The notes: generated from the sequence alone by a model not told the origin. 64,000 nt of DNA from an uncultured archaeon (GCA_903904885.1 CAIVED010000021.1:17456-81455); one strand, 5' to 3'; shown: positions 1-64,000, counted from the stretch's first letter. Numbers and translations are program-made.

Positions 1-59
1 GGGAAGGCCTCTGCTGCTTGCGGACAGGCTGGTTTACTCGGCATACGGGATAATCTAAA

Positions 60-701
60 ATGAAAAAATCAAAAGACAAAAAAGAAGACAGAAAAGAGAA
101 GCCTGATGATGAAAATCAGGTGAGATACTTTATTTATGCAATACTCCTAATTGTAATTTTCATTGCGGTCCTTCTCTCAGTAAGGTACTTTATTCCCAGG
201 ACCAGCAAAACAAACTCATATTCTTACAATGGGTTTGTTTTCACAAACATGAGCGATCTGTGGTTTGTGGAGGTGCTGAAGGCGGGAACAACAAAGGTTT
301 ACAATGTGCCGCTTCATTTCGGGGCGAAAGAGCTGGAAACCATTAAAATTGAAGGGGATGTAAGCCATTTCAAGAATAAAACAGCAATCTACATAACTTT
401 CGATCCCACCGGAAAGGAGTTTTCGTACATTGCGCTGGCTGCCTCAGAGCTTAGCATAAACCTTGCCCAGACAATGAACATTACCCCTGTTGCTGCCTGC
501 GCTGTGGATAAAACAGAAATCTGCTCAGGCAGGCATATTATTGACTGCAAAACCCCCGGGCAGCCGGCAATATTCGTAAGATATGACAATTCAACAAGGG
601 TATTTGTCGAGAACAACTGCATATTCGTGCAGGGCCAGGGTAAGGAAGTGCTAAGGGCCGCGGACAGGCTGCTTCTTAGCTGGTTCGCTGTAATGCCCTG
701 A
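60..701 (+). CDS. Hypothetical membrane-anchored protein (basic N-terminus followed by one TM helix)
   Basis: 213-aa ORF. The N-terminus is Lys/Asp-rich, followed by a hydrophobic helix (YFIYAILLIVIFIAVLLSV). No recognisable catalytic motif. Confidence 0.45.
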   Translation: MKKSKDKKEDRKEKPDDENQVRYFIYAILLIVIFIAVLLSVRYFIPRTSKTNSYSYNGFVFTNMSDLWFVEVLKAGTTKVYNVPLHFGAKELETIKIEGDVSHFKNKTAIYITFDPTGKEFSYIALAASELSINLAQTMNITPVAACAVDKTEICSGRHIIDCKTPGQPAIFVRYDNSTRVFVENNCIFVQGQGKEVLRAADRLLLSWFAVMP

Positions 702-702
702 G

Positions 703-2262
703 TTAAATCCCCTTAAGAAGTTCCTGAATTCTCTTTTTCCTTCGCTTATTTTCCCTTATTTTTCTTGAAATTAAAATGGCAAGGATTATTGCCGCAATAA
801 GAACAATTATCAGCCAGTTGATTTTTGTTACCTTGCTTGTTATGACTGAGAAAGGCAGTTCAAGCAGAGGCTTGGCTTCAGCAACCTCTTTTGTTATATT
901 TGTTGCGTTTCCCGCCTTGACAATTTCCGGCGGTGCAACTTCAATAGTTCCTGACGGAAGGATAATCTGAACCAGCTTTTGCGGAGGCAGGCTAGTTACT
1001 CCTCCTCCACCTCCCGCATGGCCTCCGCCTCCCCCGCAGTTGCAATTGCAGGAGGCAGTGCAGTTTTGGGTTGCATTGGTGCAGAGATATTTAACAAAAC
1101 TGCTGGCTGACCAGGCGCTGCATGATTGCCCGTCGCAGGTTCGCACCCTCCAGTAATATTTTTCAAAGGCAGAAAGGCCGGCAACATTTACCGGGCGCGT
1201 AGTGTTTGACAGGGAAACTATGTTTGTAGAAAAATCATAGTAAATGCTGAACTGGAAGTCATCATAAACAGGATCGTTTTCAGGGTCTGTCCCGGGTGTC
1301 CAGTTTAGGGTTACGCTGGCGCCTGTTGTGTTGGTAATTGCAAAAAGTGCCGGTGCAGAGGGGGCATTGTTCGACCTGCTGAATGTGTCCTCTGCCCAGG
1401 CGCTGCAGGTGAGGAAATCGCAGGCGCGAACTCTCCATGTGTGGGAGCCGAACGCAATTCCTGTTGTCGAAACAGGCGAAAAGCTGTTGTTCTGGATTGC
1501 TTCTGAATCAAACTGGAACTGGTGATAGATAGAATCATTGTCAATGTCTGAGCCGTTTGTCCAGTAAAAAACAGCTGAGTCCAGGTGGCTGTTGTTCACA
1601 TGTACCAGCGTCGGGGGCAGTGGGGCGTTGTTGTAAATAACGAAAGTGTCATCTGCAAACGGAGAGCAGCAGCCCATGGCCCCGTTTGTGTTGCAGGTCC
1701 TGACCCTCCAGGTGTGGCTTGAGTAAGAAACATTCAATATCACCGGGGATGTTGTTGTCTGAATCGCTCCAGAATCCAACTGGAACTGGTCAAATGTGGA
1801 ATAGCCAAACGGGTCTTCGCCGGAATTCCAGTAAAAGCCAATCGAGCTGTTGTAATGGGCGTCTGCGGTGTCTATCAGTTTTGATGCATTTGGCGGGAAG
1901 CACAGGGTCACATTTGCCCTTCCTGCCTGGAACGTGTTTGCCAGTGTTGAAGTGCTTCCTGTTCCCTCATGGCCGCTGATGGTTGCAGTGGCGTAGGCGT
2001 TCAGGACATTCCCAGGATTTGCGTTAAGATTTGGAATTACGTAGTAACCGTTTGACTGGGAGAGGTCATTTCCTGAACAGCCGTTTGCAACCCCACCGGA
2101 ACAGCCGCTTACAGTCAGCGAAACATTTGCGCCGGAAACAAGGCCGCCGGACATGTCCAGGATGTAGCCGTCGCAGGTTCCGAGAAAAATATTGGCATTT
2201 GCAGAAAAAGCAAAAATTATTGCGAAAATAAAAAGCAAAAGGCCTCTTTTTTTCATGTTCAT
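703..2262 (-). CDS. Secreted cell-surface protein with three tandem ~100-aa Cys-containing repeats, a Gly/Cys-rich linker and a C-terminal TM anchor
   Basis: The N-terminal signal peptide is MNMKKRGLLLFIFAIIFAFSANA. Three repeats end in HTWRVRTC, HTWRVRAC and YYWRVRTC, with FnIII/Ig-like spacing. The linker is CNCNCGGGGGHAGGGGG. The C-terminal TM is followed by a KRRKK tail. N-x-S/T sequons are frequent. Confidence 0.7.
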   Translation of the reverse strand: MNMKKRGLLLFIFAIIFAFSANANIFLGTCDGYILDMSGGLVSGANVSLTVSGCSGGVANGCSGNDLSQSNGYYVIPNLNANPGNVLNAYATATISGHEGTGSTSTLANTFQAGRANVTLCFPPNASKLIDTADAHYNSSIGFYWNSGEDPFGYSTFDQFQLDSGAIQTTTSPVILNVSYSSHTWRVRTCNTNGAMGCCSPFADDTFVIYNNAPLPPTLVHVNNSHLDSAVFYWTNGSDIDNDSIYHQFQFDSEAIQNNSFSPVSTTGIAFGSHTWRVRACDFLTCSAWAEDTFSRSNNAPSAPALFAITNTTGASVTLNWTPGTDPENDPVYDDFQFSIYYDFSTNIVSLSNTTRPVNVAGLSAFEKYYWRVRTCDGQSCSAWSASSFVKYLCTNATQNCTASCNCNCGGGGGHAGGGGGVTSLPPQKLVQIILPSGTIEVAPPEIVKAGNATNITKEVAEAKPLLELPFSVITSKVTKINWLIIVLIAAIILAILISRKIRENKRRKKRIQELLKGI

Positions 2263-2936
2263 CCCAGTATGCTCCTGTTGTATTTAATTGTTGCCCCGCT
2301 TTCATTGGAGACATATACGAACTGCCCCTGTCCTGCGGATATGTTCTGGAAATCATTTTCCGCTGCAAGAGGGCTGTAGATCAAAAATTTCTGGCTTGAG
2401 GAATTCCATATCATTGCATACCTGTAGCTGCCGTTTATTTGGCCAAGGTATCTTGTTATATCTGCCTCTGCATCATAGGGGTAAATTGGTGCATTCCACC
2501 CAAAAATCAATGGCAGTGTCATTTCATCAAATAATCTTCCTGCCGTATTCATTGTCCTGTTAAGCGGCAGAAGGTAAATAAAATAGCTCCTGTTTTCTGA
2601 AAGCTCGTCAAACGGATTTCCCGCTGCCAGCGGGCTGTATATGATGAATTCCTGGCTGCTTTCATTCCATTCCATCACATACCGGTACTCGCCGTCTATG
2701 TCAACAAGCGCATTTTTTACTGTTTTGTTTGTCATATTCGAGCATATCGAAACAAGGTTCCAGCCCTGCTGGAGGGGGATGCTGCATGCAGAGAGTATCC
2801 TGAAGCTTACATGGCCCTCGCCGGTTGCAGAGCCGGTTATATCCTCCGTGCTTCTTTCATTTTTATTGAGGCCTATGGCAGCAATCATCACAGCCAGGGC
2901 AGCAACCGCAATCAAAAGAATAACAGTCCTCTTCAT
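2259..2936 (-). CDS. Secreted protein with two internal tandem repeats
   Basis: There is an N-terminal signal/TM (ILLIAVAALAVMIAAIG). Two ~90-aa repeats are present: EYRYVMEWNESSQEFIIYSPLAAGNPF and SYRYAMIWNSSSQKFLIYSPLAAENDF. The stop overlaps the next gene's start by 4 nt, consistent with an operon. Confidence 0.6.
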   Translation of the reverse strand: MKRTVILLIAVAALAVMIAAIGLNKNERSTEDITGSATGEGHVSFRILSACSIPLQQGWNLVSICSNMTNKTVKNALVDIDGEYRYVMEWNESSQEFIIYSPLAAGNPFDELSENRSYFIYLLPLNRTMNTAGRLFDEMTLPLIFGWNAPIYPYDAEADITRYLGQINGSYRYAMIWNSSSQKFLIYSPLAAENDFQNISAGQGQFVYVSNESGATIKYNRSILG

Positions 2937-2967
2937 TGATGTGTGGCTGTTTCCAACATTTAAAAAC

Positions 2968-3438
2968 CTATTGCCTTAGAAAATAAACTTTCAGCTTTCC
3001 TGAATAGTTTCCAAGCGGCCTGTCCTCCGGAACCGATGCTATGACCTCAATCTGCTGTGTAATGTTCGGCGGCAGAATAAAGTAATTTTCGCTGGCTGAA
3101 ACCATGTCCCCAGCATTTCCGGAAATATCAATCTTAACGATTACATCAACCGGGTAATGGTGGCTCACTGTTGCGTTTCTTTTTGCAGCCGCTCCCTGGG
3201 GAATCTTGCCGAAATTAAACACACCCGGGTCAACATTCAATCCGATGTTGTTTTTTCCGGAAACCTCCAGGTAAATATCAAATTCCCGGTAATTCAGGAT
3301 CTTGTAGGAAGAGTAAACTATTGAGGTTATTCCTGCAGCGAGCAGGATGCCTATTATCAGAAGTATAACTGCTTTGTAAACTGAGATGCCGCTTTCCTCA
3401 GTTCTAATTCTTTTTTTTTTAGACGTACTCTTCTTCAT
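2968..3438 (-). CDS. N-terminally anchored membrane protein, function unknown
   Basis: 156 aa. A basic N-terminus precedes a TM helix (AVILLIIGILLAAGITSIV), and the remainder is beta-rich. It lies within the surface-protein operon. Confidence 0.5.
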   Translation of the reverse strand: MKKSTSKKKRIRTEESGISVYKAVILLIIGILLAAGITSIVYSSYKILNYREFDIYLEVSGKNNIGLNVDPGVFNFGKIPQGAAAKRNATVSHHYPVDVIVKIDISGNAGDMVSASENYFILPPNITQQIEVIASVPEDRPLGNYSGKLKVYFLRQ

Positions 3439-4645
3439 CTTTGCTCTTCTTTTTCCTCAGGAGTATTATCACGTTTATTATCACCAATATCACAACAATT
3501 ATTATCAGGATGTTTGTGGTTGTAAGGTAGCTCATAAGCGAATTGATTTCAGCAGGTTTTGCTGCCGGCTTTTCCACAGGAGTTTCAGCCTCGTTTTTAA
3601 TCTCTTCTTTGCCCACAAGCTCAATCTGCCCATTCACTGTCTTTGTCTTGGTTGAGCCCCCGCTTGAGAACCTCAAATCAATCTGAAGGTCATAGACCCC
3701 GTTTTCAAGGCTTGCAGCGTCAAGAAACCCTGAAAGATTCTTTTTCTCCCAGGCTTTTAGCAAGGGCGTGGCTGCTGAAAATGTGGTGAGCACGCTGCCA
3801 TTTCTCATTACTTTCGCATCCGCGAAGATGTTGTCTATGTCCTGGTTCCATTTGCTTTCAACTTCAATAAGGAATTTGCTTACAGACCTGCTGGCTGCTT
3901 TTTTTGTATAATTAATAACATCAAGGTCAAAGGTGCCTATCCGGAATGTATCATTGGCAAATGCCTTGCCTGCTCCATAATCGAGGGCTGCATTTGCAAG
4001 ATAAATCCCCTGCTCCGCATTTCCGGTGTTCCATTTTGTCTCAACAACCTTGTTCTCCATAATGCCTGCAGATATGCTGTCTACTGAAACACTTCCTATT
4101 TTCTCGGTTCCTTTGAGTATGTCAATGGTTGCGCTTGCGTTTTCAACAGCCTCTGTTCCCAAATTTGAGACAGTCAGCTTAAGGTTTACATCGCCGCCAA
4201 CTCCCGCGTCTTCGGCGTTTAGCTTCAAACCAAGCATTTTTCCCGGGTACTGGACAAAAAATCTTACAGGAACAACAACCTCTCCCTTTGCCCCCACAGT
4301 TCCGCCGCTTCCCTCAGCCTCTGTTGCGATTACTGAAAATGAGTGCAATCCGGGGCTGCCGATCGAATCGGGCAGCGCAAATACCAAATCAACATATCCC
4401 CTCTCCTGGGGCTTCAGGAGAATTGCATTTTGAGAGGTGATGTTTGCGTAGGCTGCAAGTTCCCCGCCAATGTGCCCTATGATTGTTGTGTCTTTGTCCA
4501 GATTGTTCCTGAAATAGAAATGGGCATCGCCTGAAAGATTCGGCTGGAAAACATAATCTATTGAAGGCGGCGAAACTCCAACAGAAAGGGCAAATGGGAT
4601 TATCGCAAGAAACATAAAAATCAGCAAAACTTTTTTCATATTCAT
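3419..4645 (-). CDS. Secreted surface protein with C-terminal TM anchor and charged tail
   Basis: Signal peptide MKKVLLIFMFLAIIPFALS. The C-terminal TM is NILIIIVVILVIINVIILL, followed by RKKKSKDEEEYV. There is a Lys/Pro/Glu-rich stalk (ETPVEKPAAKPAE). Confidence 0.6.
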   Translation of the reverse strand: MNMKKVLLIFMFLAIIPFALSVGVSPPSIDYVFQPNLSGDAHFYFRNNLDKDTTIIGHIGGELAAYANITSQNAILLKPQERGYVDLVFALPDSIGSPGLHSFSVIATEAEGSGGTVGAKGEVVVPVRFFVQYPGKMLGLKLNAEDAGVGGDVNLKLTVSNLGTEAVENASATIDILKGTEKIGSVSVDSISAGIMENKVVETKWNTGNAEQGIYLANAALDYGAGKAFANDTFRIGTFDLDVINYTKKAASRSVSKFLIEVESKWNQDIDNIFADAKVMRNGSVLTTFSAATPLLKAWEKKNLSGFLDAASLENGVYDLQIDLRFSSGGSTKTKTVNGQIELVGKEEIKNEAETPVEKPAAKPAEINSLMSYLTTTNILIIIVVILVIINVIILLRKKKSKDEEEYV

Positions 4646-4684
4646 AAAAATTGGACCGGCATTTAAATATTTTATGCTGCCAGA

Positions 4685-5311
4685 TTAAACTTTAGAAACA
4701 CTGAAGGTTATTGTTACATTTCTCTGGCCGGGGTTGGCATCATTGGGTATTACAAGCCTTGCAGAGACATTAAAGCTGTCCGCACTTTGCGGGAAATTAA
4801 GCAGGGCGCAGAGACTAAGCGGGGTTTCTGTTGAGTTTGGCACATTGCCGCTGTCATAGCTTGTTACGAATGTTCCAGAGCAGGCTCCCGCCTTTGTGGT
4901 TATCCCCTTTACCTGGAAAAGAGGGCTTGTCCCCCCTATCAGGCCTTTTGCGTTGTTATCGCTGTTTCCAGAGACATTCACGGATATGTTGACTGTCCCG
5001 TCATTTTCAATTGAGACATACTGCGGCAGCGAAGCGCCGTTCCATGTTCCTCCAAGGACCGCAGCGGCCCCGGTTAAATTGCTGTCCAGGGTGGCATTTA
5101 CAGCCGTTGAATTGACCCTGCCGCTCCCAAAGTCGATGCTTCCGGTTATTTTGACAGATACTTCTTCAGTAAGATTAACGCTTGTGGTGGCTGTTCCTGA
5201 GCTGTCAAGGCCCGTTATTGAGGCAATGCCCCTTTCATGGCTGAAGGATATGGCCAATGCCGCTATGGAAATCATCAGTGCGGTTAAGAGAATTGCTTCT
5301 GTTCTGCCCAT
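4685..5311 (-). CDS. Secreted protein, member of a 4-gene family sharing a ~100-aa C-terminal module
   Basis: N-terminal signal-anchor. The C-terminal module YVSIENDGTVNISVN...GGTSPLFQVKG...NSTETPLSLC...NVSARLVIPNDANPG is homologous to the C-termini of the ORFs at 5346-5966, 16284-17813 and 17869-19452. Confidence 0.6.
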   Translation of the reverse strand: MGRTEAILLTALMISIAALAISFSHERGIASITGLDSSGTATTSVNLTEEVSVKITGSIDFGSGRVNSTAVNATLDSNLTGAAAVLGGTWNGASLPQYVSIENDGTVNISVNVSGNSDNNAKGLIGGTSPLFQVKGITTKAGACSGTFVTSYDSGNVPNSTETPLSLCALLNFPQSADSFNVSARLVIPNDANPGQRNVTITFSVSKV

Positions 5312-5345
5312 AAAATAAAAGAAAAATAAAAGAATATAAAAAGGT

Positions 5346-5966
5346 TTACGTTGCCTGAGAAGCGCTGAATGTTATTGTAGCGTTTCTTCCTCCTGCTGCG
5401 GCATCACTAGGGATGACCACTTCTGCAGAAACATTGAACGTATCTGCGCTATTGGTATATTGCAATTTGTCGCAGATAGGGTATGGTGTTTCTGTCGAGT
5501 TTGGAACAGCAGTGTAAGATGTCTGCAGTGTAACGCATGAGTTTGCCTCTGTAGCAATACCCTTCATCTTGAATGATGGGCTTGTCCCCCCTATCAAACC
5601 GTTTGCATTGTTGTTTGCGTTTGCGCTCAGGTTAACTGAAATGTTAACTGTTCCGTCGTTCTCAACCTTTATGTACTGGGTTATTGGTGTCCATGTTCCG
5701 CCGACAACGGTTCCTGCTTGGCTGTCAAGAGTGGAACTTGTGGAAGTGGCATTGACCCTTCCGTTTCCCCAGTCTATGGAACCTGTAACCAGTATTGAAA
5801 CTTCAGACGTTGCGTTGAAGGATACCGGCCCTGTTCCAGTGCCGCCTTTACCAGTTATGTAGGTGATTCCACCTTTGTTTATGCTTAATATCCCTACAAG
5901 AGATATTACGATTGCAACTCCTACAAGAATTGCCAATGTTTTGTTGCTAACATCACTCATCTTCAT
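5346..5966 (-). CDS. Secreted protein, tandem paralog of the 4685-5311 gene
   Basis: The N-terminus (NKTLAILVGVAIVISLVGILS...ITYITGKGGTG) and the C-terminal module (YIKVENDGTVNISVN...GGTSPSFKMKG...NSTETPYPIC...VVIPSDAAAG) are both shared with the neighbouring gene. Confidence 0.6.
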   Translation of the reverse strand: MKMSDVSNKTLAILVGVAIVISLVGILSINKGGITYITGKGGTGTGPVSFNATSEVSILVTGSIDWGNGRVNATSTSSTLDSQAGTVVGGTWTPITQYIKVENDGTVNISVNLSANANNNANGLIGGTSPSFKMKGIATEANSCVTLQTSYTAVPNSTETPYPICDKLQYTNSADTFNVSAEVVIPSDAAAGGRNATITFSASQAT

Positions 5967-5977
5967 TCCCTCCTTTA

Positions 5978-6208
5978 TTATTGTACTTCAAATGTAACCT
6001 GTCCGCTTTTCTGAACCGGTTCAGCAGGCGCATTTGTGCCAATCCCGAAACTTACGTACGACTTTCCTTCTGTGTTGCCTTCCCCGCCCTGAACAACCAC
6101 TGTTGAAGGGGTGCTCAGCATTTTCCAGGTGGCAACAGCTGAAAGAACAATCGCAATAATAAACAACACTGCCAGTGTTTTTTTAGAAATGTCTCCCATC
6201 TTGTTCAC
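5978..6208 (-). CDS. Small secreted/anchored protein (76 aa), possibly pilin-like
   Basis: The N-terminus DISKKTLAVLFIIAIVLSAVA resembles the N-termini of the downstream paralogs. It is the last gene of a 7-gene minus-strand surface cluster. Confidence 0.4.
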   Translation of the reverse strand: MNKMGDISKKTLAVLFIIAIVLSAVATWKMLSTPSTVVVQGGEGNTEGKSYVSFGIGTNAPAEPVQKSGQVTFEVQ

Positions 6209-6323
6209 CTCAAAGCTTTAAACTTCAAAATGTTTATTTTCGGTCATATATAAATGTTGCTGTTTTATTTTTAATTTGATAGTAATATAAACCTCGCATA
6301 GGCCTTCTAAAAAGGCAGATTTA

Positions 6324-6386
6324 CTTACATTGTAGGTAAAAATAAAAATATTTAAATACTAACAAAAATATCTTACATTGTAAGTA
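6324..6386 (+). promoter_or_regulatory. Promoter with paired 15-bp near-palindromic sites (cttacattgtaRgta x2) bracketing the TATA box aatatttaaatac
   Basis: Direct repeat at 6324-6338 and 6372-6386, 48 bp apart. The TATA lies at 6346-6358. The second repeat overlaps the predicted TSS and the ATG of the small HTH gene. Confidence 0.5.
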
Positions 6387-6580
6387 TGAAAATCGAGTCC
6401 ATCCCCCTTGCAGTTCTTTCAGACAGGTCGCTAAGTGTTCTTGAAGCGATTGTTGAGCATCTTCATGATAAGAAATCAATGTCATTCCATGAAATTGCTG
6501 TAAGCCTCAACAGGGATGACCGCACAATCTGGACATGCTATAGCCGGGCAAGGAAAAAGAGGGGGAAGAATGCGAGGTAA
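6386..6580 (+). CDS. Small winged-HTH DNA-binding protein (64 aa)
   Basis: MSFHEIAVSLNRDDRTIW is a helix-turn-helix-like segment, followed by a basic tail RARKKRGKNAR. The gene overlaps the start of the giant surface-protein gene by 11 nt. Confidence 0.45.
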   Translation: MKIESIPLAVLSDRSLSVLEAIVEHLHDKKSMSFHEIAVSLNRDDRTIWTCYSRARKKRGKNAR

Positions 6581-9500
6581 AAATATCATAATTTGCGCAT
6601 TATTTGCAATTCTGCTAATCCTCTCTTTCAAAATTGCAATGTCTGCATCAATTCCCTCGGACTATCTTGCCTACTGGAAATTTGACAATGCAAACGGCAG
6701 CAATTCCACCTTTGCGCCCGATGAAACTTGGAAATTTAATGGAAGCGTATTTGGCGGGGCTGTCAATGGAAGCGCCGGCAGGGTTGGTGAGTCCTATGTT
6801 TTCAATGCGACAAATGGCTACATTAATGCTACCAATTATAACATAACTGCAAACATATCCGCCTTTGCCTGGATGAACACTAAAATCACAAATGCTGCGC
6901 TGCGATATGTTGTGGGAAAGCAGTCAAGCTCATCCTCCGGCTGGTACATTAGGTTGGAAACATCAAACAAGCCGTCATGCACATTCGTGACCGGAGCGGG
7001 GGGAGCTGCAAACACTTCCGCAGTTTTAGCAACAATAGTCCCAACAGTTAATACATGGTATCATGTCGGATGCATTTTCAACGGCACAAACGCAATGATA
7101 TACATAAACGGCGTGCTTAACAACATAACCTCCTGGGCAGGCCCAAAGAATCTCACACCCAACGGGCTTAACATAGCAATGGGAAAATATGCGCTTAATT
7201 CAAACTACTATTGGAACGGCTCAATTGATGAGGTAATAATTTACAACCGTTCCCTTTCGATAGCAGATGCAGGCGGGATATATGATTCCTACTTCGGGTT
7301 TGCGGTAGCCCTTTCCCAACCTGCAAATGACGCAGTATTTTCACAGTCAAAGAACGTGTCACTCAATTTTTCAGTGAGCGGGGACATTAATTCCTACAAC
7401 TGCTCCCTGTCAGTAAACACTGTTTTTAACCAGACAAATAACCTGGTGCAGAATAATACGATAACCGCTTTCAATCTGAATGTGTCATCGGCGGCAACCT
7501 ATTACTGGAATGTTTCCTGCACCAACAGGAGCATAAACAACTTTTCAGAAACGAGAAATTTCACCTTTGAGAAAGTGGCATACCTAAGCTCAAACAATGC
7601 AATAGGATATACGTCTGTTGAGTCCTGTTTTGATGCGATAAACAACACCAATGATGGTTGTGTTTTGGGTGTTAGTAATTATTCAGAAACATTTTCTTCT
7701 CCTAAGTATTATAATTTCTCTCTGGATAATGGTTTTGTTCTCAGTACTTACAGCCAATCCAACGTTTCAATAGATTTCAGTAATATGAGCGCTGATGTTC
7801 TTAGTAATTTCGCTAAAGTTTCTGATAATCAGAGTTTCAGCAATCTTAATATTAGTGGTGTGTCTGTTGAGGGTTTTGAAGCAGGAAACGCTATCGCGTC
7901 TTTGGGTATTGGCTGGAATAATGTTATAATAAGCAATTTTGACTACTGCATCCATAATGACGGAACAGGTTTTCAGACTGCGATAATAAATAACAGCCAG
8001 TTTTCATGCAATCTTTTAAGCTTAAACACCTACTCTCATGACCAGGTTTATAACACCAGAATTTTAAGGGGCGGTTACATACTGTCCAGCTGGGGCAGCC
8101 CGGTAATTTTTGATAATGTCACTTTTCAAAACATTTCCATAAACAGCGGCGTTGGCGTCACTAACATGAATATTACCAATTCCCTGTTTAATTATACTGT
8201 TCTCGGGCAGGCCGTTGGCGATTATGATGCCGTTTCAGGAAACACTTTTGTATGCCCAGCCAATGCCGATGCAATATCAATAAACAGCAATTCAGTAACA
8301 ATCTCAAACAATACATTCCAAAACTGCGGAAACCTGACATACACGTCCCAATACCTGTCAAGCTACAGCCCCATGACCTACGGAGGAAACAACTTCAACA
8401 CGGCCGTAATTTTTGTTTCCTCAAACTTAGGAACAAACAAGGCTGTTTCAGCGGATAATACAGATGTTTCAACCATAGCAGACGGAACAAACAACTTCCG
8501 CCTATGGCTTGTGAACATTCCAGCAGCAAGCATACCATTTTCAACACTCTATGTTGCTGACCCGCCGGCCATGAGCTGCGCAGCAGTAGCAAGCGCCTAC
8601 GGCGGAACGTGCTATTTCGACGAAGCAGACTATTTCGTAGCAAACGGAACAGCAGATTATATCACAAATCCGGCAAGCTCAGCTGCGATAATGCCCGGGT
8701 ACACATCACCTGCATACCTCAAATACAGCGTCCTCGCAAACTACAACGCCGTTCCCTTAAGAAACTCCGGAGCAAACAACAACATCACAGGCAACACTTT
8801 TGCTAGCAATACTGCCCCATTTTTAATAAACGGCACAGGAACAAACCTGTGGTTAAACAGCTTCCAGGACTTCACGCCGATAAACCTATCCGATTACACA
8901 GCTTGCATTAATAGTGAGGGAAATTTCTATCAGGAAAGCCTAGCCACCCTGGCGGGAGACTGCGGCCAGTCAAATGTAACGGTTCCCAATGAAAATCAGA
9001 AGCAAGGCACCCTGTTCAGCCTAGGATGGAAAAAACAGAGCTCAATATTCCTGATTTTTTATGACATCTTCATTAAAAAGATTGACCAGGCATTTGCGCT
9101 TCTTGGAACAACCAATGACACAAACTATACCCTTAACGTTTCCCAGTATGATGTTTACAACTATACCTTGAAGCTGGTTCCCTATATTAATGGGTCAAGA
9201 GTGAATGGAACAAACGTGTTGAGGAATTTTGAGATAGGCTATAACCATGCGCCAAATATAACCTCAATTTTCCTGAACTCAACATCAATTTATAACCGCA
9301 GCACTGACAATCTAACCGCCGCGTACTCTGTGTCTGACTTTGACACGGACAATGTTTCCATTAATTACAACTGGTACAGGAATGGGGCATCGGAAACCGT
9401 CCTGAACATGCCTTTCACCGCACCGGACGCAAACAACCAAACCTATGATTTTTCAGCTTTCTCAAACCCCGGAACGGCCTACAATGGATCAAGATGGAAT

Positions 9501-11684
9501 GCCACCGCCGGGCATGACGGCTTCGGGGCATTTGATTTTGACGGGGTTAATGGTTCCTATATTTATATTTCAAATCCAGTTAGAACTCTCACGGTTAATA
9601 GTTTTGCCATCTCCTTATGGATTAAACCCCAAGGCTTGCAGTCAAGGAGGTGGATATTTGAATGGGGGGACAGCATGTCTGTAATCCAGCCCTGGGTAGG
9701 CTTATTAAAATACTCCAATACAACAGCCGAATGGTTTGTACTTGGGGGTTATAATAACCTTGGAACCATAAACGTTTCCGACGACTCCTGGTACCATCTT
9801 GTAATGGTTTACACTGGCACTTCAGTATCAGGCATATGGAATTCCTATGTCAACGGTGTTCTTAGCCAGGCCGTAGCTGGAAACAGAGCAAACGGATATG
9901 GAGCAGGTCACATTTATATTGGCTCGGGCCTTAACGGGTCTTTCAATGGGACAATTGATGATTTTCGTGTTTACAATAGAAGCCTTTCAGCAAGTGAAGT
10001 GTTTATGCTCTATAACAATGGGCCAAGCACCCTCCATTCCGAGGCCATAAATGTGGGAGATAATTGGTCTGTTAAGGCCACACCCATCGATTTGCAGGGA
10101 TTGAACGGCAGCGGCGTTTTTTCAAACAACATAACCATAAACCAAAATTACCCCCCATCAATATCCTCCATAACCTTGAATTCGACATCAGGCTCTAATC
10201 TTACAACTGACAATCTCACAGCCACTTCCGCAGGGGTCAGCGACCCCGAGGGGGACGCAGTTACGGTTAATTATAATTGGTATAGGAACGGGGTTTCGGA
10301 TGCAGTTGTTAATCTTCCCTTTGCTGCTCCAGATAGCTCAGGCAAAACCCACGATTTTTCCGGCAATGGCAATGACGGACTTGTTACCAGTGGCAATTTC
10401 AGTTCAACAGGCGGCCATGACGGTTTTGGGGCCTTTGAATTTAACGCGGTCATAACTTCAATGATAAACGTAAGTGTCGACCTTGAATCTTCAGACTATA
10501 ACAGCTCAACTGTTTCAGTATGGTTCAATAAAAAAAGCACAAGAGACCAAATGGTATGGTCCGATGAAAAAGGCCGCTTTGACAAATCACTTGAGCTAGA
10601 TTATTTCAATACAGACAATAGAATATGTTTGTATAATGGTACAAGCAGAATTTGCCAGATAATGAATAACCACGGCTGGCTTAATGCGGTTGCTGTTTTT
10701 TACCCGAATAATACTGCTGCATTGTACGTAAATGGCAGCCTTGTTATGACCATCAACACAAAATATAATGTAACCAATACCCTGGGATATACCATCCTTG
10801 GCAAAGATGTAATACACAACAGCCTGCACTTTAATGGAACCATTGATGATTTCCAGGTCTATAACCGGACACTCTCTGCAAATGAGATAATGCTGCTGTA
10901 CCAAAGCCAGGCAAAGCTACATTCAGACGCGTTGTCTGCAGGCGACAATTGGTCGGTAAAAGCAACGCCGATTGATTCCTATGGCCTGAATGGAAGCGGT
11001 GTTTTTTCAAACAACGTGACCATAAACGGCATCACACTTATAATCCCTTCAAGTGCAGCTATACTAATAAACCGAACGCCATTCTTCAACTGGAGCTATG
11101 GCTCGTCTGCAAGCTTTAACCTCCTGGCGGACAATAATTCGGATTTTTCATCTCCGGAAATAAATATAACCACTTCAGATTCAAACTACACCCCAACACA
11201 GGACCTTAATTTTACTGATTATTTCTGGAAGATAGGTGTTTCGGGAAGTTTTACTGAAACAAGAAACTTTACCATTATCAAGAACATTGCCTGCAAACTG
11301 CTGTTAGATTCAATAAACTTTTCAAATATAAACCTAAATGAAGTAAGGAACACAACAAACAGCGCCAATCCCATAATCGTGGAGAATTCAGGCAACCTTA
11401 AGCTCAACATCTCAATAAATTCGACAAGCCTCTGGCAGTATTATCCCAATCCGACAAACTATTACCAGTACAAAATAGGGGCGAACAAGAGCAACGCATT
11501 TGACAGCGCGCTTAACAGCAGCTGGAATAATTTTTCAAGCCAGACGGTCAATTCCATAGCAGGGCTTAAGTATTTTGATGCAAACAACTCAGCAAGAATA
11601 GATGTGCAGGTGGCTGGCCCTCCTGGTGAAGGTGCGGGAGTAAAAAATTCAACAATAGGTGTGTGGTGCGAGGAAGATGAATAA
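6570..11684 (+). CDS. Giant secreted surface glycoprotein (~1,705 aa) with three LamG/concanavalin-like modules and a right-handed beta-helix region
   Basis: The start is set at Met19 of the tracked ORF, where MRGKNIIICALFAILLILSFKIAMSA forms a signal peptide. Three jelly-roll signatures are present: IDEVIIYNRSLSIADAGGIY, IDDFRVYNRSLSASEVFMLY and IDDFQVYNRTLSANEIMLLY. Pectate-lyase-like repeats are NNVIISNFDYCIHNDGTG and ISINSNSVTISNNTFQNCGN. There is a very high density of N-x-S/T sequons. Confidence 0.75.
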   Translation: MRGKNIIICALFAILLILSFKIAMSASIPSDYLAYWKFDNANGSNSTFAPDETWKFNGSVFGGAVNGSAGRVGESYVFNATNGYINATNYNITANISAFAWMNTKITNAALRYVVGKQSSSSSGWYIRLETSNKPSCTFVTGAGGAANTSAVLATIVPTVNTWYHVGCIFNGTNAMIYINGVLNNITSWAGPKNLTPNGLNIAMGKYALNSNYYWNGSIDEVIIYNRSLSIADAGGIYDSYFGFAVALSQPANDAVFSQSKNVSLNFSVSGDINSYNCSLSVNTVFNQTNNLVQNNTITAFNLNVSSAATYYWNVSCTNRSINNFSETRNFTFEKVAYLSSNNAIGYTSVESCFDAINNTNDGCVLGVSNYSETFSSPKYYNFSLDNGFVLSTYSQSNVSIDFSNMSADVLSNFAKVSDNQSFSNLNISGVSVEGFEAGNAIASLGIGWNNVIISNFDYCIHNDGTGFQTAIINNSQFSCNLLSLNTYSHDQVYNTRILRGGYILSSWGSPVIFDNVTFQNISINSGVGVTNMNITNSLFNYTVLGQAVGDYDAVSGNTFVCPANADAISINSNSVTISNNTFQNCGNLTYTSQYLSSYSPMTYGGNNFNTAVIFVSSNLGTNKAVSADNTDVSTIADGTNNFRLWLVNIPAASIPFSTLYVADPPAMSCAAVASAYGGTCYFDEADYFVANGTADYITNPASSAAIMPGYTSPAYLKYSVLANYNAVPLRNSGANNNITGNTFASNTAPFLINGTGTNLWLNSFQDFTPINLSDYTACINSEGNFYQESLATLAGDCGQSNVTVPNENQKQGTLFSLGWKKQSSIFLIFYDIFIKKIDQAFALLGTTNDTNYTLNVSQYDVYNYTLKLVPYINGSRVNGTNVLRNFEIGYNHAPNITSIFLNSTSIYNRSTDNLTAAYSVSDFDTDNVSINYNWYRNGASETVLNMPFTAPDANNQTYDFSAFSNPGTAYNGSRWNATAGHDGFGAFDFDGVNGSYIYISNPVRTLTVNSFAISLWIKPQGLQSRRWIFEWGDSMSVIQPWVGLLKYSNTTAEWFVLGGYNNLGTINVSDDSWYHLVMVYTGTSVSGIWNSYVNGVLSQAVAGNRANGYGAGHIYIGSGLNGSFNGTIDDFRVYNRSLSASEVFMLYNNGPSTLHSEAINVGDNWSVKATPIDLQGLNGSGVFSNNITINQNYPPSISSITLNSTSGSNLTTDNLTATSAGVSDPEGDAVTVNYNWYRNGVSDAVVNLPFAAPDSSGKTHDFSGNGNDGLVTSGNFSSTGGHDGFGAFEFNAVITSMINVSVDLESSDYNSSTVSVWFNKKSTRDQMVWSDEKGRFDKSLELDYFNTDNRICLYNGTSRICQIMNNHGWLNAVAVFYPNNTAALYVNGSLVMTINTKYNVTNTLGYTILGKDVIHNSLHFNGTIDDFQVYNRTLSANEIMLLYQSQAKLHSDALSAGDNWSVKATPIDSYGLNGSGVFSNNVTINGITLIIPSSAAILINRTPFFNWSYGSSASFNLLADNNSDFSSPEINITTSDSNYTPTQDLNFTDYFWKIGVSGSFTETRNFTIIKNIACKLLLDSINFSNINLNEVRNTTNSANPIIVENSGNLKLNISINSTSLWQYYPNPTNYYQYKIGANKSNAFDSALNSSWNNFSSQTVNSIAGLKYFDANNSARIDVQVAGPPGEGAGVKNSTIGVWCEEDE

Positions 11685-12459
11685 ACTGATAATATACTTA
11701 TTGGCAATGATTTTGCTGTTGTCAAATGCGTTTGCAATAGGCATTGGGGGGAAAAATGAGCAGATAACTGCCGAGGGGCAGAAATCAATAGACCTGTTCA
11801 TCACAAACAGCGGCCATGAGGACGCAGTTGTTGATGTGGGGGTTTTAGGGGAAAATGAGGGCGTTTCAGTAAGCCCGGCCAGAATAACAATCAACTCAAC
11901 AGAAGAGATTAAAAAATTTACCGTGTTCCTCGATTTCAGCAGAATCAAAAACTATCCTGTGAAAATCTATGCATCAGAATCCCGGGGGAATGGCGGCCAG
12001 GTTTCAGCAGTGGCAAATGTTGTCTACAGTCTGCAGATAAGCCATTCAAGCAATAGCGTTTCTGAAGATTTCCCGAAAGAAGAGCCAAAAGCCGAGAGCC
12101 CTGCCTTGAATGAAACTGCCAAAGAAATTGGCACTGTGCAGGAAAAATTAGCAATCTCCGAAGAGCCGCCGAAAACAGCAGCTGCTGCAAAGGAGTTTTC
12201 AGGGGCAGCAGCTGCCAAAGAGCAAGCAATTCAGCAATCTGGAGCAAAAACAGGCGATTTGAAAAAAATACTGCTTTACAGCCTGGCTATTGTCATATTC
12301 ATAATTGTTGCAGACATGGTTTACATAAAGAAAAAGCACCCGCTGGAGGAATACATTATTAAATCCAGGAAAATCGGCAAGAATGATGAGGAGATAAAAT
12401 CAAAATTAAGCGAGGCAGGATGGAGCGATTTGATAATTGATTCGCATCTCAAAAAATGA
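11677..12459 (+). CDS. Secreted single-pass membrane protein with conserved cytoplasmic tail motif
   Basis: Signal peptide MNKLIIYLLAMILLLSNAFA, with the start adjusted from the track value of 11659. The C-terminal TM is ILLYSLAIVIFIIVADMV. The tail EEYIIKSRKIGKNDEEIKSKLSEAGWSDLIIDSHLKK matches the tail of the ORF at 58446-59267. Confidence 0.6.
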   Translation: MNKLIIYLLAMILLLSNAFAIGIGGKNEQITAEGQKSIDLFITNSGHEDAVVDVGVLGENEGVSVSPARITINSTEEIKKFTVFLDFSRIKNYPVKIYASESRGNGGQVSAVANVVYSLQISHSSNSVSEDFPKEEPKAESPALNETAKEIGTVQEKLAISEEPPKTAAAAKEFSGAAAAKEQAIQQSGAKTGDLKKILLYSLAIVIFIIVADMVYIKKKHPLEEYIIKSRKIGKNDEEIKSKLSEAGWSDLIIDSHLKK

Positions 12460-13043
12460 CGCACTATTATTCGGCAAAGCAGGAATCACCATTAAGACTG
12501 AAAATGATATCCTCTGTTTTGAGAGGCAAAGAAATCGAGTTTTACACCGGTTCAGGCGTTTTCAGCAAAGACAAGATTGACGACGGCTCCTATGTTCTTA
12601 TTGAGAATGCGATCATTAAGAAAAACTGGAAGATTCTGGATTTGGGCTGCGGTTATGGTGCAGTTGGCATTTCAATCGCAAAATCAGAAAATGCTGATGT
12701 TGTTTTGGCAGATGTCAACGAAAGGGCCGTCCATCTTGCGGAGAAAAACATAGAGCATAATAAGGTAAATGCTTCAGTACGAACATCAGATTTATTCTCA
12801 AGCATTCCTGAGAAATTTGACACCATATTATTGAATCCGCCCCAATCTGCAGGAAAACAATTATGCTTCAGGATGATAGAGGAATCCAAAGAGCATTTAA
12901 ACAAAAACGGCTTGCTTCAATTAGTTGCCCGCCCCAAAAAAGGCGGCAGGACGCTCTCAGAAAAAATGAAGGAAGTTTTCGGAAACGTCGAAGTCATTGC
13001 AAAGAAGCACGGGTTTAGCTTGTATGTGAGCAAGAATAGTTAG
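12456..13043 (+). CDS. Class I SAM-dependent methyltransferase (RsmC/RlmG 'MTS small domain' type)
   Basis: ILDLGCGYGAVGISIA is a Gly-rich SAM motif, VVLADVNERAV is an acidic motif II, and ILLNPP is the N-methylase NPPY-like motif. The start overlaps the upstream gene by 4 nt. Confidence 0.7.
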   Translation: MTHYYSAKQESPLRLKMISSVLRGKEIEFYTGSGVFSKDKIDDGSYVLIENAIIKKNWKILDLGCGYGAVGISIAKSENADVVLADVNERAVHLAEKNIEHNKVNASVRTSDLFSSIPEKFDTILLNPPQSAGKQLCFRMIEESKEHLNKNGLLQLVARPKKGGRTLSEKMKEVFGNVEVIAKKHGFSLYVSKNS

Positions 13044-13065
13044 GTTTCTATTAACAAAATTTCTG

Positions 13066-13250
13066 CCAACAAAAAACCGTTTGCTGGTTCTTGCATTAAT
13101 CTTTATGTTTGTTTTGCTTCTTCCGCTCAACTGCCATGCAAGAAGTGAATTTATTGCTGTTGGCAGGAAAATTTTTTCCGCAGTTCTGGCAATCAGGCAA
13201 AACTTGAAATCAAGGAACGGGGTTAAGAACTGCGCCAGAAAGATTATCGT
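13066..13250. repeat. Intergenic repeat family copy A (~185 bp) carrying conserved mini-ORF MFVLLLPLNCHAR...
   Basis: Shares ccgtttgctggttcttgcattaatct, ctgccatgcaagaa and ctggcaatc blocks with copies at 24748-24995 and 59271-59455. Confidence 0.6.
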
Positions 13251-13274
13251 TGATGAAAGCGCAAAAAAAGAGTC

Positions 13275-13631
13275 TTAAATCTCCTTAATCCCGTCCTTTG
13301 TCAATGCAGTCGGCTTGAACTTTATGTTGAGTTTCTGCAGTGCTGAAAGAATTGCCATGTGCTCCTTGCCGTCTCCTGAAACCAAATTAAGAGCCACTTC
13401 CTTGGTTTTTATGTTATCGCTAATTCCCTTTTTAATATCTTCAACAAGTTCTCCTACAGGTTTTCTATTGTCAATTACTACCAAAATCGCATTTTTTTCG
13501 TTTGTGAATTTCTCTTTTCCGAAATCATTTGTAATCAGAACTATGTTATCCCATGTGCCGTCTGCTATCAATCTTGCGACGTGGCCCCAGGTTCCCTTTC
13601 CTGTGCTTAAACATGCCAGTAATTCAACCAT
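13275..13631 (-). CDS. Hypothetical protein (118 aa)
   Basis: Intact ORF with no motif I can assign. The promoter has tatatataa about 20 nt upstream of the ATG, plus a GC box. Confidence 0.45.
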   Translation of the reverse strand: MVELLACLSTGKGTWGHVARLIADGTWDNIVLITNDFGKEKFTNEKNAILVVIDNRKPVGELVEDIKKGISDNIKTKEVALNLVSGDGKEHMAILSALQKLNIKFKPTALTKDGIKEI

Positions 13632-13917
13632 GCGGTTTGGATTAACAGCTTATATATAAAGTTAATGCGTCGCGTTCGGGACGTATTAATCTTTTATAGA
13701 TGCAAAATACTGCAATTTTATGAGATTTGTTAAACTAAGCGGCACAATATATGACTATTCCGAGTACAGGCTTAACATTTCTTCTCTTGTAAAAGCCATA
13801 AACGAGGAGATTGAAAACTCAGTAACCAGATTAGGATTCGTAAAGCAGAGGGAAAATATGTTTTACAACAAAAAATTCGACCTGGCACTCAAAATAGAAA
13901 TAAAGAACAAGTCAAAA

Positions 13918-14646
13918 CTAAAATTCGTCTAGGGCCTTCTGGTTTTTTTTGTGCCTCTCAAGGTGTTTCGGAGGTTCAATCTTCCTGTATTCAAATCCCC
14001 AGTCTTCAAGCATTTTCAGTGCATTTGCGCTGATTGCCGGGCAGGCGAGAATCCCGCGAACATTTTTTATTCCCTTCAGCGCCTTTATTTTTTCAACGTA
14101 TCTTCTCAATTGCGTTACCGCATTAAGGTCCCCGTTGAATCTCTTGCATTCCACAACAACCAGATTATTGTCCTTGTCATGGCCGAATACGTCAATGAAT
14201 CCGTATTTTGTGTGCTCCTCCCTGCTCAATGGCCGGAAATCATTGCCTATCAGCCCGGGGTTTTTCATTATCATGTCAGACATGTGCTTTTCTGTTCCCT
14301 GAAGTTCAATTTCCCTGTCATCCTCAAATTTCTGGCAGTGGACAAAATGTATCTTGCTGAATTCTATTTCCATGAACTCTTTCATCGCGGAATTTCTTGC
14401 CTTGAGCAGGATATTTTTTCCGTTTTCTGAAATCTCATGGACAGTTCCCTGCTTCATGTAATTCACAGGCGCGGTTCCCTTAGGCTGGTGCACAATAAGG
14501 CTTTTGTCTGATTTGATTATTACAATCCTGTCGCCTGAAGGAAGAAAGCTTTCAGCCCTGCCTGAGTAGGTTACTTCGCAGTCTGCCCCGATTATTATCA
14601 CATCCCCGGCATCAAGCGCATTTTTTATTTTCCCTGCGTAATCCAT
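13918..14646 (-). CDS. nucS: Endonuclease NucS (EndoMS), mismatch-specific RecB-like nuclease
   Basis: N-terminal MDYAGKIKNALDAGDVIIIGADCEVTYSGRAES and C-terminal GFIDVFGHDKDNNLVVVECKRFNGDLNAVTQLRRY, which is a PD-(D/E)XK D...ExK motif. The size is typical of NucS. The start is adjusted to the internal ATG because the tracked start is GTG. Confidence 0.75.
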   Translation of the reverse strand: MDYAGKIKNALDAGDVIIIGADCEVTYSGRAESFLPSGDRIVIIKSDKSLIVHQPKGTAPVNYMKQGTVHEISENGKNILLKARNSAMKEFMEIEFSKIHFVHCQKFEDDREIELQGTEKHMSDMIMKNPGLIGNDFRPLSREEHTKYGFIDVFGHDKDNNLVVVECKRFNGDLNAVTQLRRYVEKIKALKGIKNVRGILACPAISANALKMLEDWGFEYRKIEPPKHLERHKKNQKALDEF

Positions 14647-14666
14647 GGAAAAACAAAGCACTGCTT

Positions 14667-15482
14667 TTATTTAAACCTTGCACTTCCTCTGAAGCACTCG
14701 TCATAGAAATCGCATTTTCCTGTTCTCCATTTGCAAAGCCCTGATTCCTGTTTTGGGTAGTCATCAATCGCGTTAGACTCTGTTTTCTGGTGTATTCCCT
14801 CTATCTCTTTTATTGCATTTTCAATAAGCTTCTCATCCATTTCAATTATCTGCTCCTTGTCCTTGAGGAACCAGATGCTGAGCTTGTTTGGCATTTTGCC
14901 GTGCTTTTCGCTGTAAAGAAGGGCATAAATCGCAAGCTGCAATTCATAATTGTCTGAAATCTCAAAGCTCCCGCTTGTCTTGTAGTCAAGAACTTTTATT
15001 TCGCCGTCAACATGCTCAACAACATCAATGAAGCCCTTTACCATGTGCTTCTTGCTTTCGTATTCCGCTTCTATCTCAACAGGCCTGAATTTTTTGAATG
15101 CCTCGTTAAAGCTGAGTCCTGTGCTGTCAATCCTGTCAAAGAAATACTGGAGCCAGTTTGCGAGCATCTCTGCTATTTCCTGCTTTGCGCCGATTATTTC
15201 CTTTTCTGTTGCCCTCAGGTCCTCAAACTTCTCAAGGCTCTTCAGCCAGAATGCGTTGAAAAGGTTTTTCATGTAATAGGAAAGCTCCTTTTTGTAATTT
15301 TCCTCCTTGAAATGCTTTATGTCAATGTCAAAGAATTTCTCAAGCACCGAATGGACAATCTTGCCCTTTACCAGGTGGATGTTTTCGCCGGTGGGAAGCC
15401 TGAGGATGTACTGGTAGAAATATTTTCTCGGGCACTGCCGGTAGGTGTTTATGGATGAGGGGGACTGGACTCTTTTCGCCAT
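14667..15482 (-). CDS. Cas4-like PD-(D/E)XK nuclease with N- and C-terminal Cys cluster (putative Fe-S)
   Basis: N-terminal SPSSINTYRQCPRKYFYQYI. The core is IDVVEHVDGEIKVLDYKTS...ELQLAIYALL. The C-terminus is CKWRTGKCDFYDEC. This is the same family as the ORF at 49157-50320. No cas genes are nearby. Confidence 0.65.
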   Translation of the reverse strand: MAKRVQSPSSINTYRQCPRKYFYQYILRLPTGENIHLVKGKIVHSVLEKFFDIDIKHFKEENYKKELSYYMKNLFNAFWLKSLEKFEDLRATEKEIIGAKQEIAEMLANWLQYFFDRIDSTGLSFNEAFKKFRPVEIEAEYESKKHMVKGFIDVVEHVDGEIKVLDYKTSGSFEISDNYELQLAIYALLYSEKHGKMPNKLSIWFLKDKEQIIEMDEKLIENAIKEIEGIHQKTESNAIDDYPKQESGLCKWRTGKCDFYDECFRGSARFK

Positions 15483-15683
15483 GAGGGCTTTCTGGGAATT
15501 TTAATTGTTTAAATAGTTTTGTTACCTGTTGAAGTAGCAAAAACAAAAGATTCGCGGAATAAGCTTCCTAACTGAAATTATTTTCATTATATGATATAGC
15601 GCATATTTATTTTTTATCCTGCAAATGTTTCTCCTCATTTGTATATAAAAAATTTTATAAACAAGCGGCAAATCCCTTTCTGA

Positions 15684-16235
15684 ATGTTTGTTTCGTTTGG
15701 GGAAGTTGTTGATTTTGCTGTAATGACCTTCATAGTAGGCTACATTTTCTCAGATTTTTTCATCTTCAAAAGGGTCAAGCCGGTTTTTGACCTGAAAGCA
15801 ATATTGTTTGCAGCAGCCATAACTGCCCCGGCAATCGTGCTGCATGAGCTTGCACACAAGTTTGCTGCAATTTCCCTCGGGCTTACTGCGACTTTCCATG
15901 CGGCATATTTCTGGCTTATGATAGGGATCATAATGAAAGCCCTGAGCCCAGGATTCATATTCTTCGTGCCTGCCTTTGTTTCGATACAAGGCTTGAGCAC
16001 ACCCCTAACTCAAACAATAGTTTCAGCTGCCGGGCCGCTGACCAACCTTGCTTTGTTCTTGATAGCTTGGGCGGTCCTGGCGCTGAAATTTACAAACAAC
16101 AGCATGGCAGTTTTCTTTTTGAAGCTTACAAAAAGGATAAACGGATTTCTTTTCCTGTTCAACATGATACCGATTCCGGGGTTTGACGGGTTCCAGTTCT
16201 TCAGCGGGGCCTATCGGCTGATTTTCAAAGTCTAG
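15684..16235 (+). CDS. Minimal M50 family (site-2 protease-like) membrane metalloprotease
   Basis: HExxH lies in a TM helix (LHELAHKFAA). The downstream NMIPIPGFDG matches the M50 N-x-x-P-x-x-x-LDG motif. The protein is polytopic and hydrophobic. Confidence 0.6.
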   Translation: MFVSFGEVVDFAVMTFIVGYIFSDFFIFKRVKPVFDLKAILFAAAITAPAIVLHELAHKFAAISLGLTATFHAAYFWLMIGIIMKALSPGFIFFVPAFVSIQGLSTPLTQTIVSAAGPLTNLALFLIAWAVLALKFTNNSMAVFFLKLTKRINGFLFLFNMIPIPGFDGFQFFSGAYRLIFKV

Positions 16236-16283
16236 AAAAGTTTATATACGCCCCGCTCAATATATGCCTCTAAAGGTGATTTT

Positions 16284-17813
16284 TTGAAGAACCAAACAAT
16301 TGCGCTGCTTATCGGGATTTTTATTGTTGTTTCTCTGGCCAGTTTTTTGATTGTCCCTAAAAATATTGTTTACATCACCGGCAAGGCAAGCAGCGGAAGC
16401 TCAAACACTGCATTTAACCTTACCGAAGAGGTTTCTGTTCTTGTTACTAATGCAGTTGATTTTGGGGAAGGCAGGGTTGATGCAAATGCCAGTTATGCGA
16501 TTCTGGACAGCGAAGGCGGAGGCGGAAGCGCTATTGGATGGGCTAACATAACTGGCATGATAAATTCTCCCGCTACGCATGAGTTTCTCGCAACTGTTTA
16601 TGACCCTGCACTTGATGTTTTTATTGCCTATGGGGGGGACATTTATGATCCTGACACTGATAGCTATTCTCCGGATACTGAAACATGGATGTTTAATTAT
16701 TCCAATAAGGAGTGGACAAATCTGACTGCAACCGCAGGGGCTCCAAAAGCAATCTATAGTTTTGGAATGGTCTATGACAATTCTGCGAGAGGAATTATTA
16801 TGTGTGGGGGAGAGTACGATTTTTTTCAAGAAAACCAGTCCAATGAAACCTGGAAATTCAATTCAAGCATGAGGTGGGAAAATCTGAGCCCCTCAAACAC
16901 CCCTCCTTTCATAAGTGACTGGGACCCCGCGATGGCATTTGACAGCAAAAGAAATGTCACAGTGATGTTTGGAGGCTATGAAAATTGGGGTGTGGCATAT
17001 ATGAATGAAACCTGGGAGTATAATTCAAGCTCAAACAGCTGGACAAATAAAACAAAAGCCATAACCCCTCCAGCAAGGACTGATGCTTTTATGGCTTTTG
17101 ACAGCGAGAGAAATGTTACTGTTCTTATTGGGGGGGCAGGATCTTACTCATCAACTAGTCAGGACGTTTTTGAATATACTGGAACCGACTGGATAAATGT
17201 TACTGCATCTACAGGCTATGCCCCTGCCAATCCCCTTGGGCTATCCTATGATGCCTATCGTAAAAATATTGTTTTTGTTGCAGACTATGACACCTGGACC
17301 TATAATGGTACCGGATTTGTAAATGTTTCAGCTCCGTGGATTGGTGCTTTAGCATGGCAGCTAATGTCCTATGATTCAAGTGCGCAGAAAACATTATTTG
17401 TTTACCCTGATAACACCTGGGCGTACCCATCTTCAATCAGCGGCGGAGGAGGTGGCGGTTGTATCAATGGCACCTGGTCTTTTTCGCCGAGTTTTATTTA
17501 TGTTGAGAATGACGGCACTGTTGATATAAATGTTAACTACACTGCGAATAAGAATGCGGGGCAGTTTATTGGGGGCACCTCTCCAAGTTTCAAAATTAAA
17601 GGGGTTGTTGATGAGTCTGGTGCCTGTGCGGATTTGAATACCACGTATGCTGAGGTTTCCAATTCTACCGAGACTCCGCTTACTCTCTGCCCGGTTTTGA
17701 AGTACCAGAATGATGCGGACAGAATCAAGGTTCCTGCAAGGCTGGTTGTTCCCAGTGATGTTGCATCCGGGGTTCATAATTCAACAGTAACTTTCAGCGC
17801 AACTTTGGTTTAA
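16284..17813 (+). CDS. Secreted surface protein with Kelch-like beta-propeller core and conserved family C-terminal module (TTG start)
   Basis: An aaggtgat RBS sits 5 nt before the TTG. N-terminus KNQTIALLIGIFIVVSLASFLIV. Repeated NETW(K/E)(F/Y)N.S..W(T/E)N blades are followed by GG. There is a poly-Gly linker. The C-terminal module FIYVENDGTVDINVN...PARLVVPSDVASG is shared with three other genes. Confidence 0.7.
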   Translation: MKNQTIALLIGIFIVVSLASFLIVPKNIVYITGKASSGSSNTAFNLTEEVSVLVTNAVDFGEGRVDANASYAILDSEGGGGSAIGWANITGMINSPATHEFLATVYDPALDVFIAYGGDIYDPDTDSYSPDTETWMFNYSNKEWTNLTATAGAPKAIYSFGMVYDNSARGIIMCGGEYDFFQENQSNETWKFNSSMRWENLSPSNTPPFISDWDPAMAFDSKRNVTVMFGGYENWGVAYMNETWEYNSSSNSWTNKTKAITPPARTDAFMAFDSERNVTVLIGGAGSYSSTSQDVFEYTGTDWINVTASTGYAPANPLGLSYDAYRKNIVFVADYDTWTYNGTGFVNVSAPWIGALAWQLMSYDSSAQKTLFVYPDNTWAYPSSISGGGGGGCINGTWSFSPSFIYVENDGTVDINVNYTANKNAGQFIGGTSPSFKIKGVVDESGACADLNTTYAEVSNSTETPLTLCPVLKYQNDADRIKVPARLVVPSDVASGVHNSTVTFSATLV

Positions 17814-17868
17814 AATCACACTAACATTTATATACCGCCATTTCAATATATTCTTCTTAAAAGGTGAT

Positions 17869-19452
17869 TTGTTGAAGAACAATACAATTGCGCTGCTGGT
17901 GGGAATTCTTATTATAATCTCTTTGGCCAGTTTTTTAATTGTACCAAGGAGCATTGTTTATTTGACCGGCAGGGCAAGCAGCGGAAGCTCGAGTACTGCG
18001 TTTAATCTTACCGGCGAGGTTTCTGTTCTTGTTACGAATGCGGTGGATTTCGGGGAAGGCAGGGTTGATGCCAATGCCAGTTACGCAATACTTGACAGTT
18101 CTTTGGGAACTGGCGGCTCTTCAATCTTCGGCTGGTTCAATGTTACAGGGATTACCGGTGATAAGCCGCTTCTGGGCATCGACCAAGTTGCGGCCTACGA
18201 TTCAGCAAGGGATGTTTCTATTTTTTACGGCGGCTATGTGGGCGAAGGGTATAGTTTAAATGAAACCTGGCAGTTTAACTATTCCAGTAAGCATTGGACG
18301 AATTTGACAGACCTGTCAAGTGTTCCGCAACAGACAGAAACTTCAATGGTTTATGATTCTTCAATAGGCGCGATAATACTTTTCGGCGGATTCCCGGGAA
18401 ATGTAGGCGATTGCGGAAGTGGTTGCGGTTCAAATGAGACCTGGAAATTCAATTCAAGCCAAAAATGGGAAAAATTGAATCCTTCAGGTGAAAGTCCTCT
18501 ACCAATGCAATATCCTTCAATGGTTTTTGACAGCAAAAGAAATGTTACTGTTCTTTTTGGAGGGAGTATTATTCCTGGTGGCGCCTATTCAAATGAAACC
18601 TGGGAGTATGATGCGAGTTCAAATACCTGGACAAATAAGACCGGTCCTACAGCTCCTCCAACAAGGCTCATGTACTCCATGGCGTTTGATAGCGCAAGGA
18701 ATGTTACTGTTATTTTCGGAGGTAACACAGGAGCAGCAATTATTAACGATCTTTGGGAGTATAATGGCACTGACTGGGTTAATATAAGCACGGTGCATTC
18801 TCCATTACCACGATTCAATGCAGGAATGACCTATGATTCTGTAAGGAAAAGGGTTGTTCTTGCAGGAGGACAGGATGAAAATGCATCGACTTTAACTGAT
18901 ACCTGGGAGTATGATGGGTCTGATTGGACAGATACGGGCTATACTTCGTATGGTCCGATTGATACTAATACTTATTCTCGTGTTATTTTCGATACCCAAA
19001 TTGGCAGAACATTGCTTTTCTATGCTGAGGCCATTAGCGGTTTTGAGGAGGTCCAGGAGTATGGCAACATAACCGCTGGCGGAGGAGGAGGTGGCGGCTG
19101 TACCAACGGCACCTGGTCTTTTTCGCCGAGTTTTATCTACGTTGAGAATGACGGCACTGTTGACATAAATGTTAATTATACTGCGAATAAGAATGCAGGG
19201 CAGTTTATTGGGGGCACCTCTCCAAGTTTCAAAATTAAAGGGGTTGTGGATGAATCTGGTGCTTGCGCTGATTTGAATACCACGTATGCTGATGTTCCCA
19301 ATTCTACTGAGACACCTCTTACTTTATGCCCGCTTTTGAAGTACCAGAATGATGCGGACAGAATCAAGGTTCCTGCAAGGCTGGTTGTTCCCAGTGATGT
19401 TGCCTCTGGAATGCATAACTCAACCATAACCCTGACCGCAACCCAGGTTTGA
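17869..19452 (+). CDS. Tandem paralog of the 16284-17813 gene (Kelch-like surface protein; TTG start)
   Basis: The first ~220 nt and last ~390 nt are about 90-95% identical at nucleotide level to the upstream gene, while the central propeller is divergent. The RBS/TTG arrangement is the same. Confidence 0.7.
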   Translation: MLKNNTIALLVGILIIISLASFLIVPRSIVYLTGRASSGSSSTAFNLTGEVSVLVTNAVDFGEGRVDANASYAILDSSLGTGGSSIFGWFNVTGITGDKPLLGIDQVAAYDSARDVSIFYGGYVGEGYSLNETWQFNYSSKHWTNLTDLSSVPQQTETSMVYDSSIGAIILFGGFPGNVGDCGSGCGSNETWKFNSSQKWEKLNPSGESPLPMQYPSMVFDSKRNVTVLFGGSIIPGGAYSNETWEYDASSNTWTNKTGPTAPPTRLMYSMAFDSARNVTVIFGGNTGAAIINDLWEYNGTDWVNISTVHSPLPRFNAGMTYDSVRKRVVLAGGQDENASTLTDTWEYDGSDWTDTGYTSYGPIDTNTYSRVIFDTQIGRTLLFYAEAISGFEEVQEYGNITAGGGGGGGCTNGTWSFSPSFIYVENDGTVDINVNYTANKNAGQFIGGTSPSFKIKGVVDESGACADLNTTYADVPNSTETPLTLCPLLKYQNDADRIKVPARLVVPSDVASGMHNSTITLTATQV

Positions 19453-19564
19453 TGCTGAACAGAAACTTTCCGGGCTTTACCGGCTGGCATTTTAAAGGCA
19501 TATACGCCACTATTTTCTATAAACCCAAGCTTTATATACAACCTTTTATCTAGTTTTTCTACGT

Positions 19565-21184
19565 ATGGCAGAAAACATACGTAACAATTCTAAGACCAAA
19601 TGGATAGTTGTTACAGGCGGAGTTGTCTCCGGGCTAGGCAAGGGTGTTGCAGCTGCTTCAATAGCAAGGCTGCTGAAAAATGATAGTGCAAAGATTGTTC
19701 CTGTAAAATGCGACGGCTACCTTAATGTTGACCCGGGCACAATGAATCCCATCGAGCACGGCGAGGTTTTTGTTCTTGAGGACGGAGGCGAGGTTGACAT
19801 GGACTTTGGCCATTACGAGAGATTTATCGGCGTAAGCTGCAAGTTCAAGTGGAACCTCACCTCAGGAAAAATATTCCATTCTATAATTGAAAAGGAACGG
19901 CGCGGTGATTATCTCGGGAAAACAATCCAGATATTCCCCCACGTAAGCGATGAAATCCTGAGGAAACTGCTTGAGATTGCAGCCGAAGAAAATCCAGGAA
20001 TAATGCTTGTTGAGATAGGCGGGACAATAGGGGATGTTGAAAACTCCTGGTTTCTGACAGCGGTCAAGCAGCTCAGGAAGGATGTCGGCTCTGAAAATAT
20101 AATCTACGTTCATTTAACCTACATACCTTACCTTGACTCTGTCGGCGAGCTGAAAACAAAGCCAGCCCAGAGGGACATAGAGCTTTTGAGAAAGCTCGGA
20201 ATAAATCCGGACATAATTCTTACAAGAAGCAGGGAGCCATTGTCAAAAAAGCTCAAGGAAAAGCTTGCGGTGATGGCGGATTTGGAGCCGAATCAGGTGA
20301 TAAACGCCAGCGATGTGGAAAATATCTATGAAATTCCGCTGATGTTCCGTGAAGAGGGGATTCTTGATGTTTTCAGCAAAAGATTCGGCTCAAGGGAAAA
20401 TGATTTGTCAGAATGGGAGCAGCTTGTTGAAAAAATAAACAAGCCGAAAACTGAAATTAATGTGGCAATTTGCGGGAAATACACAGCTCTTCATGATTCC
20501 TATGCAAGCATAATAGAATCTCTGATACATTCAGGGGCCCATCTTGACGCAAAAGTCAATCTCAAATGGATTGAAACAACTGACCTGGAGGAGAGAAAGA
20601 AAACCTGCGCAGAAGTCCTGAAAGATTGCAAAGGTGTTATTATCCCGGGCGGATTCGGCGGCAGGGGCGCAGAGGGAAAGATTGATATAATCCGATATGC
20701 AAGGGAGCATAACATCCCTTTCCTCGGACTGTGCTATGGGCTTCAGCTTGCGGTTATAGAGTTTGCAAGAAATGCTTGCAGTCTTGACAAGGCAAATACA
20801 ACAGAGATAGATGAAAAAACTAACTATCCTGTAATTGACATACTGCCTGAGCAGAAGAGTGTGTGCGCAAAGGGCGCAACAATGCGTTTGGGGGGCTATT
20901 CCTCGGTAATAGAAAAGGGAACAAAAGTTTTTGAACTGTACAATTCGGAAATAGTTTCCGAAAGGCACAGGCACCGCTACGAGGTAAATCCGGAATATCA
21001 CAATATTCTTGAGAGAAACGGGCTTGTTTTTTCAGGCACATCATGCAACAAGCGGCTGGTTGAATTCATCGAGCTTCCAAAGCACAAATTCTTCATCGCA
21101 ACCCAGAGTCATCCTGAGCTGAAGTCAAATCTTCTGAAGCCGGCTCCGCTGTTTTTGGGGTTTGTAAAAGCGTGTTTGGAATAG
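19565..21184 (+). CDS. pyrG: CTP synthase
   Basis: The N-terminal synthetase domain has VVTGGVVSGLGKG. The C-terminal class I glutamine amidotransferase has GLCYGLQ...HRHRYE. 539 aa. Confidence 0.9.
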   Translation: MAENIRNNSKTKWIVVTGGVVSGLGKGVAAASIARLLKNDSAKIVPVKCDGYLNVDPGTMNPIEHGEVFVLEDGGEVDMDFGHYERFIGVSCKFKWNLTSGKIFHSIIEKERRGDYLGKTIQIFPHVSDEILRKLLEIAAEENPGIMLVEIGGTIGDVENSWFLTAVKQLRKDVGSENIIYVHLTYIPYLDSVGELKTKPAQRDIELLRKLGINPDIILTRSREPLSKKLKEKLAVMADLEPNQVINASDVENIYEIPLMFREEGILDVFSKRFGSRENDLSEWEQLVEKINKPKTEINVAICGKYTALHDSYASIIESLIHSGAHLDAKVNLKWIETTDLEERKKTCAEVLKDCKGVIIPGGFGGRGAEGKIDIIRYAREHNIPFLGLCYGLQLAVIEFARNACSLDKANTTEIDEKTNYPVIDILPEQKSVCAKGATMRLGGYSSVIEKGTKVFELYNSEIVSERHRHRYEVNPEYHNILERNGLVFSGTSCNKRLVEFIELPKHKFFIATQSHPELKSNLLKPAPLFLGFVKACLE

Positions 21185-21214
21185 TTTTATAAACAATAAA
21201 AACATAATATTGAC

Positions 21215-22039
21215 ATGCCTAAATCAGACTACGGCTGGCTAATGGAGCAATCACGAGATAAGCAGACAAAAATGTTTATCCGGGAGATTGAGCACGACAG
21301 GATTCTCGCGGAGAAGGAAAAAAAGATAATAAAAGGGGACTATTTCATAAAACTTAACCTTGGTGATTATGGGCTTTTGGTACGGAAATGTTCCGCCTAT
21401 GTTTCTGCAGACATATATACTGAAATTTTCAAGGATAATGGGCATGCAAAAATTCCGGGATTCTCAGGCAAAGGCAATAATGTCATATTAGACATAGGAG
21501 CAAATGAAGGTTTTTATCTGCTGAAGATGAAGCAGGACAACCCAGAGGCAAAAATCATTGCGGTTGAGCCCAATCCGGCATCATTTGAAGTTTTACAGAA
21601 AAATATTGAATATAACGGAATCAAAAATGCAGTTTTGGAAAACAGGGCAATAACCCGCCGAAAAGGAATTTTCAGTTTTCAGGTGGTTAAGGAGGTCGGC
21701 GCAATCTGCGCTTTGAATATTGACATTGAGCATAGGCCCTGGCTTAAAAAAAGCAGAATCAGAAAAATAAGGGTAAGCGGGATAACTCTTGAAGACCTCT
21801 GCAGAAGCCAGAAGCTTGATAGCATAGACCTTATGAAGATAGACGCAGAGGGAGCAGAGATGGACATACTGACTGGCGGTGCGAGCGTACTGCCCTATAT
21901 TAACCGGATAGTTGTGGAATACCATTCCCCTCAGCTAAGAGAGCAAGTCAAGAAATTCCTGATGGCAAAGAAGTTCAGGCTTTTACTGGAAGAAAAAGGC
22001 AAAGGGCCATACGGCGAACTTTATTTTATCCATAAATAA
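21215..22039 (+). CDS. FkbM-family SAM-dependent methyltransferase
   Basis: VILDIGANEGFY...KIIAVEPNPASFEVLQKN, with a C-terminal DAEGAEMDIL block. This is a typical FkbM domain. Confidence 0.65.
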   Translation: MPKSDYGWLMEQSRDKQTKMFIREIEHDRILAEKEKKIIKGDYFIKLNLGDYGLLVRKCSAYVSADIYTEIFKDNGHAKIPGFSGKGNNVILDIGANEGFYLLKMKQDNPEAKIIAVEPNPASFEVLQKNIEYNGIKNAVLENRAITRRKGIFSFQVVKEVGAICALNIDIEHRPWLKKSRIRKIRVSGITLEDLCRSQKLDSIDLMKIDAEGAEMDILTGGASVLPYINRIVVEYHSPQLREQVKKFLMAKKFRLLLEEKGKGPYGELYFIHK

Positions 22040-22104
22040 ACTGCCGGGGGTTTATATTCTCTTTACCAAAACCTTTATAAACAAAAACCTTAATTTTTGC
22101 TGTC

Positions 22105-23007
22105 ATGGGGGCTTTTAAGGACAAATACGTTAAGTTTTATGATAAGCATTACAAGACTCTTTTGATAGGAACAGCTATTTTCTTCTTGATATTTATCGGG
22201 GTGATTATTGCACATGCGGTCAGAACTGGCGAGCCTTTTGAAAGGGGGGTTTCGCTCAAGGGCGGTTCAATAATAACAGTCCTGCTTAACAATGATGTCA
22301 ATGTTGACGATGTCCAGAAGGCCCTGGAAAAGCTGACCACTGAAGAAGTCAGCGTAACCCAGTTTTCATCTGCCACAGGCCAGCATCTCGGTTTCACTGT
22401 TGAGACAACCCTGCAGAATGTAACCTCGCTGAGAAGCTACATAGAATCAAACTACAATGTCAAAACCCTTAATGTTGAAACCGTGGGCCCAAGGCTCGGG
22501 GAGTCTTTTTTCAAGCAGCTTGAAATTTCTGTTTTGATTGCTTTCTTTCTGATGGCCTGCGTTATTTTTGCATACTTCCGGAGCCCTCCGCCGACATTTT
22601 TTATTGTCCTAAGCGCAGTTGTGGACATAGCATTTCCCTGGGCGATGGTTATTCTTATGAATGTGAAAGTATCTGCAGCAGGGGTCGCAGCATTCCTTAT
22701 GCTTATAGGCTATTCAGTTGACACAGACATTCTTCTTACAACAAGGGTTTTGAAGGGAAAAATCGGGACTGTTTCAGAGCGAGTATATGGCGCGATGAAC
22801 ACAGGAATTGTGATGACAATTGCCGCAATGGCTGCCACCGGAATAGCCTACCTGACCACTCCTTCAGAGGTCCTTAAGCAGATAACCATGATACTTTTCA
22901 TAGGCCTGCTTGCGGACATTCCAAGCACATGGTTCCAGAATGCCGGGCTTTTGAAACTGTATGTGGACAAAAAGGAAAAGCAGAGGGAAGAGAAGGAAAA
23001 TGATTGA
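22105..23007 (+). CDS. secF: Protein-export membrane protein SecF
   Basis: 300 aa. An N-terminal TM is followed by a periplasmic domain and a 5-TM bundle. It overlaps secD downstream by 8 nt. Confidence 0.7.
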   Translation: MGAFKDKYVKFYDKHYKTLLIGTAIFFLIFIGVIIAHAVRTGEPFERGVSLKGGSIITVLLNNDVNVDDVQKALEKLTTEEVSVTQFSSATGQHLGFTVETTLQNVTSLRSYIESNYNVKTLNVETVGPRLGESFFKQLEISVLIAFFLMACVIFAYFRSPPPTFFIVLSAVVDIAFPWAMVILMNVKVSAAGVAAFLMLIGYSVDTDILLTTRVLKGKIGTVSERVYGAMNTGIVMTIAAMAATGIAYLTTPSEVLKQITMILFIGLLADIPSTWFQNAGLLKLYVDKKEKQREEKEND

Positions 23008-24715
23008 CCTTAAAGTGCTGAAGAGCGGAAGAGTCATTTTTTTGCTCCTGGTGCTTGCTCTCGCAGTAATCGCGCTTTACCCGAATCCATGGAACAAGGG
23101 TGTTGCCATACGCGGCGTTATCAAGGACAGCCCCGCATACGCCGCGGGAATAGCATCGCCGAAGGCGGCTTCTGCACCCATGACCAGGGAGGTTATAAAA
23201 TCAATAAACAATATTCCCATTAATAATGTTGAGGACTATGCAAATGTGCTCAACACCCTTAAGGTTAATGCAACATCCCAGATTAAGACAAGCAAGGGAG
23301 TTTACAGGATAATTCCCCAGTATAAATTTTCATACGTAACTGTTGAAAATGAAACCACCTATGAAAACAGGACAAACCAGGTTTACAACAAGACATTAAA
23401 CATGTCTGTAAATGTCACAGAGCTTGTGGCTGTTCCGAAAAGGGTCAAGGTCTATGACAATTCAACAGTTGATTTGGGCCTTTCTGTTTTTAATGCCCCT
23501 AAAACAAACATAAGGACAGGGCTGGATTTGCAGGGCGGCACAAGGGTATTGCTTGAGCCTGCTGCGCAGATAACCGATGATCAGTTTGACAACCTCCTTG
23601 CAAGCCTTGAGGAGAGGATAAATGTTTACGGAATAGGTGACGTTGTAATAAGGCCTGCAACAGACCTCACCGGCAAAAAATACATAAGGATTGAAATTGC
23701 AGGGGTAACAGAAGAAGAGGTAAGGAACTTCATAACAAGCCAGGGCAAGTTCGAGGCAAAGATTGGCAATAATACGGTGTTCATAGGAGGCAACGACATA
23801 ACCTATGTCTGCAAGACCTCCCAGTGCTCGGGGCTTTCATACCAGCAGCCCTGTGGAAAAACTTCTGATAACCAGTGGGCATGCAGGTTCATGTTTTCAA
23901 TAACTGTAAGGCCGGATGCTGCCCAGAGGCAGGCGGATGCCACAAAGAATCTTGAGGTTGTGGACAACAATGGCGAGAAATACCTAAGCCAGAAGATTGA
24001 TTTTTACCTTGATGATGTTCTTGTTGACTCGCTTAATATCGGCGCAGACCTTAAGGGAAGGTCCGCAACTGACATTGAGATTTCAGGCTCAGGAACAGGG
24101 CTGACCCAGGCAGAGGCTGTAAACGATGCCCTAGCCAGCATGAAAAAAATGCAGACAATCCTGATAACAGGTTCGCTTCCTGTGAGGCTTAACATTGTCC
24201 AGATAGACACAATCAGCCCAACCCTTGGGAGGGAATTCACCCAAAGCACAATATTCCTTGCAATCCTTGCGTCGCTCGCGGTCATACTAGTTATTTTCAT
24301 AAAATACCGGGAAATCAGGATAGTGTTCCCGATAGCGGTGACCCTTATTTCCGAGATTGTCATCATTGTAGGGGTTGCGGCGCTTATCGGCTGGAACATT
24401 GATTTGGCTGCAATTGCAGGAATAATCGTTGCGGTGGGAACAGGAGTGGACGATCAGATTGTTATCACTGACGAGACTTTGCGAGGGGAAGTCTCCGTGC
24501 TGAGCTGGAAAGAGCGGTTCAAGAAGGCATTCTTCATAATAATCGCTGCCTATTTCACAACTGTTGTTTCAATGCTTCCGCTTCTGGCAGCCGGCGCAGG
24601 CCTGCTGAAGGGATTTGCAATAACATCAATCCTCGGAGTTTCAATCGGTGTTTTCATAACAAGGCCGGCCTATGCGGCTATTGTTGAGAGAATCCTGAAG
24701 GAGAAGAGGCAGTAG
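23000..24715 (+). CDS. secD: Protein-export membrane protein SecD
   Basis: Large periplasmic domain with DLQGGTRVLLE, which is the SecD GG motif. The C-terminal 6-TM region has IAVGTGVDDQIVITDE. The start is set at MIDLKV. Confidence 0.75.
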   Translation: MIDLKVLKSGRVIFLLLVLALAVIALYPNPWNKGVAIRGVIKDSPAYAAGIASPKAASAPMTREVIKSINNIPINNVEDYANVLNTLKVNATSQIKTSKGVYRIIPQYKFSYVTVENETTYENRTNQVYNKTLNMSVNVTELVAVPKRVKVYDNSTVDLGLSVFNAPKTNIRTGLDLQGGTRVLLEPAAQITDDQFDNLLASLEERINVYGIGDVVIRPATDLTGKKYIRIEIAGVTEEEVRNFITSQGKFEAKIGNNTVFIGGNDITYVCKTSQCSGLSYQQPCGKTSDNQWACRFMFSITVRPDAAQRQADATKNLEVVDNNGEKYLSQKIDFYLDDVLVDSLNIGADLKGRSATDIEISGSGTGLTQAEAVNDALASMKKMQTILITGSLPVRLNIVQIDTISPTLGREFTQSTIFLAILASLAVILVIFIKYREIRIVFPIAVTLISEIVIIVGVAALIGWNIDLAAIAGIIVAVGTGVDDQIVITDETLRGEVSVLSWKERFKKAFFIIIAAYFTTVVSMLPLLAAGAGLLKGFAITSILGVSIGVFITRPAYAAIVERILKEKRQ

Positions 24716-24747
24716 ATTCTTTTTATTTTGGTTCCAAACAATTTACA

Positions 24748-24995
24748 TCAACAAAAAATCCGTTTATTTTAGTTCTTGCATTACTGTTCATGTCGTTTTT
24801 CACTCTTCTGCCTTATTGCCATGCGCAAGAAAAGGCATAGCCTTTTCTGCGCGCAGAAAATTGAGCACAATTTTCTTGCGCAAGAATGAATTATTACCTG
24901 CTGAAAGCAGGTTAAACGCAGGCCTGGCAATCATGGCGGACAGTAAAAGCAGGAAGGAAAAATAAGGCCTGCCCAGAAAACGGGTTATTTTTTGA
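24748..24995. repeat. Intergenic repeat family copy B (with ~80-bp internal insertion containing perfect 18-bp palindrome ttttctgcgcgcagaaaa at 24844-24861)
   Basis: Shares tccgtttattttagttcttgcattact, ttgccatgcgcaagaa, ggcctggcaatcatggcgg and cagaaaacgggttatttttt with copies A and C. The mini-ORF is MSFFTLLPYCHAQEKA. Confidence 0.6.
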
Positions 24996-25052
24996 AAGTT
25001 TGCCAAAAAGCCAACCGAATGCTTTAAATACCTTTCCTCTTAAATTAGCCCC

Positions 25053-25670
25053 ATGAACAGGACAATTAAACTGCTTATAGCATCGGACATTTTTGTGCTG
25101 ACAGGATTCGGGCTTATAGCGCCGATTCTTGCGATTTTCATAAAGGACAACCTTGCCGGCGGCTCTATTTTCGCGGCAGGAATCGCCAGCATGATATTCC
25201 TTGTTGTAAAATCCCTTGTCCAGCTGCCGTTTTCAATGTATGTTGACAACCACCGGGATAAGGTAAGGTGGCTTGTAGTCGGCACATTTTTGATAGCAGT
25301 AACGCCGGTCTTCTACATGTTCGCGAACAATGTCAATTTCATCTACATTGCCCAGGTCATATACGGCCTTGGCGCTGGCCTTGCCTATCCAACATGGCTT
25401 GGGCTTTTCAGCACGCACCTTGACAAGAATCATGAGAGCTTTGAATGGAGCCTTTATTCAACAATGGTTGGGGTAGGAGTTGCCATAACAGCTGCAGTCG
25501 GCGCGGCAATCGCGAATTATGTGGGCTTCAATTTCACATTTTTGCTTGTCTGGTTCATGGCCCTGATAGGCTGCTTCATACTTGTGGGCCTTGAAAGGAG
25601 CAATGAAAAGCTAAAGAAGGTTAGGATTCTGCACTATCACCAAAGGAGGAAGATGACCCATAGAGAATGA
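25053..25670 (+). CDS. Polytopic membrane protein (~6 TM), function unknown
   Basis: Hydrophobic throughout. The gctttaaatacc TATA lies ~25 nt upstream. Confidence 0.5.
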   Translation: MNRTIKLLIASDIFVLTGFGLIAPILAIFIKDNLAGGSIFAAGIASMIFLVVKSLVQLPFSMYVDNHRDKVRWLVVGTFLIAVTPVFYMFANNVNFIYIAQVIYGLGAGLAYPTWLGLFSTHLDKNHESFEWSLYSTMVGVGVAITAAVGAAIANYVGFNFTFLLVWFMALIGCFILVGLERSNEKLKKVRILHYHQRRKMTHRE

Positions 25671-26650
25671 AAATAATATACTCGAACTGCCTGGGAAGCT
25701 TTGTTTTTGAGAATGGGATAATTGATTCTGTTTTGTTTGACAAAAAAAATGCTGTTGAAAACTGCCTGAAGCTTTGGAAGGGAGAGATTCTTGAGGAAGA
25801 GAAAAGGCTGCTTAAAAAATATCCCGATGCAGTTTTCCTGAATAAAAAAACAGAAACAGTAAAACAGCTTGAAGATGCAGGGAAAATGGGGGAGATTCTG
25901 GGCCATTTCACTGCAAAGAGCCAGGAATTTTTTGAGCCTGAACTGGGGCTCATAAAAAAAAGGCTCAGGGAGAGCGTTCATTTTGACATCCTTTTGGTTA
26001 ATGCTTCAAATTCAATTGATGAGATAAACAAATGCGAAAATATGCTTTCAAGGAGGCTGAGAGAATGGTTTGGGCTCAGCTGCCCAGAGATGTCAAGGAA
26101 AACAGAGGATAATCTTATTTTTGCAAAAAATGTGGCTGAAAAATCAAGAAAGGACTTCCTGAAGGAATTAAAGCTGTCCGAAGATAACACAATGGGCGCG
26201 GATTTGAAGGACGTTGATGTTTTGCCAATCAAGAATCTCGCAGAGGAAATATTAAGCATGGAAAAACTGAAGGAAAAGCAGGAGAAATACATCGAGGCAG
26301 TTATGAAAGAGAGATGCCCGAATATCTTTGCGGTTGCCGGAGCGAATTTGGGGGCCAGGCTGATTGCGCTTGCTGGCTCTTTTGAAAGGCTTGCAACACT
26401 GCCCGCGTCCACAATACAGATTCTGGGCGCTGAAAAGGCGCTGTTCAGGCACATCAAGACAGGGGCAAAGAGCCCTAAGCACGGAGTTATATTGCAGCAT
26501 CCGCTTGTCCTGGATGCAAAGGCAAAGGGCAAGGCAGCAAGGCAGGTGGCTGACAAGATAAGCATAGCTGCAAGGATTGATTTTTTCAAGGGCGAATTCA
26601 GGGGCGATATTTTGATTAAAGAGCTTCGTGAAAAGCTTGGAGGGCAGTGA
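25667..26650 (+). CDS. nop5: C/D box sRNP protein Nop5 (Nop56/58 homolog)
   Basis: The N-terminus is MKIIYSNCLGSFVFE, a NOP5NT-type start. The NOP domain has AVAGANLGARLIALAGSFERLATLPASTIQILGAEKALFRH. It lies immediately upstream of fibrillarin. Confidence 0.85.
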   Translation: MKIIYSNCLGSFVFENGIIDSVLFDKKNAVENCLKLWKGEILEEEKRLLKKYPDAVFLNKKTETVKQLEDAGKMGEILGHFTAKSQEFFEPELGLIKKRLRESVHFDILLVNASNSIDEINKCENMLSRRLREWFGLSCPEMSRKTEDNLIFAKNVAEKSRKDFLKELKLSEDNTMGADLKDVDVLPIKNLAEEILSMEKLKEKQEKYIEAVMKERCPNIFAVAGANLGARLIALAGSFERLATLPASTIQILGAEKALFRHIKTGAKSPKHGVILQHPLVLDAKAKGKAARQVADKISIAARIDFFKGEFRGDILIKELREKLGGQ

Positions 26651-26651
26651 A

Positions 26652-26849
26652 ATGGCAGTTAAACTCTATTTAGAAAAGGAAAGAATGCGAATGACAACCG
26701 GCTGGATTCAGCTGGTTCTGGGCATTGTTTGCCTTGTTGTCAGCATAGGGCTTTTCGCGACAATGGACAAATACGGAATTCCGATTTTTGCGCTGGTTGC
26801 GTCGATTTTCATGATAATAACCGGGAGGCTGAATTTAACAGAGCAATGA
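26652..26849 (+). CDS. Small membrane protein (65 aa) inserted between nop5 and flpA
   Basis: Single TM (WIQLVLGIVCLVVSIGLF). It starts 2 nt after the nop5 stop and overlaps the fibrillarin start by 7 nt. Confidence 0.4.
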   Translation: MAVKLYLEKERMRMTTGWIQLVLGIVCLVVSIGLFATMDKYGIPIFALVASIFMIITGRLNLTEQ

Positions 26850-27508
26850 GAGAGCATCAGCTTAAAGGGATATTTGTAGATGACAAAAGGAGATTTTACA
26901 CGAAGAATCTCGTTCCGGGCAAGGTTGTTTATGGGGAATTCCTGCTCAGGACAAAAGAAGGGGAATTCCGCCAGTGGGACACAAGGAGAAGCAAATTAGG
27001 GGCAGCTCTTGCAAAGGGAATCTCGCAGATTGGCCTGAAGGAGAGTTTCAAGGTGCTTTATCTCGGTGCAGCCACCGGCACAACGGTTTCCCATGTGTCA
27101 GATATTGTCGGCAAAACAGGATTTGTTTTTGCAGTTGATTCTGCTCCCCGGGTCCTGAGGGAGCTTGTCTTTGTTGCAGAGGACAGGAAAAACATCGCGC
27201 CTATTCTTGCGAATGCAAACCAGCCGATGGAATATGTTCATCTTGTCCCTGAAGTTGATTTTATTTTCCAGGATGTTTCCCAGAGAAATCAGGTGGAGAT
27301 ATTTTTGAAGAATATTGAGCTGTATCTGAAAAAGGAGGGATTTGCAGCGCTTGCGATAAAGGCCAGGTCGATAGATGTTACAAAAAGGCCTTCGGTTATA
27401 TTTGAAGAGTCAAAACAGATGCTGGAAAAAAGCGTAACAATCGTTGACTACAGGACTTTGGACCCTCTTGAGAAGGACCATGCTTTTTTTGTTGTGAAAA
27501 AGAAATGA
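26843..27508 (+). CDS. flpA: Fibrillarin-like rRNA/tRNA 2'-O-methyltransferase
   Basis: MREHQLKGIFVDDKRRFYTKNLVPGKVVYGE...VLYLGAATGTTVSHVSDIV is the archaeal fibrillarin signature. The start is adjusted to the internal Met of the tracked ORF. Confidence 0.85.
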   Translation, partial: AMREHQLKGIFVDDKRRFYTKNLVPGKVVYGEFLLRTKEGEFRQWDTRRSKLGAALAKGISQIGLKESFKVLYLGAATGTTVSHVSDIVGKTGFVFAVDSAPRVLRELVFVAEDRKNIAPILANANQPMEYVHLVPEVDFIFQDVSQRNQVEIFLKNIELYLKKEGFAALAIKARSIDVTKRPSVIFEESKQMLEKSVTIVDYRTLDPLEKDHAFFVVKKK

Positions 27509-27936
27509 AGCGAGTGATAATAAGCGGATATTTTAATCCCTTGCATAGGGGGCATATTGCTTATATTAAAGCTGCCCGGGATATTGGAGACCATCTTACT
27601 GTAATTATAAACAGCGATTATCAGGTCGGATTGAAAGGTTCTGTTCCGTTTATGGATGAAGATGAAAGAATGGAAATTGTGAAGAGCATCCGCTGGGTGG
27701 ATGAGGTGATGCTAAGCATAGACCAGGACAGAAGCCAGTGCAAGTCTTTAGAGTACCTCAGAGACCTCTACAAAGGCGATGAGATAATCTTCGCAAATGG
27801 CGGGGACAGGACAAGTGAAAATATCCCCGAGATGAAAGTCAGCGGTGTCAAGTTCGTATTCGGCGTTGGAGGAACTGAGAAGCTGCAGAGCAGCTCAGAG
27901 CTTATCGGAAAAACAAAAGACAAAGGGGCAAAATAG
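27505..27936 (+). CDS. Cytidylyltransferase-like (H/T)xGH nucleotidyltransferase (RibL/TagD-like)
   Basis: ISGYFNPLHRGHIAYIKAA is the HxGH motif. The protein is 143 aa and its start overlaps the flpA stop by 4 nt. Confidence 0.65.
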   Translation: MKRVIISGYFNPLHRGHIAYIKAARDIGDHLTVIINSDYQVGLKGSVPFMDEDERMEIVKSIRWVDEVMLSIDQDRSQCKSLEYLRDLYKGDEIIFANGGDRTSENIPEMKVSGVKFVFGVGGTEKLQSSSELIGKTKDKGAK

Positions 27937-28006
27937 GCCTTTCAAAGCGAAAAATATAAAAAGCCCTTCTTTAATTGCTATTGCCGGGGCGAAGGAGTGA
28001 TTTTTT

Positions 28007-28975
28007 ATGTCAGATGATAGCCCAAGGGATTACTATTTATTCAGAACAGGAGCGCCTGTTTCTCCTGAGACCTTTGTGAGGGCAATAAACCCAAGACAGC
28101 TTGAAACAGTTCTGTCCAGTTCAGTGCTGCTCTCAAAATTTGACGTAATGCATGCCTGTCCTCTTGATTCTCATTGCGTAACCGCTGTTTTAGCTGGAAA
28201 GCTGCACGTTGCGCCGCATTTGGCATCTGGTTATGGGCCTTACATTCTTCAGCATGTTGGAGGGGATGGGAAGGTCAATGTGATTGATATATCAAATGAC
28301 CCCGAGCCAATTCTCGCAGCATTGAGGAAAAATGATAATCTTTACATGGATGAAGCCCAGGAAGCGTTGGAACCTATTTTAGATCCGAGTTTGCGGGAAG
28401 CGGACATCTCGTCGGACCCTGAAGATGCCCTCCCGATTTCACTTGAGATGAGAGTTTTAGAGCCCGTCATTTTTAGAGTGCTCGAAGCCCTTCCAAAAAA
28501 TGAAGGAAGGTTTGTGGCATTGTTCAAAGGCAACATGGTTTACACTGACCTTGGAAATTACTATTTTCACACAGCAAAGGCTGCTGAAGCATTATTGAAA
28601 AAGAAAGGGCTGCCGCTGACCCGGGCGGATATTGCAGAAGCAGTTCCCTATGATATCCGTTACGGGAACGGAGTGCCGGTGATTGGGTATATTGTAGAAA
28701 AAATGACAAACAATGGTCCGGTTTCGCTTTCATTTTTGGAATCAATTGAGGACCCTAAAGCAATTATTGACAAATATCCGGGAATGGATGTCAGGATAAA
28801 AAAGCTTTTAATGAGCGATTACTGGGAAAGAGAGGGAGAAAAGGATGTTGAAGCAGTCTGCTGGGCATTGGACTGCGAAGAGGCTGAAGAAGAGTTTGAA
28901 CCTCCGAAAGCGCAAAAGCCAAAAGGGATATGGCAGAGAATAGTGAAGAGTTTATCCAGGACCGCGCCCGACTAA
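28007..28975 (+). CDS. Hypothetical acidic protein (322 aa)
   Basis: Intact ORF with GGAGTGA RBS 7 nt upstream. No motif could be assigned. Confidence 0.45.
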   Translation: MSDDSPRDYYLFRTGAPVSPETFVRAINPRQLETVLSSSVLLSKFDVMHACPLDSHCVTAVLAGKLHVAPHLASGYGPYILQHVGGDGKVNVIDISNDPEPILAALRKNDNLYMDEAQEALEPILDPSLREADISSDPEDALPISLEMRVLEPVIFRVLEALPKNEGRFVALFKGNMVYTDLGNYYFHTAKAAEALLKKKGLPLTRADIAEAVPYDIRYGNGVPVIGYIVEKMTNNGPVSLSFLESIEDPKAIIDKYPGMDVRIKKLLMSDYWEREGEKDVEAVCWALDCEEAEEEFEPPKAQKPKGIWQRIVKSLSRTAPD

Positions 28976-31347
28976 ATCTTTATTGAAAGCTCGCCGTATG
29001 ATATTTTCTTTATAGAATGCGCTTCTGTCAGGTCTTTTTCTATTTTTTTGAACTTGTCAGGAAGCGTTATTTCCGTTATTTCCGCTTTCAGGCTCAGGCT
29101 GTTGTCCTTCTTTGCCTTCCAGATTTGAGAGTTTAGGTCTGTTAATTCCTCTTTTGTGAATTCAACAGCTTCCTGCTCCAACGGCTTTGGGAATTCCTCA
29201 ACATGGATGTTTTTCCCTTCCAGCTCATTGTAAATCCTGTATGTTATGAACGGGATTATGGGGGAAAGCAGTTTGAGCATATTTTCAAGGCAATAATGCA
29301 ATGTGAACAATGCGCCGTTCTGCTGCTCTTTTGTGAACCTTTTGCTGTCATTGTATGCCCTGCCCTTCACCAGTTCAAGATAATGCGATGCGAATGTCTC
29401 CCATAAAAAGTTTTTCAGCGCAGCTGCAGGATTGTGGAAGTCATATTTCTCATACCTTGCCCTTGCTTCCCTGATTATGCTGTTCATCTCGCTGATTATC
29501 CATTTGTCTGTTTCCAATAACTCGATTTTCCCTTCCGGCTTCGGGAACATGCTAACAAACTTGGCAACATTCCACAGTTTTGTAAGCGTTTTTCCCGCGC
29601 CATCGACCCTTTCGTAGCTGCACTTGAAATCCTGCCTGTCCAGGTTGCCCTCAATTGCGCACCACAGCCTGAACGGCTCTGCGCCGTAGCGTTTTAGGAT
29701 TTCCTGGGGGTCAATCACATTCCCGACGGACTTTGACATCTTTGCGCCCTTTTCATCAAGGATGTGATGGTGTATCCATACGTCCTTGAAGATGTGCTTG
29801 CCTGTAAGCAGGTAGCATTTGAAAACAGTGTAATACAGCCAGGTCCTTACAATCTCCTTTCCCTGCGGTCGCAGCGAGCATCTGCTGTTTTTTGCAAAAA
29901 AATCATGGTCGCGCTCATATTTAAGTATGTATAACGGGCTTATTGATGAATCAAACCAGGTGTCTAAAACCCTTACATCGCCTTCGGACTTATCGCTTCC
30001 GCATTTGCATTTTATCGGTGATTTTTCCTTCCATGGCTGGTAGTATTTTCCCTTTGCCGGCACAATTACTTCGCCGCAGTCCTTGCAGTGCCAGACAGGA
30101 ACCTCTGTTGCATAATACCTTCTCCTTGAAATCGGCCAGTCAATTGATATTGAATTAACCCAGTCAATGAATATCTGCCTGCTTTCAGGCGCAAAGAAGT
30201 TTATTTTTTCTGATTCTGCAAGTATCTTGTCCTTGAATTCCACCTGCTTGAGGTAAAATTCTTTCATGTTTATGAACTCAATCGGGTCCTTTGACCTTTC
30301 GCAGATTGGGGTCCTATGCGTGACTGCTGTTTGTTTTACAAGAAGGTTGGTTTCTTTTAACATCTCAATCATGTTCTTTCTTGCATCCTTAACCTTCAGT
30401 CCTTTCAGGAATTCTGCATGCTCATTCATTGTCCCGTCAATGTTTATTGCTATGACCGGGGGGATGTTCATTTCCCTGAAGAATCTGATATCAGAAGTGT
30501 CTCCTGCAGAACACATCATAACCAAGCCAGTTCCCTTGTCGATTTCTGCCATTGGATGAGCCATTATTTTTACTTCTTTGTTGAACAATGGTGTTATTGC
30601 CGTTTTGCCTTCCAAATGCTGGTATCTTTCATCATCCGGGTTGAAGATAACCATTCCGCAGGTGCAGACCAGTTCCGGCCTTGTTGTTCCGATGATAATT
30701 TCCTCCCCGGTTTCTTTTACCTTGAAAATTATGTCGTTGAAGAATGTCGGCAAATCTTTGTATTCAATCTCTGCATCGGCAATTGTTGTCTGGCAGCCTG
30801 GGCAGTAGTTGTTTATCCTGTCATCCTCGTAAATTAAGCCCTTGTTCCACAAATCTATGAATGTTTCCTGCGTGAGCTGCCTGTAATCAGGGGAATCTGT
30901 CTGGTAGATTTCCCCCAGACCTGTGCCTATTTTCCATGAGCTGTAGCTGTGGCCTAATTTTAGAAATGAATCCAGTGACTCTGCGCTGGATTCTTCCAAA
31001 ACATTCTTGCACATTTCTATGAATTCTTCCCTGCTTACTTCATTGAATTTTTTTTTGAACTTCTTTTCAGCAGCCATTTCGATTGGCAGGCCGTTTCGGT
31101 CAAGGCCCAATGGGAATAAAACATTAAAGCCAATCATTCTCCTGAACCTTGCAATCATGTCCATTATTGTGTAGGTTGCTGCATGGCCCATGTGGATTGG
31201 GGTGTTAACATAGGGCGGAGGAGTGTCTATGGAATAAACCGGCTTTTCCGATGCCTTGTTGAATGTAAAAGGATGCTTTTTCCACTCTTCGTAGATGGGC
31301 TGTTCAAACTCCTTTGCCCAGTTCTTGTCCTTCAGTTTGGCTTCCAT
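28972..31347 (-). CDS. valS: Class I aminoacyl-tRNA synthetase, most likely valyl-tRNA synthetase (Val/Ile/Leu clade)
   Basis: The HIGH region has PPPYVNTPIHMGHAATYTIMDMIARFRRM. The KMSKS has GAKMSKSVGNVIDP. DWPISRRRYYATEVPVWHCKDCGE matches the ValRS/IleRS zinc knuckle. A CP1 editing insert is present. At 791 aa the size fits a reduced ValRS. Confidence 0.7.
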   Translation of the reverse strand: MEAKLKDKNWAKEFEQPIYEEWKKHPFTFNKASEKPVYSIDTPPPYVNTPIHMGHAATYTIMDMIARFRRMIGFNVLFPLGLDRNGLPIEMAAEKKFKKKFNEVSREEFIEMCKNVLEESSAESLDSFLKLGHSYSSWKIGTGLGEIYQTDSPDYRQLTQETFIDLWNKGLIYEDDRINNYCPGCQTTIADAEIEYKDLPTFFNDIIFKVKETGEEIIIGTTRPELVCTCGMVIFNPDDERYQHLEGKTAITPLFNKEVKIMAHPMAEIDKGTGLVMMCSAGDTSDIRFFREMNIPPVIAINIDGTMNEHAEFLKGLKVKDARKNMIEMLKETNLLVKQTAVTHRTPICERSKDPIEFINMKEFYLKQVEFKDKILAESEKINFFAPESRQIFIDWVNSISIDWPISRRRYYATEVPVWHCKDCGEVIVPAKGKYYQPWKEKSPIKCKCGSDKSEGDVRVLDTWFDSSISPLYILKYERDHDFFAKNSRCSLRPQGKEIVRTWLYYTVFKCYLLTGKHIFKDVWIHHHILDEKGAKMSKSVGNVIDPQEILKRYGAEPFRLWCAIEGNLDRQDFKCSYERVDGAGKTLTKLWNVAKFVSMFPKPEGKIELLETDKWIISEMNSIIREARARYEKYDFHNPAAALKNFLWETFASHYLELVKGRAYNDSKRFTKEQQNGALFTLHYCLENMLKLLSPIIPFITYRIYNELEGKNIHVEEFPKPLEQEAVEFTKEELTDLNSQIWKAKKDNSLSLKAEITEITLPDKFKKIEKDLTEAHSIKKISYGELSIKI

Positions 31348-31392
31348 TGCAGGCTTTAGATTGAGAAGGGGGATTTAAATAGTTTACCCTAG

Positions 31393-31875
31393 TCAGATGT
31401 CTGTTTCAAGAGCCAAATCATGGTCCCTGAACCCGTTCTTCCTGTAGAATTCTATTGCCCTTGTGTTCTGGGCCAATGCCGCTACTTTTATTCTCCTGAT
31501 TTTCTTTGATTTGCACCAGCTAACAAATTCCTGGAACAGCATTTTGCCGATTCCCTGGCTTCGGTATTCCTGCAGAACAAACATGTTGTCCAGCTCCCCG
31601 ATTTTATCTAATTTTCTCCAGCTTTCAGATTTGTATGCAATGCAGGAGAGGTATCCGACAATTTTTTTATTGTCAACAGCAACAAAAACATTGCCCGTTC
31701 TTATTTGTGAGCTAAAATATTTTTTCCCGTCCTTTCCAAAGGTCCATTTGCAGTTGAGTGTGGGGTCATGTTCAAAATCCGTTTCAAACAGCAACTGGCT
31801 CAGCCTCTGGACCGCTTTCATGTCTTTGATTGCTGCTTTTCTGATTTCAATCATATTTTCGCCTGTAAAAATCAA
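31393..31875 (-). CDS. GNAT family N-acetyltransferase
   Basis: VGYLSCIAY...QEYRSQGIGKMLFQEFVSW is a motif A Q/RxxGxG/A acetyl-CoA site. Confidence 0.7.
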   Translation of the reverse strand: MIFTGENMIEIRKAAIKDMKAVQRLSQLLFETDFEHDPTLNCKWTFGKDGKKYFSSQIRTGNVFVAVDNKKIVGYLSCIAYKSESWRKLDKIGELDNMFVLQEYRSQGIGKMLFQEFVSWCKSKKIRRIKVAALAQNTRAIEFYRKNGFRDHDLALETDI

Positions 31876-32422
31876 TCATGTATTTTGGTATTGCTTTATT
31901 TTTGCACATTTTTATAGTTTTTCCCTTTACTGTTTGGAACAGCATTGTTTTAAAGAAATGCCTTTTTAATGATTCCAATTCGCTTTTTATGGTCTGGCCT
32001 GTTGTCAGGCTGAATATTTCCCCGTTTTCCACAAGCTTTTTTGCTTCCCGGATGTCTTTATCTGTTTTGAATATTATTGCAGGTATAGGTTTATGGGCTA
32101 AAGTGGCAGCTGTGGTTTTATGGGTTCCATCAAGCAGGAAATATTCAGCTTTTGGGTGAGACTTGATGAATTTTCTAAGCAAATTGTTATATTTGTTTAT
32201 TTTTTTATCATTTCCCCGCATTAACGGAATTCCTGCAGATTTTGGCATAACCGGGCAGGGGGGCACAATCCTGCCCTGCCCTTTGTGGAACATCCGGAAA
32301 TACAGCTTGAGAATCTGCTCATTATGCACAGGATAGTCATTTAGTGTTACGATCTGTTCAGGACTTAACTTTTTAAGTATCATGAGGGCATATTCTATTA
32401 TGCTATTTATTAAATTTGCCAA
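31847..32422 (-). CDS. Hypothetical protein, possible ParB/sulfiredoxin-like fold
   Basis: FLLDGTHKTTAATLA resembles the ParB/Srx DGxH(R/K)xxAA box. This is weak. Confidence 0.35.
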   Translation of the reverse strand: MANLINSIIEYALMILKKLSPEQIVTLNDYPVHNEQILKLYFRMFHKGQGRIVPPCPVMPKSAGIPLMRGNDKKINKYNNLLRKFIKSHPKAEYFLLDGTHKTTAATLAHKPIPAIIFKTDKDIREAKKLVENGEIFSLTTGQTIKSELESLKRHFFKTMLFQTVKGKTIKMCKNKAIPKYMIDFYRRKYD

Positions 32423-32937
32423 ATTATATAAACTTCTTTTGGTTTTTTATTAAAATGACCTATTTCATCATAATAAGAGGGCCTTTGGGCATAGGCAAGA
32501 CGACAATAGCCAAGAAATTAGCGAAGATTCTGAAAGCTGAATACGTTCCTTTTGATTTGGTGCTTGAGAAATATAAATTAGATAAGGCTTCCGGAAGCGG
32601 CATTCCTGCAGCCAATTTCATCAAAGCGGACAATATTATTTTGCCAAAAATAAAGAAGATACTCAAGCGAAAGATTGTAATATTTGACGGCTGCTTTTAC
32701 CACAGAAAACATATTCAGCATTTGATTAAAAGTTTGAAATTTCCGCATTATGTTTTCACTTTGAAAGCTACTGTCGGGGTATGCATAGAACGAGATAGAA
32801 AAAGAAAGAAAACATTAGGCAAGGATTCAGCCAAGGCAGTCCACTGGCTCTGCTCAAAGTTTGATTATGGGTGTGTGGTTAAGACGGGTAAGAAAACTAT
32901 AAATAATACTTTAAAAGAAATCCTAAGTGATCTTTAG
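32416..32937 (+). CDS. P-loop NTPase / small-molecule kinase-like protein
   Basis: Walker A is IIIRGPLGIGKTTIAKKLAKIL. 173 aa. Confidence 0.55.
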   Translation: MPNYINFFWFFIKMTYFIIIRGPLGIGKTTIAKKLAKILKAEYVPFDLVLEKYKLDKASGSGIPAANFIKADNIILPKIKKILKRKIVIFDGCFYHRKHIQHLIKSLKFPHYVFTLKATVGVCIERDRKRKKTLGKDSAKAVHWLCSKFDYGCVVKTGKKTINNTLKEILSDL

Positions 32938-33321
32938 AAATTCTGTTGGCGTTAGAATCCTGATTTTCCTGAACTCCTTAATTTTTAGCAGGTGATTGTC
33001 ATAGCTCAGGATAAAATCCGCTGCTGCTGAAACAGCGCATTCAAGAATTCTGTTATCTGCGGCATCCTCTTTTATAACACTAATTCTTTCATCAGCAATA
33101 ATTAAACTAAATGCATTTAAGATAACAGGTATTATTGTTTCAATTTCTTCTTTTGTGTACCTAAAATCTCTCATCAGTGCATTTCTGTACTCGTTTATTA
33201 TTTCAATGCTTGTAAAAAGCCTTGCATCGGAATTTATCAGTTTAATCAGCAGCTTGTGGCAGACGCTATTGTCCCACAGGGTTGCCGAAATCAAGGCATT
33301 TGTGTCAAAAACAATTCGCAT
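32923..33321 (-). CDS. vapC: PIN-domain ribonuclease toxin (VapC-like)
   Basis: MRIVFDTNALISA is the first PIN acidic residue context. 132 aa. Its start overlaps the antitoxin stop. Confidence 0.7.
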   Translation of the reverse strand: MRIVFDTNALISATLWDNSVCHKLLIKLINSDARLFTSIEIINEYRNALMRDFRYTKEEIETIIPVILNAFSLIIADERISVIKEDAADNRILECAVSAAADFILSYDNHLLKIKEFRKIRILTPTEFLKIT

Positions 33322-33593
33322 TATTTTACTCCCCTCATTTTGTGGATAAGCTTTGGCACATCGCTTTCTTTTATTCCCATTTTTTCCATTCTTTTCCTGC
33401 CCTCTGCCCCTATTTTGTTAAAGCTTTCAATCAGCTTTTCCTTGGAAGGGATCTCCATTCTTTTCAGCAAAATAGTGTCGTCTGTGCCAAACACGGCAAA
33501 TAACGTTCCTTCTTTCGCTTTCATGCTCTCCCTTATGTCCTGCGGTATCACTACCTGCCCTTTCGAACTCATTCTTGTTATTTCGATTTCCAT
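33321..33593 (-). CDS. vapB: AbrB/SpoVT-family antitoxin (VapB-like)
   Basis: MSSKGQVVIPQDIRESMKAKEGTLF is a swapped-hairpin AbrB motif. 90 aa, encoded upstream of and overlapping vapC. Confidence 0.7.
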   Translation of the reverse strand: MEIEITRMSSKGQVVIPQDIRESMKAKEGTLFAVFGTDDTILLKRMEIPSKEKLIESFNKIGAEGRKRMEKMGIKESDVPKLIHKMRGVK

Positions 33594-33624
33594 GTTCTTA
33601 CCTCCTTGAGTGTCTTACGCGAAA

Positions 33625-33659
33625 GGAGGTCAGCAAACATTTTCGTTTGCGCTACCTCC
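33625..33659 (-). promoter_or_regulatory. 5'-UTR stem-loop containing SD/anti-SD mimic (ggaggt...gcaaac-loop-gtttgc...acctcc) upstream of vapBC
   Basis: Nested inverted repeats GGAGGT/ACCTCC and GCAAAC/GTTTGC were read directly from the sequence. The true SD GGAGGTA lies 7 nt before the vapB ATG. Confidence 0.4.
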
Positions 33660-33720
33660 ATGGTAAGAAAGTAAGATTATCTTATTTATAAGGTTTTCTG
33701 TTTAATGTGGCTGAAGAATG

Positions 33721-33752
33721 GGTATTTAAAGTTTGCACGTCGCGGCCACAGC
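33721..33752 (+). promoter_or_regulatory. TATA (ggtatttaaag) plus GC box (gcacgtcgcggccac)
   Basis: Member of the recurrent TATA + ACGTSGCGGCC motif family. It is followed by a second TATA-like agatttataaatc (33758-33770) ahead of the lipoprotein gene. Confidence 0.5.
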
Positions 33753-33808
33753 AGCATTAGATTTATAAATCAAAGCCGGTTTAGAAGACAATGGGGGGTG
33801 TTAGATAC

Positions 33809-34363
33809 ATGAAAAAACTTTTGGTACTTTTGGTGATTTTGTCTTTTTTCATTGTTGGCTGCGAAAAGCAGGCAGAGCCGAGCAATGCAGCCACCACTGG
33901 CGGAGAAAGCCAGCAGGAAACAGCGCCTGCTGCACAGCCGGCTGCAACTCAAAACCCTGCAGAGACAAACCAGGCAGATTCTGACCAGAAACTGCTTAAC
34001 AAAATTGACTGGAACAGCATAGAGGATGGGGCAATACTCATTCAGGCGAATCAGTTTGGCGCTGTGGAGTATGTTGGCGCCGGCTCAGATCAGGGTTGGA
34101 GGATTTTTGTGCCTGATAAGAATGATTTCCTGGATTTCATAAACAATTATGACTTTGAGCTGACTACCCTGGAAGAGAACGGGAAAACTGTTTACAGGCT
34201 GAAGGAGATAAAGAGAAAGCCGGCTCCGGTCACAAATGGATTAAGCTTGCTGCCGCAAGATGTGCAGGGGGCTTTTGGAAATCTTTTAGCCAACTACCCT
34301 AACTTTCTCAGCTCAGGTAACGGAGTCAGCTCAAGCGGCATAGGCGGCGCAGGGCCAAGCTGA
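33809..34363 (+). CDS. Secreted lipoprotein-like protein (paralog of the 35054-35539 gene)
   Basis: MKKLLVLLVILSFFIVGC is a lipobox-like signal. The domain DWNSIEDGAILIQANQFGAVEYVG...NGKTVYRLKE is shared with the paralog. The start is adjusted to the internal Met. Confidence 0.6.
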   Translation: MKKLLVLLVILSFFIVGCEKQAEPSNAATTGGESQQETAPAAQPAATQNPAETNQADSDQKLLNKIDWNSIEDGAILIQANQFGAVEYVGAGSDQGWRIFVPDKNDFLDFINNYDFELTTLEENGKTVYRLKEIKRKPAPVTNGLSLLPQDVQGAFGNLLANYPNFLSSGNGVSSSGIGGAGPS

Positions 34364-34377
34364 ATATTTTTTTTATT

Positions 34378-34968
34378 TTATCTTACTGCACACAATCCGC
34401 TGCCCACTACTATCATTCTCTGGTTGAGGCAGGCCTTTTCAACTCCATCTTCGATTATCATTGGCATTGCGATTAATTTTGTAAGGGGTTCCTGCAGGTT
34501 AATGGTGTAATTTCTTGCCTCGGCCTTTGCAAAGCCAACATCGTCTTTAATGTACCTTTCTGTTCCGTTTTCTGTCGTGGCGTAGAACCACATTCCGTCA
34601 ATTCCGTTGCCTTTTCCTGAGTACATTAATATTGCTTTTATCCTGGTTCCGTTCATCTGGCAGGCATTTGTTGCCGGCGCCCAGTTTATGGCATAGCGGA
34701 TATTGCAGTTTTTTACTTCCTCAGGCTTCTGATTTGCAAGAACCGGCTTTGATTTTGGCTCCGGTGTGAGATTTTTTGGCTGTTGGACTGTTTCATTATT
34801 GTCGCAGACACTATTGCTATTTTGGTCTAAACAGCAGCCGCCATCAAATTGCATGTACGGCGGTTCGCATAAAACCACTTTTGGAGCCTCTGCCGGCTTT
34901 TGGCAGCCGGCAATAAGTAAGGCTGCTAAAATGAATGGGATGAGAAATAATAGTCTTTTCATAAGCAC
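34378..34968 (-). CDS. Secreted Cys-rich lipoprotein-like protein
   Basis: Signal peptide with IAGCQKPAE. There are about 12 Cys in the mature part. It lies between the two lipoprotein paralogs. Confidence 0.55.
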   Translation of the reverse strand: MLMKRLLFLIPFILAALLIAGCQKPAEAPKVVLCEPPYMQFDGGCCLDQNSNSVCDNNETVQQPKNLTPEPKSKPVLANQKPEEVKNCNIRYAINWAPATNACQMNGTRIKAILMYSGKGNGIDGMWFYATTENGTERYIKDDVGFAKAEARNYTINLQEPLTKLIAMPMIIEDGVEKACLNQRMIVVGSGLCAVR

Positions 34969-35053
34969 TTTAAAGGAGTTTTTGTTTAAAAATCTTTCTC
35001 AATTGAGATAAATTTTTAAAGTCAATATGGCTGAATAAACCAAAACAGGGGGT

Positions 35054-35539
35054 ATGATGAACATGAAACGATTATTTGCAATATTGGTTATTCTGGCGTT
35101 GGTTCTTATGGGCTGCCAAAAACAAACAGAGCAGAAAACTGCGACTGCTGAGCAAGTCAGTGCGCCAAAAGCAGCGGTTGTTCAGGAAACACCAAAACAG
35201 GAAGAAAAAAATGCATTGTTTGATAAAATAGACTGGAACAGCATACCTGACAAATCAATAATCCTTTTTGTGGAAAAGTTCGGCGCTGAGCAGTATGTTA
35301 ATTACGGCTCCGCCAGAACATTGAGGCTTCTTATTCCCATAAAAAATGATTTTAAGGAGTTCGTAACCAAATATGATTTCAAGCTTGAGACGCTTAAAAA
35401 CAACGGAAAAACTGTTTATGCCCTTACAGAGCTTGGCAGAAGGCAGACCTTAAGCAAAAACGGGTTTGACAGCCTTCCCAGTGAAGTGAAAGCTGCCTAT
35501 GAAAATCTTTTGGACAAGTATCCCAACCTGCTTGAATGA
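35054..35539 (+). CDS. Secreted lipoprotein-like protein (paralog of the 33809-34363 gene)
   Basis: LMGCQKQTEQ lipobox. DWNSIPDKSIILFVEKFGAEQYVNYG...NGKTVYALTE. Confidence 0.6.
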   Translation: MMNMKRLFAILVILALVLMGCQKQTEQKTATAEQVSAPKAAVVQETPKQEEKNALFDKIDWNSIPDKSIILFVEKFGAEQYVNYGSARTLRLLIPIKNDFKEFVTKYDFKLETLKNNGKTVYALTELGRRQTLSKNGFDSLPSEVKAAYENLLDKYPNLLE

Positions 35540-35573
35540 TTAGCTTTAAAAATACGGCGGGGATAATCACTGC

Positions 35574-36257
35574 ATGATTAAAGCAGTCATCTTTGACCTG
35601 GACAACACCCTTATTGACTTCATGAAAATGAAGAGGGCTGCTGTTGAGGAGGCAGTTGATGCAATGATTGATGCCGGGCTTTCTGTTCCGAAAAAGAAGG
35701 CGCTGGAAGAATTGTACTCCATTTATTTTAAAGACGGCATCGAAGACCCCCAGATATTCCAGAAGTTTCTAAAGAAAGTATCCGGTTCTGTTGATTATAA
35801 GAAACTGGCATACGCGATTGTTGCCTACAGGAATGCTAGGACTGGTTTTTTGCATCCGTATGCAGGTACTCGTGAGACGCTTATGAAGTTGAAGGCTCGC
35901 GGTTTGAAATTAGCTGTTGTTTCTGACGCGCCCAAATTAAAAGCATGGATTAGGCTGGTTAACATGAAGATTGACCAATTCTTTGATGTTGTGGTGGCTT
36001 TGGAGGATACTGGACGCAGGAAACCTTCTGTTATGCCTTTCAAGGCGGCACTTAGGAAGTTGAAGGTTAAGGCTTCATCTTGCCTGATGGTCGGCGATTG
36101 GCCTGAAAGAGACTTACTTGGAGCTAAGAAGCTTGGAATGAAGACGTGTTTTGCTGCCTACGGCTACGAGCAGATTCCTAATATTAAAACAAAAAAAGAG
36201 AATGTGAAGGCGGATTATGTTGTTGAGTCTATTACTGAGCTTGCCAGAATTGTTTAG
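35574..36257 (+). CDS. HAD-superfamily hydrolase (phosphatase/phosphoglycolate phosphatase-like)
   Basis: Motif I is VIFDLDNTLID. Motif III/IV has MVGDWPERDLLGAKKLG. Confidence 0.7.
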   Translation: MIKAVIFDLDNTLIDFMKMKRAAVEEAVDAMIDAGLSVPKKKALEELYSIYFKDGIEDPQIFQKFLKKVSGSVDYKKLAYAIVAYRNARTGFLHPYAGTRETLMKLKARGLKLAVVSDAPKLKAWIRLVNMKIDQFFDVVVALEDTGRRKPSVMPFKAALRKLKVKASSCLMVGDWPERDLLGAKKLGMKTCFAAYGYEQIPNIKTKKENVKADYVVESITELARIV

Positions 36258-37165
36258 AGCCCGTGCTTTTTAGCTATTCCATTCTTTATCTTTTTTCCGA
36301 TTTCCTCTGCATCTTTTATTGTGAGCTCGCTTTTCAATAGCTTTCTTTTTTCTTTCTCTGGGATTTTCAGATAATTTTCAGCACTTACAACCCTTTCTCC
36401 AGATTCTACTTCAAGATTCTTTCTGGCGTCTCCTGCAATTTTTCCGCCTTTCCGGGCAGCAACCTTGTTTTCAGGAAAACCCTGTGCATCTTTGCTTCGG
36501 GCTATTTTTGTTGTTGATGCTTCTCCAAGCATTGTGAATATTAATTCCAAATCATCCATATGGTCTCTGAGGTTTTCTTTTTTGAGGCCTTTGAAATCCG
36601 TGTATTCATCTATGGTCTTGCCGAATGTTGCCTTGCTTATTTCATTTGTCAGGATTGCAAATTCAACATTCTGCTTTACTCCCCTGTTTTTCCACTCATC
36701 TGTAAGCTCCTGCCTTACAGCTATGCCCCGGACTCTTTTTTCAATCCACTCATCTGAATACCCTTTTGCCTTGTAAATCTCTTTCATTCTGGCCTGTGCC
36801 AATTCAGGGTTTTCTATTTCCTGCACTCTTTCATAGCCAACTTTGGCAAGCCATAACTTGAAAGGCTCTGCTTTGGGAGATGGGATTGATTGAATAAGAC
36901 GGAATAATGTTTCAACATTTGCACAATCTGTTTCTCTTAATTTCCCATCCTCAGCAGGCAATTTCAACTGGTTACATTTTGTAACCGTTTCATCTGAACC
37001 TTCTTCCATAATACGGTGTTTTAATACTTTCCAGTAATTGCGCGGGTCTGAACTGTCGCTCAAAACCCCCACTACATCAACTACAGAGAAATACCACTCA
37101 TTATCATGCCAAACCCTTCTTATTTTCTTATCCCGGAATACCACCAGGGCATTGTTTGCGTCCAT
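36254..37165 (-). CDS. Bro-N/KilA-N domain protein with DinD-like C-terminal region
   Basis: VVFRDKKIRRVWHDNEWYFSVVDVVGVL is a Bro-N signature. The tracked ORF is extended upstream by a TTG start through the promoter repeat. The start is reset to the ATG, which has a ctttataag TATA ~25 nt upstream. Confidence 0.55.
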   Translation of the reverse strand: MDANNALVVFRDKKIRRVWHDNEWYFSVVDVVGVLSDSSDPRNYWKVLKHRIMEEGSDETVTKCNQLKLPAEDGKLRETDCANVETLFRLIQSIPSPKAEPFKLWLAKVGYERVQEIENPELAQARMKEIYKAKGYSDEWIEKRVRGIAVRQELTDEWKNRGVKQNVEFAILTNEISKATFGKTIDEYTDFKGLKKENLRDHMDDLELIFTMLGEASTTKIARSKDAQGFPENKVAARKGGKIAGDARKNLEVESGERVVSAENYLKIPEKEKRKLLKSELTIKDAEEIGKKIKNGIAKKHGL

Positions 37166-37248
37166 TTTGATTGTAAGCGTATTCTCCCTTATAAAGCTCA
37201 CCAAAGCATGTCCAGTGAGAAATTCATATAGATAATAAACATAGATAT

Positions 37249-37290
37249 GGTATTTAAACCTTGCACGTGGCGATGATGGCAACGTGAGAA
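37249..37290. promoter_or_regulatory. Repeat/promoter module ggtatttaaaccttgcacgtggcgatg (copy 1), palindromic TATA plus CACGTGGCG box
   Basis: 26 nt (37250-37275) are identical to 38461-38486. On the minus strand it reads gtgcaaggtttaaatac, a BRE/TATA, upstream of the Bro-N gene. Confidence 0.55.
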
Positions 37291-37299
37291 TAAACTATT

Positions 37300-37827
37300 T
37301 TAGATCAGCTTTTTCATTTCAAACACAAATTCCTTTGCTCTTTGAAGTGAGGTTTTTGCCCTGGATTCCTTTGTCTTTTCAAGCATATCATACTGGAATC
37401 TTGAACGCTTGCCTAACTCAAAGCTGTAGAATTCTATAACCTCCTCTGCTCTTGCATTTGCAATTTCAAGAGCATCATCTTTTATGTTTTCATAGTCTTC
37501 CAATAGGTCCTTTTTTAATTTATTTAGAACAAGGACTATCAACGCATCATTTGTAACCTTGTGAGCAATCTTGTCCTGAATTTTGTAGCCAAGGTTCAAA
37601 AGAACAGCATTTGCAGCGTAGAACATTGAATAGTATGACGTGACTATAACCCAGAGATATGGCCTGAGGCTGCTCTGCATAAGCTCGCTTGCCACAGCAA
37701 GGGAAAGCTCTGCATTTTCAATGTATTTTTCCTTTGCTGCCTCATTTGTCTCTTTTTTCAGAAGACCTTCTTCTAAGTATCTTGAGAAGTTATTTTTCGC
37801 TTCCTTTGTTCTTGTTTCATCTATCAT
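37300..37827 (-). CDS. HEPN domain protein (PF05168-type), partner of the MNT gene
   Basis: VIVTSYYSMFYAANAVLLNLGYKI...RAEEVIEFY...RSRFQYD. Its start overlaps the MNT stop by 4 nt. Confidence 0.65.
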   Translation of the reverse strand: MIDETRTKEAKNNFSRYLEEGLLKKETNEAAKEKYIENAELSLAVASELMQSSLRPYLWVIVTSYYSMFYAANAVLLNLGYKIQDKIAHKVTNDALIVLVLNKLKKDLLEDYENIKDDALEIANARAEEVIEFYSFELGKRSRFQYDMLEKTKESRAKTSLQRAKEFVFEMKKLI

Positions 37828-38390
37828 TTTATCAGTTCATAATAGCTTTCAATTCCGTGAAGTATCACATTGTTTGCTATTGCTTCCGAGCCTACTGTCA
37901 TTTTTTTTGAATTTTTCATTTCAATGAATTCAGCTTCGCTGAATATGTTTATATGAAGATCAAGAGGAATTGTGTCTGCGATGCGGTTTATTTCCTTTAT
38001 TTCATCAGGTACTATGAACAGAAGGTCTATGTCTGAATTGTTTTTGGCTGTTTTCTTTGCGTGGGATCCAAAAAGCAGAAGTATGAAAAGTTTTGTTTTC
38101 AGTCCGGAGACAAAGCTGTCCAGCATTACCTTGAGGTTTTTGTTTTTCAAAGTATCTTCTCTTCTTTCATATTCTGCCCGATAAATTAGAGGATTTGGGC
38201 GGGGGATTAATTCTATTTTTGCTGATTTGCCGAAAGCTGTTGTTTTTAGTATTCCCGTTTTTTCAAGCCTTTTGACTATTGTATGGGCGGTCTTGTAATC
38301 CTTTCCTGCTATCCTGGCAAGTCTGCTTATGTTCATGTCACCCTTGTTTTCTATCAAAGCCTTGATTATTGATGTTTCTTTGGTTCTCAT
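37824..38390 (-). CDS. Minimal nucleotidyltransferase (MNT, Pol-beta fold) fused to N-terminal winged HTH
   Basis: The N-terminus has ISRLARIAGKDYKTAHTIVKRLEKTGIL, a wHTH. The NTase motif is LLFGSHAKKTAKNNSDIDLLFIVPDE. Confidence 0.7.
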   Translation of the reverse strand: MRTKETSIIKALIENKGDMNISRLARIAGKDYKTAHTIVKRLEKTGILKTTAFGKSAKIELIPRPNPLIYRAEYERREDTLKNKNLKVMLDSFVSGLKTKLFILLLFGSHAKKTAKNNSDIDLLFIVPDEIKEINRIADTIPLDLHINIFSEAEFIEMKNSKKMTVGSEAIANNVILHGIESYYELIK

Positions 38391-38459
38391 GGTAATATCA
38401 CCTTAATATTATGGTGTTATAGCCATATATAAACCTTTCTGTTGTGAACCAGGCTAATA

Positions 38460-38500
38460 TGTATTTAAACCTTGCACGTGGCGATGGAGACGGCGCAGGG
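38460..38500. promoter_or_regulatory. Repeat/promoter module tgtatttaaaccttgcacgtggcgatg + gagacggcgcaggg (copy 2)
   Basis: Identical 26-mer to copy 1. The extension gagacggcgYaggg is shared with the 40541-40554 element. It lies upstream of the MNT-HEPN operon on the minus strand. Confidence 0.55.
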
Positions 38501-38503
38501 AGA

Positions 38504-39025
38504 TTATATCACATCACTCTTCGTGATTATTCCGGCAATCTTGTGCTTCTCCATTACTAAGACTGCAGAATTATGCTTGAGCAGGTCAATAACGGTTGTC
38601 AAAGGAGTCTTGCTGCCTATGGCTGGCAAAGGATCATCAAGCGCATCAGATACAATTTTCTTTCCGAAGTTTTCCAGTATGCTTCTTTCTGATATGCTCC
38701 CGATAATTCTATCCCGGGAATCCGTTACCGGCAGCTGCGATATGCCTTTCTGCTTCATTAAGGCAGCTGCTTTCCTTATTTCATCGCTTTCTTTTGCAAT
38801 GGTTACATTCCTGTTCATCACGTCTGCTGCTGTTTTTTCGTTTTTTAGCTCAATTGATTCCAGTGCATCAAATATCTTCTCTGCTTTCTCGTAGGTTGGG
38901 CTTACCCTTCCTGCCTCTATCTTGACTAATAACGACTGGGAAATTCCTGAAAGGCTTGACAGCTCTGCCTGGGTCAGTTCCAATGCTTTCCTTCTTCTCT
39001 TTATTTCTTCTATCTTTGGTAACAT
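38504..39025 (-). CDS. XRE-type HTH transcriptional regulator fused to tandem CBS domains
   Basis: N-terminal LTQAELSSLSGISQSLLVKIEAGRVSPTY is an XRE HTH. CBS pairs have motifs such as DVMNRNVTIAKESDEIRKAAALMKQKGISQLPV. Confidence 0.7.
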   Translation of the reverse strand: MLPKIEEIKRRRKALELTQAELSSLSGISQSLLVKIEAGRVSPTYEKAEKIFDALESIELKNEKTAADVMNRNVTIAKESDEIRKAAALMKQKGISQLPVTDSRDRIIGSISERSILENFGKKIVSDALDDPLPAIGSKTPLTTVIDLLKHNSAVLVMEKHKIAGIITKSDVI

Positions 39026-39077
39026 ATGAATATTATTGTCAAGAGCATTTATAATATACTACTATATAAGATTTTCC

Positions 39078-39566
39078 ATGAAAATAGCGAAACTTGAGCA
39101 ATTGATAGACATGCAGGATAAAAAGAGAGCTGCGGAGAAAAGGAAAAGCGAGCAGGAAGACGAGAAGTTCAGGCAGAAGACAGCGGCGTTCTGGAGAAAT
39201 GAAAAGCGCCTGGTTCCTGAAAAGCAGACGTTAGTGGAGAGGATAATCTCCTGGAGAGACTCCTTTGTCAAAACAGGGGCGTTCAGGAAGCTGTCCGGGG
39301 AAACAGTGATATTCTACGGCCCCTGGGGCCATGAACTGCCAAGATACGGGAATGGCTGCTGGTCGAGGGTCTATCTTGAAAAGACAGGTTCCTTGAAGTA
39401 TGCTGCGGGCTACAAGTGGATGGGAGGCAGAGGCTTCCTTGCTGAGGGTGACTTTGCGCAGAAGCTATCTTGTGATTATCTTAAGGCGCTGGCTGGGCAT
39501 CTTGAAAGCGGGGAGGTTTATGAGACGATTGCGGGGGAGGTTAAGCAGTCCTTAAAACCCTCTTAA
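39078..39566 (+). CDS. Hypothetical protein encoded by a conspicuously GC-rich gene
   Basis: About 50-55% GC by eye against an AT-rich background. Trp/Gly-rich (GPWGHELPRYGNGCWSRVY). The start is reset to the Met 25 nt downstream of a tttataatatac TATA. Confidence 0.45.
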   Translation: MKIAKLEQLIDMQDKKRAAEKRKSEQEDEKFRQKTAAFWRNEKRLVPEKQTLVERIISWRDSFVKTGAFRKLSGETVIFYGPWGHELPRYGNGCWSRVYLEKTGSLKYAAGYKWMGGRGFLAEGDFAQKLSCDYLKALAGHLESGEVYETIAGEVKQSLKPS

Positions 39567-40032
39567 AGAACAGGTTCTCTTTCTGCCCCGAACTTATCTT
39601 TTCAAGCTCGTAATCCTTAAGCAATGTTACCAGTTTTGTTTCACAATTCCTTACAGTTTCCGCGGCAGAAGAAATCCCCGAAACAATAAACACTGAAGGA
39701 ATGTTGCTTGAGACTATAGACGTCGCTGCCTGGAGGATATCTCTCTCCTTGTCAGTGTTTCGCACAAATAGCACATGTTTTTCTATATTCTCAAGGACTT
39801 TCATAATATCTTCCTTGAATTTATCAAGGGAAACTATATTGTCTATCAATATGCCAATATATCGGTTTAAAATCCCATTTTGAACAAATTGTGCAATATG
39901 CAAGCCCTTAACTCCATACCTATTGAAAATCTTGGTCCTAAGGTTTTGTCTCCGTTCAGCATCCTTTTCTTCTTCCAGCTTTCTAAGGGTAAGGCCCATT
40001 TTAAGCAGAAAAAGAATTTCCCGGTCATCCAC
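39541..40032 (-). CDS. Hypothetical protein (163 aa)
   Basis: Intact ORF with no assignable motif. It converges on the GC-rich gene with a 26-nt overlap. Confidence 0.4.
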   Translation of the reverse strand: MDDREILFLLKMGLTLRKLEEEKDAERRQNLRTKIFNRYGVKGLHIAQFVQNGILNRYIGILIDNIVSLDKFKEDIMKVLENIEKHVLFVRNTDKERDILQAATSIVSSNIPSVFIVSGISSAAETVRNCETKLVTLLKDYELEKISSGQKENLFFKRVLRTA

Positions 40033-40204
40033 ATAGTACTTGTAAAATTAAAGCTCTCCGGACCGGTATTGCTCCTTGACAATGCCTATTGTCTTTTCAT
40101 CCTGGATAAATGCCAGCTTTTTATCCTTCAGTTTGGTGGCAAATGATTTTATCTGGTCCAGCGACCAGTCAAGAATGCCTTTTACAGCGCCTTCTATGAT
40201 TTCG

Positions 40205-40459
40205 TCAGAGGACATCCCCGAACTCCTCCAAATATCTTGAGAGGCTCAGTTCGTTATTGTCCAGTATTATGGAACTGCCGGGCAGAATGACCATGTTTTC
40301 AACCTTTACCGGGATTTCTAAATATCTGTCAAGAACTTTGTTCCCTTCGGAATCAAGAACAAATTCCCCGTCGCAGGAGTATCCCAATTCCTTGAGCAAT
40401 AGCATCTTGGACTTCAGAGAAACTTCCTTCAGGGATACCAGTTCCATTTGGCTTGTCAT
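40205..40459 (-). CDS. Small hypothetical protein (84 aa)
   Basis: Intact ORF upstream of and divergent from radC. No GG terminus. Confidence 0.35.
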   Translation of the reverse strand: MTSQMELVSLKEVSLKSKMLLLKELGYSCDGEFVLDSEGNKVLDRYLEIPVKVENMVILPGSSIILDNNELSLSRYLEEFGDVL

Positions 40460-40511
40460 GGTTTGGTTGTTTATAAGCCTTTTGCCTCCTTCTTCGGAAT
40501 CACACGATATG

Positions 40512-40555
40512 CATATTTAAGGTTTGTGCGTGGCCACCGAGACGGCGTAGGGTTA
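40512..40555 (+). promoter_or_regulatory. TATA (catatttaagg) + GC box (tgtgcgtggccaccgagacggcgtaggg) driving radC-PIN operon
   Basis: Motif-family member. The radC ATG is 67 nt downstream of the TATA. Confidence 0.5.
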
Positions 40556-40580
40556 AAACATGCAGGGGAATTCTTAGTGC

Positions 40581-41246
40581 ATGAAGATAAAAGACATGAG
40601 CGAAGGAGAGAGGCCACGGGAGAGGATGATGAGAGAGGGAGTTTCTGTTCTTAGTGATGCTGAATTAATTGCTGTTGTTCTGCAGAAAGGAACCAGGAAG
40701 GAGAATGTTATTGATGTGAGCAACAGGCTGATTGCCAAGTTTGGCCTGGATAAATTGGCTTCTTTGTCTTTGACCGAATTGCAGTCAATTGATGGAATTG
40801 GCCCTGCGAAGGCAATGCAGATTAAATCAATGTTTGAGATTAATAAGCGGGTTAAATCTGTTCGGAATAATGTTCAGATTAAATGCTCAGAGGATGTTTT
40901 TGAATACTGTTCAGGCAAGCTGGCTGATAAAGATAAGGAGTTCTTTATGATAATAATGCTTGATTCCAAGAATAAGATAATAAAGGATGAAATTGTCTCC
41001 ATTGGCACTTTGAATAGTTCTTTAGTTCATCCTCGCGAGATATTCAAATCAGCAATTAAAGAAAGCGCTAATTCTGTAATATTAGTTCACAACCATCCTT
41101 CCGGAGATCCAACCCCCTCAGAGGAAGACGAAGAGATTACTAAACGACTGGTTGAGGCAGGGGAGTTGTTGAATATTAAAGTGCTGGATCATGTTGTTTT
41201 AGGAAGAATTAAATATCACAGTATTGTGGGCAAGAATCATGATTAA
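40581..41246 (+). CDS. radC: RadC-like JAB/JAMM domain protein
   Basis: N-terminal LSDAELIAVVLQKG. The JAMM motif is HNHPSGDPTPSEEDEEITKRL. 221 aa. Confidence 0.8.
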   Translation: MKIKDMSEGERPRERMMREGVSVLSDAELIAVVLQKGTRKENVIDVSNRLIAKFGLDKLASLSLTELQSIDGIGPAKAMQIKSMFEINKRVKSVRNNVQIKCSEDVFEYCSGKLADKDKEFFMIIMLDSKNKIIKDEIVSIGTLNSSLVHPREIFKSAIKESANSVILVHNHPSGDPTPSEEDEEITKRLVEAGELLNIKVLDHVVLGRIKYHSIVGKNHD

Positions 41247-41631
41247 GATATATGTTGATACTTGTGTTTATGTGGATCTCTTTGAAGGTGGTCGTAAATC
41301 TGCCCTTGCTTATGCTTTCTTTTCAAAGGGATGGAATTGTGCTTTTGAACTTGTGGTTTCGGATTGGGTGCGGTCAGAGCTTAGAAGAAGAAAAATGGAT
41401 TCCGATTATCCTTTGCTATTTGAAAAGTTTAAGGCTAAGAATAAGCTACATTTGATTGAGCATACTGAAGAAGAGCTGAAACTGGCTAAATCAAAGTCTG
41501 ACCATTGGCAGGATTATCTGCATTATCTGATAGCTAAGAAAGCAGGATGTGACAAGATTGTGACTTGTGATAAAGATTTTATTTTTTCTGTTTCACCCAT
41601 CTTTGATATAGTTCGTCCCGAGAATATTTAG
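41224..41631 (+). CDS. PIN-domain protein (VapC-like), co-transcribed with radC
   Basis: MIKIYVDTCVYVDLFEG is an N-terminal acidic cluster. The C-terminus has IVTCDKDF. It overlaps the radC stop by 23 nt. Confidence 0.55.
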   Translation: MWARIMIKIYVDTCVYVDLFEGGRKSALAYAFFSKGWNCAFELVVSDWVRSELRRRKMDSDYPLLFEKFKAKNKLHLIEHTEEELKLAKSKSDHWQDYLHYLIAKKAGCDKIVTCDKDFIFSVSPIFDIVRPENI

Positions 41632-42481
41632 CATCAGTATATCCAAATATCACTTGATCTAACTGTTCCTCAGCCTCCTGCTTTTTTTCTTCAATCTTAT
41701 CTTTAAGATATTCTTCTATCTCATCTCCATAATAAGTTCTCAAGGATTCTTTGAAGTTTACTAATGAGATATATTTCCACAAACTAGAGAAGAAAATACT
41801 TCTTGTTTTCTCCCATCCAAGAAGCATAGTGGCTCTTGCAAAATCTGTTACCAAATCTAAAGTTTCTTTAGGCACTAATTTGAGAAGCTCTAATGGATCT
41901 ATCTCTTTTCCTGATATTATATCTTCTTTGAACTTGTAGAGTTTATTGTCATATTTTTTATATACTTCTTTTTGCAGATCTATTGGTTCTAATTTACAGT
42001 ACTGTTCTGATTTTTCTTTGATTAGAATTTCATAATCTAGTTTTATTTCACTTTCTTCATTTCCAGAATATATTAACACAGAACAAGGGCCATGCTGATA
42101 CCAGCCAACCGGAAGATTAAGGTTTTTTTCTTTCATTACCTCATAAATTATTTTGTACACATGAGTTTTAGCCGGGTTCTTGCCATAGGCTTCATTACAA
42201 TATTTTCTTATGAGGGCATAGATAGTATGCATTACTTTTTTTTCTTGCTCTCTGATTGGCAAGCTGAAATATGTATCATCAGAATTTTTTAGGGATATCA
42301 ATTTTTCTCTTCCATCATTTTTCACTTCAACAATTCCTCCTTTCTCAAATGCAGAGATATACTGAGAAACCGTTACTCTGTTTATTTTTGATGAATTGCT
42401 TAGCTGTGTTAAGGTCTGTTCTCCTTGTTTTAGAGAATTGATTATGCTGGGGATGATATCTGAAGGTGACTTTCTTTCCAT
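41579..42481 (-). CDS. Hypothetical protein with N-terminal winged-HTH
   Basis: LTQLSNSSKINRVTVSQYISAFEKGGIVEV near the N-terminus. AT-rich gene. 300 aa. Confidence 0.45.
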   Translation of the reverse strand: MERKSPSDIIPSIINSLKQGEQTLTQLSNSSKINRVTVSQYISAFEKGGIVEVKNDGREKLISLKNSDDTYFSLPIREQEKKVMHTIYALIRKYCNEAYGKNPAKTHVYKIIYEVMKEKNLNLPVGWYQHGPCSVLIYSGNEESEIKLDYEILIKEKSEQYCKLEPIDLQKEVYKKYDNKLYKFKEDIISGKEIDPLELLKLVPKETLDLVTDFARATMLLGWEKTRSIFFSSLWKYISLVNFKESLRTYYGDEIEEYLKDKIEEKKQEAEEQLDQVIFGYTDAKYSRDELYQRWVKQKK

Positions 42482-42604
42482 TAGCTGTGATATATGTATT
42501 CTGATATATAAATGTTTTGATTATCATAATGGGATAATATGTTAATTGTAATTTACATATGTTTATAAACATCCTCATATTTATCCGCTTAAAAAAAAGA
42601 TTTT

Positions 42605-42883
42605 GTGAAATATACTAAAATGAGAAAACAAGTTAAAAAATGGGTTGATGGAGATTCGGGCTATTTTGCAGATGGCTCAGGATTTAGACTAGCTCGTGTT
42701 AGGGCTCCGGAGAAATATCAGTTTGGCGGTTCAAGAGCAACAAGAAGAGCAGCAGGAATGACTGCCAGGTCAAATGGCAATGTGAATGTCCAAGTTGTTG
42801 GCAGAAGCTATGGCCGAACAGTGGTTGAGCTGAGCAATTCAGACGGTTCAATCAACAACAGATTAATCCGAAGAGGTTGTTAG
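42605..42883 (+). CDS. Small protein with SNase/thermonuclease-like N-terminal motif (possibly truncated)
   Basis: WVDGDSGYF...RLARVRAPE resembles the SNase DGDT...RL.GIDAPE motif. Only 92 aa. Confidence 0.3.
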   Translation: MKYTKMRKQVKKWVDGDSGYFADGSGFRLARVRAPEKYQFGGSRATRRAAGMTARSNGNVNVQVVGRSYGRTVVELSNSDGSINNRLIRRGC

Positions 42884-43296
42884 AAGAAGGGGAGGTAAAA
42901 ATGAAATATGAATTTTTGATTTGTGCAGTTCTGCTACTTTTTTTAGCAGGGTGCAGTAATGACTATGTGAGTGGAAAGGTTAGCGCAAAGTTAGATTCAA
43001 TAGGCATACAAAACAATGCAGATACAAAACTGACAGTAACCGTGCAGAATACTGGTACACTCCCGTTCGAAGGTACACTGAAAGTTATCCCAGAAGATGG
43101 GGCAGTTACTGCGTCATATCCTAATGATAAGGAACTAACATTTACCCTACAAAAACAAGAACAACAAACTAAAGTATTCACCATACATGGGACCACTAAA
43201 ACCATAAGCACAAATTATTTGATTAAGGTGGTACTAGTAAACAACACAAATGGAATAATTGATCAAACAGAGGTCACATTGACTGTAAACAAATAA
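42877..43296 (+). CDS. Lipoprotein (139 aa)
   Basis: LLLFLAGCSNDY lipobox. Beta-rich mature region. Confidence 0.55.
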   Translation: MLEEGEVKMKYEFLICAVLLLFLAGCSNDYVSGKVSAKLDSIGIQNNADTKLTVTVQNTGTLPFEGTLKVIPEDGAVTASYPNDKELTFTLQKQEQQTKVFTIHGTTKTISTNYLIKVVLVNNTNGIIDQTEVTLTVNK

Positions 43297-43302
43297 AGTA
43301 AA

Positions 43303-43857
43303 ATGAAAAAGACAACGTACATTAAGTTTTTTGCGCCAATAGATAATAATACGGTTCATACGCTGATGACAGTGATAGACCAAAAGATCCTGGAAGGAGT
43401 AAATAAAATAGTTTTAATCATATCTTCTCAGGGAGGCTCAGTTTTTCATGGCATTAGCGCATATAATTATCTTAATGGACTTCCAGTTGAGGTAGAAACC
43501 CATAATTTTGGAAGTGTAGACTCAATCGGAGTTGTTTTGTTCTTGTCTGGGAAAAAAAGATTTGCTGTACCCGACTCAAGGTTCATGATGCACCCAGTTG
43601 TGATGAATTTTGTGAATGGTTCTACATTGGATGAACATGGGCTTAATGAAACTATAAAAGGGCTAAAAATGGATTCACAAAATATAGCGTCCATAATAGC
43701 AAAAAACACTGATAAAAACGTAGAAGACATTAAGAATGAAATTAATAATAGAACAACTTTGAGCGCTTCTGAAGCTAAAGATTTTGGTTTAATTCATGAG
43801 ATTAAGAAAGAATTGATTCCTGTGGGAGCAGATTTAGTGTGCATAAATGTTCCATAA
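43303..43857 (+). CDS. ClpP-like (S14) serine peptidase, phage/defence-type
   Basis: KFFAPIDNNTVHTLMTVIDQ...IISSQGGSVFHGISAYNYL...KKRFAVPDSRFMMHPV parallels ClpP IYLFGPIDD...INSPGGSV...GKRFALPNSRIMIHQP. Confidence 0.6.
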   Translation: MKKTTYIKFFAPIDNNTVHTLMTVIDQKILEGVNKIVLIISSQGGSVFHGISAYNYLNGLPVEVETHNFGSVDSIGVVLFLSGKKRFAVPDSRFMMHPVVMNFVNGSTLDEHGLNETIKGLKMDSQNIASIIAKNTDKNVEDIKNEINNRTTLSASEAKDFGLIHEIKKELIPVGADLVCINVP

Positions 43858-43864
43858 ATAAAAT

Positions 43865-45325
43865 TCATACCTCAAACGCCTCCCTCAAAACTGCTTCCAT
43901 CAATAACTCAGAATTCTTTTGGTTTTCTTTGACTCTGGTTTCTAATTCATCGCAAAGCTTCATTAATTGGTCAACTTTTTCAACAATACGCTTTTGTTCG
44001 AAGAGAGGTGGGAGGGGAAATAAGTACTCTCTCAAATAGTTTAGCGCGACAAATGATTGAACAGCCCCACTTGATTTTTCTTTCATAATAACTTCTGCAT
44101 ACCTTAAAAAATAAAGAAGATATTTAGAATTACTTAAATGAGTGTTGTAAAATTTAAAAAGTGCTACATTTTTTATACTGAAATTTGGTTCAATATCAAT
44201 TAAAACTGGATTTCCTATACTGCCAATCATAGCAAAGATTATGTCCCCTTTATCAACTTTTGAACGTTTTGATATCTCAATATGATCTTGATTTGAGATG
44301 TACTTAATATTATTCATATCCAGTTTTCCGTTGTAGATATTTTTACTAGTCACAAGAGGAAATCCTTCGTTGACATATTTGGGAGTATCATGTGTCCCAT
44401 CCCTCACATCAAAAACGTCTTGTAATCTTGCCCACACCCATCCGCCAGGTAGTTCATAATGAATTTCTTCTTTTGTGATTGGTGGCAGAGGTTTGTCTTT
44501 CTTGATTTTCTTTTCTTTAATTAATTTCTCTTTCTCTGCTTTAATCTTCTTTAACAATTCTGATGCAGGTTCGTCTTTTGGGTCTTGCGGAACAAGTTTT
44601 CCAGAAACAGCTTCTTGAAGGATTGATTTTCTTAAGTGCGAAATTAATTCAAAATCGTCTAAATAAATATTTCTTATAGTATTGTAACCTTCTTTGGTAA
44701 GAATAAACTCTTTTAATTGAGGAATTATTGCAGCATACCCTCTTACGTCCTCCACTAACTTAGTTTTTTCTATATGAAACAGTAATTTTTGAACATTTTC
44801 TTGAATTTCTAATGGGGGAATAGGAACTTCCGTATTTTTTACGACATCTTGGCTAATGTTAGGTTGCGCACCTCCAAAACTTTGTTGTATATATTCAAAT
44901 CTTTTTTGTCTAAAGAACCAAAATAAGTATTCTTTAGAGATTCCTTTTTCAGGATAAACTGCGCAAACTGCTTGATTGGACGCAGCTTCAAATCCCAATA
45001 TTCCCGTCTTTCCAACTGTGGCGCCATAAAGAGCTAATACTAAAGTTCCTTTTGGATATAACTTAGCGCTTGAATTTTTTAAGGCATCTTCAGTTATGGT
45101 TTCCTCTGATACCATGATTATAGTATCATTCAGCTCTCCAGACTTAATCCATGCAATGTTTCCACCATAATAGGCTGATATTGACCTATTAGGTGTTCCC
45201 CCACTTGTAGTTTTTGCAATATCTTTAATCTTTTTTGAAGGATATTTTTGTGATAGATAATTAAAGAGTATTTTAGCTACACCTACTGAAGTATCTACTT
45301 TGTTGTAAAATTCAAGCAATCTCAT
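43865..45325 (-). CDS. hsdS: Type I restriction-modification specificity subunit HsdS (two TRDs)
   Basis: Conserved spacers are VPIPPLEIQENVQKLL and LFPLPPLFEQKRIVEKVDQLMKLCDELE. Its start overlaps the hsdM stop by 4 nt. Confidence 0.85.
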   Translation of the reverse strand: MRLLEFYNKVDTSVGVAKILFNYLSQKYPSKKIKDIAKTTSGGTPNRSISAYYGGNIAWIKSGELNDTIIMVSEETITEDALKNSSAKLYPKGTLVLALYGATVGKTGILGFEAASNQAVCAVYPEKGISKEYLFWFFRQKRFEYIQQSFGGAQPNISQDVVKNTEVPIPPLEIQENVQKLLFHIEKTKLVEDVRGYAAIIPQLKEFILTKEGYNTIRNIYLDDFELISHLRKSILQEAVSGKLVPQDPKDEPASELLKKIKAEKEKLIKEKKIKKDKPLPPITKEEIHYELPGGWVWARLQDVFDVRDGTHDTPKYVNEGFPLVTSKNIYNGKLDMNNIKYISNQDHIEISKRSKVDKGDIIFAMIGSIGNPVLIDIEPNFSIKNVALFKFYNTHLSNSKYLLYFLRYAEVIMKEKSSGAVQSFVALNYLREYLFPLPPLFEQKRIVEKVDQLMKLCDELETRVKENQKNSELLMEAVLREAFEV

Positions 45326-46758
45326 TTTTTAATACTTTTCTGAATAGTATCGATAATTTCAGATATTTTTTTGCTGTTTTCATTTAATTTTGTCAATAAT
45401 TCAGGTATTGTATGATTTTGAGAAGTTTCAACATTACTTGGATTATTCACATCCAAATTATAATTCCTTTTCTTTATTTCATCAATGGTTACTTTCCAGC
45501 AATTCTTTGAGAATTTCTCATCTTCTCTGTTCTTCCACCATTCTTTTTCTAAGTCAAACTCTTCAATTCTGATTGGCTTGGTTTTATTGTATGTTTTAGC
45601 TCCTTCTGGAAGTGGATGTTCAAAATACCATATCTCTTTTGTTCCTTTGCCAGATTTTTCAAAGAACAAGAGATTTGTTCTAATCCCAGTATATGGACTA
45701 AACACCCCGTTTGGCAATCTAACAATTGTATGAAGATTAAATTCAGATAGCAATTTTTCTTTTATTCTTGTTTTTACTCCCTCACCAAATAAGAATCCAT
45801 CAGGTAAAACCATTCCACATCTTCCTTCATCTCGAAGTAATTTAGTAATCAAAACTAAAAATAAATCTGCGGTTTCTCTAGTTCTATAAGCTGATGGAAA
45901 GTTTGATTCTATTCCTGGTTCCTCTGCGCCCCCAAATGGTGGATTGGTTACGACAACATCAACCATATCTGCGGGGCCATAATCTGCTAAAGGTCTAGCC
46001 AATGAATTGTCATGTCTTATATTTGGAACTTCAACGCCATGAAGAATCATATTGGTAGTGCAAAGCAAATGAGCAAGAGGCTTTTTTTCAATTCCGTTAA
46101 TATTCTTCTGTAAAGTGTCCCAATCTTCATCGCTTTTTGCGTTTTTCTTCATCTTTTCCAAAGCACAAATCAAAAAGCCTCCTGTTCCGCAAGCAGGATC
46201 AAGGACTTTTTCTCCCAGTTTTGGATTAACCATGTCAACAATAAACTGAGTTACTGCTCTAGGCGTGTAGTATTCTCCTGCATTTCCTGCAGATTGTAAA
46301 TCAGAAAGAATTTTCTCATATATATCATTAAACATATGCCTATCTTCTGACTTGTTGAAATCAACCTCATTTAGCTTATTGATAACTTGTCTAATTAGAG
46401 TTCCAGACTTCATGTAATTATAAGCATCTTCAAAAACTTCTTTGATAATAAACCCTTTTGGGTCATCTTCTTTAGACACATTTAATCCTTTTAATGTTTT
46501 GAATAATTTTCCAATGAAATCAAGAAGTTCATCACCAGTTATTCCTTCTTTATCTGCTGCCCAATTTCTCCATCTGAATTTTTCAGGAAGAGGGGATTTG
46601 TATTCTTCATTTTCTAATTCCCATTCTTTTTCTTTATCATCGAATATCTTTAGAAAAATCATCCAAACCAACTGAGAAATCCTTTGGGCATCTCCATCTA
46701 CTCCTGCATCTTGACGCATTATATCTTGTATTGATTTTATTATTGTTGATATTGACAT
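45322..46758 (-). CDS. hsdM: Type I R-M N6-adenine DNA methyltransferase HsdM
   Basis: Motif I is VLDPACGTGGFL. Motif IV is VVTNPPFGG. Confidence 0.9.
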   Translation of the reverse strand: MSISTIIKSIQDIMRQDAGVDGDAQRISQLVWMIFLKIFDDKEKEWELENEEYKSPLPEKFRWRNWAADKEGITGDELLDFIGKLFKTLKGLNVSKEDDPKGFIIKEVFEDAYNYMKSGTLIRQVINKLNEVDFNKSEDRHMFNDIYEKILSDLQSAGNAGEYYTPRAVTQFIVDMVNPKLGEKVLDPACGTGGFLICALEKMKKNAKSDEDWDTLQKNINGIEKKPLAHLLCTTNMILHGVEVPNIRHDNSLARPLADYGPADMVDVVVTNPPFGGAEEPGIESNFPSAYRTRETADLFLVLITKLLRDEGRCGMVLPDGFLFGEGVKTRIKEKLLSEFNLHTIVRLPNGVFSPYTGIRTNLLFFEKSGKGTKEIWYFEHPLPEGAKTYNKTKPIRIEEFDLEKEWWKNREDEKFSKNCWKVTIDEIKKRNYNLDVNNPSNVETSQNHTIPELLTKLNENSKKISEIIDTIQKSIKK

Positions 46759-46760
46759 TT

Positions 46761-49085
46761 TTAACTCCCCGCATATAATTGTTCTTTAATCTCGTTTAGA
46801 GCTTTAAGGTACTTTTCTTTTCCACCAAAAGATTCTATTATTTCTACAGGTGTTCCAAATTCTCTAAATGGATTGACTTTCAAAATAGTCATTGTTTCTA
46901 TATTCTCTATTCCTTCGTCTGCATATTTGTCAAGAAGAGCTTCTATTATTTTACGCGCTTTTTCACCATATTTTGTGAAATAATTTCTCTTTTTAACATT
47001 ATTTGCTCTTTCTTTTCTTGTTAAAGGTTTTTGGTCAAAAGCGACATGGCAAACTAAGTCAAATTCATCGAAGTTTTTCCCAACTTCTTCTTTTAGTTCA
47101 TGAAGAAATATTCCATTTTCTATCATTTCCTGGATTATTGCAGATTTTTTATCTGTGGATTTCCATTTTTTTAGGAAATTGTCTAGTGACTTAAACTCTT
47201 TTGTCGCTGTTTTCTTTGTATAATCCTTTAACGATTCTGTGATTAGTTTTCCCTCTTTGTCAAATATTTGCACTCTTTCATTTAGAACTCTTACTTCTAC
47301 ATTATTAACATAATACTTTCTGGGTTTATCTGGCGATTCTTTCAGCAAATAAACTTGTTCCTGAACAGAACCATAAACTTTCTCAATCGGGGCAGTTTCA
47401 GGAATTATAATTTCTTCATCTGCTGTAAACTCCTCACATTGTACTGGTTCACCATCAAAGTCAGGATCAGCAAATAAATTTGTTACTTGTCTAAAATCCA
47501 TGATAGTAAAATAAGATTTATCATAGTCTTCTCTTATTCTGGTTCCCCTTCCAATAATCTGTTTAAATTCAGTCATAGATTGTATGTTGCTTTCCAGAAC
47601 AATTAATTTGCATGTCTGAGCATCAACCCCCGTATTAAGTAGTTTTGATGTTGTTGCTATAACTGGATATTTTGATGATGGGTCGATGAAATTATCTAGT
47701 TCTCGTTTACCCAGAATATCATCTCCTGTGATTTTTACAACATATTTTGAATTTTTTGTGACTAAATCCTTATTTTCATTACAGAGCGCTCTTCTCATTC
47801 TTTCAGCATGTTCTATATCTACACAGAAAACTATTGTTTTGTCAAATCTATTTGTCTTTTTTAGATATTCTGTAATTTTTTTAGCAACTAATATTGTTCG
47901 GGCGTCTAGTACAATATTCCTATCATAATCTTTTATATTATAGATCCTATCGGGTATTTCATTGCCATATTTGTCAATTTTTCCTTTTTCAGGTCTATAT
48001 CCTTCAACGTCTTTATCTATTGTAATTCTTATAACTTTATATGGTGCTAAGAACCCATCCTGAATTCCTTGTTTTAATGAATAAACATAAAGAGGTTTTC
48101 CAAAATAATGACTATTTGAAACATCTCTATCCTCTTTTGGTGTTGCAGTCAACCCAATTTGTGTTGCTTTAGGGAAATATTCTAAAACCTCTCTCCATTG
48201 AGAATTGATTGCTGCGCTACCTCTATGGCACTCATCTACAATTATTAAATCAAAGAATTCTTTTGAAAATTGCTTATAGATATTTTTCCATTCTTCGTTA
48301 CCTGTAACTGATTGGTATAATGCAAGGTAAACTTCATAAGATGTGTCAACCTTTCTGTTAGTTATTCTAGTCATAACCTTGCTGAAAATCTTAAAGTCAT
48401 TATTACGTGGTTGAGTTAATAATACATCTCTATCAGTTAAGAAGAGTACTCTTTTTTTTGTTTTTGATTCTAATAACTTATGCATGATTTGAGAAGCCAC
48501 ATAAGTTTTTCCAGTTCCAGTAGCTAAAACTAGCAAAATTCTATCTTGACCTTTAGCAACTGCTTCTACAGTTCTATTAATTGCAATTTGCTGATAATAT
48601 CTTGGTTTCTTTTGTCCAGCATAATAATCTTGTGTAATAATTTCTTCCTGCTTCTTGCTTATCCCTTTCCATTCCTTATATCGATTCCACAATTCATCTG
48701 GACTTGGAAATTTGTCCAAAGACAACTCTTTTTCAACTTCTTTAGAGTTACCTGTTTTATCATGCTCAATAAATCCATCTCCATTTGAGCTGTAAACAAA
48801 AGGAATATCTAGAATTTCTCCATAATCCAGAGCCTGCTGGATTCCCGAACCAATATCGTGATTATTATCTTTTGCTTCAATTATTGCTATTGGCAAATTT
48901 GGCTTATAATAAAGAATGTAGTCTGCTCTTTTCTTTTCCCCTCTTATTGTTTTATCTCCTTTTAAAAGAATTCTCCCATCTGTAAAAGTAACTTCTTCTC
49001 TAAACAATTGCCAGCCCGAATGTTTAATCGAAGGAGTTATGTATTTTGTACAAATATCCCTTTCAGAGAGTGATTTTTTATTCAT
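46761..49085 (-). CDS. hsdR: Type I R-M restriction subunit HsdR (SF2 helicase/endonuclease)
   Basis: Walker A is LVLATGTGKTYVA. The DEAH box is IIVDECHRGS. An N-terminal nuclease region is present. 774 aa. Confidence 0.9.
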   Translation of the reverse strand: MNKKSLSERDICTKYITPSIKHSGWQLFREEVTFTDGRILLKGDKTIRGEKKRADYILYYKPNLPIAIIEAKDNNHDIGSGIQQALDYGEILDIPFVYSSNGDGFIEHDKTGNSKEVEKELSLDKFPSPDELWNRYKEWKGISKKQEEIITQDYYAGQKKPRYYQQIAINRTVEAVAKGQDRILLVLATGTGKTYVASQIMHKLLESKTKKRVLFLTDRDVLLTQPRNNDFKIFSKVMTRITNRKVDTSYEVYLALYQSVTGNEEWKNIYKQFSKEFFDLIIVDECHRGSAAINSQWREVLEYFPKATQIGLTATPKEDRDVSNSHYFGKPLYVYSLKQGIQDGFLAPYKVIRITIDKDVEGYRPEKGKIDKYGNEIPDRIYNIKDYDRNIVLDARTILVAKKITEYLKKTNRFDKTIVFCVDIEHAERMRRALCNENKDLVTKNSKYVVKITGDDILGKRELDNFIDPSSKYPVIATTSKLLNTGVDAQTCKLIVLESNIQSMTEFKQIIGRGTRIREDYDKSYFTIMDFRQVTNLFADPDFDGEPVQCEEFTADEEIIIPETAPIEKVYGSVQEQVYLLKESPDKPRKYYVNNVEVRVLNERVQIFDKEGKLITESLKDYTKKTATKEFKSLDNFLKKWKSTDKKSAIIQEMIENGIFLHELKEEVGKNFDEFDLVCHVAFDQKPLTRKERANNVKKRNYFTKYGEKARKIIEALLDKYADEGIENIETMTILKVNPFREFGTPVEIIESFGGKEKYLKALNEIKEQLYAGS

Positions 49086-49156
49086 TTTATTGGTCTAATA
49101 ACTATTAATTTTATAAAGATTATCTTTGCCTTAGTTAGCCATTCCCCACAATCCTT

Positions 49157-50320
49157 TCAATCATCTTCTTTTCTGTTTGATAAAGATACTCTATATCCCT
49201 TCTCTTTATCAACCATCTTATCTACATCCGAATCAATCTCTCCTTTTATCGCATCTGAATTTAGTCTTGAATAACAAATCATCGAATACACATCATAAAG
49301 CCCCTTCTTCTTAAGTAAAGCTATCAACTTAGTCTTGTCTTCAGGTAAAACAACAGATAAATACTCCCTAACCGCCGCTTTCTTATTCGAACCAAAGACT
49401 ACTTCAATTCCTTTCTGCTTGGCAAATAATATAATCTCATCTTTTAGCTCTTCCATCTTCTCTTCTGCATTCTTTTTAACTAGCTGCAATTTAGAATACT
49501 CATCAACCATCTTGACTCCAGCGTCTTTCTTGAATTCTTTGGCTGTTTTCAGCTCAAGCTCAATGTCATGCTTCCAGGCAGGGCAGATTGATTTATAAGA
49601 GCAGTAATCACACAAAGCAGTAACCTTAGTTGGAAATTCTTTTGCTTTCTCAACTTCCTTTATCAGTGCCATTGTATCGTCCTGAAGCTTCTTCAGCTGC
49701 GCATCTGTCCTTTCAGAAGTAACTTCCTTGTTGAAGGCAAGCATGTGCCACAGAAGAACTACTTTTTTGGCATCCTTGAAAGTATTCTTAACCCAGATTG
49801 AATACATAGCCAATTGCCTGTCTTCATCAGCCTCCTGCTGGTCTTTCATCCTGTTATTTGACTTGTAATCGCAGACATAATAAACACCGTTTTTGAAGCC
49901 TAATTTGTCCATTCTCACATGATAATGATTTCCATCAGGAAGATGCAGTCTGTCCTGTGTTTCAAGCCCTAAAATAGTCATCTGGTCAAAAGGAGCATAA
50001 TTATTATAGTAATCTGTCAAATACTTCTCTCCCATCAGCTTATAATTTTTAGCAGAATAATCTTTCTTTACAATTATTATGTCATCTGTCCAGCTCTTAT
50101 CCCATGAATCCCTGTAAAATTTAAGCAAGTCCTTCAAAGAATTCAGTTTCTGGAATTTTAAGTCCTTATACAGCTTCTCAAGCGCTTCATGAACGCGGCT
50201 GCCCATAAATGCTTCAACTGACTCTGCACCTTCAATCTTAACACCATCAATATACTGCAATTTATACTTATACCTGCATTGCGAAAATGTGCTTAGTTTG
50301 GAATGCGAGTAAGTGGCCAT
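49157..50320 (-). CDS. Cas4-like PD-(D/E)XK nuclease with Cys cluster (stand-alone)
   Basis: N-terminal SHSKLSTFSQCRYKYKLQYI. The core is VRMDKLGFKNGVYYVCDYKS...QLAMY. The C-terminus is CDYCSYKSICPAW. Paralog of the ORF at 14667-15482. Confidence 0.6.
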   Translation of the reverse strand: MATYSHSKLSTFSQCRYKYKLQYIDGVKIEGAESVEAFMGSRVHEALEKLYKDLKFQKLNSLKDLLKFYRDSWDKSWTDDIIIVKKDYSAKNYKLMGEKYLTDYYNNYAPFDQMTILGLETQDRLHLPDGNHYHVRMDKLGFKNGVYYVCDYKSNNRMKDQQEADEDRQLAMYSIWVKNTFKDAKKVVLLWHMLAFNKEVTSERTDAQLKKLQDDTMALIKEVEKAKEFPTKVTALCDYCSYKSICPAWKHDIELELKTAKEFKKDAGVKMVDEYSKLQLVKKNAEEKMEELKDEIILFAKQKGIEVVFGSNKKAAVREYLSVVLPEDKTKLIALLKKKGLYDVYSMICYSRLNSDAIKGEIDSDVDKMVDKEKGYRVSLSNRKEDD

Positions 50321-50365
50321 TCTGGGAGTATTGATTGTTTGTTATTTATAAATCTTGCAGCAGGA

Positions 50366-50412
50366 TGTCTAGTGGGTCGCGGCCGCCACGTCTTAAAATT
50401 AAATACTCAAAG
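50366..50412. promoter_or_regulatory. Divergent promoter region with central GC box gtcgcggccgccacgtc (NotI site) flanked by ttaaaattaaatac
   Basis: Motif-family member lying between the divergent Cas4-like (-) and NYN (+) genes. A tttataaat TATA (50344-50352) faces the minus-strand gene. Confidence 0.5.
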
Positions 50413-50427
50413 TATTCTTAAATATTA

Positions 50428-51162
50428 ATGGAAAAACGAAAATCTTATATAGCTCCTGAGCTTAAAAATTCATATTTAAGTCCCCAGTATGACCTCCTTG
50501 GAGGGAATGCTGGGCATCCTTCTCATGCCGTTGTTTTTGTAGATGCCAATAACTGGTATCATAATGTTAAGAAATTTATTGACCCAAGCGAAGTTGATAT
50601 TCTTAAAGTGGCTAAGTTTCTATGCGAAGTCAAAAAGTATAATTTAGTTGGGGTAAGATGGTACGCTTCAACTCCAAGCATTGCGGATGGGGAAAGAATG
50701 TACTACAAGCATATGGCTTTTTTGCAGCATCTCGAGAAAAAAGGAATAAAAGTTATTACCCGGAAACTTCAAAGAATATCAAATAAGGAAATCCAGAAGA
50801 AAAGAAGGGACACTATAGACAACCTGGACTTGTGCGATCATTGCAGGCCTCTGGTTGAATCTGTTTTTCTTGACTTGGCTGATCTGAAGAAAAAAGAAAA
50901 AGGCATAGATGTCTGGGTTGCGATCGACATGATAAAAGAGTCTGTAATTGACAAAAACTGCGATGTTTGCATACTTATCTCCGGAGATGCTGACTTCACT
51001 CCTGCACTGAGCCTCATAAAAAGCCATGGGAAGGAAGTGCTTACTGCGATGGTTCCTTTTGGATATTCTTCAGAACTTATAAGGGAATTTCCATTTTTTA
51101 TATTGAGAAAAGAAACTCTGATGAAATGCCTAAGAGGCTACAGAGAGAAACCTCCCAGTTAG
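50428..51162 (+). CDS. NYN-domain (LabA-like) putative RNase
   Basis: VVFVDANNWYHN...DVWVAIDM...ILISGDADFTPAL are NYN/PIN-like acidic motifs. Confidence 0.7.
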   Translation: MEKRKSYIAPELKNSYLSPQYDLLGGNAGHPSHAVVFVDANNWYHNVKKFIDPSEVDILKVAKFLCEVKKYNLVGVRWYASTPSIADGERMYYKHMAFLQHLEKKGIKVITRKLQRISNKEIQKKRRDTIDNLDLCDHCRPLVESVFLDLADLKKKEKGIDVWVAIDMIKESVIDKNCDVCILISGDADFTPALSLIKSHGKEVLTAMVPFGYSSELIREFPFFILRKETLMKCLRGYREKPPS

Positions 51163-51175
51163 TAATAATTTTGTT

Positions 51176-51445
51176 TCAGACCCTGATGCCCTTTGCAATT
51201 GCCTTCCTCAGTTTTTCGCTTGGGTTGTATATCCATGTTATGCCCTTCAGGCCAACAAGAATCTTCCCGCTTTTTTCAAGATAGTCAAGCACTATCATGA
51301 GTGTGTTATGGTTTACCTGCCTTGGAAGCTTTCTTTTCAGCTCAGCGATTTTCATTACGCTGCCTTCCATTTTTTTCAGGACAGTCTCAACCATCAAAAC
51401 GGTGTTCAATGTTGGTGAGTGTTCAAGCATTTGCATTTTAATCAC
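51176..51445 (-). CDS. Small winged-helix-like protein (89 aa)
   Basis: MKIAELKRKLPRQVNHNTLMIVLDYLEKSGKILV is wHTH-like. Confidence 0.4.
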   Translation of the reverse strand: MIKMQMLEHSPTLNTVLMVETVLKKMEGSVMKIAELKRKLPRQVNHNTLMIVLDYLEKSGKILVGLKGITWIYNPSEKLRKAIAKGIRV

Positions 51446-51526
51446 TTTTAGTTATTAATTAATAACTATAAGTTATTAACTTATATATAAATCTTTCGGC
51501 CTGAACAAGTAAGAATTAGAAGGGAA

Positions 51527-51566
51527 GTATTTAATCCTACGCCGTTGCGGCCGCAACTGCGTAACC
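51527..51566 (+). promoter_or_regulatory. TATA (gtatttaatcc) + 20-bp near-perfect palindrome gccgttgcggccgcaactgc
   Basis: Motif-family member. It is inserted between ctttcgg and ttaatattgttaac, two blocks that are contiguous in the paralogous flank at 52513-52540. Confidence 0.5.
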
Positions 51567-51629
51567 TTTTAAATCGCTAGTTAACACTCTTAACCAAAAC
51601 AGCCAAAAAACAGTTATTTGTTAATATTG

Positions 51630-52193
51630 TTAACCAACCAGCGCATGTTCTATCTTGTAGCTGACGCCCCACGTATCAAAAACCTGCTTTAGCACGTCCT
51701 CTTTTGAAGCAGAGACAAGAATTGAGCCGGTGCCCATGAATCTTCCACCCACCTCTTTTAGAATCCCCTCCCTGCCTCCCCTTCCCTTAAGCAGGTAATG
51801 GAACTGGACCCGTTTGGAAGGGGAAAACTTCTTCAAAGTATAGACAAAAATGCTCTTGTTCTCAAAACCCATGACCTGGGCCATGAATTTCCGGTTTTTA
51901 ATGCTGTATCCCTCATTAAGCAGTGTTTTTGAGAGGGTATTTCCTGAAACAAGCGCCCCAAGAGTCAATATGCTTATATGAGCATCAATTATTTTTGAAA
52001 GCGAATTGACAAGATCAATGCTTTTCTTTTCATCAGAATCATCTATTATTATGCACAGGTCAATATCTCTTGGATTTTTTTTGCCTCTTGAGGAAGAGCC
52101 GAACATGATAACATCAAATATTTTGCCTGATTTTATCCATTTTCTTATTTCAGAGAATGAGTTTTTTTGCATTTTCCACCTCGGTTTTGACAA
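51630..52193 (-). CDS. Nucleotidyltransferase (MNT-type, Pol-beta fold) with C-terminal extension
   Basis: IMFGSSSRGKKNPRDIDLCIIIDDSDE is the GS...D.D NTase motif. It overlaps the upstream HEPN gene by 44 nt. Confidence 0.7.
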   Translation of the reverse strand: MSKPRWKMQKNSFSEIRKWIKSGKIFDVIMFGSSSRGKKNPRDIDLCIIIDDSDEKKSIDLVNSLSKIIDAHISILTLGALVSGNTLSKTLLNEGYSIKNRKFMAQVMGFENKSIFVYTLKKFSPSKRVQFHYLLKGRGGREGILKEVGGRFMGTGSILVSASKEDVLKQVFDTWGVSYKIEHALVG

Positions 52194-52482
52194 GTTTAGC
52201 GATCGTTTCGCTTATCTCCTTGTTGTATGAATCCCGGTAAAACCTGAAAAGTTTTGAAGAAATAGCATAAATTTCAGGTGAAACCTTTTCAAGCATCTCA
52301 AATCTTTCAGTGTGATTTGCCCCGAGCTTGCCTGTTTTCCTGATAAGCTCCAAATCACAGAGCTCAACAAGCGCCTTGTAATAAAGAGTAACTGCTGTAT
52401 TGAATTTTCTTCTTGAGAATGAATATTCAGCTATTTCAATGAACTCCCTGAAATTTTTCTCTATTACCTCTGTTTCAGCCAT
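52150..52482 (-). CDS. HEPN domain protein (PF05168-type)
   Basis: FNTAVTLYYKALVELCDLELIRKTG...RFYRDSY. Confidence 0.65.
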   Translation of the reverse strand: MAETEVIEKNFREFIEIAEYSFSRRKFNTAVTLYYKALVELCDLELIRKTGKLGANHTERFEMLEKVSPEIYAISSKLFRFYRDSYNKEISETIAKLVKTEVENAKKLIL

Positions 52483-52546
52483 GTTAAGAGTATTAACCTA
52501 TAAAGGATATTTAAACCTTTCGGTTAATATTGTTAACTGGGTTATA

Positions 52547-53230
52547 TTAAACCTTCCAACTCCCGCTCGCATCTTCGCGGGAACAGACAGAATAGTCAAT
52601 CTTTCGCTTAACATGCGTTTCAAAGCATTCGCTGGCAAGCAGGGGAGTATTATTGTTCCCTGATAAATGCCCCAATAAAACCAAAGAAAGGTTATTGCCT
52701 TTGCTTTGAACCAGCGAGCTTGCGGTTTCATTGCTCAGATGGCCCTGGTCCGAGAGAATCCAGTTTTTCAGGAAATGGGGATAGCGCCCGTTCTTGAGCA
52801 TCTCAACGTCATGGTTGGATTCCAACAGCACAGCATTCAAATGCTTCATGGCCGTTTCCATCTGGGGCGTAACCATGCCTGTGTCTGTAAACAGCCCGAA
52901 TTTGCCGATAACAAACCCTGAAGAGGGAACATTATGGGAAGTCAAAACAGGCTTTATCTCCAGGTTTTTAATTTTAAAATTCCCTGTGAACCTGTTAACA
53001 TACAGCGGGATATTATAGCGCCGGGAAATCACACCTGCACCGCAGACATGGTCTGAATGTGAATGGGTTATAACACAGGCATCAACATTTTCTAAACTTT
53101 TTCCGAGAGAATTCATCCTTTTCTCAAGCTCCCTCCCGCTCTTGCCGGCATCGATAAGAACAGAAACTCCTTTGTCCTCAACCAGGCAGCAGTTGCCGTT
53201 GCTCCCGGATGCTATAACTGAGATTTCCAT
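52547..53230 (-). CDS. Metallo-beta-lactamase-fold hydrolase
   Basis: VITHSHSDHVCGAG is the HxHxDH motif. 227 aa. Confidence 0.75.
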   Translation of the reverse strand: MEISVIASGSNGNCCLVEDKGVSVLIDAGKSGRELEKRMNSLGKSLENVDACVITHSHSDHVCGAGVISRRYNIPLYVNRFTGNFKIKNLEIKPVLTSHNVPSSGFVIGKFGLFTDTGMVTPQMETAMKHLNAVLLESNHDVEMLKNGRYPHFLKNWILSDQGHLSNETASSLVQSKGNNLSLVLLGHLSGNNNTPLLASECFETHVKRKIDYSVCSREDASGSWKV

Positions 53231-53277
53231 TTATTTTAAGAAACAATGAAGCTGTTTATAACTCTTTTTATTGTGGT

Positions 53278-53919
53278 CTATCTCCTTAAAAAGAATTTAT
53301 TAGCTATTTTCTTGCTTATGACTGCATTCATATCGCATTCTTTCAGCAAATCCAGCGAAATATTCCCCTCAAAATGATAATTTTCAACCATCTTGCCAAG
53401 CATTTTTACCTGTCTCACCAAGGGAGCAAAATCACCATCACCGCTTATCAGGATTGAAGTGTCATACTTGTTCTCATAGGCATCCCGAAGCATATCTATT
53501 GCAAGATGAATATCATCTCCCTTTATTGTGAAAAACTCCTTGCCGTCTTTGTTAGTCCTTCTCTGCCTTTTGCATAGAATAACATTAAATCTATGTATTT
53601 TCACCAATCTTGCAAAAAACTGCTGCTGTTTCCTGAAAGACTCGGGGTTTATCTGCTGTTTCAGGGAAGCATTATAGTAATAAACAGAAACTAGATATCG
53701 TTGACCAACAATTTTCTTTATGTAGCTTTCAAAATCAAACTTGAAATCAGTATATCTTTCATTTATTGACTTTATTCCATAAAGAAAATTCGCTCCATCT
53801 ATATAAACTGAAACGCGATTAGAATGGTACCCGTCTTGCGTTTGCAAGAACGGGGAACACAATGCGGTATTCTGCAAAGCAGATTCCGGCGCTACCTGGC
53901 ACCAATGAATGTTATTCAT
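53278..53919 (-). CDS. NYN-domain (LabA-like) putative RNase, paralog of the 50428-51162 gene
   Basis: VSVYIDGANFLYG...IHLAIDM...ILISGDGDFAPL. Confidence 0.7.
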   Translation of the reverse strand: MNNIHWCQVAPESALQNTALCSPFLQTQDGYHSNRVSVYIDGANFLYGIKSINERYTDFKFDFESYIKKIVGQRYLVSVYYYNASLKQQINPESFRKQQQFFARLVKIHRFNVILCKRQRRTNKDGKEFFTIKGDDIHLAIDMLRDAYENKYDTSILISGDGDFAPLVRQVKMLGKMVENYHFEGNISLDLLKECDMNAVISKKIANKFFLRR

Positions 53920-53944
53920 CTCGGATATTTAAAGTTTTCGCCCC

Positions 53945-53990
53945 TCTTAAACTTTATACGTCGCGGCCGCCACGGCGAACATTTAAAACA
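53945..53990. promoter_or_regulatory. Divergent promoter with central GC box acgtcgcggccgccacggcg (NotI site) flanked by tttaaa elements
   Basis: Lies between the NYN (-) and RFC (+) genes. An acatttaaaac TATA sits ~40 nt upstream of the RFC ATG at 54025. Confidence 0.5.
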
Positions 53991-54024
53991 GAACCTTCTT
54001 AAATCTCTACAATATTGTAATCTC

Positions 54025-55239
54025 ATGAACATCCCATTCACTAAGCGATATGCACCTAAACATACTAAAGATGTAATCGGCCAAGACGCACCCATCCTAA
54101 AGCTAAAAGACTTCGTAAACAACTTCAAAAAGCAAAAGAAGAAGGCGATGTTCATAAGCGGCCCGGTTGGTTGCGGGAAAACAGTAGCAGTCCAGGCAAT
54201 AGCAAATGAATTAAACTACGAACTTCTGGAAATCAACGCCTCAGACACAAGGAATTCAGCAGCAATTGAAAGCATTGTCGGAGCAGCAATCCACCAGGCT
54301 TCTTTCTTCCACAAGGGCAAAATCATCATGATAGATGAGGCAGAGGGGATTACAGGAACCCAGGACAGGGGCGGTTTAACAACGTTAGCAGATTTAATTG
54401 ACCAGACAGCTTTTCCGATAATAATCATCTCCAACGACGCCTATGACCATAAATTCTCAGGCATAAGAAAGAAATGTGCAGTATTAGATTTCAATCCATT
54501 GACTGTTGAGGATGTTTTCAAAATAATAAAACAGATAGCAGAAAAAGAAAAGATTCAAGCAGAAGATGACATCCTCAGAACAATATCAAGGAGATCTGCA
54601 GGAGATTCAAGAGCAGCAATTACAGATTTGCAAGTCCTGGCGGTCCAGGGCAAAATCACAAGAGAAGAAATAGATGCTCTTTCCTATCGTGAAAAAGAAG
54701 ACACAATGCAGGATGCCTTGATAAAAGTCTTCAAGAATTCAGACCCGTTGATAGCAATTGATGCATTCGAGAGGGTTGACGAGCAGCAGGACAAATTAAT
54801 GCTCTGGGTTGATGAAAACCTGCCGTTAGAATATACCAAGCGAGAAGATTTGGCAATGGCCTACAACTTCCTATCAAAGGCAGACATCTTCCAGAAGAGA
54901 ATAATCAAGAGGCAGGACTGGAGATTTTTAGTCTACATAAACGCATTAATCACAGCAGGCGTCGCGGTTTCAAAAACAGAAAAAAACAGAACCCCAATAG
55001 ATTACAAGCAGACTTCAAGAATACTTAAAATGTGGATTATGAACAACAAATACGCAAAGAGGAAGTCAATCGCGCTTAAAATAGCAGAAAAAACACACTG
55101 CTCATTGCATGATGCAATCCAATCCTCTGTTCCCTACATCAAAGTCATCTTCCAAAAGAACAAAAAAATGTCAGAAAAGCTAACAGACGAGTTTGAATTT
55201 GACCAGGAAGAGGTTGAGTGGCTGGAGAGAAAGGTTTAA
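54025..55239 (+). CDS. rfcL: Replication factor C large subunit (AAA+ clamp loader)
   Basis: MNIPFTKRYAPKHTKDVIGQD is the canonical RFC N-terminus. Walker A is ISGPVGCGKTVAVQ. Walker B is IIMIDEAEG. The start is reset from the over-extended track value of 53824. Confidence 0.8.
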   Translation: MNIPFTKRYAPKHTKDVIGQDAPILKLKDFVNNFKKQKKKAMFISGPVGCGKTVAVQAIANELNYELLEINASDTRNSAAIESIVGAAIHQASFFHKGKIIMIDEAEGITGTQDRGGLTTLADLIDQTAFPIIIISNDAYDHKFSGIRKKCAVLDFNPLTVEDVFKIIKQIAEKEKIQAEDDILRTISRRSAGDSRAAITDLQVLAVQGKITREEIDALSYREKEDTMQDALIKVFKNSDPLIAIDAFERVDEQQDKLMLWVDENLPLEYTKREDLAMAYNFLSKADIFQKRIIKRQDWRFLVYINALITAGVAVSKTEKNRTPIDYKQTSRILKMWIMNNKYAKRKSIALKIAEKTHCSLHDAIQSSVPYIKVIFQKNKKMSEKLTDEFEFDQEEVEWLERKV

Positions 55240-55264
55240 ATCATAAGAAATATTTCCTCTCTGA

Positions 55265-56971
55265 ATGCAAAGGAAGTCGCAGATAGCGGTTTTTGCCATA
55301 ATAGGGATAGTTATTATTGCATCCTTCCTGCTCTATGGCGCCTATTCTTCAGGTTTCCTCAGCACGAAATCCTCAGGAGCATTTGATTCTTCCTATAATT
55401 CATTCTCCCTTTATGCAACAGAGTGCTTCAGGGCTGTTTCAAAGGATGCTCTTGAGAAATTCGGCCCTGACAGGGGGCTCCTGCAGCAGTATCTTAAGGT
55501 TCAGGGTGTTGACTGCCTGAACCAGTCTCTTTTCAGCGGGATTAACCTAGAAATCTCCCTGCCGCTTTCTGTCGAACTTGTTGAAAGAGATAAGGACTAC
55601 AACATAAAAATACTACTCAAGACAAGGGTCTACAGGGACAATTTTGAAAGGACAATAGACAAGTTTGAGTTCACCCTCAAGAAGTCCGAGATTAACATAT
55701 CCCTGCAGAGAAATGTTTCCATCGGCATTGAGGATTTCTCGTTCATACAGCCGAACGAAACAAAAAAACAGCCATTTGTTGGGGGGGAGATAATTGTCCA
55801 TTACAACGCAACCCCTCCTGATGATTCATCCTACAGCAGCGCACTTAGCGCACTTCATATAACTGCACGGGAGCCATTGTACGACCTTTCACTTCTTGGC
55901 ACAGAGGACAGCGAGACCAGAGACATTGTCAAAGGATTAGTTTCCGATGAAAAGATGAAATTCAACGAGTCGCTCATATCCTATGACAAGCTCAGGGAGG
56001 AATTGCTCAGATTCAGCTTCATCGGCGAAGTCAGCAGGAATATTGTTTCCTATCCCGGCCAGAAAAGATTTATTATGGGGTTTAATGCTGTTTCAGACAA
56101 GTTTTACAGGTACCAGTGGTACCTCAAAAACACAGGCCAGTTTTTTGGCATAGCCGGAAGCGACATATCAATTGAGAATGCATGGAATATCACCAGGGGA
56201 AATGAAAGCACTGTGATTGCGGTCATAGACCAGGGCATTTCCCCAAACCCTGACCTGGCAGGCAATATAATCTACAGCAAGAGCTATAATTTTGTCGGGA
56301 AAAACACCAACATAACCCCTTCAACCATTTGGGAATACCACGGAACCCATGTGGCAGGGATAATAGCATCCGAAGCAAACAACTCAAGGGGAATTGCGGG
56401 CGTATGCCCTAAATGCAGGATAATCAACATGAGGATAATGGACGGGGACGGCTATGCAGATTCGAAGACGCTTATGAACGCGGTCCTTAAAAGTGTTGCA
56501 GCAGGCGCAAAAATAGTAAGCATGAGCCTGGGAAGCACCGAGCGTTCCGACTATGAGGAGCTAATATTCAGCCAGCTTTCGCAGAAGGGAATAATATTTG
56601 TGGCTGCCGCAGGCAATGACGGGACAGATGAGAAAAACTACCCTGCAGCCTACAAAGGGGTTATAGCAGTTGCTGCAACAGACAATGCAGACAGCCTTTC
56701 ATATTTCTCCAACTACGGCAGCTGGGTTGACATATCCGCGCCGGGAGAATTCATACTGAGCGCCTGCGGTGCAAATGCTTACTGCTTCCTTTCAGGCACA
56801 TCAATGGCAACGCCTGTTGTTTCAGGGGTCATCGGCCTTATGAAATCAATAAATTCTTCGCTCACCCCTGCCCAGGCAGAGAGCGCGCTCAAGCAAACAG
56901 CAGACCCAATCAAAGGCAGCAACATAAGAATTAACGCTGCCAAAGCCCTTGCCTATGTTTCGGGCAGATAG
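55265..56971 (+). CDS. Subtilisin-like (S8) serine protease, membrane-anchored/secreted
   Basis: N-terminal TM. The catalytic triad contexts are AVIDQGIS (Asp), HGTHVAGIIAS (His) and GTSMATPVVSG (Ser). Confidence 0.85.
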   Translation: MQRKSQIAVFAIIGIVIIASFLLYGAYSSGFLSTKSSGAFDSSYNSFSLYATECFRAVSKDALEKFGPDRGLLQQYLKVQGVDCLNQSLFSGINLEISLPLSVELVERDKDYNIKILLKTRVYRDNFERTIDKFEFTLKKSEINISLQRNVSIGIEDFSFIQPNETKKQPFVGGEIIVHYNATPPDDSSYSSALSALHITAREPLYDLSLLGTEDSETRDIVKGLVSDEKMKFNESLISYDKLREELLRFSFIGEVSRNIVSYPGQKRFIMGFNAVSDKFYRYQWYLKNTGQFFGIAGSDISIENAWNITRGNESTVIAVIDQGISPNPDLAGNIIYSKSYNFVGKNTNITPSTIWEYHGTHVAGIIASEANNSRGIAGVCPKCRIINMRIMDGDGYADSKTLMNAVLKSVAAGAKIVSMSLGSTERSDYEELIFSQLSQKGIIFVAAAGNDGTDEKNYPAAYKGVIAVAATDNADSLSYFSNYGSWVDISAPGEFILSACGANAYCFLSGTSMATPVVSGVIGLMKSINSSLTPAQAESALKQTADPIKGSNIRINAAKALAYVSGR

Positions 56972-56994
56972 GATAAACTATTTAAATACCAATA

Positions 56995-58449
56995 ATGGTC
57001 TATTCTGGTAAAATGCCAATAACAATAGATGAGATGGCCGCATTCTGCAAGAGGAAGGGCTTTGTTTTCAGGAGTTCGGATATCTACGGCGGATTTGCCG
57101 GGTTTTGGGATTTTGGGCCATTGGGAGTTGAGCTATTCAACAACATAAAGCAGGATTTCTGGAAATATTTTGTTCACCAAAAAGAAAACATGGTTGGAAT
57201 TGAGGCAAGCATTATCTCACACCCAAGAACATGGAAGGCATCAGGCCACATCGCAAGCTTTGCGGATGTCGCAGTTGTCTGCAAGAAATGCAAGAAAGCA
57301 ACAAAAATAGACAAATCAGAAGTAGGAAATGTAAAATGTGATTGCGGTGGGGAATATGAAATCAAGGGCGAATTCAATCTATTATTCAAAACAAAAGTGG
57401 GCGCTTTAGATTCTGAAGATGCATATTTGAGGGGAGAAACCGCCCAGGGAATGTTCATGGATTTCAAATTAGTCAACGAGACATCAAGATTGAAACTTCC
57501 ATTCGGGATTGCTCAAATAGGAAGATGCTTCAGGAATGAAATCGCGCCCAGGGATTTTCTTTTCAGGAGCAGGGAGTTCAATATAGGAGAATTCGAGTTT
57601 TTCATACATCCTGATGAAAAGAAATGCAGTTTGCTGACAAAAACTCATCTCAGTCTAAAATTAAAACTTCTGGATGCCCAGACACAGGAAAAAGGCAAAG
57701 ACACTTTGATAGAAACAACAATAGGCAAGATGCTGGAAGCAAAAAAGCTTGAGGAGTGGCATGCATATTGGCTTGCAGAGCAGTTGCTTTGGTTCAATTC
57801 TTTGGGGCTTACAAAAATAAAGGTAAGGGAGCACATGAAAAGCGAATTGTCCCATTACTCATCAGCGACATTTGATCTGGACTATGAGTATCCTTTCGGA
57901 AGCAAGGAGGTTGCGGGAAATGCAAACCGCGGCCAGTATGATTTAACCCAGCACATCAAGGAGAGCGGCCAGAAAATGGAGGTCTTTGACGAGGAAACAA
58001 AGAAAAATGTAATACCAAAAGTAATAGAGCCGACATTCGGAATGGAAAGAGTATTCCTGGCAGTCCTTGTTGAAGCCTATGAGTATGACAAAAAAAGGGA
58101 AAATATAGTCCTTAAACTATTGCCGAAACTTGCTCCTGTAAAGGTTGCAGTTTTCCCGCTGCTTTCAAACAAGCCGGAGATTGTCAAAAAGGCAAGGGAA
58201 GTTTTTGATGCATTAAAAACAGAGTTCACATCCCAATTAGACATTTCAGGAAGCATCGGCAGGAGATACGCCCGCCAGGATGAAATCGGAACGCCATACT
58301 GCATAACCATTGATTTTGACTCTTTAGAGAAAGATGATGTCACAATAAGGGACAGGGACTCTACAGACCAGAAGAGAATAAAAATCGTTAAAATAGCTGA
58401 AATTTTGGAAAAGCTTTTAAAAGGCAAAACAGAGTTTAAGGATTTATGA
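56995..58449 (+). CDS. glyS: Glycyl-tRNA synthetase (archaeal/eukaryal alpha2 type)
   Basis: MAAFCKRKGFVFRSSDIYGGFAGFWDFGPLGVEL is the class II GlyRS N-terminus. 484 aa with a C-terminal anticodon-binding domain. Confidence 0.85.
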   Translation: MVYSGKMPITIDEMAAFCKRKGFVFRSSDIYGGFAGFWDFGPLGVELFNNIKQDFWKYFVHQKENMVGIEASIISHPRTWKASGHIASFADVAVVCKKCKKATKIDKSEVGNVKCDCGGEYEIKGEFNLLFKTKVGALDSEDAYLRGETAQGMFMDFKLVNETSRLKLPFGIAQIGRCFRNEIAPRDFLFRSREFNIGEFEFFIHPDEKKCSLLTKTHLSLKLKLLDAQTQEKGKDTLIETTIGKMLEAKKLEEWHAYWLAEQLLWFNSLGLTKIKVREHMKSELSHYSSATFDLDYEYPFGSKEVAGNANRGQYDLTQHIKESGQKMEVFDEETKKNVIPKVIEPTFGMERVFLAVLVEAYEYDKKRENIVLKLLPKLAPVKVAVFPLLSNKPEIVKKAREVFDALKTEFTSQLDISGSIGRRYARQDEIGTPYCITIDFDSLEKDDVTIRDRDSTDQKRIKIVKIAEILEKLLKGKTEFKDL

Positions 58450-59267
58450 AAGAACGGGTTTACTTCCTTATTTCTATGCTTTTCACCCTGATGATACTAG
58501 CCCTGATTGGGAATAACCATATGCCAACAGGCTATGCAACCTTCGCTTCGCCTGACCAGGTTCAGACAGCGCTGAATGTCCTGTCAACAGACGGTTCAAT
58601 GGAGCTCCTTGCAGAGGGTGTGGAGATATGCGCTGTGGTCGAAATCAGCAGCGAAACAACATACTATTACAGCATCATAAAGACCGGGCCAACAGTTGAC
58701 ATGGCAGAAGAATACTGCGCAGACCCCGGCCAGGACAATCTAATCATCAAATTCAATTCATTTGACGACCTTCTTTCAGCAAGCAAGAATCCCAAGGCGT
58801 TCATAGCAGAAAAAATGAACACAGGCTATTACATTTTTCCCTCAAACTATGTGAGCATCGGCGGAGAGTCAAGCTGCCCGGCGTCATTCCAGCAGAACTA
58901 CTGCGCAGCCTTGTACGTTGACTTCTCAAAAACCGAGATTGCAGACATGGGCCTGGCCTGCTGCGCAAACTATGAGCTGACCGCTGAACAGCAGGCAAAG
59001 GTTGATGAGGTGAAGAAAGGAAAGGCAGGTTCTCTGCAGTCACCCATGGACTTCCTTTTCAGCACAACCGGAATCATAATAATAATCATGGTGATTATTT
59101 TCATAGTGATTGTTTCCTCGCTTGTTGTCCTGAAGCCGAAAAACCCGTTGGTTGAATATGTGCATACCACAAGAATGCAGGGCTATGCAGACGAGGACAT
59201 AAAGAATTCCCTGGTTCAGTCCGGCTGGGACGAGAAGACGATTGATGATGCTCTAACTAAGAAATAA
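58446..59267 (+). CDS. Secreted single-pass membrane protein with conserved cytoplasmic tail (paralogous in architecture to the 11677-12459 gene)
   Basis: Signal peptide. The C-terminal TM is IIIIIMVIIFIVIVSSLVVL. The tail VEYVHTTRMQGYADEDIKNSLVQSGWDEKTIDDALTKK is present. Confidence 0.55.
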   Translation: MKERVYFLISMLFTLMILALIGNNHMPTGYATFASPDQVQTALNVLSTDGSMELLAEGVEICAVVEISSETTYYYSIIKTGPTVDMAEEYCADPGQDNLIIKFNSFDDLLSASKNPKAFIAEKMNTGYYIFPSNYVSIGGESSCPASFQQNYCAALYVDFSKTEIADMGLACCANYELTAEQQAKVDEVKKGKAGSLQSPMDFLFSTTGIIIIIMVIIFIVIVSSLVVLKPKNPLVEYVHTTRMQGYADEDIKNSLVQSGWDEKTIDDALTKK

Positions 59268-59270
59268 TCT

Positions 59271-59455
59271 CTTCCAACAAAATTCCGATTGCTGGTTCTT
59301 GCATTAATCTCAATGTTTATTCTGCTTCTTATGCTTGAGTGCCATGCAAGAATTATGTAATTACTTGCCGTAGGCAAGTTAAAGCAGGCCTGGCAATCGC
59401 GGCAAACATCTGAAGCAAGAAATAGAATTAAGGTCTGCCAAGAAAACGGGATATT
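59271..59455. repeat. Intergenic repeat family copy C, mini-ORF MFILLLMLECHARIM, hairpin acttgccgtaggcaagt
   Basis: Shares tccgattgctggttcttgcattaatct, gtgccatgcaagaa, ggcctggcaatcgcggc and agaaaacgggatattt with copies A and B. Confidence 0.6.
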
Positions 59456-59484
59456 TATCCAGATTCAGTAAAACCAAGAAACTA

Positions 59485-59571
59485 TCAGATATACCCCAGC
59501 CCCGCCATTATGGCAAATACCAGCACCATTGCTGCAATAAATTTTATGATTGTGCTGTATGTTTCTTCCAT
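59485..59571 (-). CDS. Possible small membrane peptide (28 aa), not in ORF track
   Basis: MEETYSTIIKFIAAMVLVFAIMAGLGYI. A ttttatatagg TATA lies ~25 nt upstream of the ATG. Short, so uncertain. Confidence 0.3.
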   Translation of the reverse strand: MEETYSTIIKFIAAMVLVFAIMAGLGYI

Positions 59572-59647
59572 GGTCTAGTAAGGTGTTTTACCTATATAAA
59601 ATCTCGCCAAAAACTATTTAAATGGCTGTTTAAAATGTTAGCCTGTC

Positions 59648-59722
59648 GGGGCGGTAGCTACAGACTGGGAGAGCGCACCGCTGAAGACGGTGAAGTCATG
59701 GGTTCAAATCCCATCCGCCCCA
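59648..59722 (+). tRNA. tRNA-Phe (anticodon GAA)
   Basis: Manual cloverleaf. Acceptor GGGGCGG/CCGCCCC. Anticodon stem CACCG/CGGTG with loop CTGAAGA. T-arm ATGGG-TTCAAAT-CCCAT. Discriminator A. CCA is not encoded. A ctatttaaatgg TATA lies ~28 nt upstream and a T7 terminator follows. Confidence 0.85.
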
Positions 59723-59724
59723 CA

Positions 59725-59731
59725 TTTTTTT
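59725..59731 (+). terminator. Poly-T archaeal terminator after tRNA-Phe
   Basis: ttttttt immediately 3' of the tRNA. Confidence 0.6.
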
Positions 59732-59739
59732 CAGAATTC

Positions 59740-61986
59740 TCAGGCAGCCTGCAGTATGTTCGCAGCTATCAGGTTGAATGTCAGTATGACAATCAGTGAA
59801 ATAACCACGTACAGCCCGACAGACCTTGTCAGATTCTTTCCAATCAGGTATTCTTCGCTGACAGTGTCTGCGCCGTTCTCAATGCCGTTGGACATTATGG
59901 TCAGGATGTAAATTATCTGCACAACGTAGAGGCCGACGATTATCTGGAAATAGTATGTGGGAATTCCGTCTCCGAAGAGGTCAACAAGCCCGGCTCCCGC
60001 ACCTCCTGTGCCTGCCCCTGCGCCTGCCGTTTGCTGTATTTTTGTCAGCTGAATGCCAAGCTTCCCGATTATTGTTGTAATCATTGAGGTTATGCCGATG
60101 ACAATGCCCGAGATTGTTGGGGTGAGAAAATTAATCTGCGAATTGATGTCGGAGCTTATGTCTGCCATAAGGTCCTTCAGCCTCTCATCAACCTTGTGGA
60201 TTTCCTTTATGTAAACTGATACATTCACCAGCGCCTGGGATGCGATCAGCGGGCCCTTCTTTGAGCTGTCAATCAGGATTTTCATTGCGCTGTCTATGGT
60301 CTTTGACGGGAACTGCAGGATTGCGCCCGCTTTCGGGTCAAATATGGCCTGTTCTATGCCCATGCCGAGCCTTCTTATGTTCACTTCAACTGCCTGGAAG
60401 AATGTCCCAGAGGATGTTCCCTCCATGACTGCGGCAACCTTTCCGAATGCTATCTCTGCAGGAATTCCGTCGCCGAGCCTGTTGCCCAGCTGGAAAAGCG
60501 CAGAGGCAAATTCATCCTCAAGCTGCTTGGCCCTTTCCCGTATGTCTATTATGTTTTTTGACCTAAGCTTGTAATAGAGCCCGACTGCTATGCCTATTCC
60601 CACGGGAATGCCAAGGCTTGCTATTGCTGCGCCGATGCCGTAGGGGCCCTTTATTTTGTTTGGGTCTTTTCTTGCTGTCCTGTAGCCCAGAAAATCGAAC
60701 TTTATCATCGCAAGCTCCTCAGTCGGGGTGCTGCTGCTTATTGTCTTGAGAATGGTCCCCCTTTTTGAGTCTTCAACCAGGGCAATGTCCCAGAGCGGGT
60801 CGCTATGGGCATAATGCAGAACTATCGGGAAGAAGGCGATTGAAAGGAACAGTGCGCCGACAATGATGCTGATTATTAAAGGGTTAATCTTTATTTCAGA
60901 ACCGCCCATTTTTATTATGACATTATGGTATTTTTTCAGCTCGGGATTCTCCTCGGTTATGTCAGTTTCCCCGTAGCCGGTGGGCCTCGTTGACAGGGTT
61001 TTTTTGATAAGGTAGTAAACACTAACGGGCAGTATGATGTTGTAGAGCATGGCAAGGTGGTACCATTCCACATTTTCCATGAAGCTTACAACAAGCGGAA
61101 GAATCACTAAACCAAGGATTGGCAGAATTATGCCAAGCATGTGAATCATTGTTATGGGAGACTTAAGGTTCTGGGCAAAATGAAGCATTTTTTCGTAGGT
61201 CTCCTCAAGGATGACAGTAAGCGCCTTGTCAAGGGTTGTCAGCCTGTTTTTTTCATTGCCCTCGAACAGCGAGGCCTCAACAAGATGGAACGATTCTATG
61301 AACTCCATGTTCCATTTCTTCCATGTCTGCAGATAATGGTCCAGGGATTCCTTTACGGACTCAAATTTCTCTGTTTCAACATCCCAGATTATTTTCTTCA
61401 TGTCCAGGGAAAGGGGCGGCGTAAGGTGGTCTGATGCGAAGTTAATGGCCCTCTCCAGGTTTGATGTATGCCTCATGTATGTTACAACGTAAAAAATGCA
61501 GAGAACCATCTGGTTGCTGGCCTTCATTCTCCAGCTGTTTGCCAGGAATTCCGGAAGCTTTGTCAGCGGGAATATCAGTACAAGGCCGCCCACAACAAAG
61601 AATGTTATGAAGAATGTGGATATCTGGCCGCCGGTTATGAACGGCACTGCGATTGTCCCGAAGACGCCCAGGAGCGCAAACAGCACCGGGAAAAGGTAGG
61701 CAAAGCTTGTTGTGCCTGCAGGGGTTACGTTCAGGTGGCAGATGCCAATCGCTTCCTGCAAAATGGGCTCTGTTTTTGCATCGGGCTTCAGCTTTATCAG
61801 TTTCTCGCTGAAATTGCATGCCTTCTCAAACAGGTTCAGCCGCGTTGGCATGAATTCCTTCTTGAATTCCTGGTATTCCTTGGTGGTTATCGGCCTGGCT
61901 TCAACAGACTCGCGCTGGCCAAGTTTTTGCTCCAGCTCTTTCTTGTATTTTGAGACAAGTTCGCCTACTGATTTTTCATCAGGCAT
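59740..61986 (-). CDS. FlaJ/TadC-like polytopic membrane protein of an archaeal type IV pilus/archaellum-like assembly system
   Basis: About 750 aa with multiple TM segments and large cytoplasmic domains. Its start overlaps the stop of the upstream secretion ATPase, giving translational coupling. The start is set at MPDEK. Confidence 0.6.
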   Translation of the reverse strand: MPDEKSVGELVSKYKKELEQKLGQRESVEARPITTKEYQEFKKEFMPTRLNLFEKACNFSEKLIKLKPDAKTEPILQEAIGICHLNVTPAGTTSFAYLFPVLFALLGVFGTIAVPFITGGQISTFFITFFVVGGLVLIFPLTKLPEFLANSWRMKASNQMVLCIFYVVTYMRHTSNLERAINFASDHLTPPLSLDMKKIIWDVETEKFESVKESLDHYLQTWKKWNMEFIESFHLVEASLFEGNEKNRLTTLDKALTVILEETYEKMLHFAQNLKSPITMIHMLGIILPILGLVILPLVVSFMENVEWYHLAMLYNIILPVSVYYLIKKTLSTRPTGYGETDITEENPELKKYHNVIIKMGGSEIKINPLIISIIVGALFLSIAFFPIVLHYAHSDPLWDIALVEDSKRGTILKTISSSTPTEELAMIKFDFLGYRTARKDPNKIKGPYGIGAAIASLGIPVGIGIAVGLYYKLRSKNIIDIRERAKQLEDEFASALFQLGNRLGDGIPAEIAFGKVAAVMEGTSSGTFFQAVEVNIRRLGMGIEQAIFDPKAGAILQFPSKTIDSAMKILIDSSKKGPLIASQALVNVSVYIKEIHKVDERLKDLMADISSDINSQINFLTPTISGIVIGITSMITTIIGKLGIQLTKIQQTAGAGAGTGGAGAGLVDLFGDGIPTYYFQIIVGLYVVQIIYILTIMSNGIENGADTVSEEYLIGKNLTRSVGLYVVISLIVILTFNLIAANILQAA

Positions 61987-63902
61987 TATAGGCCCCTCTT
62001 TTTCGCTGCGGATTTGAGCCATTCGTTCCATTCAAAGAAAATTCTTTTTGAGTCCAGCGCTCCAACCTCTTCCCTTACCTTGTCAGATATCCTGTGGAAC
62101 TGGTCGTTTGCAAGAATCACAAAGTCCGCTTCCAGCAGCTCGGGGTTTTTTGCGCTGTCAGAAATGTCAGCAATGGCTTTCTTGATGTCAGCCCTAAGCT
62201 GTATGTTTTCCCAGACAGCGTCCCAGTTTCCTGCCCATTCCCTTACGTTACCTGCGATGCCCTTCAGAATTTCAGACTCGCCGTGCACCAAATCATCCGA
62301 CGGCACAAGCATGTCTGTTCTTGAATCGTATTTCATCAGATCAGAAAAGCCGTGCTCCGCCAGGGGATCCTGCTCCCAGTGCTTCCTGACTTCAGTAATG
62401 GATGTAACCCTCCTCCAGCGGTGCATTCCGTCGGCAGACTTTATGGGATTTGCAACAATGATTACGTCAGTTGCCTTGAAGCTGGTTTTTGGAACCTGCA
62501 AATCATTTACAACCCTGTCGTAAACTCCGTAGGGCGAATCGCCGTGGATTGTTCCTGCGACCACATTCGCCAGCGCGCCGACCCTCATGGCTTCGTAGAG
62601 AGCCCTGGCCTCTGTTGAGCGGACCTCACCGACAAAAAGGGCGGAATCTCCCAACCTCAGTGTTGTCCTTATTCCCTCGTCAGCAGGAACCTCTGCGGTC
62701 CCCCTTGTAAGGGCGCTTGCAACCTTCATCTGCTGTATGTTATAGCCGAGATTTATCAAAGGTGAAACAGGAAGTTCAAGGGTGTCTTCAATTGTTATTA
62801 TCCTTGTGCTTCTCATAAGCTCAACCATTATGGATGCCAGAAGTGATGTTTTACCTGCGCTCCTTGTTCCTGCCACCAGAATTGTCCTTGCCCCGTCAAT
62901 GATGAAGCTCATCAGGCCTGCGCCGAGAGGGCTTATCATTTTTTGCTTGATGAACAACGGCAGGGTCCATGGCCTGTCTCTGTGCCTCCTGAATGCAAAG
63001 GCGTATCCCGTGGGATTCAGGGGGCCTGTTATTGCGCCGACCCTTGCCCTTGCGCCAGGAATCGAAACCTCTGTGTCAAGTATCGGGTTTGCCTCGTCGA
63101 GAGGCCTGCCCGAAAGCAATCTTAATTTTGTTGCCCAGCTTTCCGCTTCTGTCCTTGTGGCTATTATGTTGGTCTTGCAGTTGTCAAAGTCTGCATGGAC
63201 AATAAACATCGGAGCCTTTCCCATTGGGCTGTTGATTGTGACGTCCTGTATTTTCTCATCCCTCAAAAGAACCTCAACAAGCCCGAAGCCTATTGTATAC
63301 CTGACCAGAATTGCAGTAAGTTCTGCCAGCTGGTCATCTGTAAGCTTTATGTTCCTGTAATTGGCAAGCTCGTCAATCAAGTCCTTGCCCACATTGAAGA
63401 AAACCTGCCTCATCCTGTCCGGGTCGGTGAATTCCTCACGCTCGGGCTTATGCTCTGCCATTATTTTTCTTGCTGTGTCAAGAATCTCATAATGGTCTTC
63501 AGATAATTTGAACTCCGGCGGTATGAGATGGTAAAGGATATGAACCGTGTCCGGCAGCTTGAATATGCTTACCTCTGTTTCGCCGACTTCATAGCTTGCA
63601 AGCTCCTCTCCGTCAAGGGGATAGCTTGCCATCAGCTTTGTGTACATGAAATCAGGCTTTATGGACGGCCGGAATATTTTCCCGTAGATGCTCCTGTCGC
63701 TCAGCTCGTAGCCCGCAAGATAGGGCCTTGCGAGGCCTATCAGTTTTGTCTTGTCAAGAAGCGTGTGAACGTAATTAAGCAGGGCGATGTATTTTCTCTG
63801 GCCCTCAAGGTCGGCTTCCTCGATGTATTCGCCGAGCTTTATCCTCTCAAGCCGCATTACCCTCTTGAGCTCCACATAGGCCCCTATCGGGTCGCTTTTC
63901 AT
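61986..63902 (-). CDS. FlaI/VirB11/PilB-family type II/IV secretion ATPase
   Basis: Walker A is VAGTRSAGKTSLLASIM. The Asp/His box region is IEDTLE...RLGDSALFVGEVR. The reading frame stays open upstream to the window edge, so the true start may lie beyond 64000. Confidence 0.75.
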   Translation of the reverse strand: MKSDPIGAYVELKRVMRLERIKLGEYIEEADLEGQRKYIALLNYVHTLLDKTKLIGLARPYLAGYELSDRSIYGKIFRPSIKPDFMYTKLMASYPLDGEELASYEVGETEVSIFKLPDTVHILYHLIPPEFKLSEDHYEILDTARKIMAEHKPEREEFTDPDRMRQVFFNVGKDLIDELANYRNIKLTDDQLAELTAILVRYTIGFGLVEVLLRDEKIQDVTINSPMGKAPMFIVHADFDNCKTNIIATRTEAESWATKLRLLSGRPLDEANPILDTEVSIPGARARVGAITGPLNPTGYAFAFRRHRDRPWTLPLFIKQKMISPLGAGLMSFIIDGARTILVAGTRSAGKTSLLASIMVELMRSTRIITIEDTLELPVSPLINLGYNIQQMKVASALTRGTAEVPADEGIRTTLRLGDSALFVGEVRSTEARALYEAMRVGALANVVAGTIHGDSPYGVYDRVVNDLQVPKTSFKATDVIIVANPIKSADGMHRWRRVTSITEVRKHWEQDPLAEHGFSDLMKYDSRTDMLVPSDDLVHGESEILKGIAGNVREWAGNWDAVWENIQLRADIKKAIADISDSAKNPELLEADFVILANDQFHRISDKVREEVGALDSKRIFFEWNEWLKSAAKKRGL

Positions 63903-64000
63903 AAGCTTGAAAATTATTCTCTGGACATCGGCATATCTCTTGTCAAGGTCCTTGGTAAAATTGCCGAATTTCAGCGCTTCGTAGCTTAGTATTTCCTTCT

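What the first reader, a model, noticed from the sequence alone, without database searches (positions are those of the whole stretch)
41579..50320. Low-GC block (wHTH protein, SNase-like fragment, lipoprotein, ClpP-like protease, hsdSMR, Cas4-like) bounded by GC-box promoter elements
By eye this ~8.7 kb is markedly more AT-rich than its surroundings, roughly 30% GC against about 40% elsewhere, with long A/T runs and AT-rich codons. The edges fall near GC-box elements at 40512-40555 and 50366-50412. A ClpP-like S14 peptidase plus an SNase-like fragment upstream of the R-M genes is reminiscent of viral or plasmid remnants. This is consistent with horizontal acquisition of the R-M system as part of a mobile element.
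Basis: inference. Interest (0 to 1): 0.5.

Follow-up and report, generated by a model that had tools for sequence, protein, structure and literature searches.

The report
Low-GC restriction-modification defence island
The AT-rich block is real: it is the core of a defence-gene island in a small uncultured archaeon (Woesearchaeota-like), where an intact type I restriction-modification system with foreign composition sits in a swappable slot beside a conserved four-gene cluster. This is an ordinary kind of horizontally exchanged defence locus, not a demonstrable virus or plasmid remnant.

Summary
Observation confirmed. Bases 41579-50320 have GC 0.336 against 0.432 for the rest, about 7.7 SD below same-size windows. 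The drop is at third codon positions (GC3 0.255 vs 0.509). A maximum-likelihood fit puts the edges at 41381-49500.

The host is a Woesearchaeota-like DPANN archaeon. The block has four layers:
- RadC-PIN-tandem-wHTH-mini-SNase quartet (40581-42883), conserved in five other lineages and syntenic in a congener (L016).
- Lipoprotein plus N-truncated ClpP-like protease (42.9-43.9 kb), found only here.
- Intact type IB (EcoAI/FtnUII) hsdSMR operon (43865-49085).
- Solo Cas4-like nuclease with host-like GC3.

In the congener, homology stops 11 nt after the SNase-like stop codon and a Schlafen-like helicase follows. Other lineages have other defence genes there. The same hsdRM is low-GC in a mid-GC host at another site (L007) and compositionally native in a 31.5%-GC lineage (L008). 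hsdRM synonymous divergence is lower than that of the adjacent quartet.

Horizontal exchange of the R-M operon is therefore supported. A mobile element or viral remnant is not: I found no integrase, transposase, att repeats or phage genes. The island lies in a 20-kb hypervariable stretch between a class-I aaRS and RFC-L.

One copy is duplicated around a 2-kb insertion.

The parts
40512..40557 (.). GC-box element 'd': TATA-like box, GC-rich core, TATA-like box. Sits between the divergent starts of hyp84 (-) and radC (+).
   Evidence: The half-site pattern matches on both strands. It aligns to the single element of L016 on its radC side.
40581..41246 (+). radC (RadC-like JAB/JAMM protein, 221 aa), first gene of the conserved quartet
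   Evidence: Pfam RadC 156.8 bits plus UPF0758_N. NCBIfam NF000642 258.6 bits, cutoff 180. JAMM motif HNHPSGDPTPSEED. Adjacent to PIN/wHTH/SNase in L008, L016, L017 and L018. GC3 is 0.44 in the N-terminal half and 0.34 in the C-terminal half.
41224..41631 (+). PIN-domain protein (135 aa as ORF; likely start ATG at 41242, a 4-nt overlap with the radC stop)
   Evidence: Pfam PIN 30.3 bits. 76-93% identical in L008, L014, L016, L017 and L018.
41579..42481 (-). 300-aa tandem winged-helix DNA-binding protein of an uncharacterised family. Its 3' end overlaps the 3' end of the PIN gene by 53 nt, convergently, and this overlap is conserved in all loci.
   Evidence: HTH_5/HTH_45 weak. AF2 model pLDDT 87.7; only the wHTH parts match solved structures. 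18 close homologues and 327 representatives.
42605..42883 (+). Mini SNase-like protein (92 aa), last gene of the conserved quartet
   Evidence: Pfam SNase 18.2 bits, below the gathering score of 21. Motifs DGDS, FRL, RAPE and YGR present. Homologues of 84-104 aa in L008, L016, L017 and L018, 37-85% identical.
42877..43296 (+). Predicted lipoprotein (139 aa as ORF; lipobox LAGC), unique to this window
   Evidence: No family hit. No counterpart in any related locus.
43303..43857 (+). N-terminally truncated ClpP-like serine protease (184 aa), unique to this window
   Evidence: Pfam CLP_protease 89.9 bits, matching profile positions 43-179. Below all NCBIfam cutoffs. Best solved relative is 9uxt PpClpP1, E = 7e-24. 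Ser74 and His97 present; GLIH replaces GLID.
43865..45325 (-). hsdS, type I specificity subunit with two target-recognition domains
   Evidence: Pfam Methylase_S with 2 stretches. PADLOC Specificity_I. Only the central and C-terminal conserved regions match L008/L012 at DNA level.
45322..46758 (-). hsdM, N6-adenine DNA methyltransferase subunit
   Evidence: Pfam N6_Mtase 254.5 bits plus HsdM_N. PADLOC MTase_I 702 bits. Motifs NPPF and DPACGTGGF. GC3 0.24.
46761..49085 (-). hsdR, EcoAI/FtnUII-family (type IB) restriction subunit
   Evidence: NCBIfam NF046051 1162 bits, cutoff 550. ResIII plus EcoEI_R_C. Motifs D55..E70AK, GTGKT, DECH, QIIGRGTR. GC3 0.21. DNA homology to L007, L008 and L012 ends at its start codon.
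49157..50320 (-). Solo Cas4-like PD-(D/E)XK nuclease (387 aa) upstream of hsdR. Host-like GC3 (0.41); not part of the unit shared with other loci.
   Evidence: Pfam PDDEXK_1 96.7 bits and Cas_Cas4 23.4 bits. Four Cys (C15, C237xxCx5C), DYK and QLAMY motifs..
50366..50407 (.). GC-box element 'e' (inverted relative to most copies), between the divergent starts of PDDEXK387 (-) and NYN244 (+).
38461..38510 (.). GC-box element 'c', the partner of 'd'. Together they flank the 2.0-kb insertion 38511-40511 that is absent from L016.
   Evidence: Alignment A2. The left half is 23/23 identical to the single L016 element..
33721..33772 (.). GC-box element 'a', at the left synteny break with L004 (homology ends at 33744, inside the GC core)
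53946..53987 (.). GC-box element 'g', abutting the conserved RFC-L TATA box. Marks the right synteny break with L004 and L002.
37249..37295 (.). GC-box element 'b', between Bro-N342 and HEPN175; 26/26 identical to the left half of 'c'
   Evidence: (D5)
51526..51574 (.). GC-box element 'f', upstream of hyp89 and downstream of NTase187

Best explanation
The low-GC block is the AT-rich core of a defence island in a Woesearchaeota-like DPANN archaeon.

(a) The anchor is a four-gene cluster: radC-PIN (one operon), a convergently overlapping tandem winged-helix protein, and a mini SNase-like protein. It recurs in at least five other Woesearchaeal lineages.

(b) Directly after the SNase-like gene lies a 'slot' that holds different defence genes in each lineage. 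Here the slot holds a lipoprotein, an N-truncated ClpP-like protease and a complete type IB (EcoAI/FtnUII family) restriction-modification operon, hsdR-hsdM-hsdS. A solo Cas4-like nuclease lies upstream of hsdR.

Inferred function: HsdM2S methylates a bipartite target on host DNA, and HsdR2M2S translocates along and cuts unmethylated incoming DNA.

Shown: the R-M operon did not evolve in place. It belongs to a low-GC gene pool (GC3 about 0.2-0.3) that circulates among Woesearchaeota and related archaea, and it was exchanged into this slot horizontally.

Inferred: the route was most likely recombination using the conserved neighbours as homology anchors, as in allelic replacement at bacterial hsd loci, not a self-mobile element.

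The whole island sits in a 20-kb hypervariable interval between a class-I aminoacyl-tRNA synthetase and RFC large subunit. These two genes are adjacent in more distant relatives.
For: Composition.

Host identity: the closest named RFC-L homologues are Woesearchaeota or Nanoarchaeota.

Synteny:
- In L006, aaRS and RFC-L are 78 bp apart.
- In L004, only three small genes lie between them.
- Window/L004 homology breaks at 33744 and resumes at about 53979-54100.
- The congener L016 (aaRS 87% aa) has aaRS...HAD-NTase-RadC-PIN-wHTH-SNase. Homology to the window ends at 42894, 11 nt past the SNase-like stop, and a Schlafen-group-3 helicase follows.

Slot variability: L017 has a different EcoEI_R_C R subunit, L012 has PDC-M11A/B plus hsdSMR, L008 has a 160-aa ORF plus hsdSMR, and L018 has no R-M within 10 kb.

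R-M family and integrity.

Gene-pool composition:
- In L008, cassette GC3 (0.18-0.32) equals that of the flanking chromosomal genes.
- In L007, hsdR/M GC3 is 0.24-0.25 against 0.50-0.55 in the neighbouring chromosomal genes, at a different locus.

Synonymous divergence, window vs L009: hsdR and hsdM have pS 0.63 (dS 1.37), while RadC, PIN and wHTH are saturated at pS 0.75-0.82.

Other points: hsdS target-recognition domains are swapped while its conserved regions stay 86-88% identical at DNA level. HsdR is 65-66% identical to bacterial proteins and 69-73% to other archaeal phyla, which shows broad horizontal spread of the family.
Against: - No donor closer than 80-81% DNA identity (dS at least 1.4) exists in the databases, so the transfer is old and its direction is inferred from composition only.
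- The quartet, which is syntenic in the congener, has nearly as low a GC3 (0.28-0.40) in both genomes. Low GC is therefore not by itself proof of recent acquisition.
- The R-M lies next to the quartet in both the window and the distant L008 lineage. This could reflect an old linkage with losses elsewhere, not repeated insertion.
- pS of 0.63 is close to saturation, which weakens the dS contrast.
- The right-hand side (49.1-54 kb) has no independent assembly to compare with.
- The recombination mechanism is inferred, not shown.
Confidence: 0.75

Rival explanations
1. The block is (the remnant of) an integrated mobile element, whether virus, plasmid or integrative element. It brought the R-M system, the ClpP-like protease and the SNase-like gene in one event.
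For: - Foreign composition.
- ClpP184 resembles phage head-maturation proteases (phrog_94, E = 2.9e-25).
- RadC and PD-(D/E)XK exonuclease families occur in phages.
- A Bro-N protein with a strong PHROG match lies 4 kb to the left (phrog_15286, 337 bits).
Against: - No integrase, recombinase, transposase, capsid, portal, terminase or replication gene was found in the scanned ORFs.
- No att-like repeats flank 42.9-49.1 kb, and the locus is not next to a tRNA gene.
- ClpP184 is at most 35% identical to phage or plasmid proteins and is equally close to cellular ClpP. Its best solved match is a chromosomal Pseudomonas ClpP1. It scores below the head-maturation cutoff (58.7 vs 120) and has no relative in IMG/VR.
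- The SNase-like and wHTH genes are syntenic in a congener, so they were not imported together with the R-M.
- The block's parts have different histories.
Confidence: 0.08
2. No horizontal transfer occurred. The locus is vertically inherited, and its low GC reflects a local or functional bias, such as low expression, relaxed codon selection, or AT-bias of defence genes.
For: - The syntenic quartet is also low-GC in both the window and L016.
- Other accessory genes of the region are somewhat GC-poor (GC3 0.42).
- R-M lies next to the quartet in two distant lineages.
Against: - The R-M segment is replaced by unrelated genes in the congener and in L017.
- It is absent from the aaRS-RFC-L interval of L004 and L006.
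- The same operon sits at an unrelated locus in L007, with the same GC3 contrast.
- hsdRM dS is lower than the dS of the adjacent quartet for the same genome pair.
- HsdR is 65% identical to bacterial proteins.
Confidence: 0.08
3. Cassette accretion at the GC-box elements. The whole stretch between elements d and e (40516-50407), like the neighbouring modules, was inserted by site-specific recombination between ~42-nt palindromic GC-box sites, catalysed by a recombinase encoded elsewhere. The process would be integron-like or Xer/dif-module-like.
For: - Eight copies, seven of them in the 20-kb variable region, against 2.1 pattern matches expected by chance.
- Copies sit at module junctions and at both synteny breaks with L004.
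- A single element in L016 corresponds to two copies in the window that flank a 2.0-kb insertion, with hybrid-looking halves.
- Half-sites are mosaic.
Against: - The quartet inside 'module D' is syntenic in L016, where elements lie on both sides of the quartet alone. Module D is therefore not one cassette.
- The breakpoint with L016 at 42894 is not at an element. The 36261-37798 insertion also lacks elements at its ends.
- Every copy is placed as a BRE/TATA promoter for an outward-reading gene, so a regulatory role explains the conservation.
- No recombinase was found. Single-strand folding is not conserved.
- The same R-M cassette in L008 and L012 has no such boxes.
Confidence: 0.12
4. Assembly artefact: the low-GC segment is a chimeric join of reads from a low-GC organism into this MAG contig.
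For: - The source is a metagenome assembly.
- The L002 and L014 contigs end at island borders, which shows that assemblers struggle here.
Against: - An independent assembly from another sample (L016) joins the low-GC quartet to the same housekeeping flanks.
- SNase-like followed by hsdS-hsdM-hsdR, in the same order and orientation, is seen in four independent contigs of another lineage.
- A double chimera with intact, overlapping gene junctions is improbable.
Confidence: 0.03

Closest known systems
Type IB restriction-modification systems (EcoAI / FtnUII family; HsdR with EcoEI_R_C C-terminal domain)
   Same: - Three-gene hsdR-hsdM-hsdS operon.
- HsdR passes the NCBIfam equivalog cutoff (1162 vs 550) and has nuclease, DEAD-box helicase and EcoEI_R_C modules.
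- HsdM has NPPF and SAM motifs.
- HsdS has two target-recognition domains and conserved spacer regions.
   Different: - Found in a DPANN archaeon, where R-M systems are reported to be under-represented (PMC12988326).
- The recognition sequence is unknown, and the TRDs differ from those of the closest relatives (40% identity).
- Activity was not tested.
Defence islands, and the hsd 'immigration control region' of enterobacteria, where different hsd alleles or families replace one another between conserved flanks (the second from my own knowledge of the field)
   Same: - A fixed chromosomal neighbourhood (the RadC-PIN-wHTH-SNase quartet) next to a slot holding different R-M or defence genes in different lineages.
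- AT-rich composition.
- No mobility genes.
- TRD shuffling in hsdS.
   Different: - The anchor genes are a previously undescribed Woesearchaeal quartet.
- The anchor itself sits in different chromosomal contexts in different lineages: next to aIF5B in L017, next to S3Ae/VKOR in L008, and near aaRS here.
Solo-Cas4 next to R-M genes in DPANN archaea (Hudaiberdiev et al. 2017, PMC5704561)
   Same: - A PD-(D/E)XK/Cas4-like nuclease with the 4-Cys cluster lies directly upstream of hsdR.
- A second solo Cas4-like gene lies elsewhere in the window (14667-15482).
- No CRISPR array is present.
- The paper reports two solo-Cas4 copies in several DPANN members, and adjacency to R-M genes in several DPANN genomes.
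   Different: - The 387-aa protein has a ~140-aa C-terminal coiled-coil-like extension.
- It scores below the TIGR00372 cutoff.
- It is not part of the unit shared with other loci.
PpClpP1 of Pseudomonas plecoglossicida (PDB 9UXT), a divergent N-truncated ClpP paralogue (PMC12900304)
   Same: - About 183-184 aa, lacking the N-terminal axial loops.
- Catalytic Ser and His conserved.
- The third triad residue is not Asp.
- Best solved match, E = 7e-24.
   Different: - The host is an archaeon, and no ClpX or canonical ClpP partner is seen in the window.
- The gene is paired with a lipoprotein in a defence slot.
- Its function here is unknown.
Xer/dif-flanked modules (pdif modules, IMEX) and integron cassette arrays (compared from my own knowledge)
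   Same: - Short palindromic sites separate small accessory, toxin-antitoxin or defence modules.
- No recombinase is encoded inside the modules.
- One site is duplicated around an insertion.
   Different: - The sites are BRE/TATA promoter-like with a GC-rich palindromic core, not 11-6-11 dif-like or attC hairpins.
- Several breakpoints do not coincide with them.
- No recombinase has been identified.

Membership tests
Type I R-M system, family IB (EcoAI/FtnUII) | R, M and S subunit genes together in one locus | tested here: met
   hsdR 46761-49085, hsdM 45322-46758 and hsdS 43865-45325 lie on the same strand with a 2-nt gap and a 4-nt overlap.
Type I R-M system, family IB (EcoAI/FtnUII) | HsdR reaches the curated family score and has the EcoEI_R_C C-terminal domain | tested here: met
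   NF046051 1162.3 bits against a cutoff of 550, full-length 6-772/768. PF08463 116.3 bits.
Type I R-M system, family IB (EcoAI/FtnUII) | HsdR catalytic motifs: PD-(D/E)xK nuclease and SF2 helicase motifs I, II and VI | tested here: met
   D55...E70-A-K72, GTGKT190, DECH284 and QIIGRGTR509.
Type I R-M system, family IB (EcoAI/FtnUII) | HsdM gamma-class N6-adenine methyltransferase motifs and HsdM_N domain | tested here: met
   N6_Mtase 254.5 bits, HsdM_N 56.7 bits. NPPF272 and DPACGTGGF. The TIGR00497 hsdM equivalog, which models other type I families, scores below its cutoff (80.5 vs 242.75).
Type I R-M system, family IB (EcoAI/FtnUII) | HsdS with two target-recognition domains separated by conserved regions | tested here: met
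   Two Methylase_S stretches. The central (44431-44628) and C-terminal (43870-44014) regions are 86-88% identical to L008 at DNA level, while the TRDs are not alignable.
Type I R-M system, family IB (EcoAI/FtnUII) | Sequence-specific m6A methylation, and ATP-dependent restriction of unmodified DNA | not testable with these tools
   Needs methylome sequencing or biochemistry.
Integrative mobile element / classical genomic island | Atypical composition relative to the host | tested here: met
Integrative mobile element / classical genomic island | Absent from the same site in close relatives | tested here: met
   Met for 42895-49085 against the congener L016, and for the whole interval against L004 and L006. 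Not met for the quartet 40581-42883, which is syntenic in L016.
Integrative mobile element / classical genomic island | Encodes an integrase, recombinase or transposase | tested here: not met
   None among the 60 window ORFs scanned with Pfam. PHROGs, PADLOC and NCBIfam scans of the block genes found none either.
Integrative mobile element / classical genomic island | Flanking direct repeats (att), or insertion at a tRNA gene | tested here: not met
   No repeat of 10 nt or more pairs the 42.9-kb border with the 49.1-kb hsdR border; the three 10-nt matches found lie inside coding sequence at 49.3-50.0 kb. The only tRNA (Phe) is at 59648. The GC-box copies d and e that bound 40516-50407 are in inverted orientation, and the quartet inside is syntenic in L016.
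Prophage / viral remnant | Virion or packaging genes, or a head-maturation protease at family score | tested here: not met
   No capsid, portal or terminase gene. NF045542 (ClpP-related head maturation protease) scores 58.7 against a cutoff of 120. No relative in IMG/VR contigs. Best phage identity is 34.6%.
ClpP (MEROPS S14) protease | Clp fold at the Pfam gathering score | tested here: met
   PF00574 89.9 bits against 20.2.
ClpP (MEROPS S14) protease | Ser-His-Asp catalytic triad | tested here: inconclusive
   Ser74 (GSVDSIG) and His97 (MMHP) are present. The canonical Asp position reads GLIH. In the closest solved relative, only Ser and His are essential (PMC12900304).
ClpP (MEROPS S14) protease | N-terminal axial loops that dock a Clp ATPase; canonical ClpP equivalog score | tested here: not met
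   The profile match starts at position 43 of 182. All NCBIfam ClpP models score below their cutoffs.
Staphylococcal nuclease (SNase) family | Family score and full OB-fold nuclease domain with catalytic residues | tested here: not met
   PF00565 scores 18.2 against a gathering score of 21 and covers only profile positions 2-72 of 107. DGDS, FRL, xAPE and YGR are present, but the Asp40-equivalent is Arg (RAPE). The protein works like, or derives from, an SNase fold, but it is a distinct short family conserved at 84-104 aa.
Cas4 | RecB-type nuclease motifs plus a four-cysteine cluster | tested here: met
   C15, C237-x2-C-x5-C, DYK151 and QLAMY169. PF01930 scores 23.4 against 22.7.
Cas4 | Curated Cas4 score, and association with cas1/cas2 or a CRISPR array | tested here: not met
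   TIGR00372 scores 29.4 against 65. No array in the window. It is therefore a solo Cas4-like PD-(D/E)XK nuclease.
RadC family | Curated equivalog score and JAMM-like motif | tested here: met
   NF000642 258.6 bits against 180, TIGR00608 240 against 133.85. HNHPSGDPTPSEED.

The most novel reading that the evidence does not exclude
The ~42-nt palindromic GC-box elements (TTTAAA-N7-CGTsGCGGCCGCsACG-N7-TTTAAA) may be more than promoters. They could be the recombination sites of an integrase-less, promoter-borne cassette-accretion system that builds defence and toxin-antitoxin islands in this Woesearchaeal lineage. The RadC-PIN-wHTH-SNase quartet would serve as a conserved anchor, or itself as a defence or regulatory module whose tandem-wHTH protein binds these sites.
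Probability: 0.12. Interest if true: 0.7.

Novelty: new member of a known kind. Interest (0 to 1): 0.3.

Why it matters
In itself this is a routine example: an R-M operon with foreign composition in a defence island. Two aspects give it modest value.

First, it documents an intact type IB R-M system and a structured defence island in a DPANN archaeon. That group is reported to be poor in R-M and CRISPR (PMC12988326) and is hard to study.

Second, it defines a conserved, unannotated four-gene anchor (RadC-PIN-tandem wHTH-mini SNase, with a conserved 53-nt convergent gene overlap). Different defence systems are slotted in next to it across lineages. That anchor could be used as a 'guilt-by-association' marker to find new archaeal defence genes.

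The palindromic GC-box elements at module junctions, one of them duplicated around an insertion, are a testable lead on how such islands are assembled without mobility genes.

Tried and rejected
1. Exact-protein look-ups for the source contig found nothing, although identical proteins are in the homology database (P0001, P0121). The 21 kb of the 85-kb contig outside the window could not be read.

2. The genome-contig scan with RFC-L returned only an irrelevant bacterial locus. No species representative is close enough.

3. The metagenome scan with the wHTH alignment gave only two short loci. Contexts had to come from exact-protein look-ups instead.

4. tRNA-linked integration was rejected. The only tRNA gene is 9 kb away.

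5. Structured RNA in the block was rejected. Rfam finds only the tRNA.

6. GC-box as a hairpin or attC-like element was rejected. Only 3 of 8 copies fold better than shuffles.

7. GC-box as a generic promoter of this genome was rejected. Seven of the eight loci lie in the 20-kb variable region, and there are 13 pattern matches against 2.1 expected.

8. GC-box as part of the R-M cassette was rejected. It is absent from L008, L012 and L018.

9. I asked whether the left junction of the low-GC DNA lies inside radC. GC3 steps from 0.44 to 0.34, and two homology ends fall at about 40965. This stayed inconclusive, because the C-terminal JAB domain is simply more conserved and L016 and L017 homology runs through the whole gene.

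10. L016's post-SNase sequence was not found anywhere beyond the insert.

12. The RFC-L dS value against L004 is invalid, because I gave an out-of-frame start coordinate. It is not used.

Full report

Yes. The stretch 41579-50320 has GC 0.336 and the rest of the window 0.432. Same-length windows that do not overlap it have mean 0.4306, sd 0.0124 and minimum 0.404, so the block lies about 7.7 sd below. The 1-kb and 300-nt profiles show a plateau of 0.28-0.36 from about 41.4 to 49.4 kb. A two-changepoint likelihood fit gives 41381-49500, with 0.331 inside and 0.404 outside.

The effect is synonymous. GC1 and GC2 are close to those of other genes, but GC3 is very different:

| Gene set | GC3 |
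|---|---|
| hsdR | 0.21 |
| hsdM | 0.24 |
| hsdS | 0.26 |
| wHTH | 0.28 |
| ClpP-like | 0.30 |
| lipoprotein | 0.31 |
| SNase-like, PIN | 0.32 |
| ten housekeeping genes | 0.51 |
| other accessory genes of the neighbourhood | 0.42 |

Codon choice differs strongly: Leu TTA 0.32 vs 0.06 and Arg AGG 0.13 vs 0.52, with chi-square p = 7e-144. The dinucleotide signature distance is 106, against mean 43 and maximum 84 for flank segments. The PD-(D/E)XK gene at the right end (GC3 0.41) and radC (0.40) are intermediate.

**2. Gene content**

- RadC passes its equivalog cutoff.
- A PIN protein follows it.
- A 300-aa protein has an N-terminal winged helix.
- A 92-aa SNase-like protein scores below the Pfam gathering score.
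- A lipoprotein carries an LAGC lipobox.
- A 184-aa CLP_protease-fold protein follows.
- hsdS, hsdM and hsdR form an operon.
- A 387-aa PDDEXK_1/Cas4-like nuclease lies upstream of hsdR.

HsdR is a full-length EcoAI/FtnUII-family (type IB) restriction subunit (1162 bits, cutoff 550). All diagnostic motifs of HsdR and HsdM are intact. HsdS has two target-recognition domains. The R-M system looks complete and functional.

**3. Host**

The closest named homologues of the RFC large subunit are from Woesearchaeota and Nanoarchaeota MAGs. The window is therefore from a DPANN archaeon. No species representative in GTDB is close.

**4. Synteny**

In a relative whose RFC-L is 68% identical (L006), the class-I aminoacyl-tRNA synthetase and RFC-L are divergent neighbours 78 bp apart. 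In a 78% relative (L004), only an AAA kinase and a PIN_3 toxin-antitoxin pair lie between them. In the window these two genes are 22.7 kb apart. DNA homology with L004 stops at 33744 and resumes at the RFC-L promoter, about 53979-54100. A contig from a 92% relative (L002) diverges from the window immediately left of 53990. The low-GC block is thus nested in a 20-kb hypervariable interval. That interval is otherwise filled with HEPN/NTase pairs, NYN and PIN proteins, a Bro-N protein, an MBL-fold protein and lipoproteins.

**5. The block is composite**

Searching with the 300-aa protein gave 18 close homologues. The wider family has 327 representatives. Its contexts show that RadC-PIN-wHTH-SNase is a conserved quartet. 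It occurs in L008-L011 and L015, L014, L016, L017 and L018 with the same order and orientation and the same 53-nt convergent overlap of the PIN and wHTH genes.

L016 is a congener of the host: aaRS is 87%, HAD 91% and NTase 93% identical at protein level. It carries the quartet in the same neighbourhood (aaRS...HAD-NTase-RadC-PIN-wHTH-SNase), with DNA homology to window 40514-42894. Homology ends 11 nt after the SNase-like stop codon. Beyond it L016 encodes a short ORF and a Schlafen-group-3-type helicase.

In other lineages the same position holds different genes:

| Locus | Contents after the SNase-like gene (or beside RadC) |
|---|---|
| L017 | a different EcoEI_R_C R subunit, 30% identical |
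| L012 | a PDC-M11A/B candidate defence pair plus hsdSMR |
| L008 | a 160-aa ORF plus hsdSMR |
| L018 | no R-M within 10 kb |

The position after the SNase-like gene is therefore a variable defence slot. In the window it holds lipo139 and ClpP184 (found nowhere else) and the type IB operon.

**6. History of the R-M operon**

Its closest relatives are 79-81% identical at DNA level (hsdR 82-87% aa) and sit in different contexts.

- In L008, cassette GC3 (0.18-0.32) equals that of the flanking chromosomal genes (S3Ae 0.29, VKOR 0.24). The operon is compositionally native to a lineage of about 31.5% GC.
- In L007, hsdR/M have GC3 0.24-0.25 next to aCPSF1 and proteasome genes with GC3 0.53-0.55. 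This is a second mid-GC host with the same contrast, at another locus.
- DNA homology to L007, L008 and L012 ends at the hsdR start codon (49067-49091). The Cas4-like gene is therefore not part of the shared unit.
- For the window-L009 pair, hsdR and hsdM have pS 0.63 (dS about 1.4), while the adjacent RadC, PIN and wHTH genes are saturated at pS 0.75-0.82. The operon shares a more recent ancestor than the quartet next to it.
- hsdS keeps its conserved regions at 86-88% DNA identity, but its recognition domains are different.
- HsdR is still 65-66% identical to proteins of Bacillaceae, Pedobacter and Geobacteraceae.

Together this supports horizontal exchange of the operon within a low-GC gene pool. 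The event is not recent, since no donor has dS below about 1.4.

**7. The quartet is not strictly vertical either**

Against L016, its dS is 0.42-0.67 and that of NTase188 is 0.35. The flanking housekeeping genes give 1.04-1.51. The accessory segment therefore coalesces more recently than the core genome. That is expected for a recombining flexible region. It also explains why its low GC3 persists in both genomes.

**8. Mobile element or viral remnant?**

Not supported.

- No integrase, recombinase or transposase occurs in the 60 ORFs scanned across the window.
- There is no CRISPR or other array.
- The only tRNA gene is at 59648.
- No repeats flank 42.9-49.1 kb.
- ClpP184 is at most 35% identical to phage proteins and at most 33% to plasmid ClpPs. 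It has no relative in IMG/VR contigs and scores below the head-maturation-protease cutoff.
- Its best solved relative is PpClpP1 (9UXT), a chromosomal, N-truncated, low-activity ClpP paralogue in which only Ser and His are essential (PMC12900304). ClpP184 shares the truncation, Ser74 and His97, and lacks the Asp.
- The SNase-like protein is a conserved short family, not a fragment.

**9. The 300-aa protein**

The AlphaFold model (pLDDT 87.7) shows two winged-helix domains and a helical C-terminal domain ending in a 50-residue helix. Only the winged helices match solved structures, of the ArsR/SmtB, Sso10a and SelB types. Pfam recognises only the N-terminal wHTH in distant members. It is most likely a DNA-binding regulator. 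Its target is unknown.

**10. The 'GC-boxes'**

They are members of a family of eight elements in the window: 13655, 33721, 37249, 38461, 40512, 50366 (inverted), 51526 and 53946. The half-site pattern gives 13 matches against 2.1 expected, and 0 of 100 shuffles reach 13. A profile search finds no others, and none inside 40.6-50.3 kb.

The full form is a ~42-nt palindrome, TTTAAA-N7-CGTsGCGGCCGCsACG-N7-TTTAAA. Each half reads outward as a BRE/TATA-like promoter, with a gene start 50-130 nt away (this is my reading of the sequence). Seven of the eight lie in the variable interval, at junctions between gene modules. The outermost two coincide with the synteny breaks against L004 and L002.

- L004 and L016 carry copies. 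L017 has a degenerate one upstream of radC.
- L008, L012 and L018 have none. The element therefore belongs to the host lineage's locus, not to the R-M cassette.
- L016 has a single element between the NTase and radC promoters. The window has two copies, at 38461-38510 and 40512-40557, flanking a 2.0-kb insertion (HTH-CBS173, hyp176, hyp163, hyp84). The left copy keeps the L016 left half at 23 of 23 positions, and the right copy keeps the radC-side flank.
- Half-sites are mosaic among copies.

This looks like an occupied versus an empty site and hints at recombination at the elements. Other breakpoints (42894, and 36261/37798) are not at elements. The copies do not fold consistently as single strands, and no recombinase was found. 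A regulatory role as a shared operator in divergent promoters of toxin-antitoxin and defence genes explains most of the conservation. A recombination role remains a minority hypothesis.

**11. Comparison with what is known**

The R-M operon is a regular member of the type IB family.

- A Cas4-like gene next to R-M genes, and two solo-Cas4 copies per genome, have been described for DPANN archaea (PMC5704561).
- Defence islands with AT-rich, horizontally exchanged content are well known (PMC12988326 introduces the concept for archaea, and reports that R-M is under-represented in DPANN).
- Not described, as far as my literature searches show, are the RadC-PIN-wHTH-SNase quartet as an anchor of such islands and the palindromic GC-box elements.

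**12. Verdict**

Interest is modest, and comes mainly from the DPANN context, the conserved anchor quartet and the junction elements.

Noticed in passing
window 13655-13700, 33721-33772, 37249-37295, 38461-38510, 40512-40557, 50366-50407, 51526-51574, 53946-53987; also L016 1018-1070, 3520-3566, 4928-4985; L004 4417-4450: A family of ~42-nt palindromic elements (TTTAAA-N7-CGTsGCGGCCGCsACG-N7-TTTAAA) sits at divergent promoters. Seven of the eight window copies lie in the 20-kb variable interval. One L016 copy corresponds to two window copies flanking a 2.0-kb insertion (38511-40511).
   Followed up: yes
window 41579-41631; L008 10142-10194; L016 2453-2505; L017 3220-3272; L018 10845-10897: The 3' ends of the PIN gene and the 300-aa wHTH gene overlap convergently by exactly 53 nt in every lineage examined. 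This suggests coupled, possibly antisense, regulation.
   Followed up: partly
window 36254-37282 (insertion 36261-37798 relative to L016): A Bro-N domain protein has a very strong match to phage family phrog_15286 (337 bits, E = 1e-100). It is the most virus-like gene of the region. Together with HEPN175 it is absent from the congener L016.
   Followed up: partly
window 55265-56971 vs L002 1284-2320 and L004 5832-7095: The interval between RFC-L and GlyRS is a second variable spot. It holds an S8 subtilisin-like peptidase here, an NTase plus a 161-aa ORF in L002, and DUF8150 plus a 344-aa ORF in L004.
   Followed up: no
window 13918-15482: A NucS/EndoMS endonuclease lies next to a second solo Cas4-like PD-(D/E)XK nuclease (271 aa, 4-Cys cluster). 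It is adjacent to the only GC-box copy outside the variable interval.
   Followed up: partly
window 37300-38390 and 51630-52482; 50428-51162 and 53278-53919: There are two HEPN/nucleotidyltransferase pairs (one NTase has an N-terminal wHTH) and two NYN-domain proteins in the same interval. This fits the reported enrichment of AbiE-like NTase systems in DPANN.
   Followed up: partly
window 16284-19452: Two tandem Kelch-repeat paralogues (509 and 527 aa) share an identical 20-nt stretch (17581-17600 and 19220-19239).
   Followed up: no
window 6516-11684: A very large (1722 aa) Asn/Ser-rich secreted or surface protein with internal repeats. Not analysed.
   Followed up: no
L008 5698-7137 vs L009 4358-5797; L007 9742-10001: In L008, hsdM is split into two ORFs of 112 and 364 aa, while the otherwise near-identical L009 has it intact. 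In L007, homology to hsdR extends about 260 nt upstream of the called 693-aa ORF. These are possible inactivated copies of the same R-M in other populations.
   Followed up: no
window 51438-51479: A perfect-looking AT-rich 21-nt inverted or tandem repeat (TTAATAACTATAAGTTATTAA, two copies) lies immediately upstream of hyp89. It may be an operator.
   Followed up: no
window 40962-40968: The L014 contig end and the L008/L015 blastn homology both stop in mid-radC, where GC3 steps from 0.44 to 0.34. This may be an old recombination breakpoint, but it is also explained by the higher conservation of the JAB domain.
   Followed up: partly
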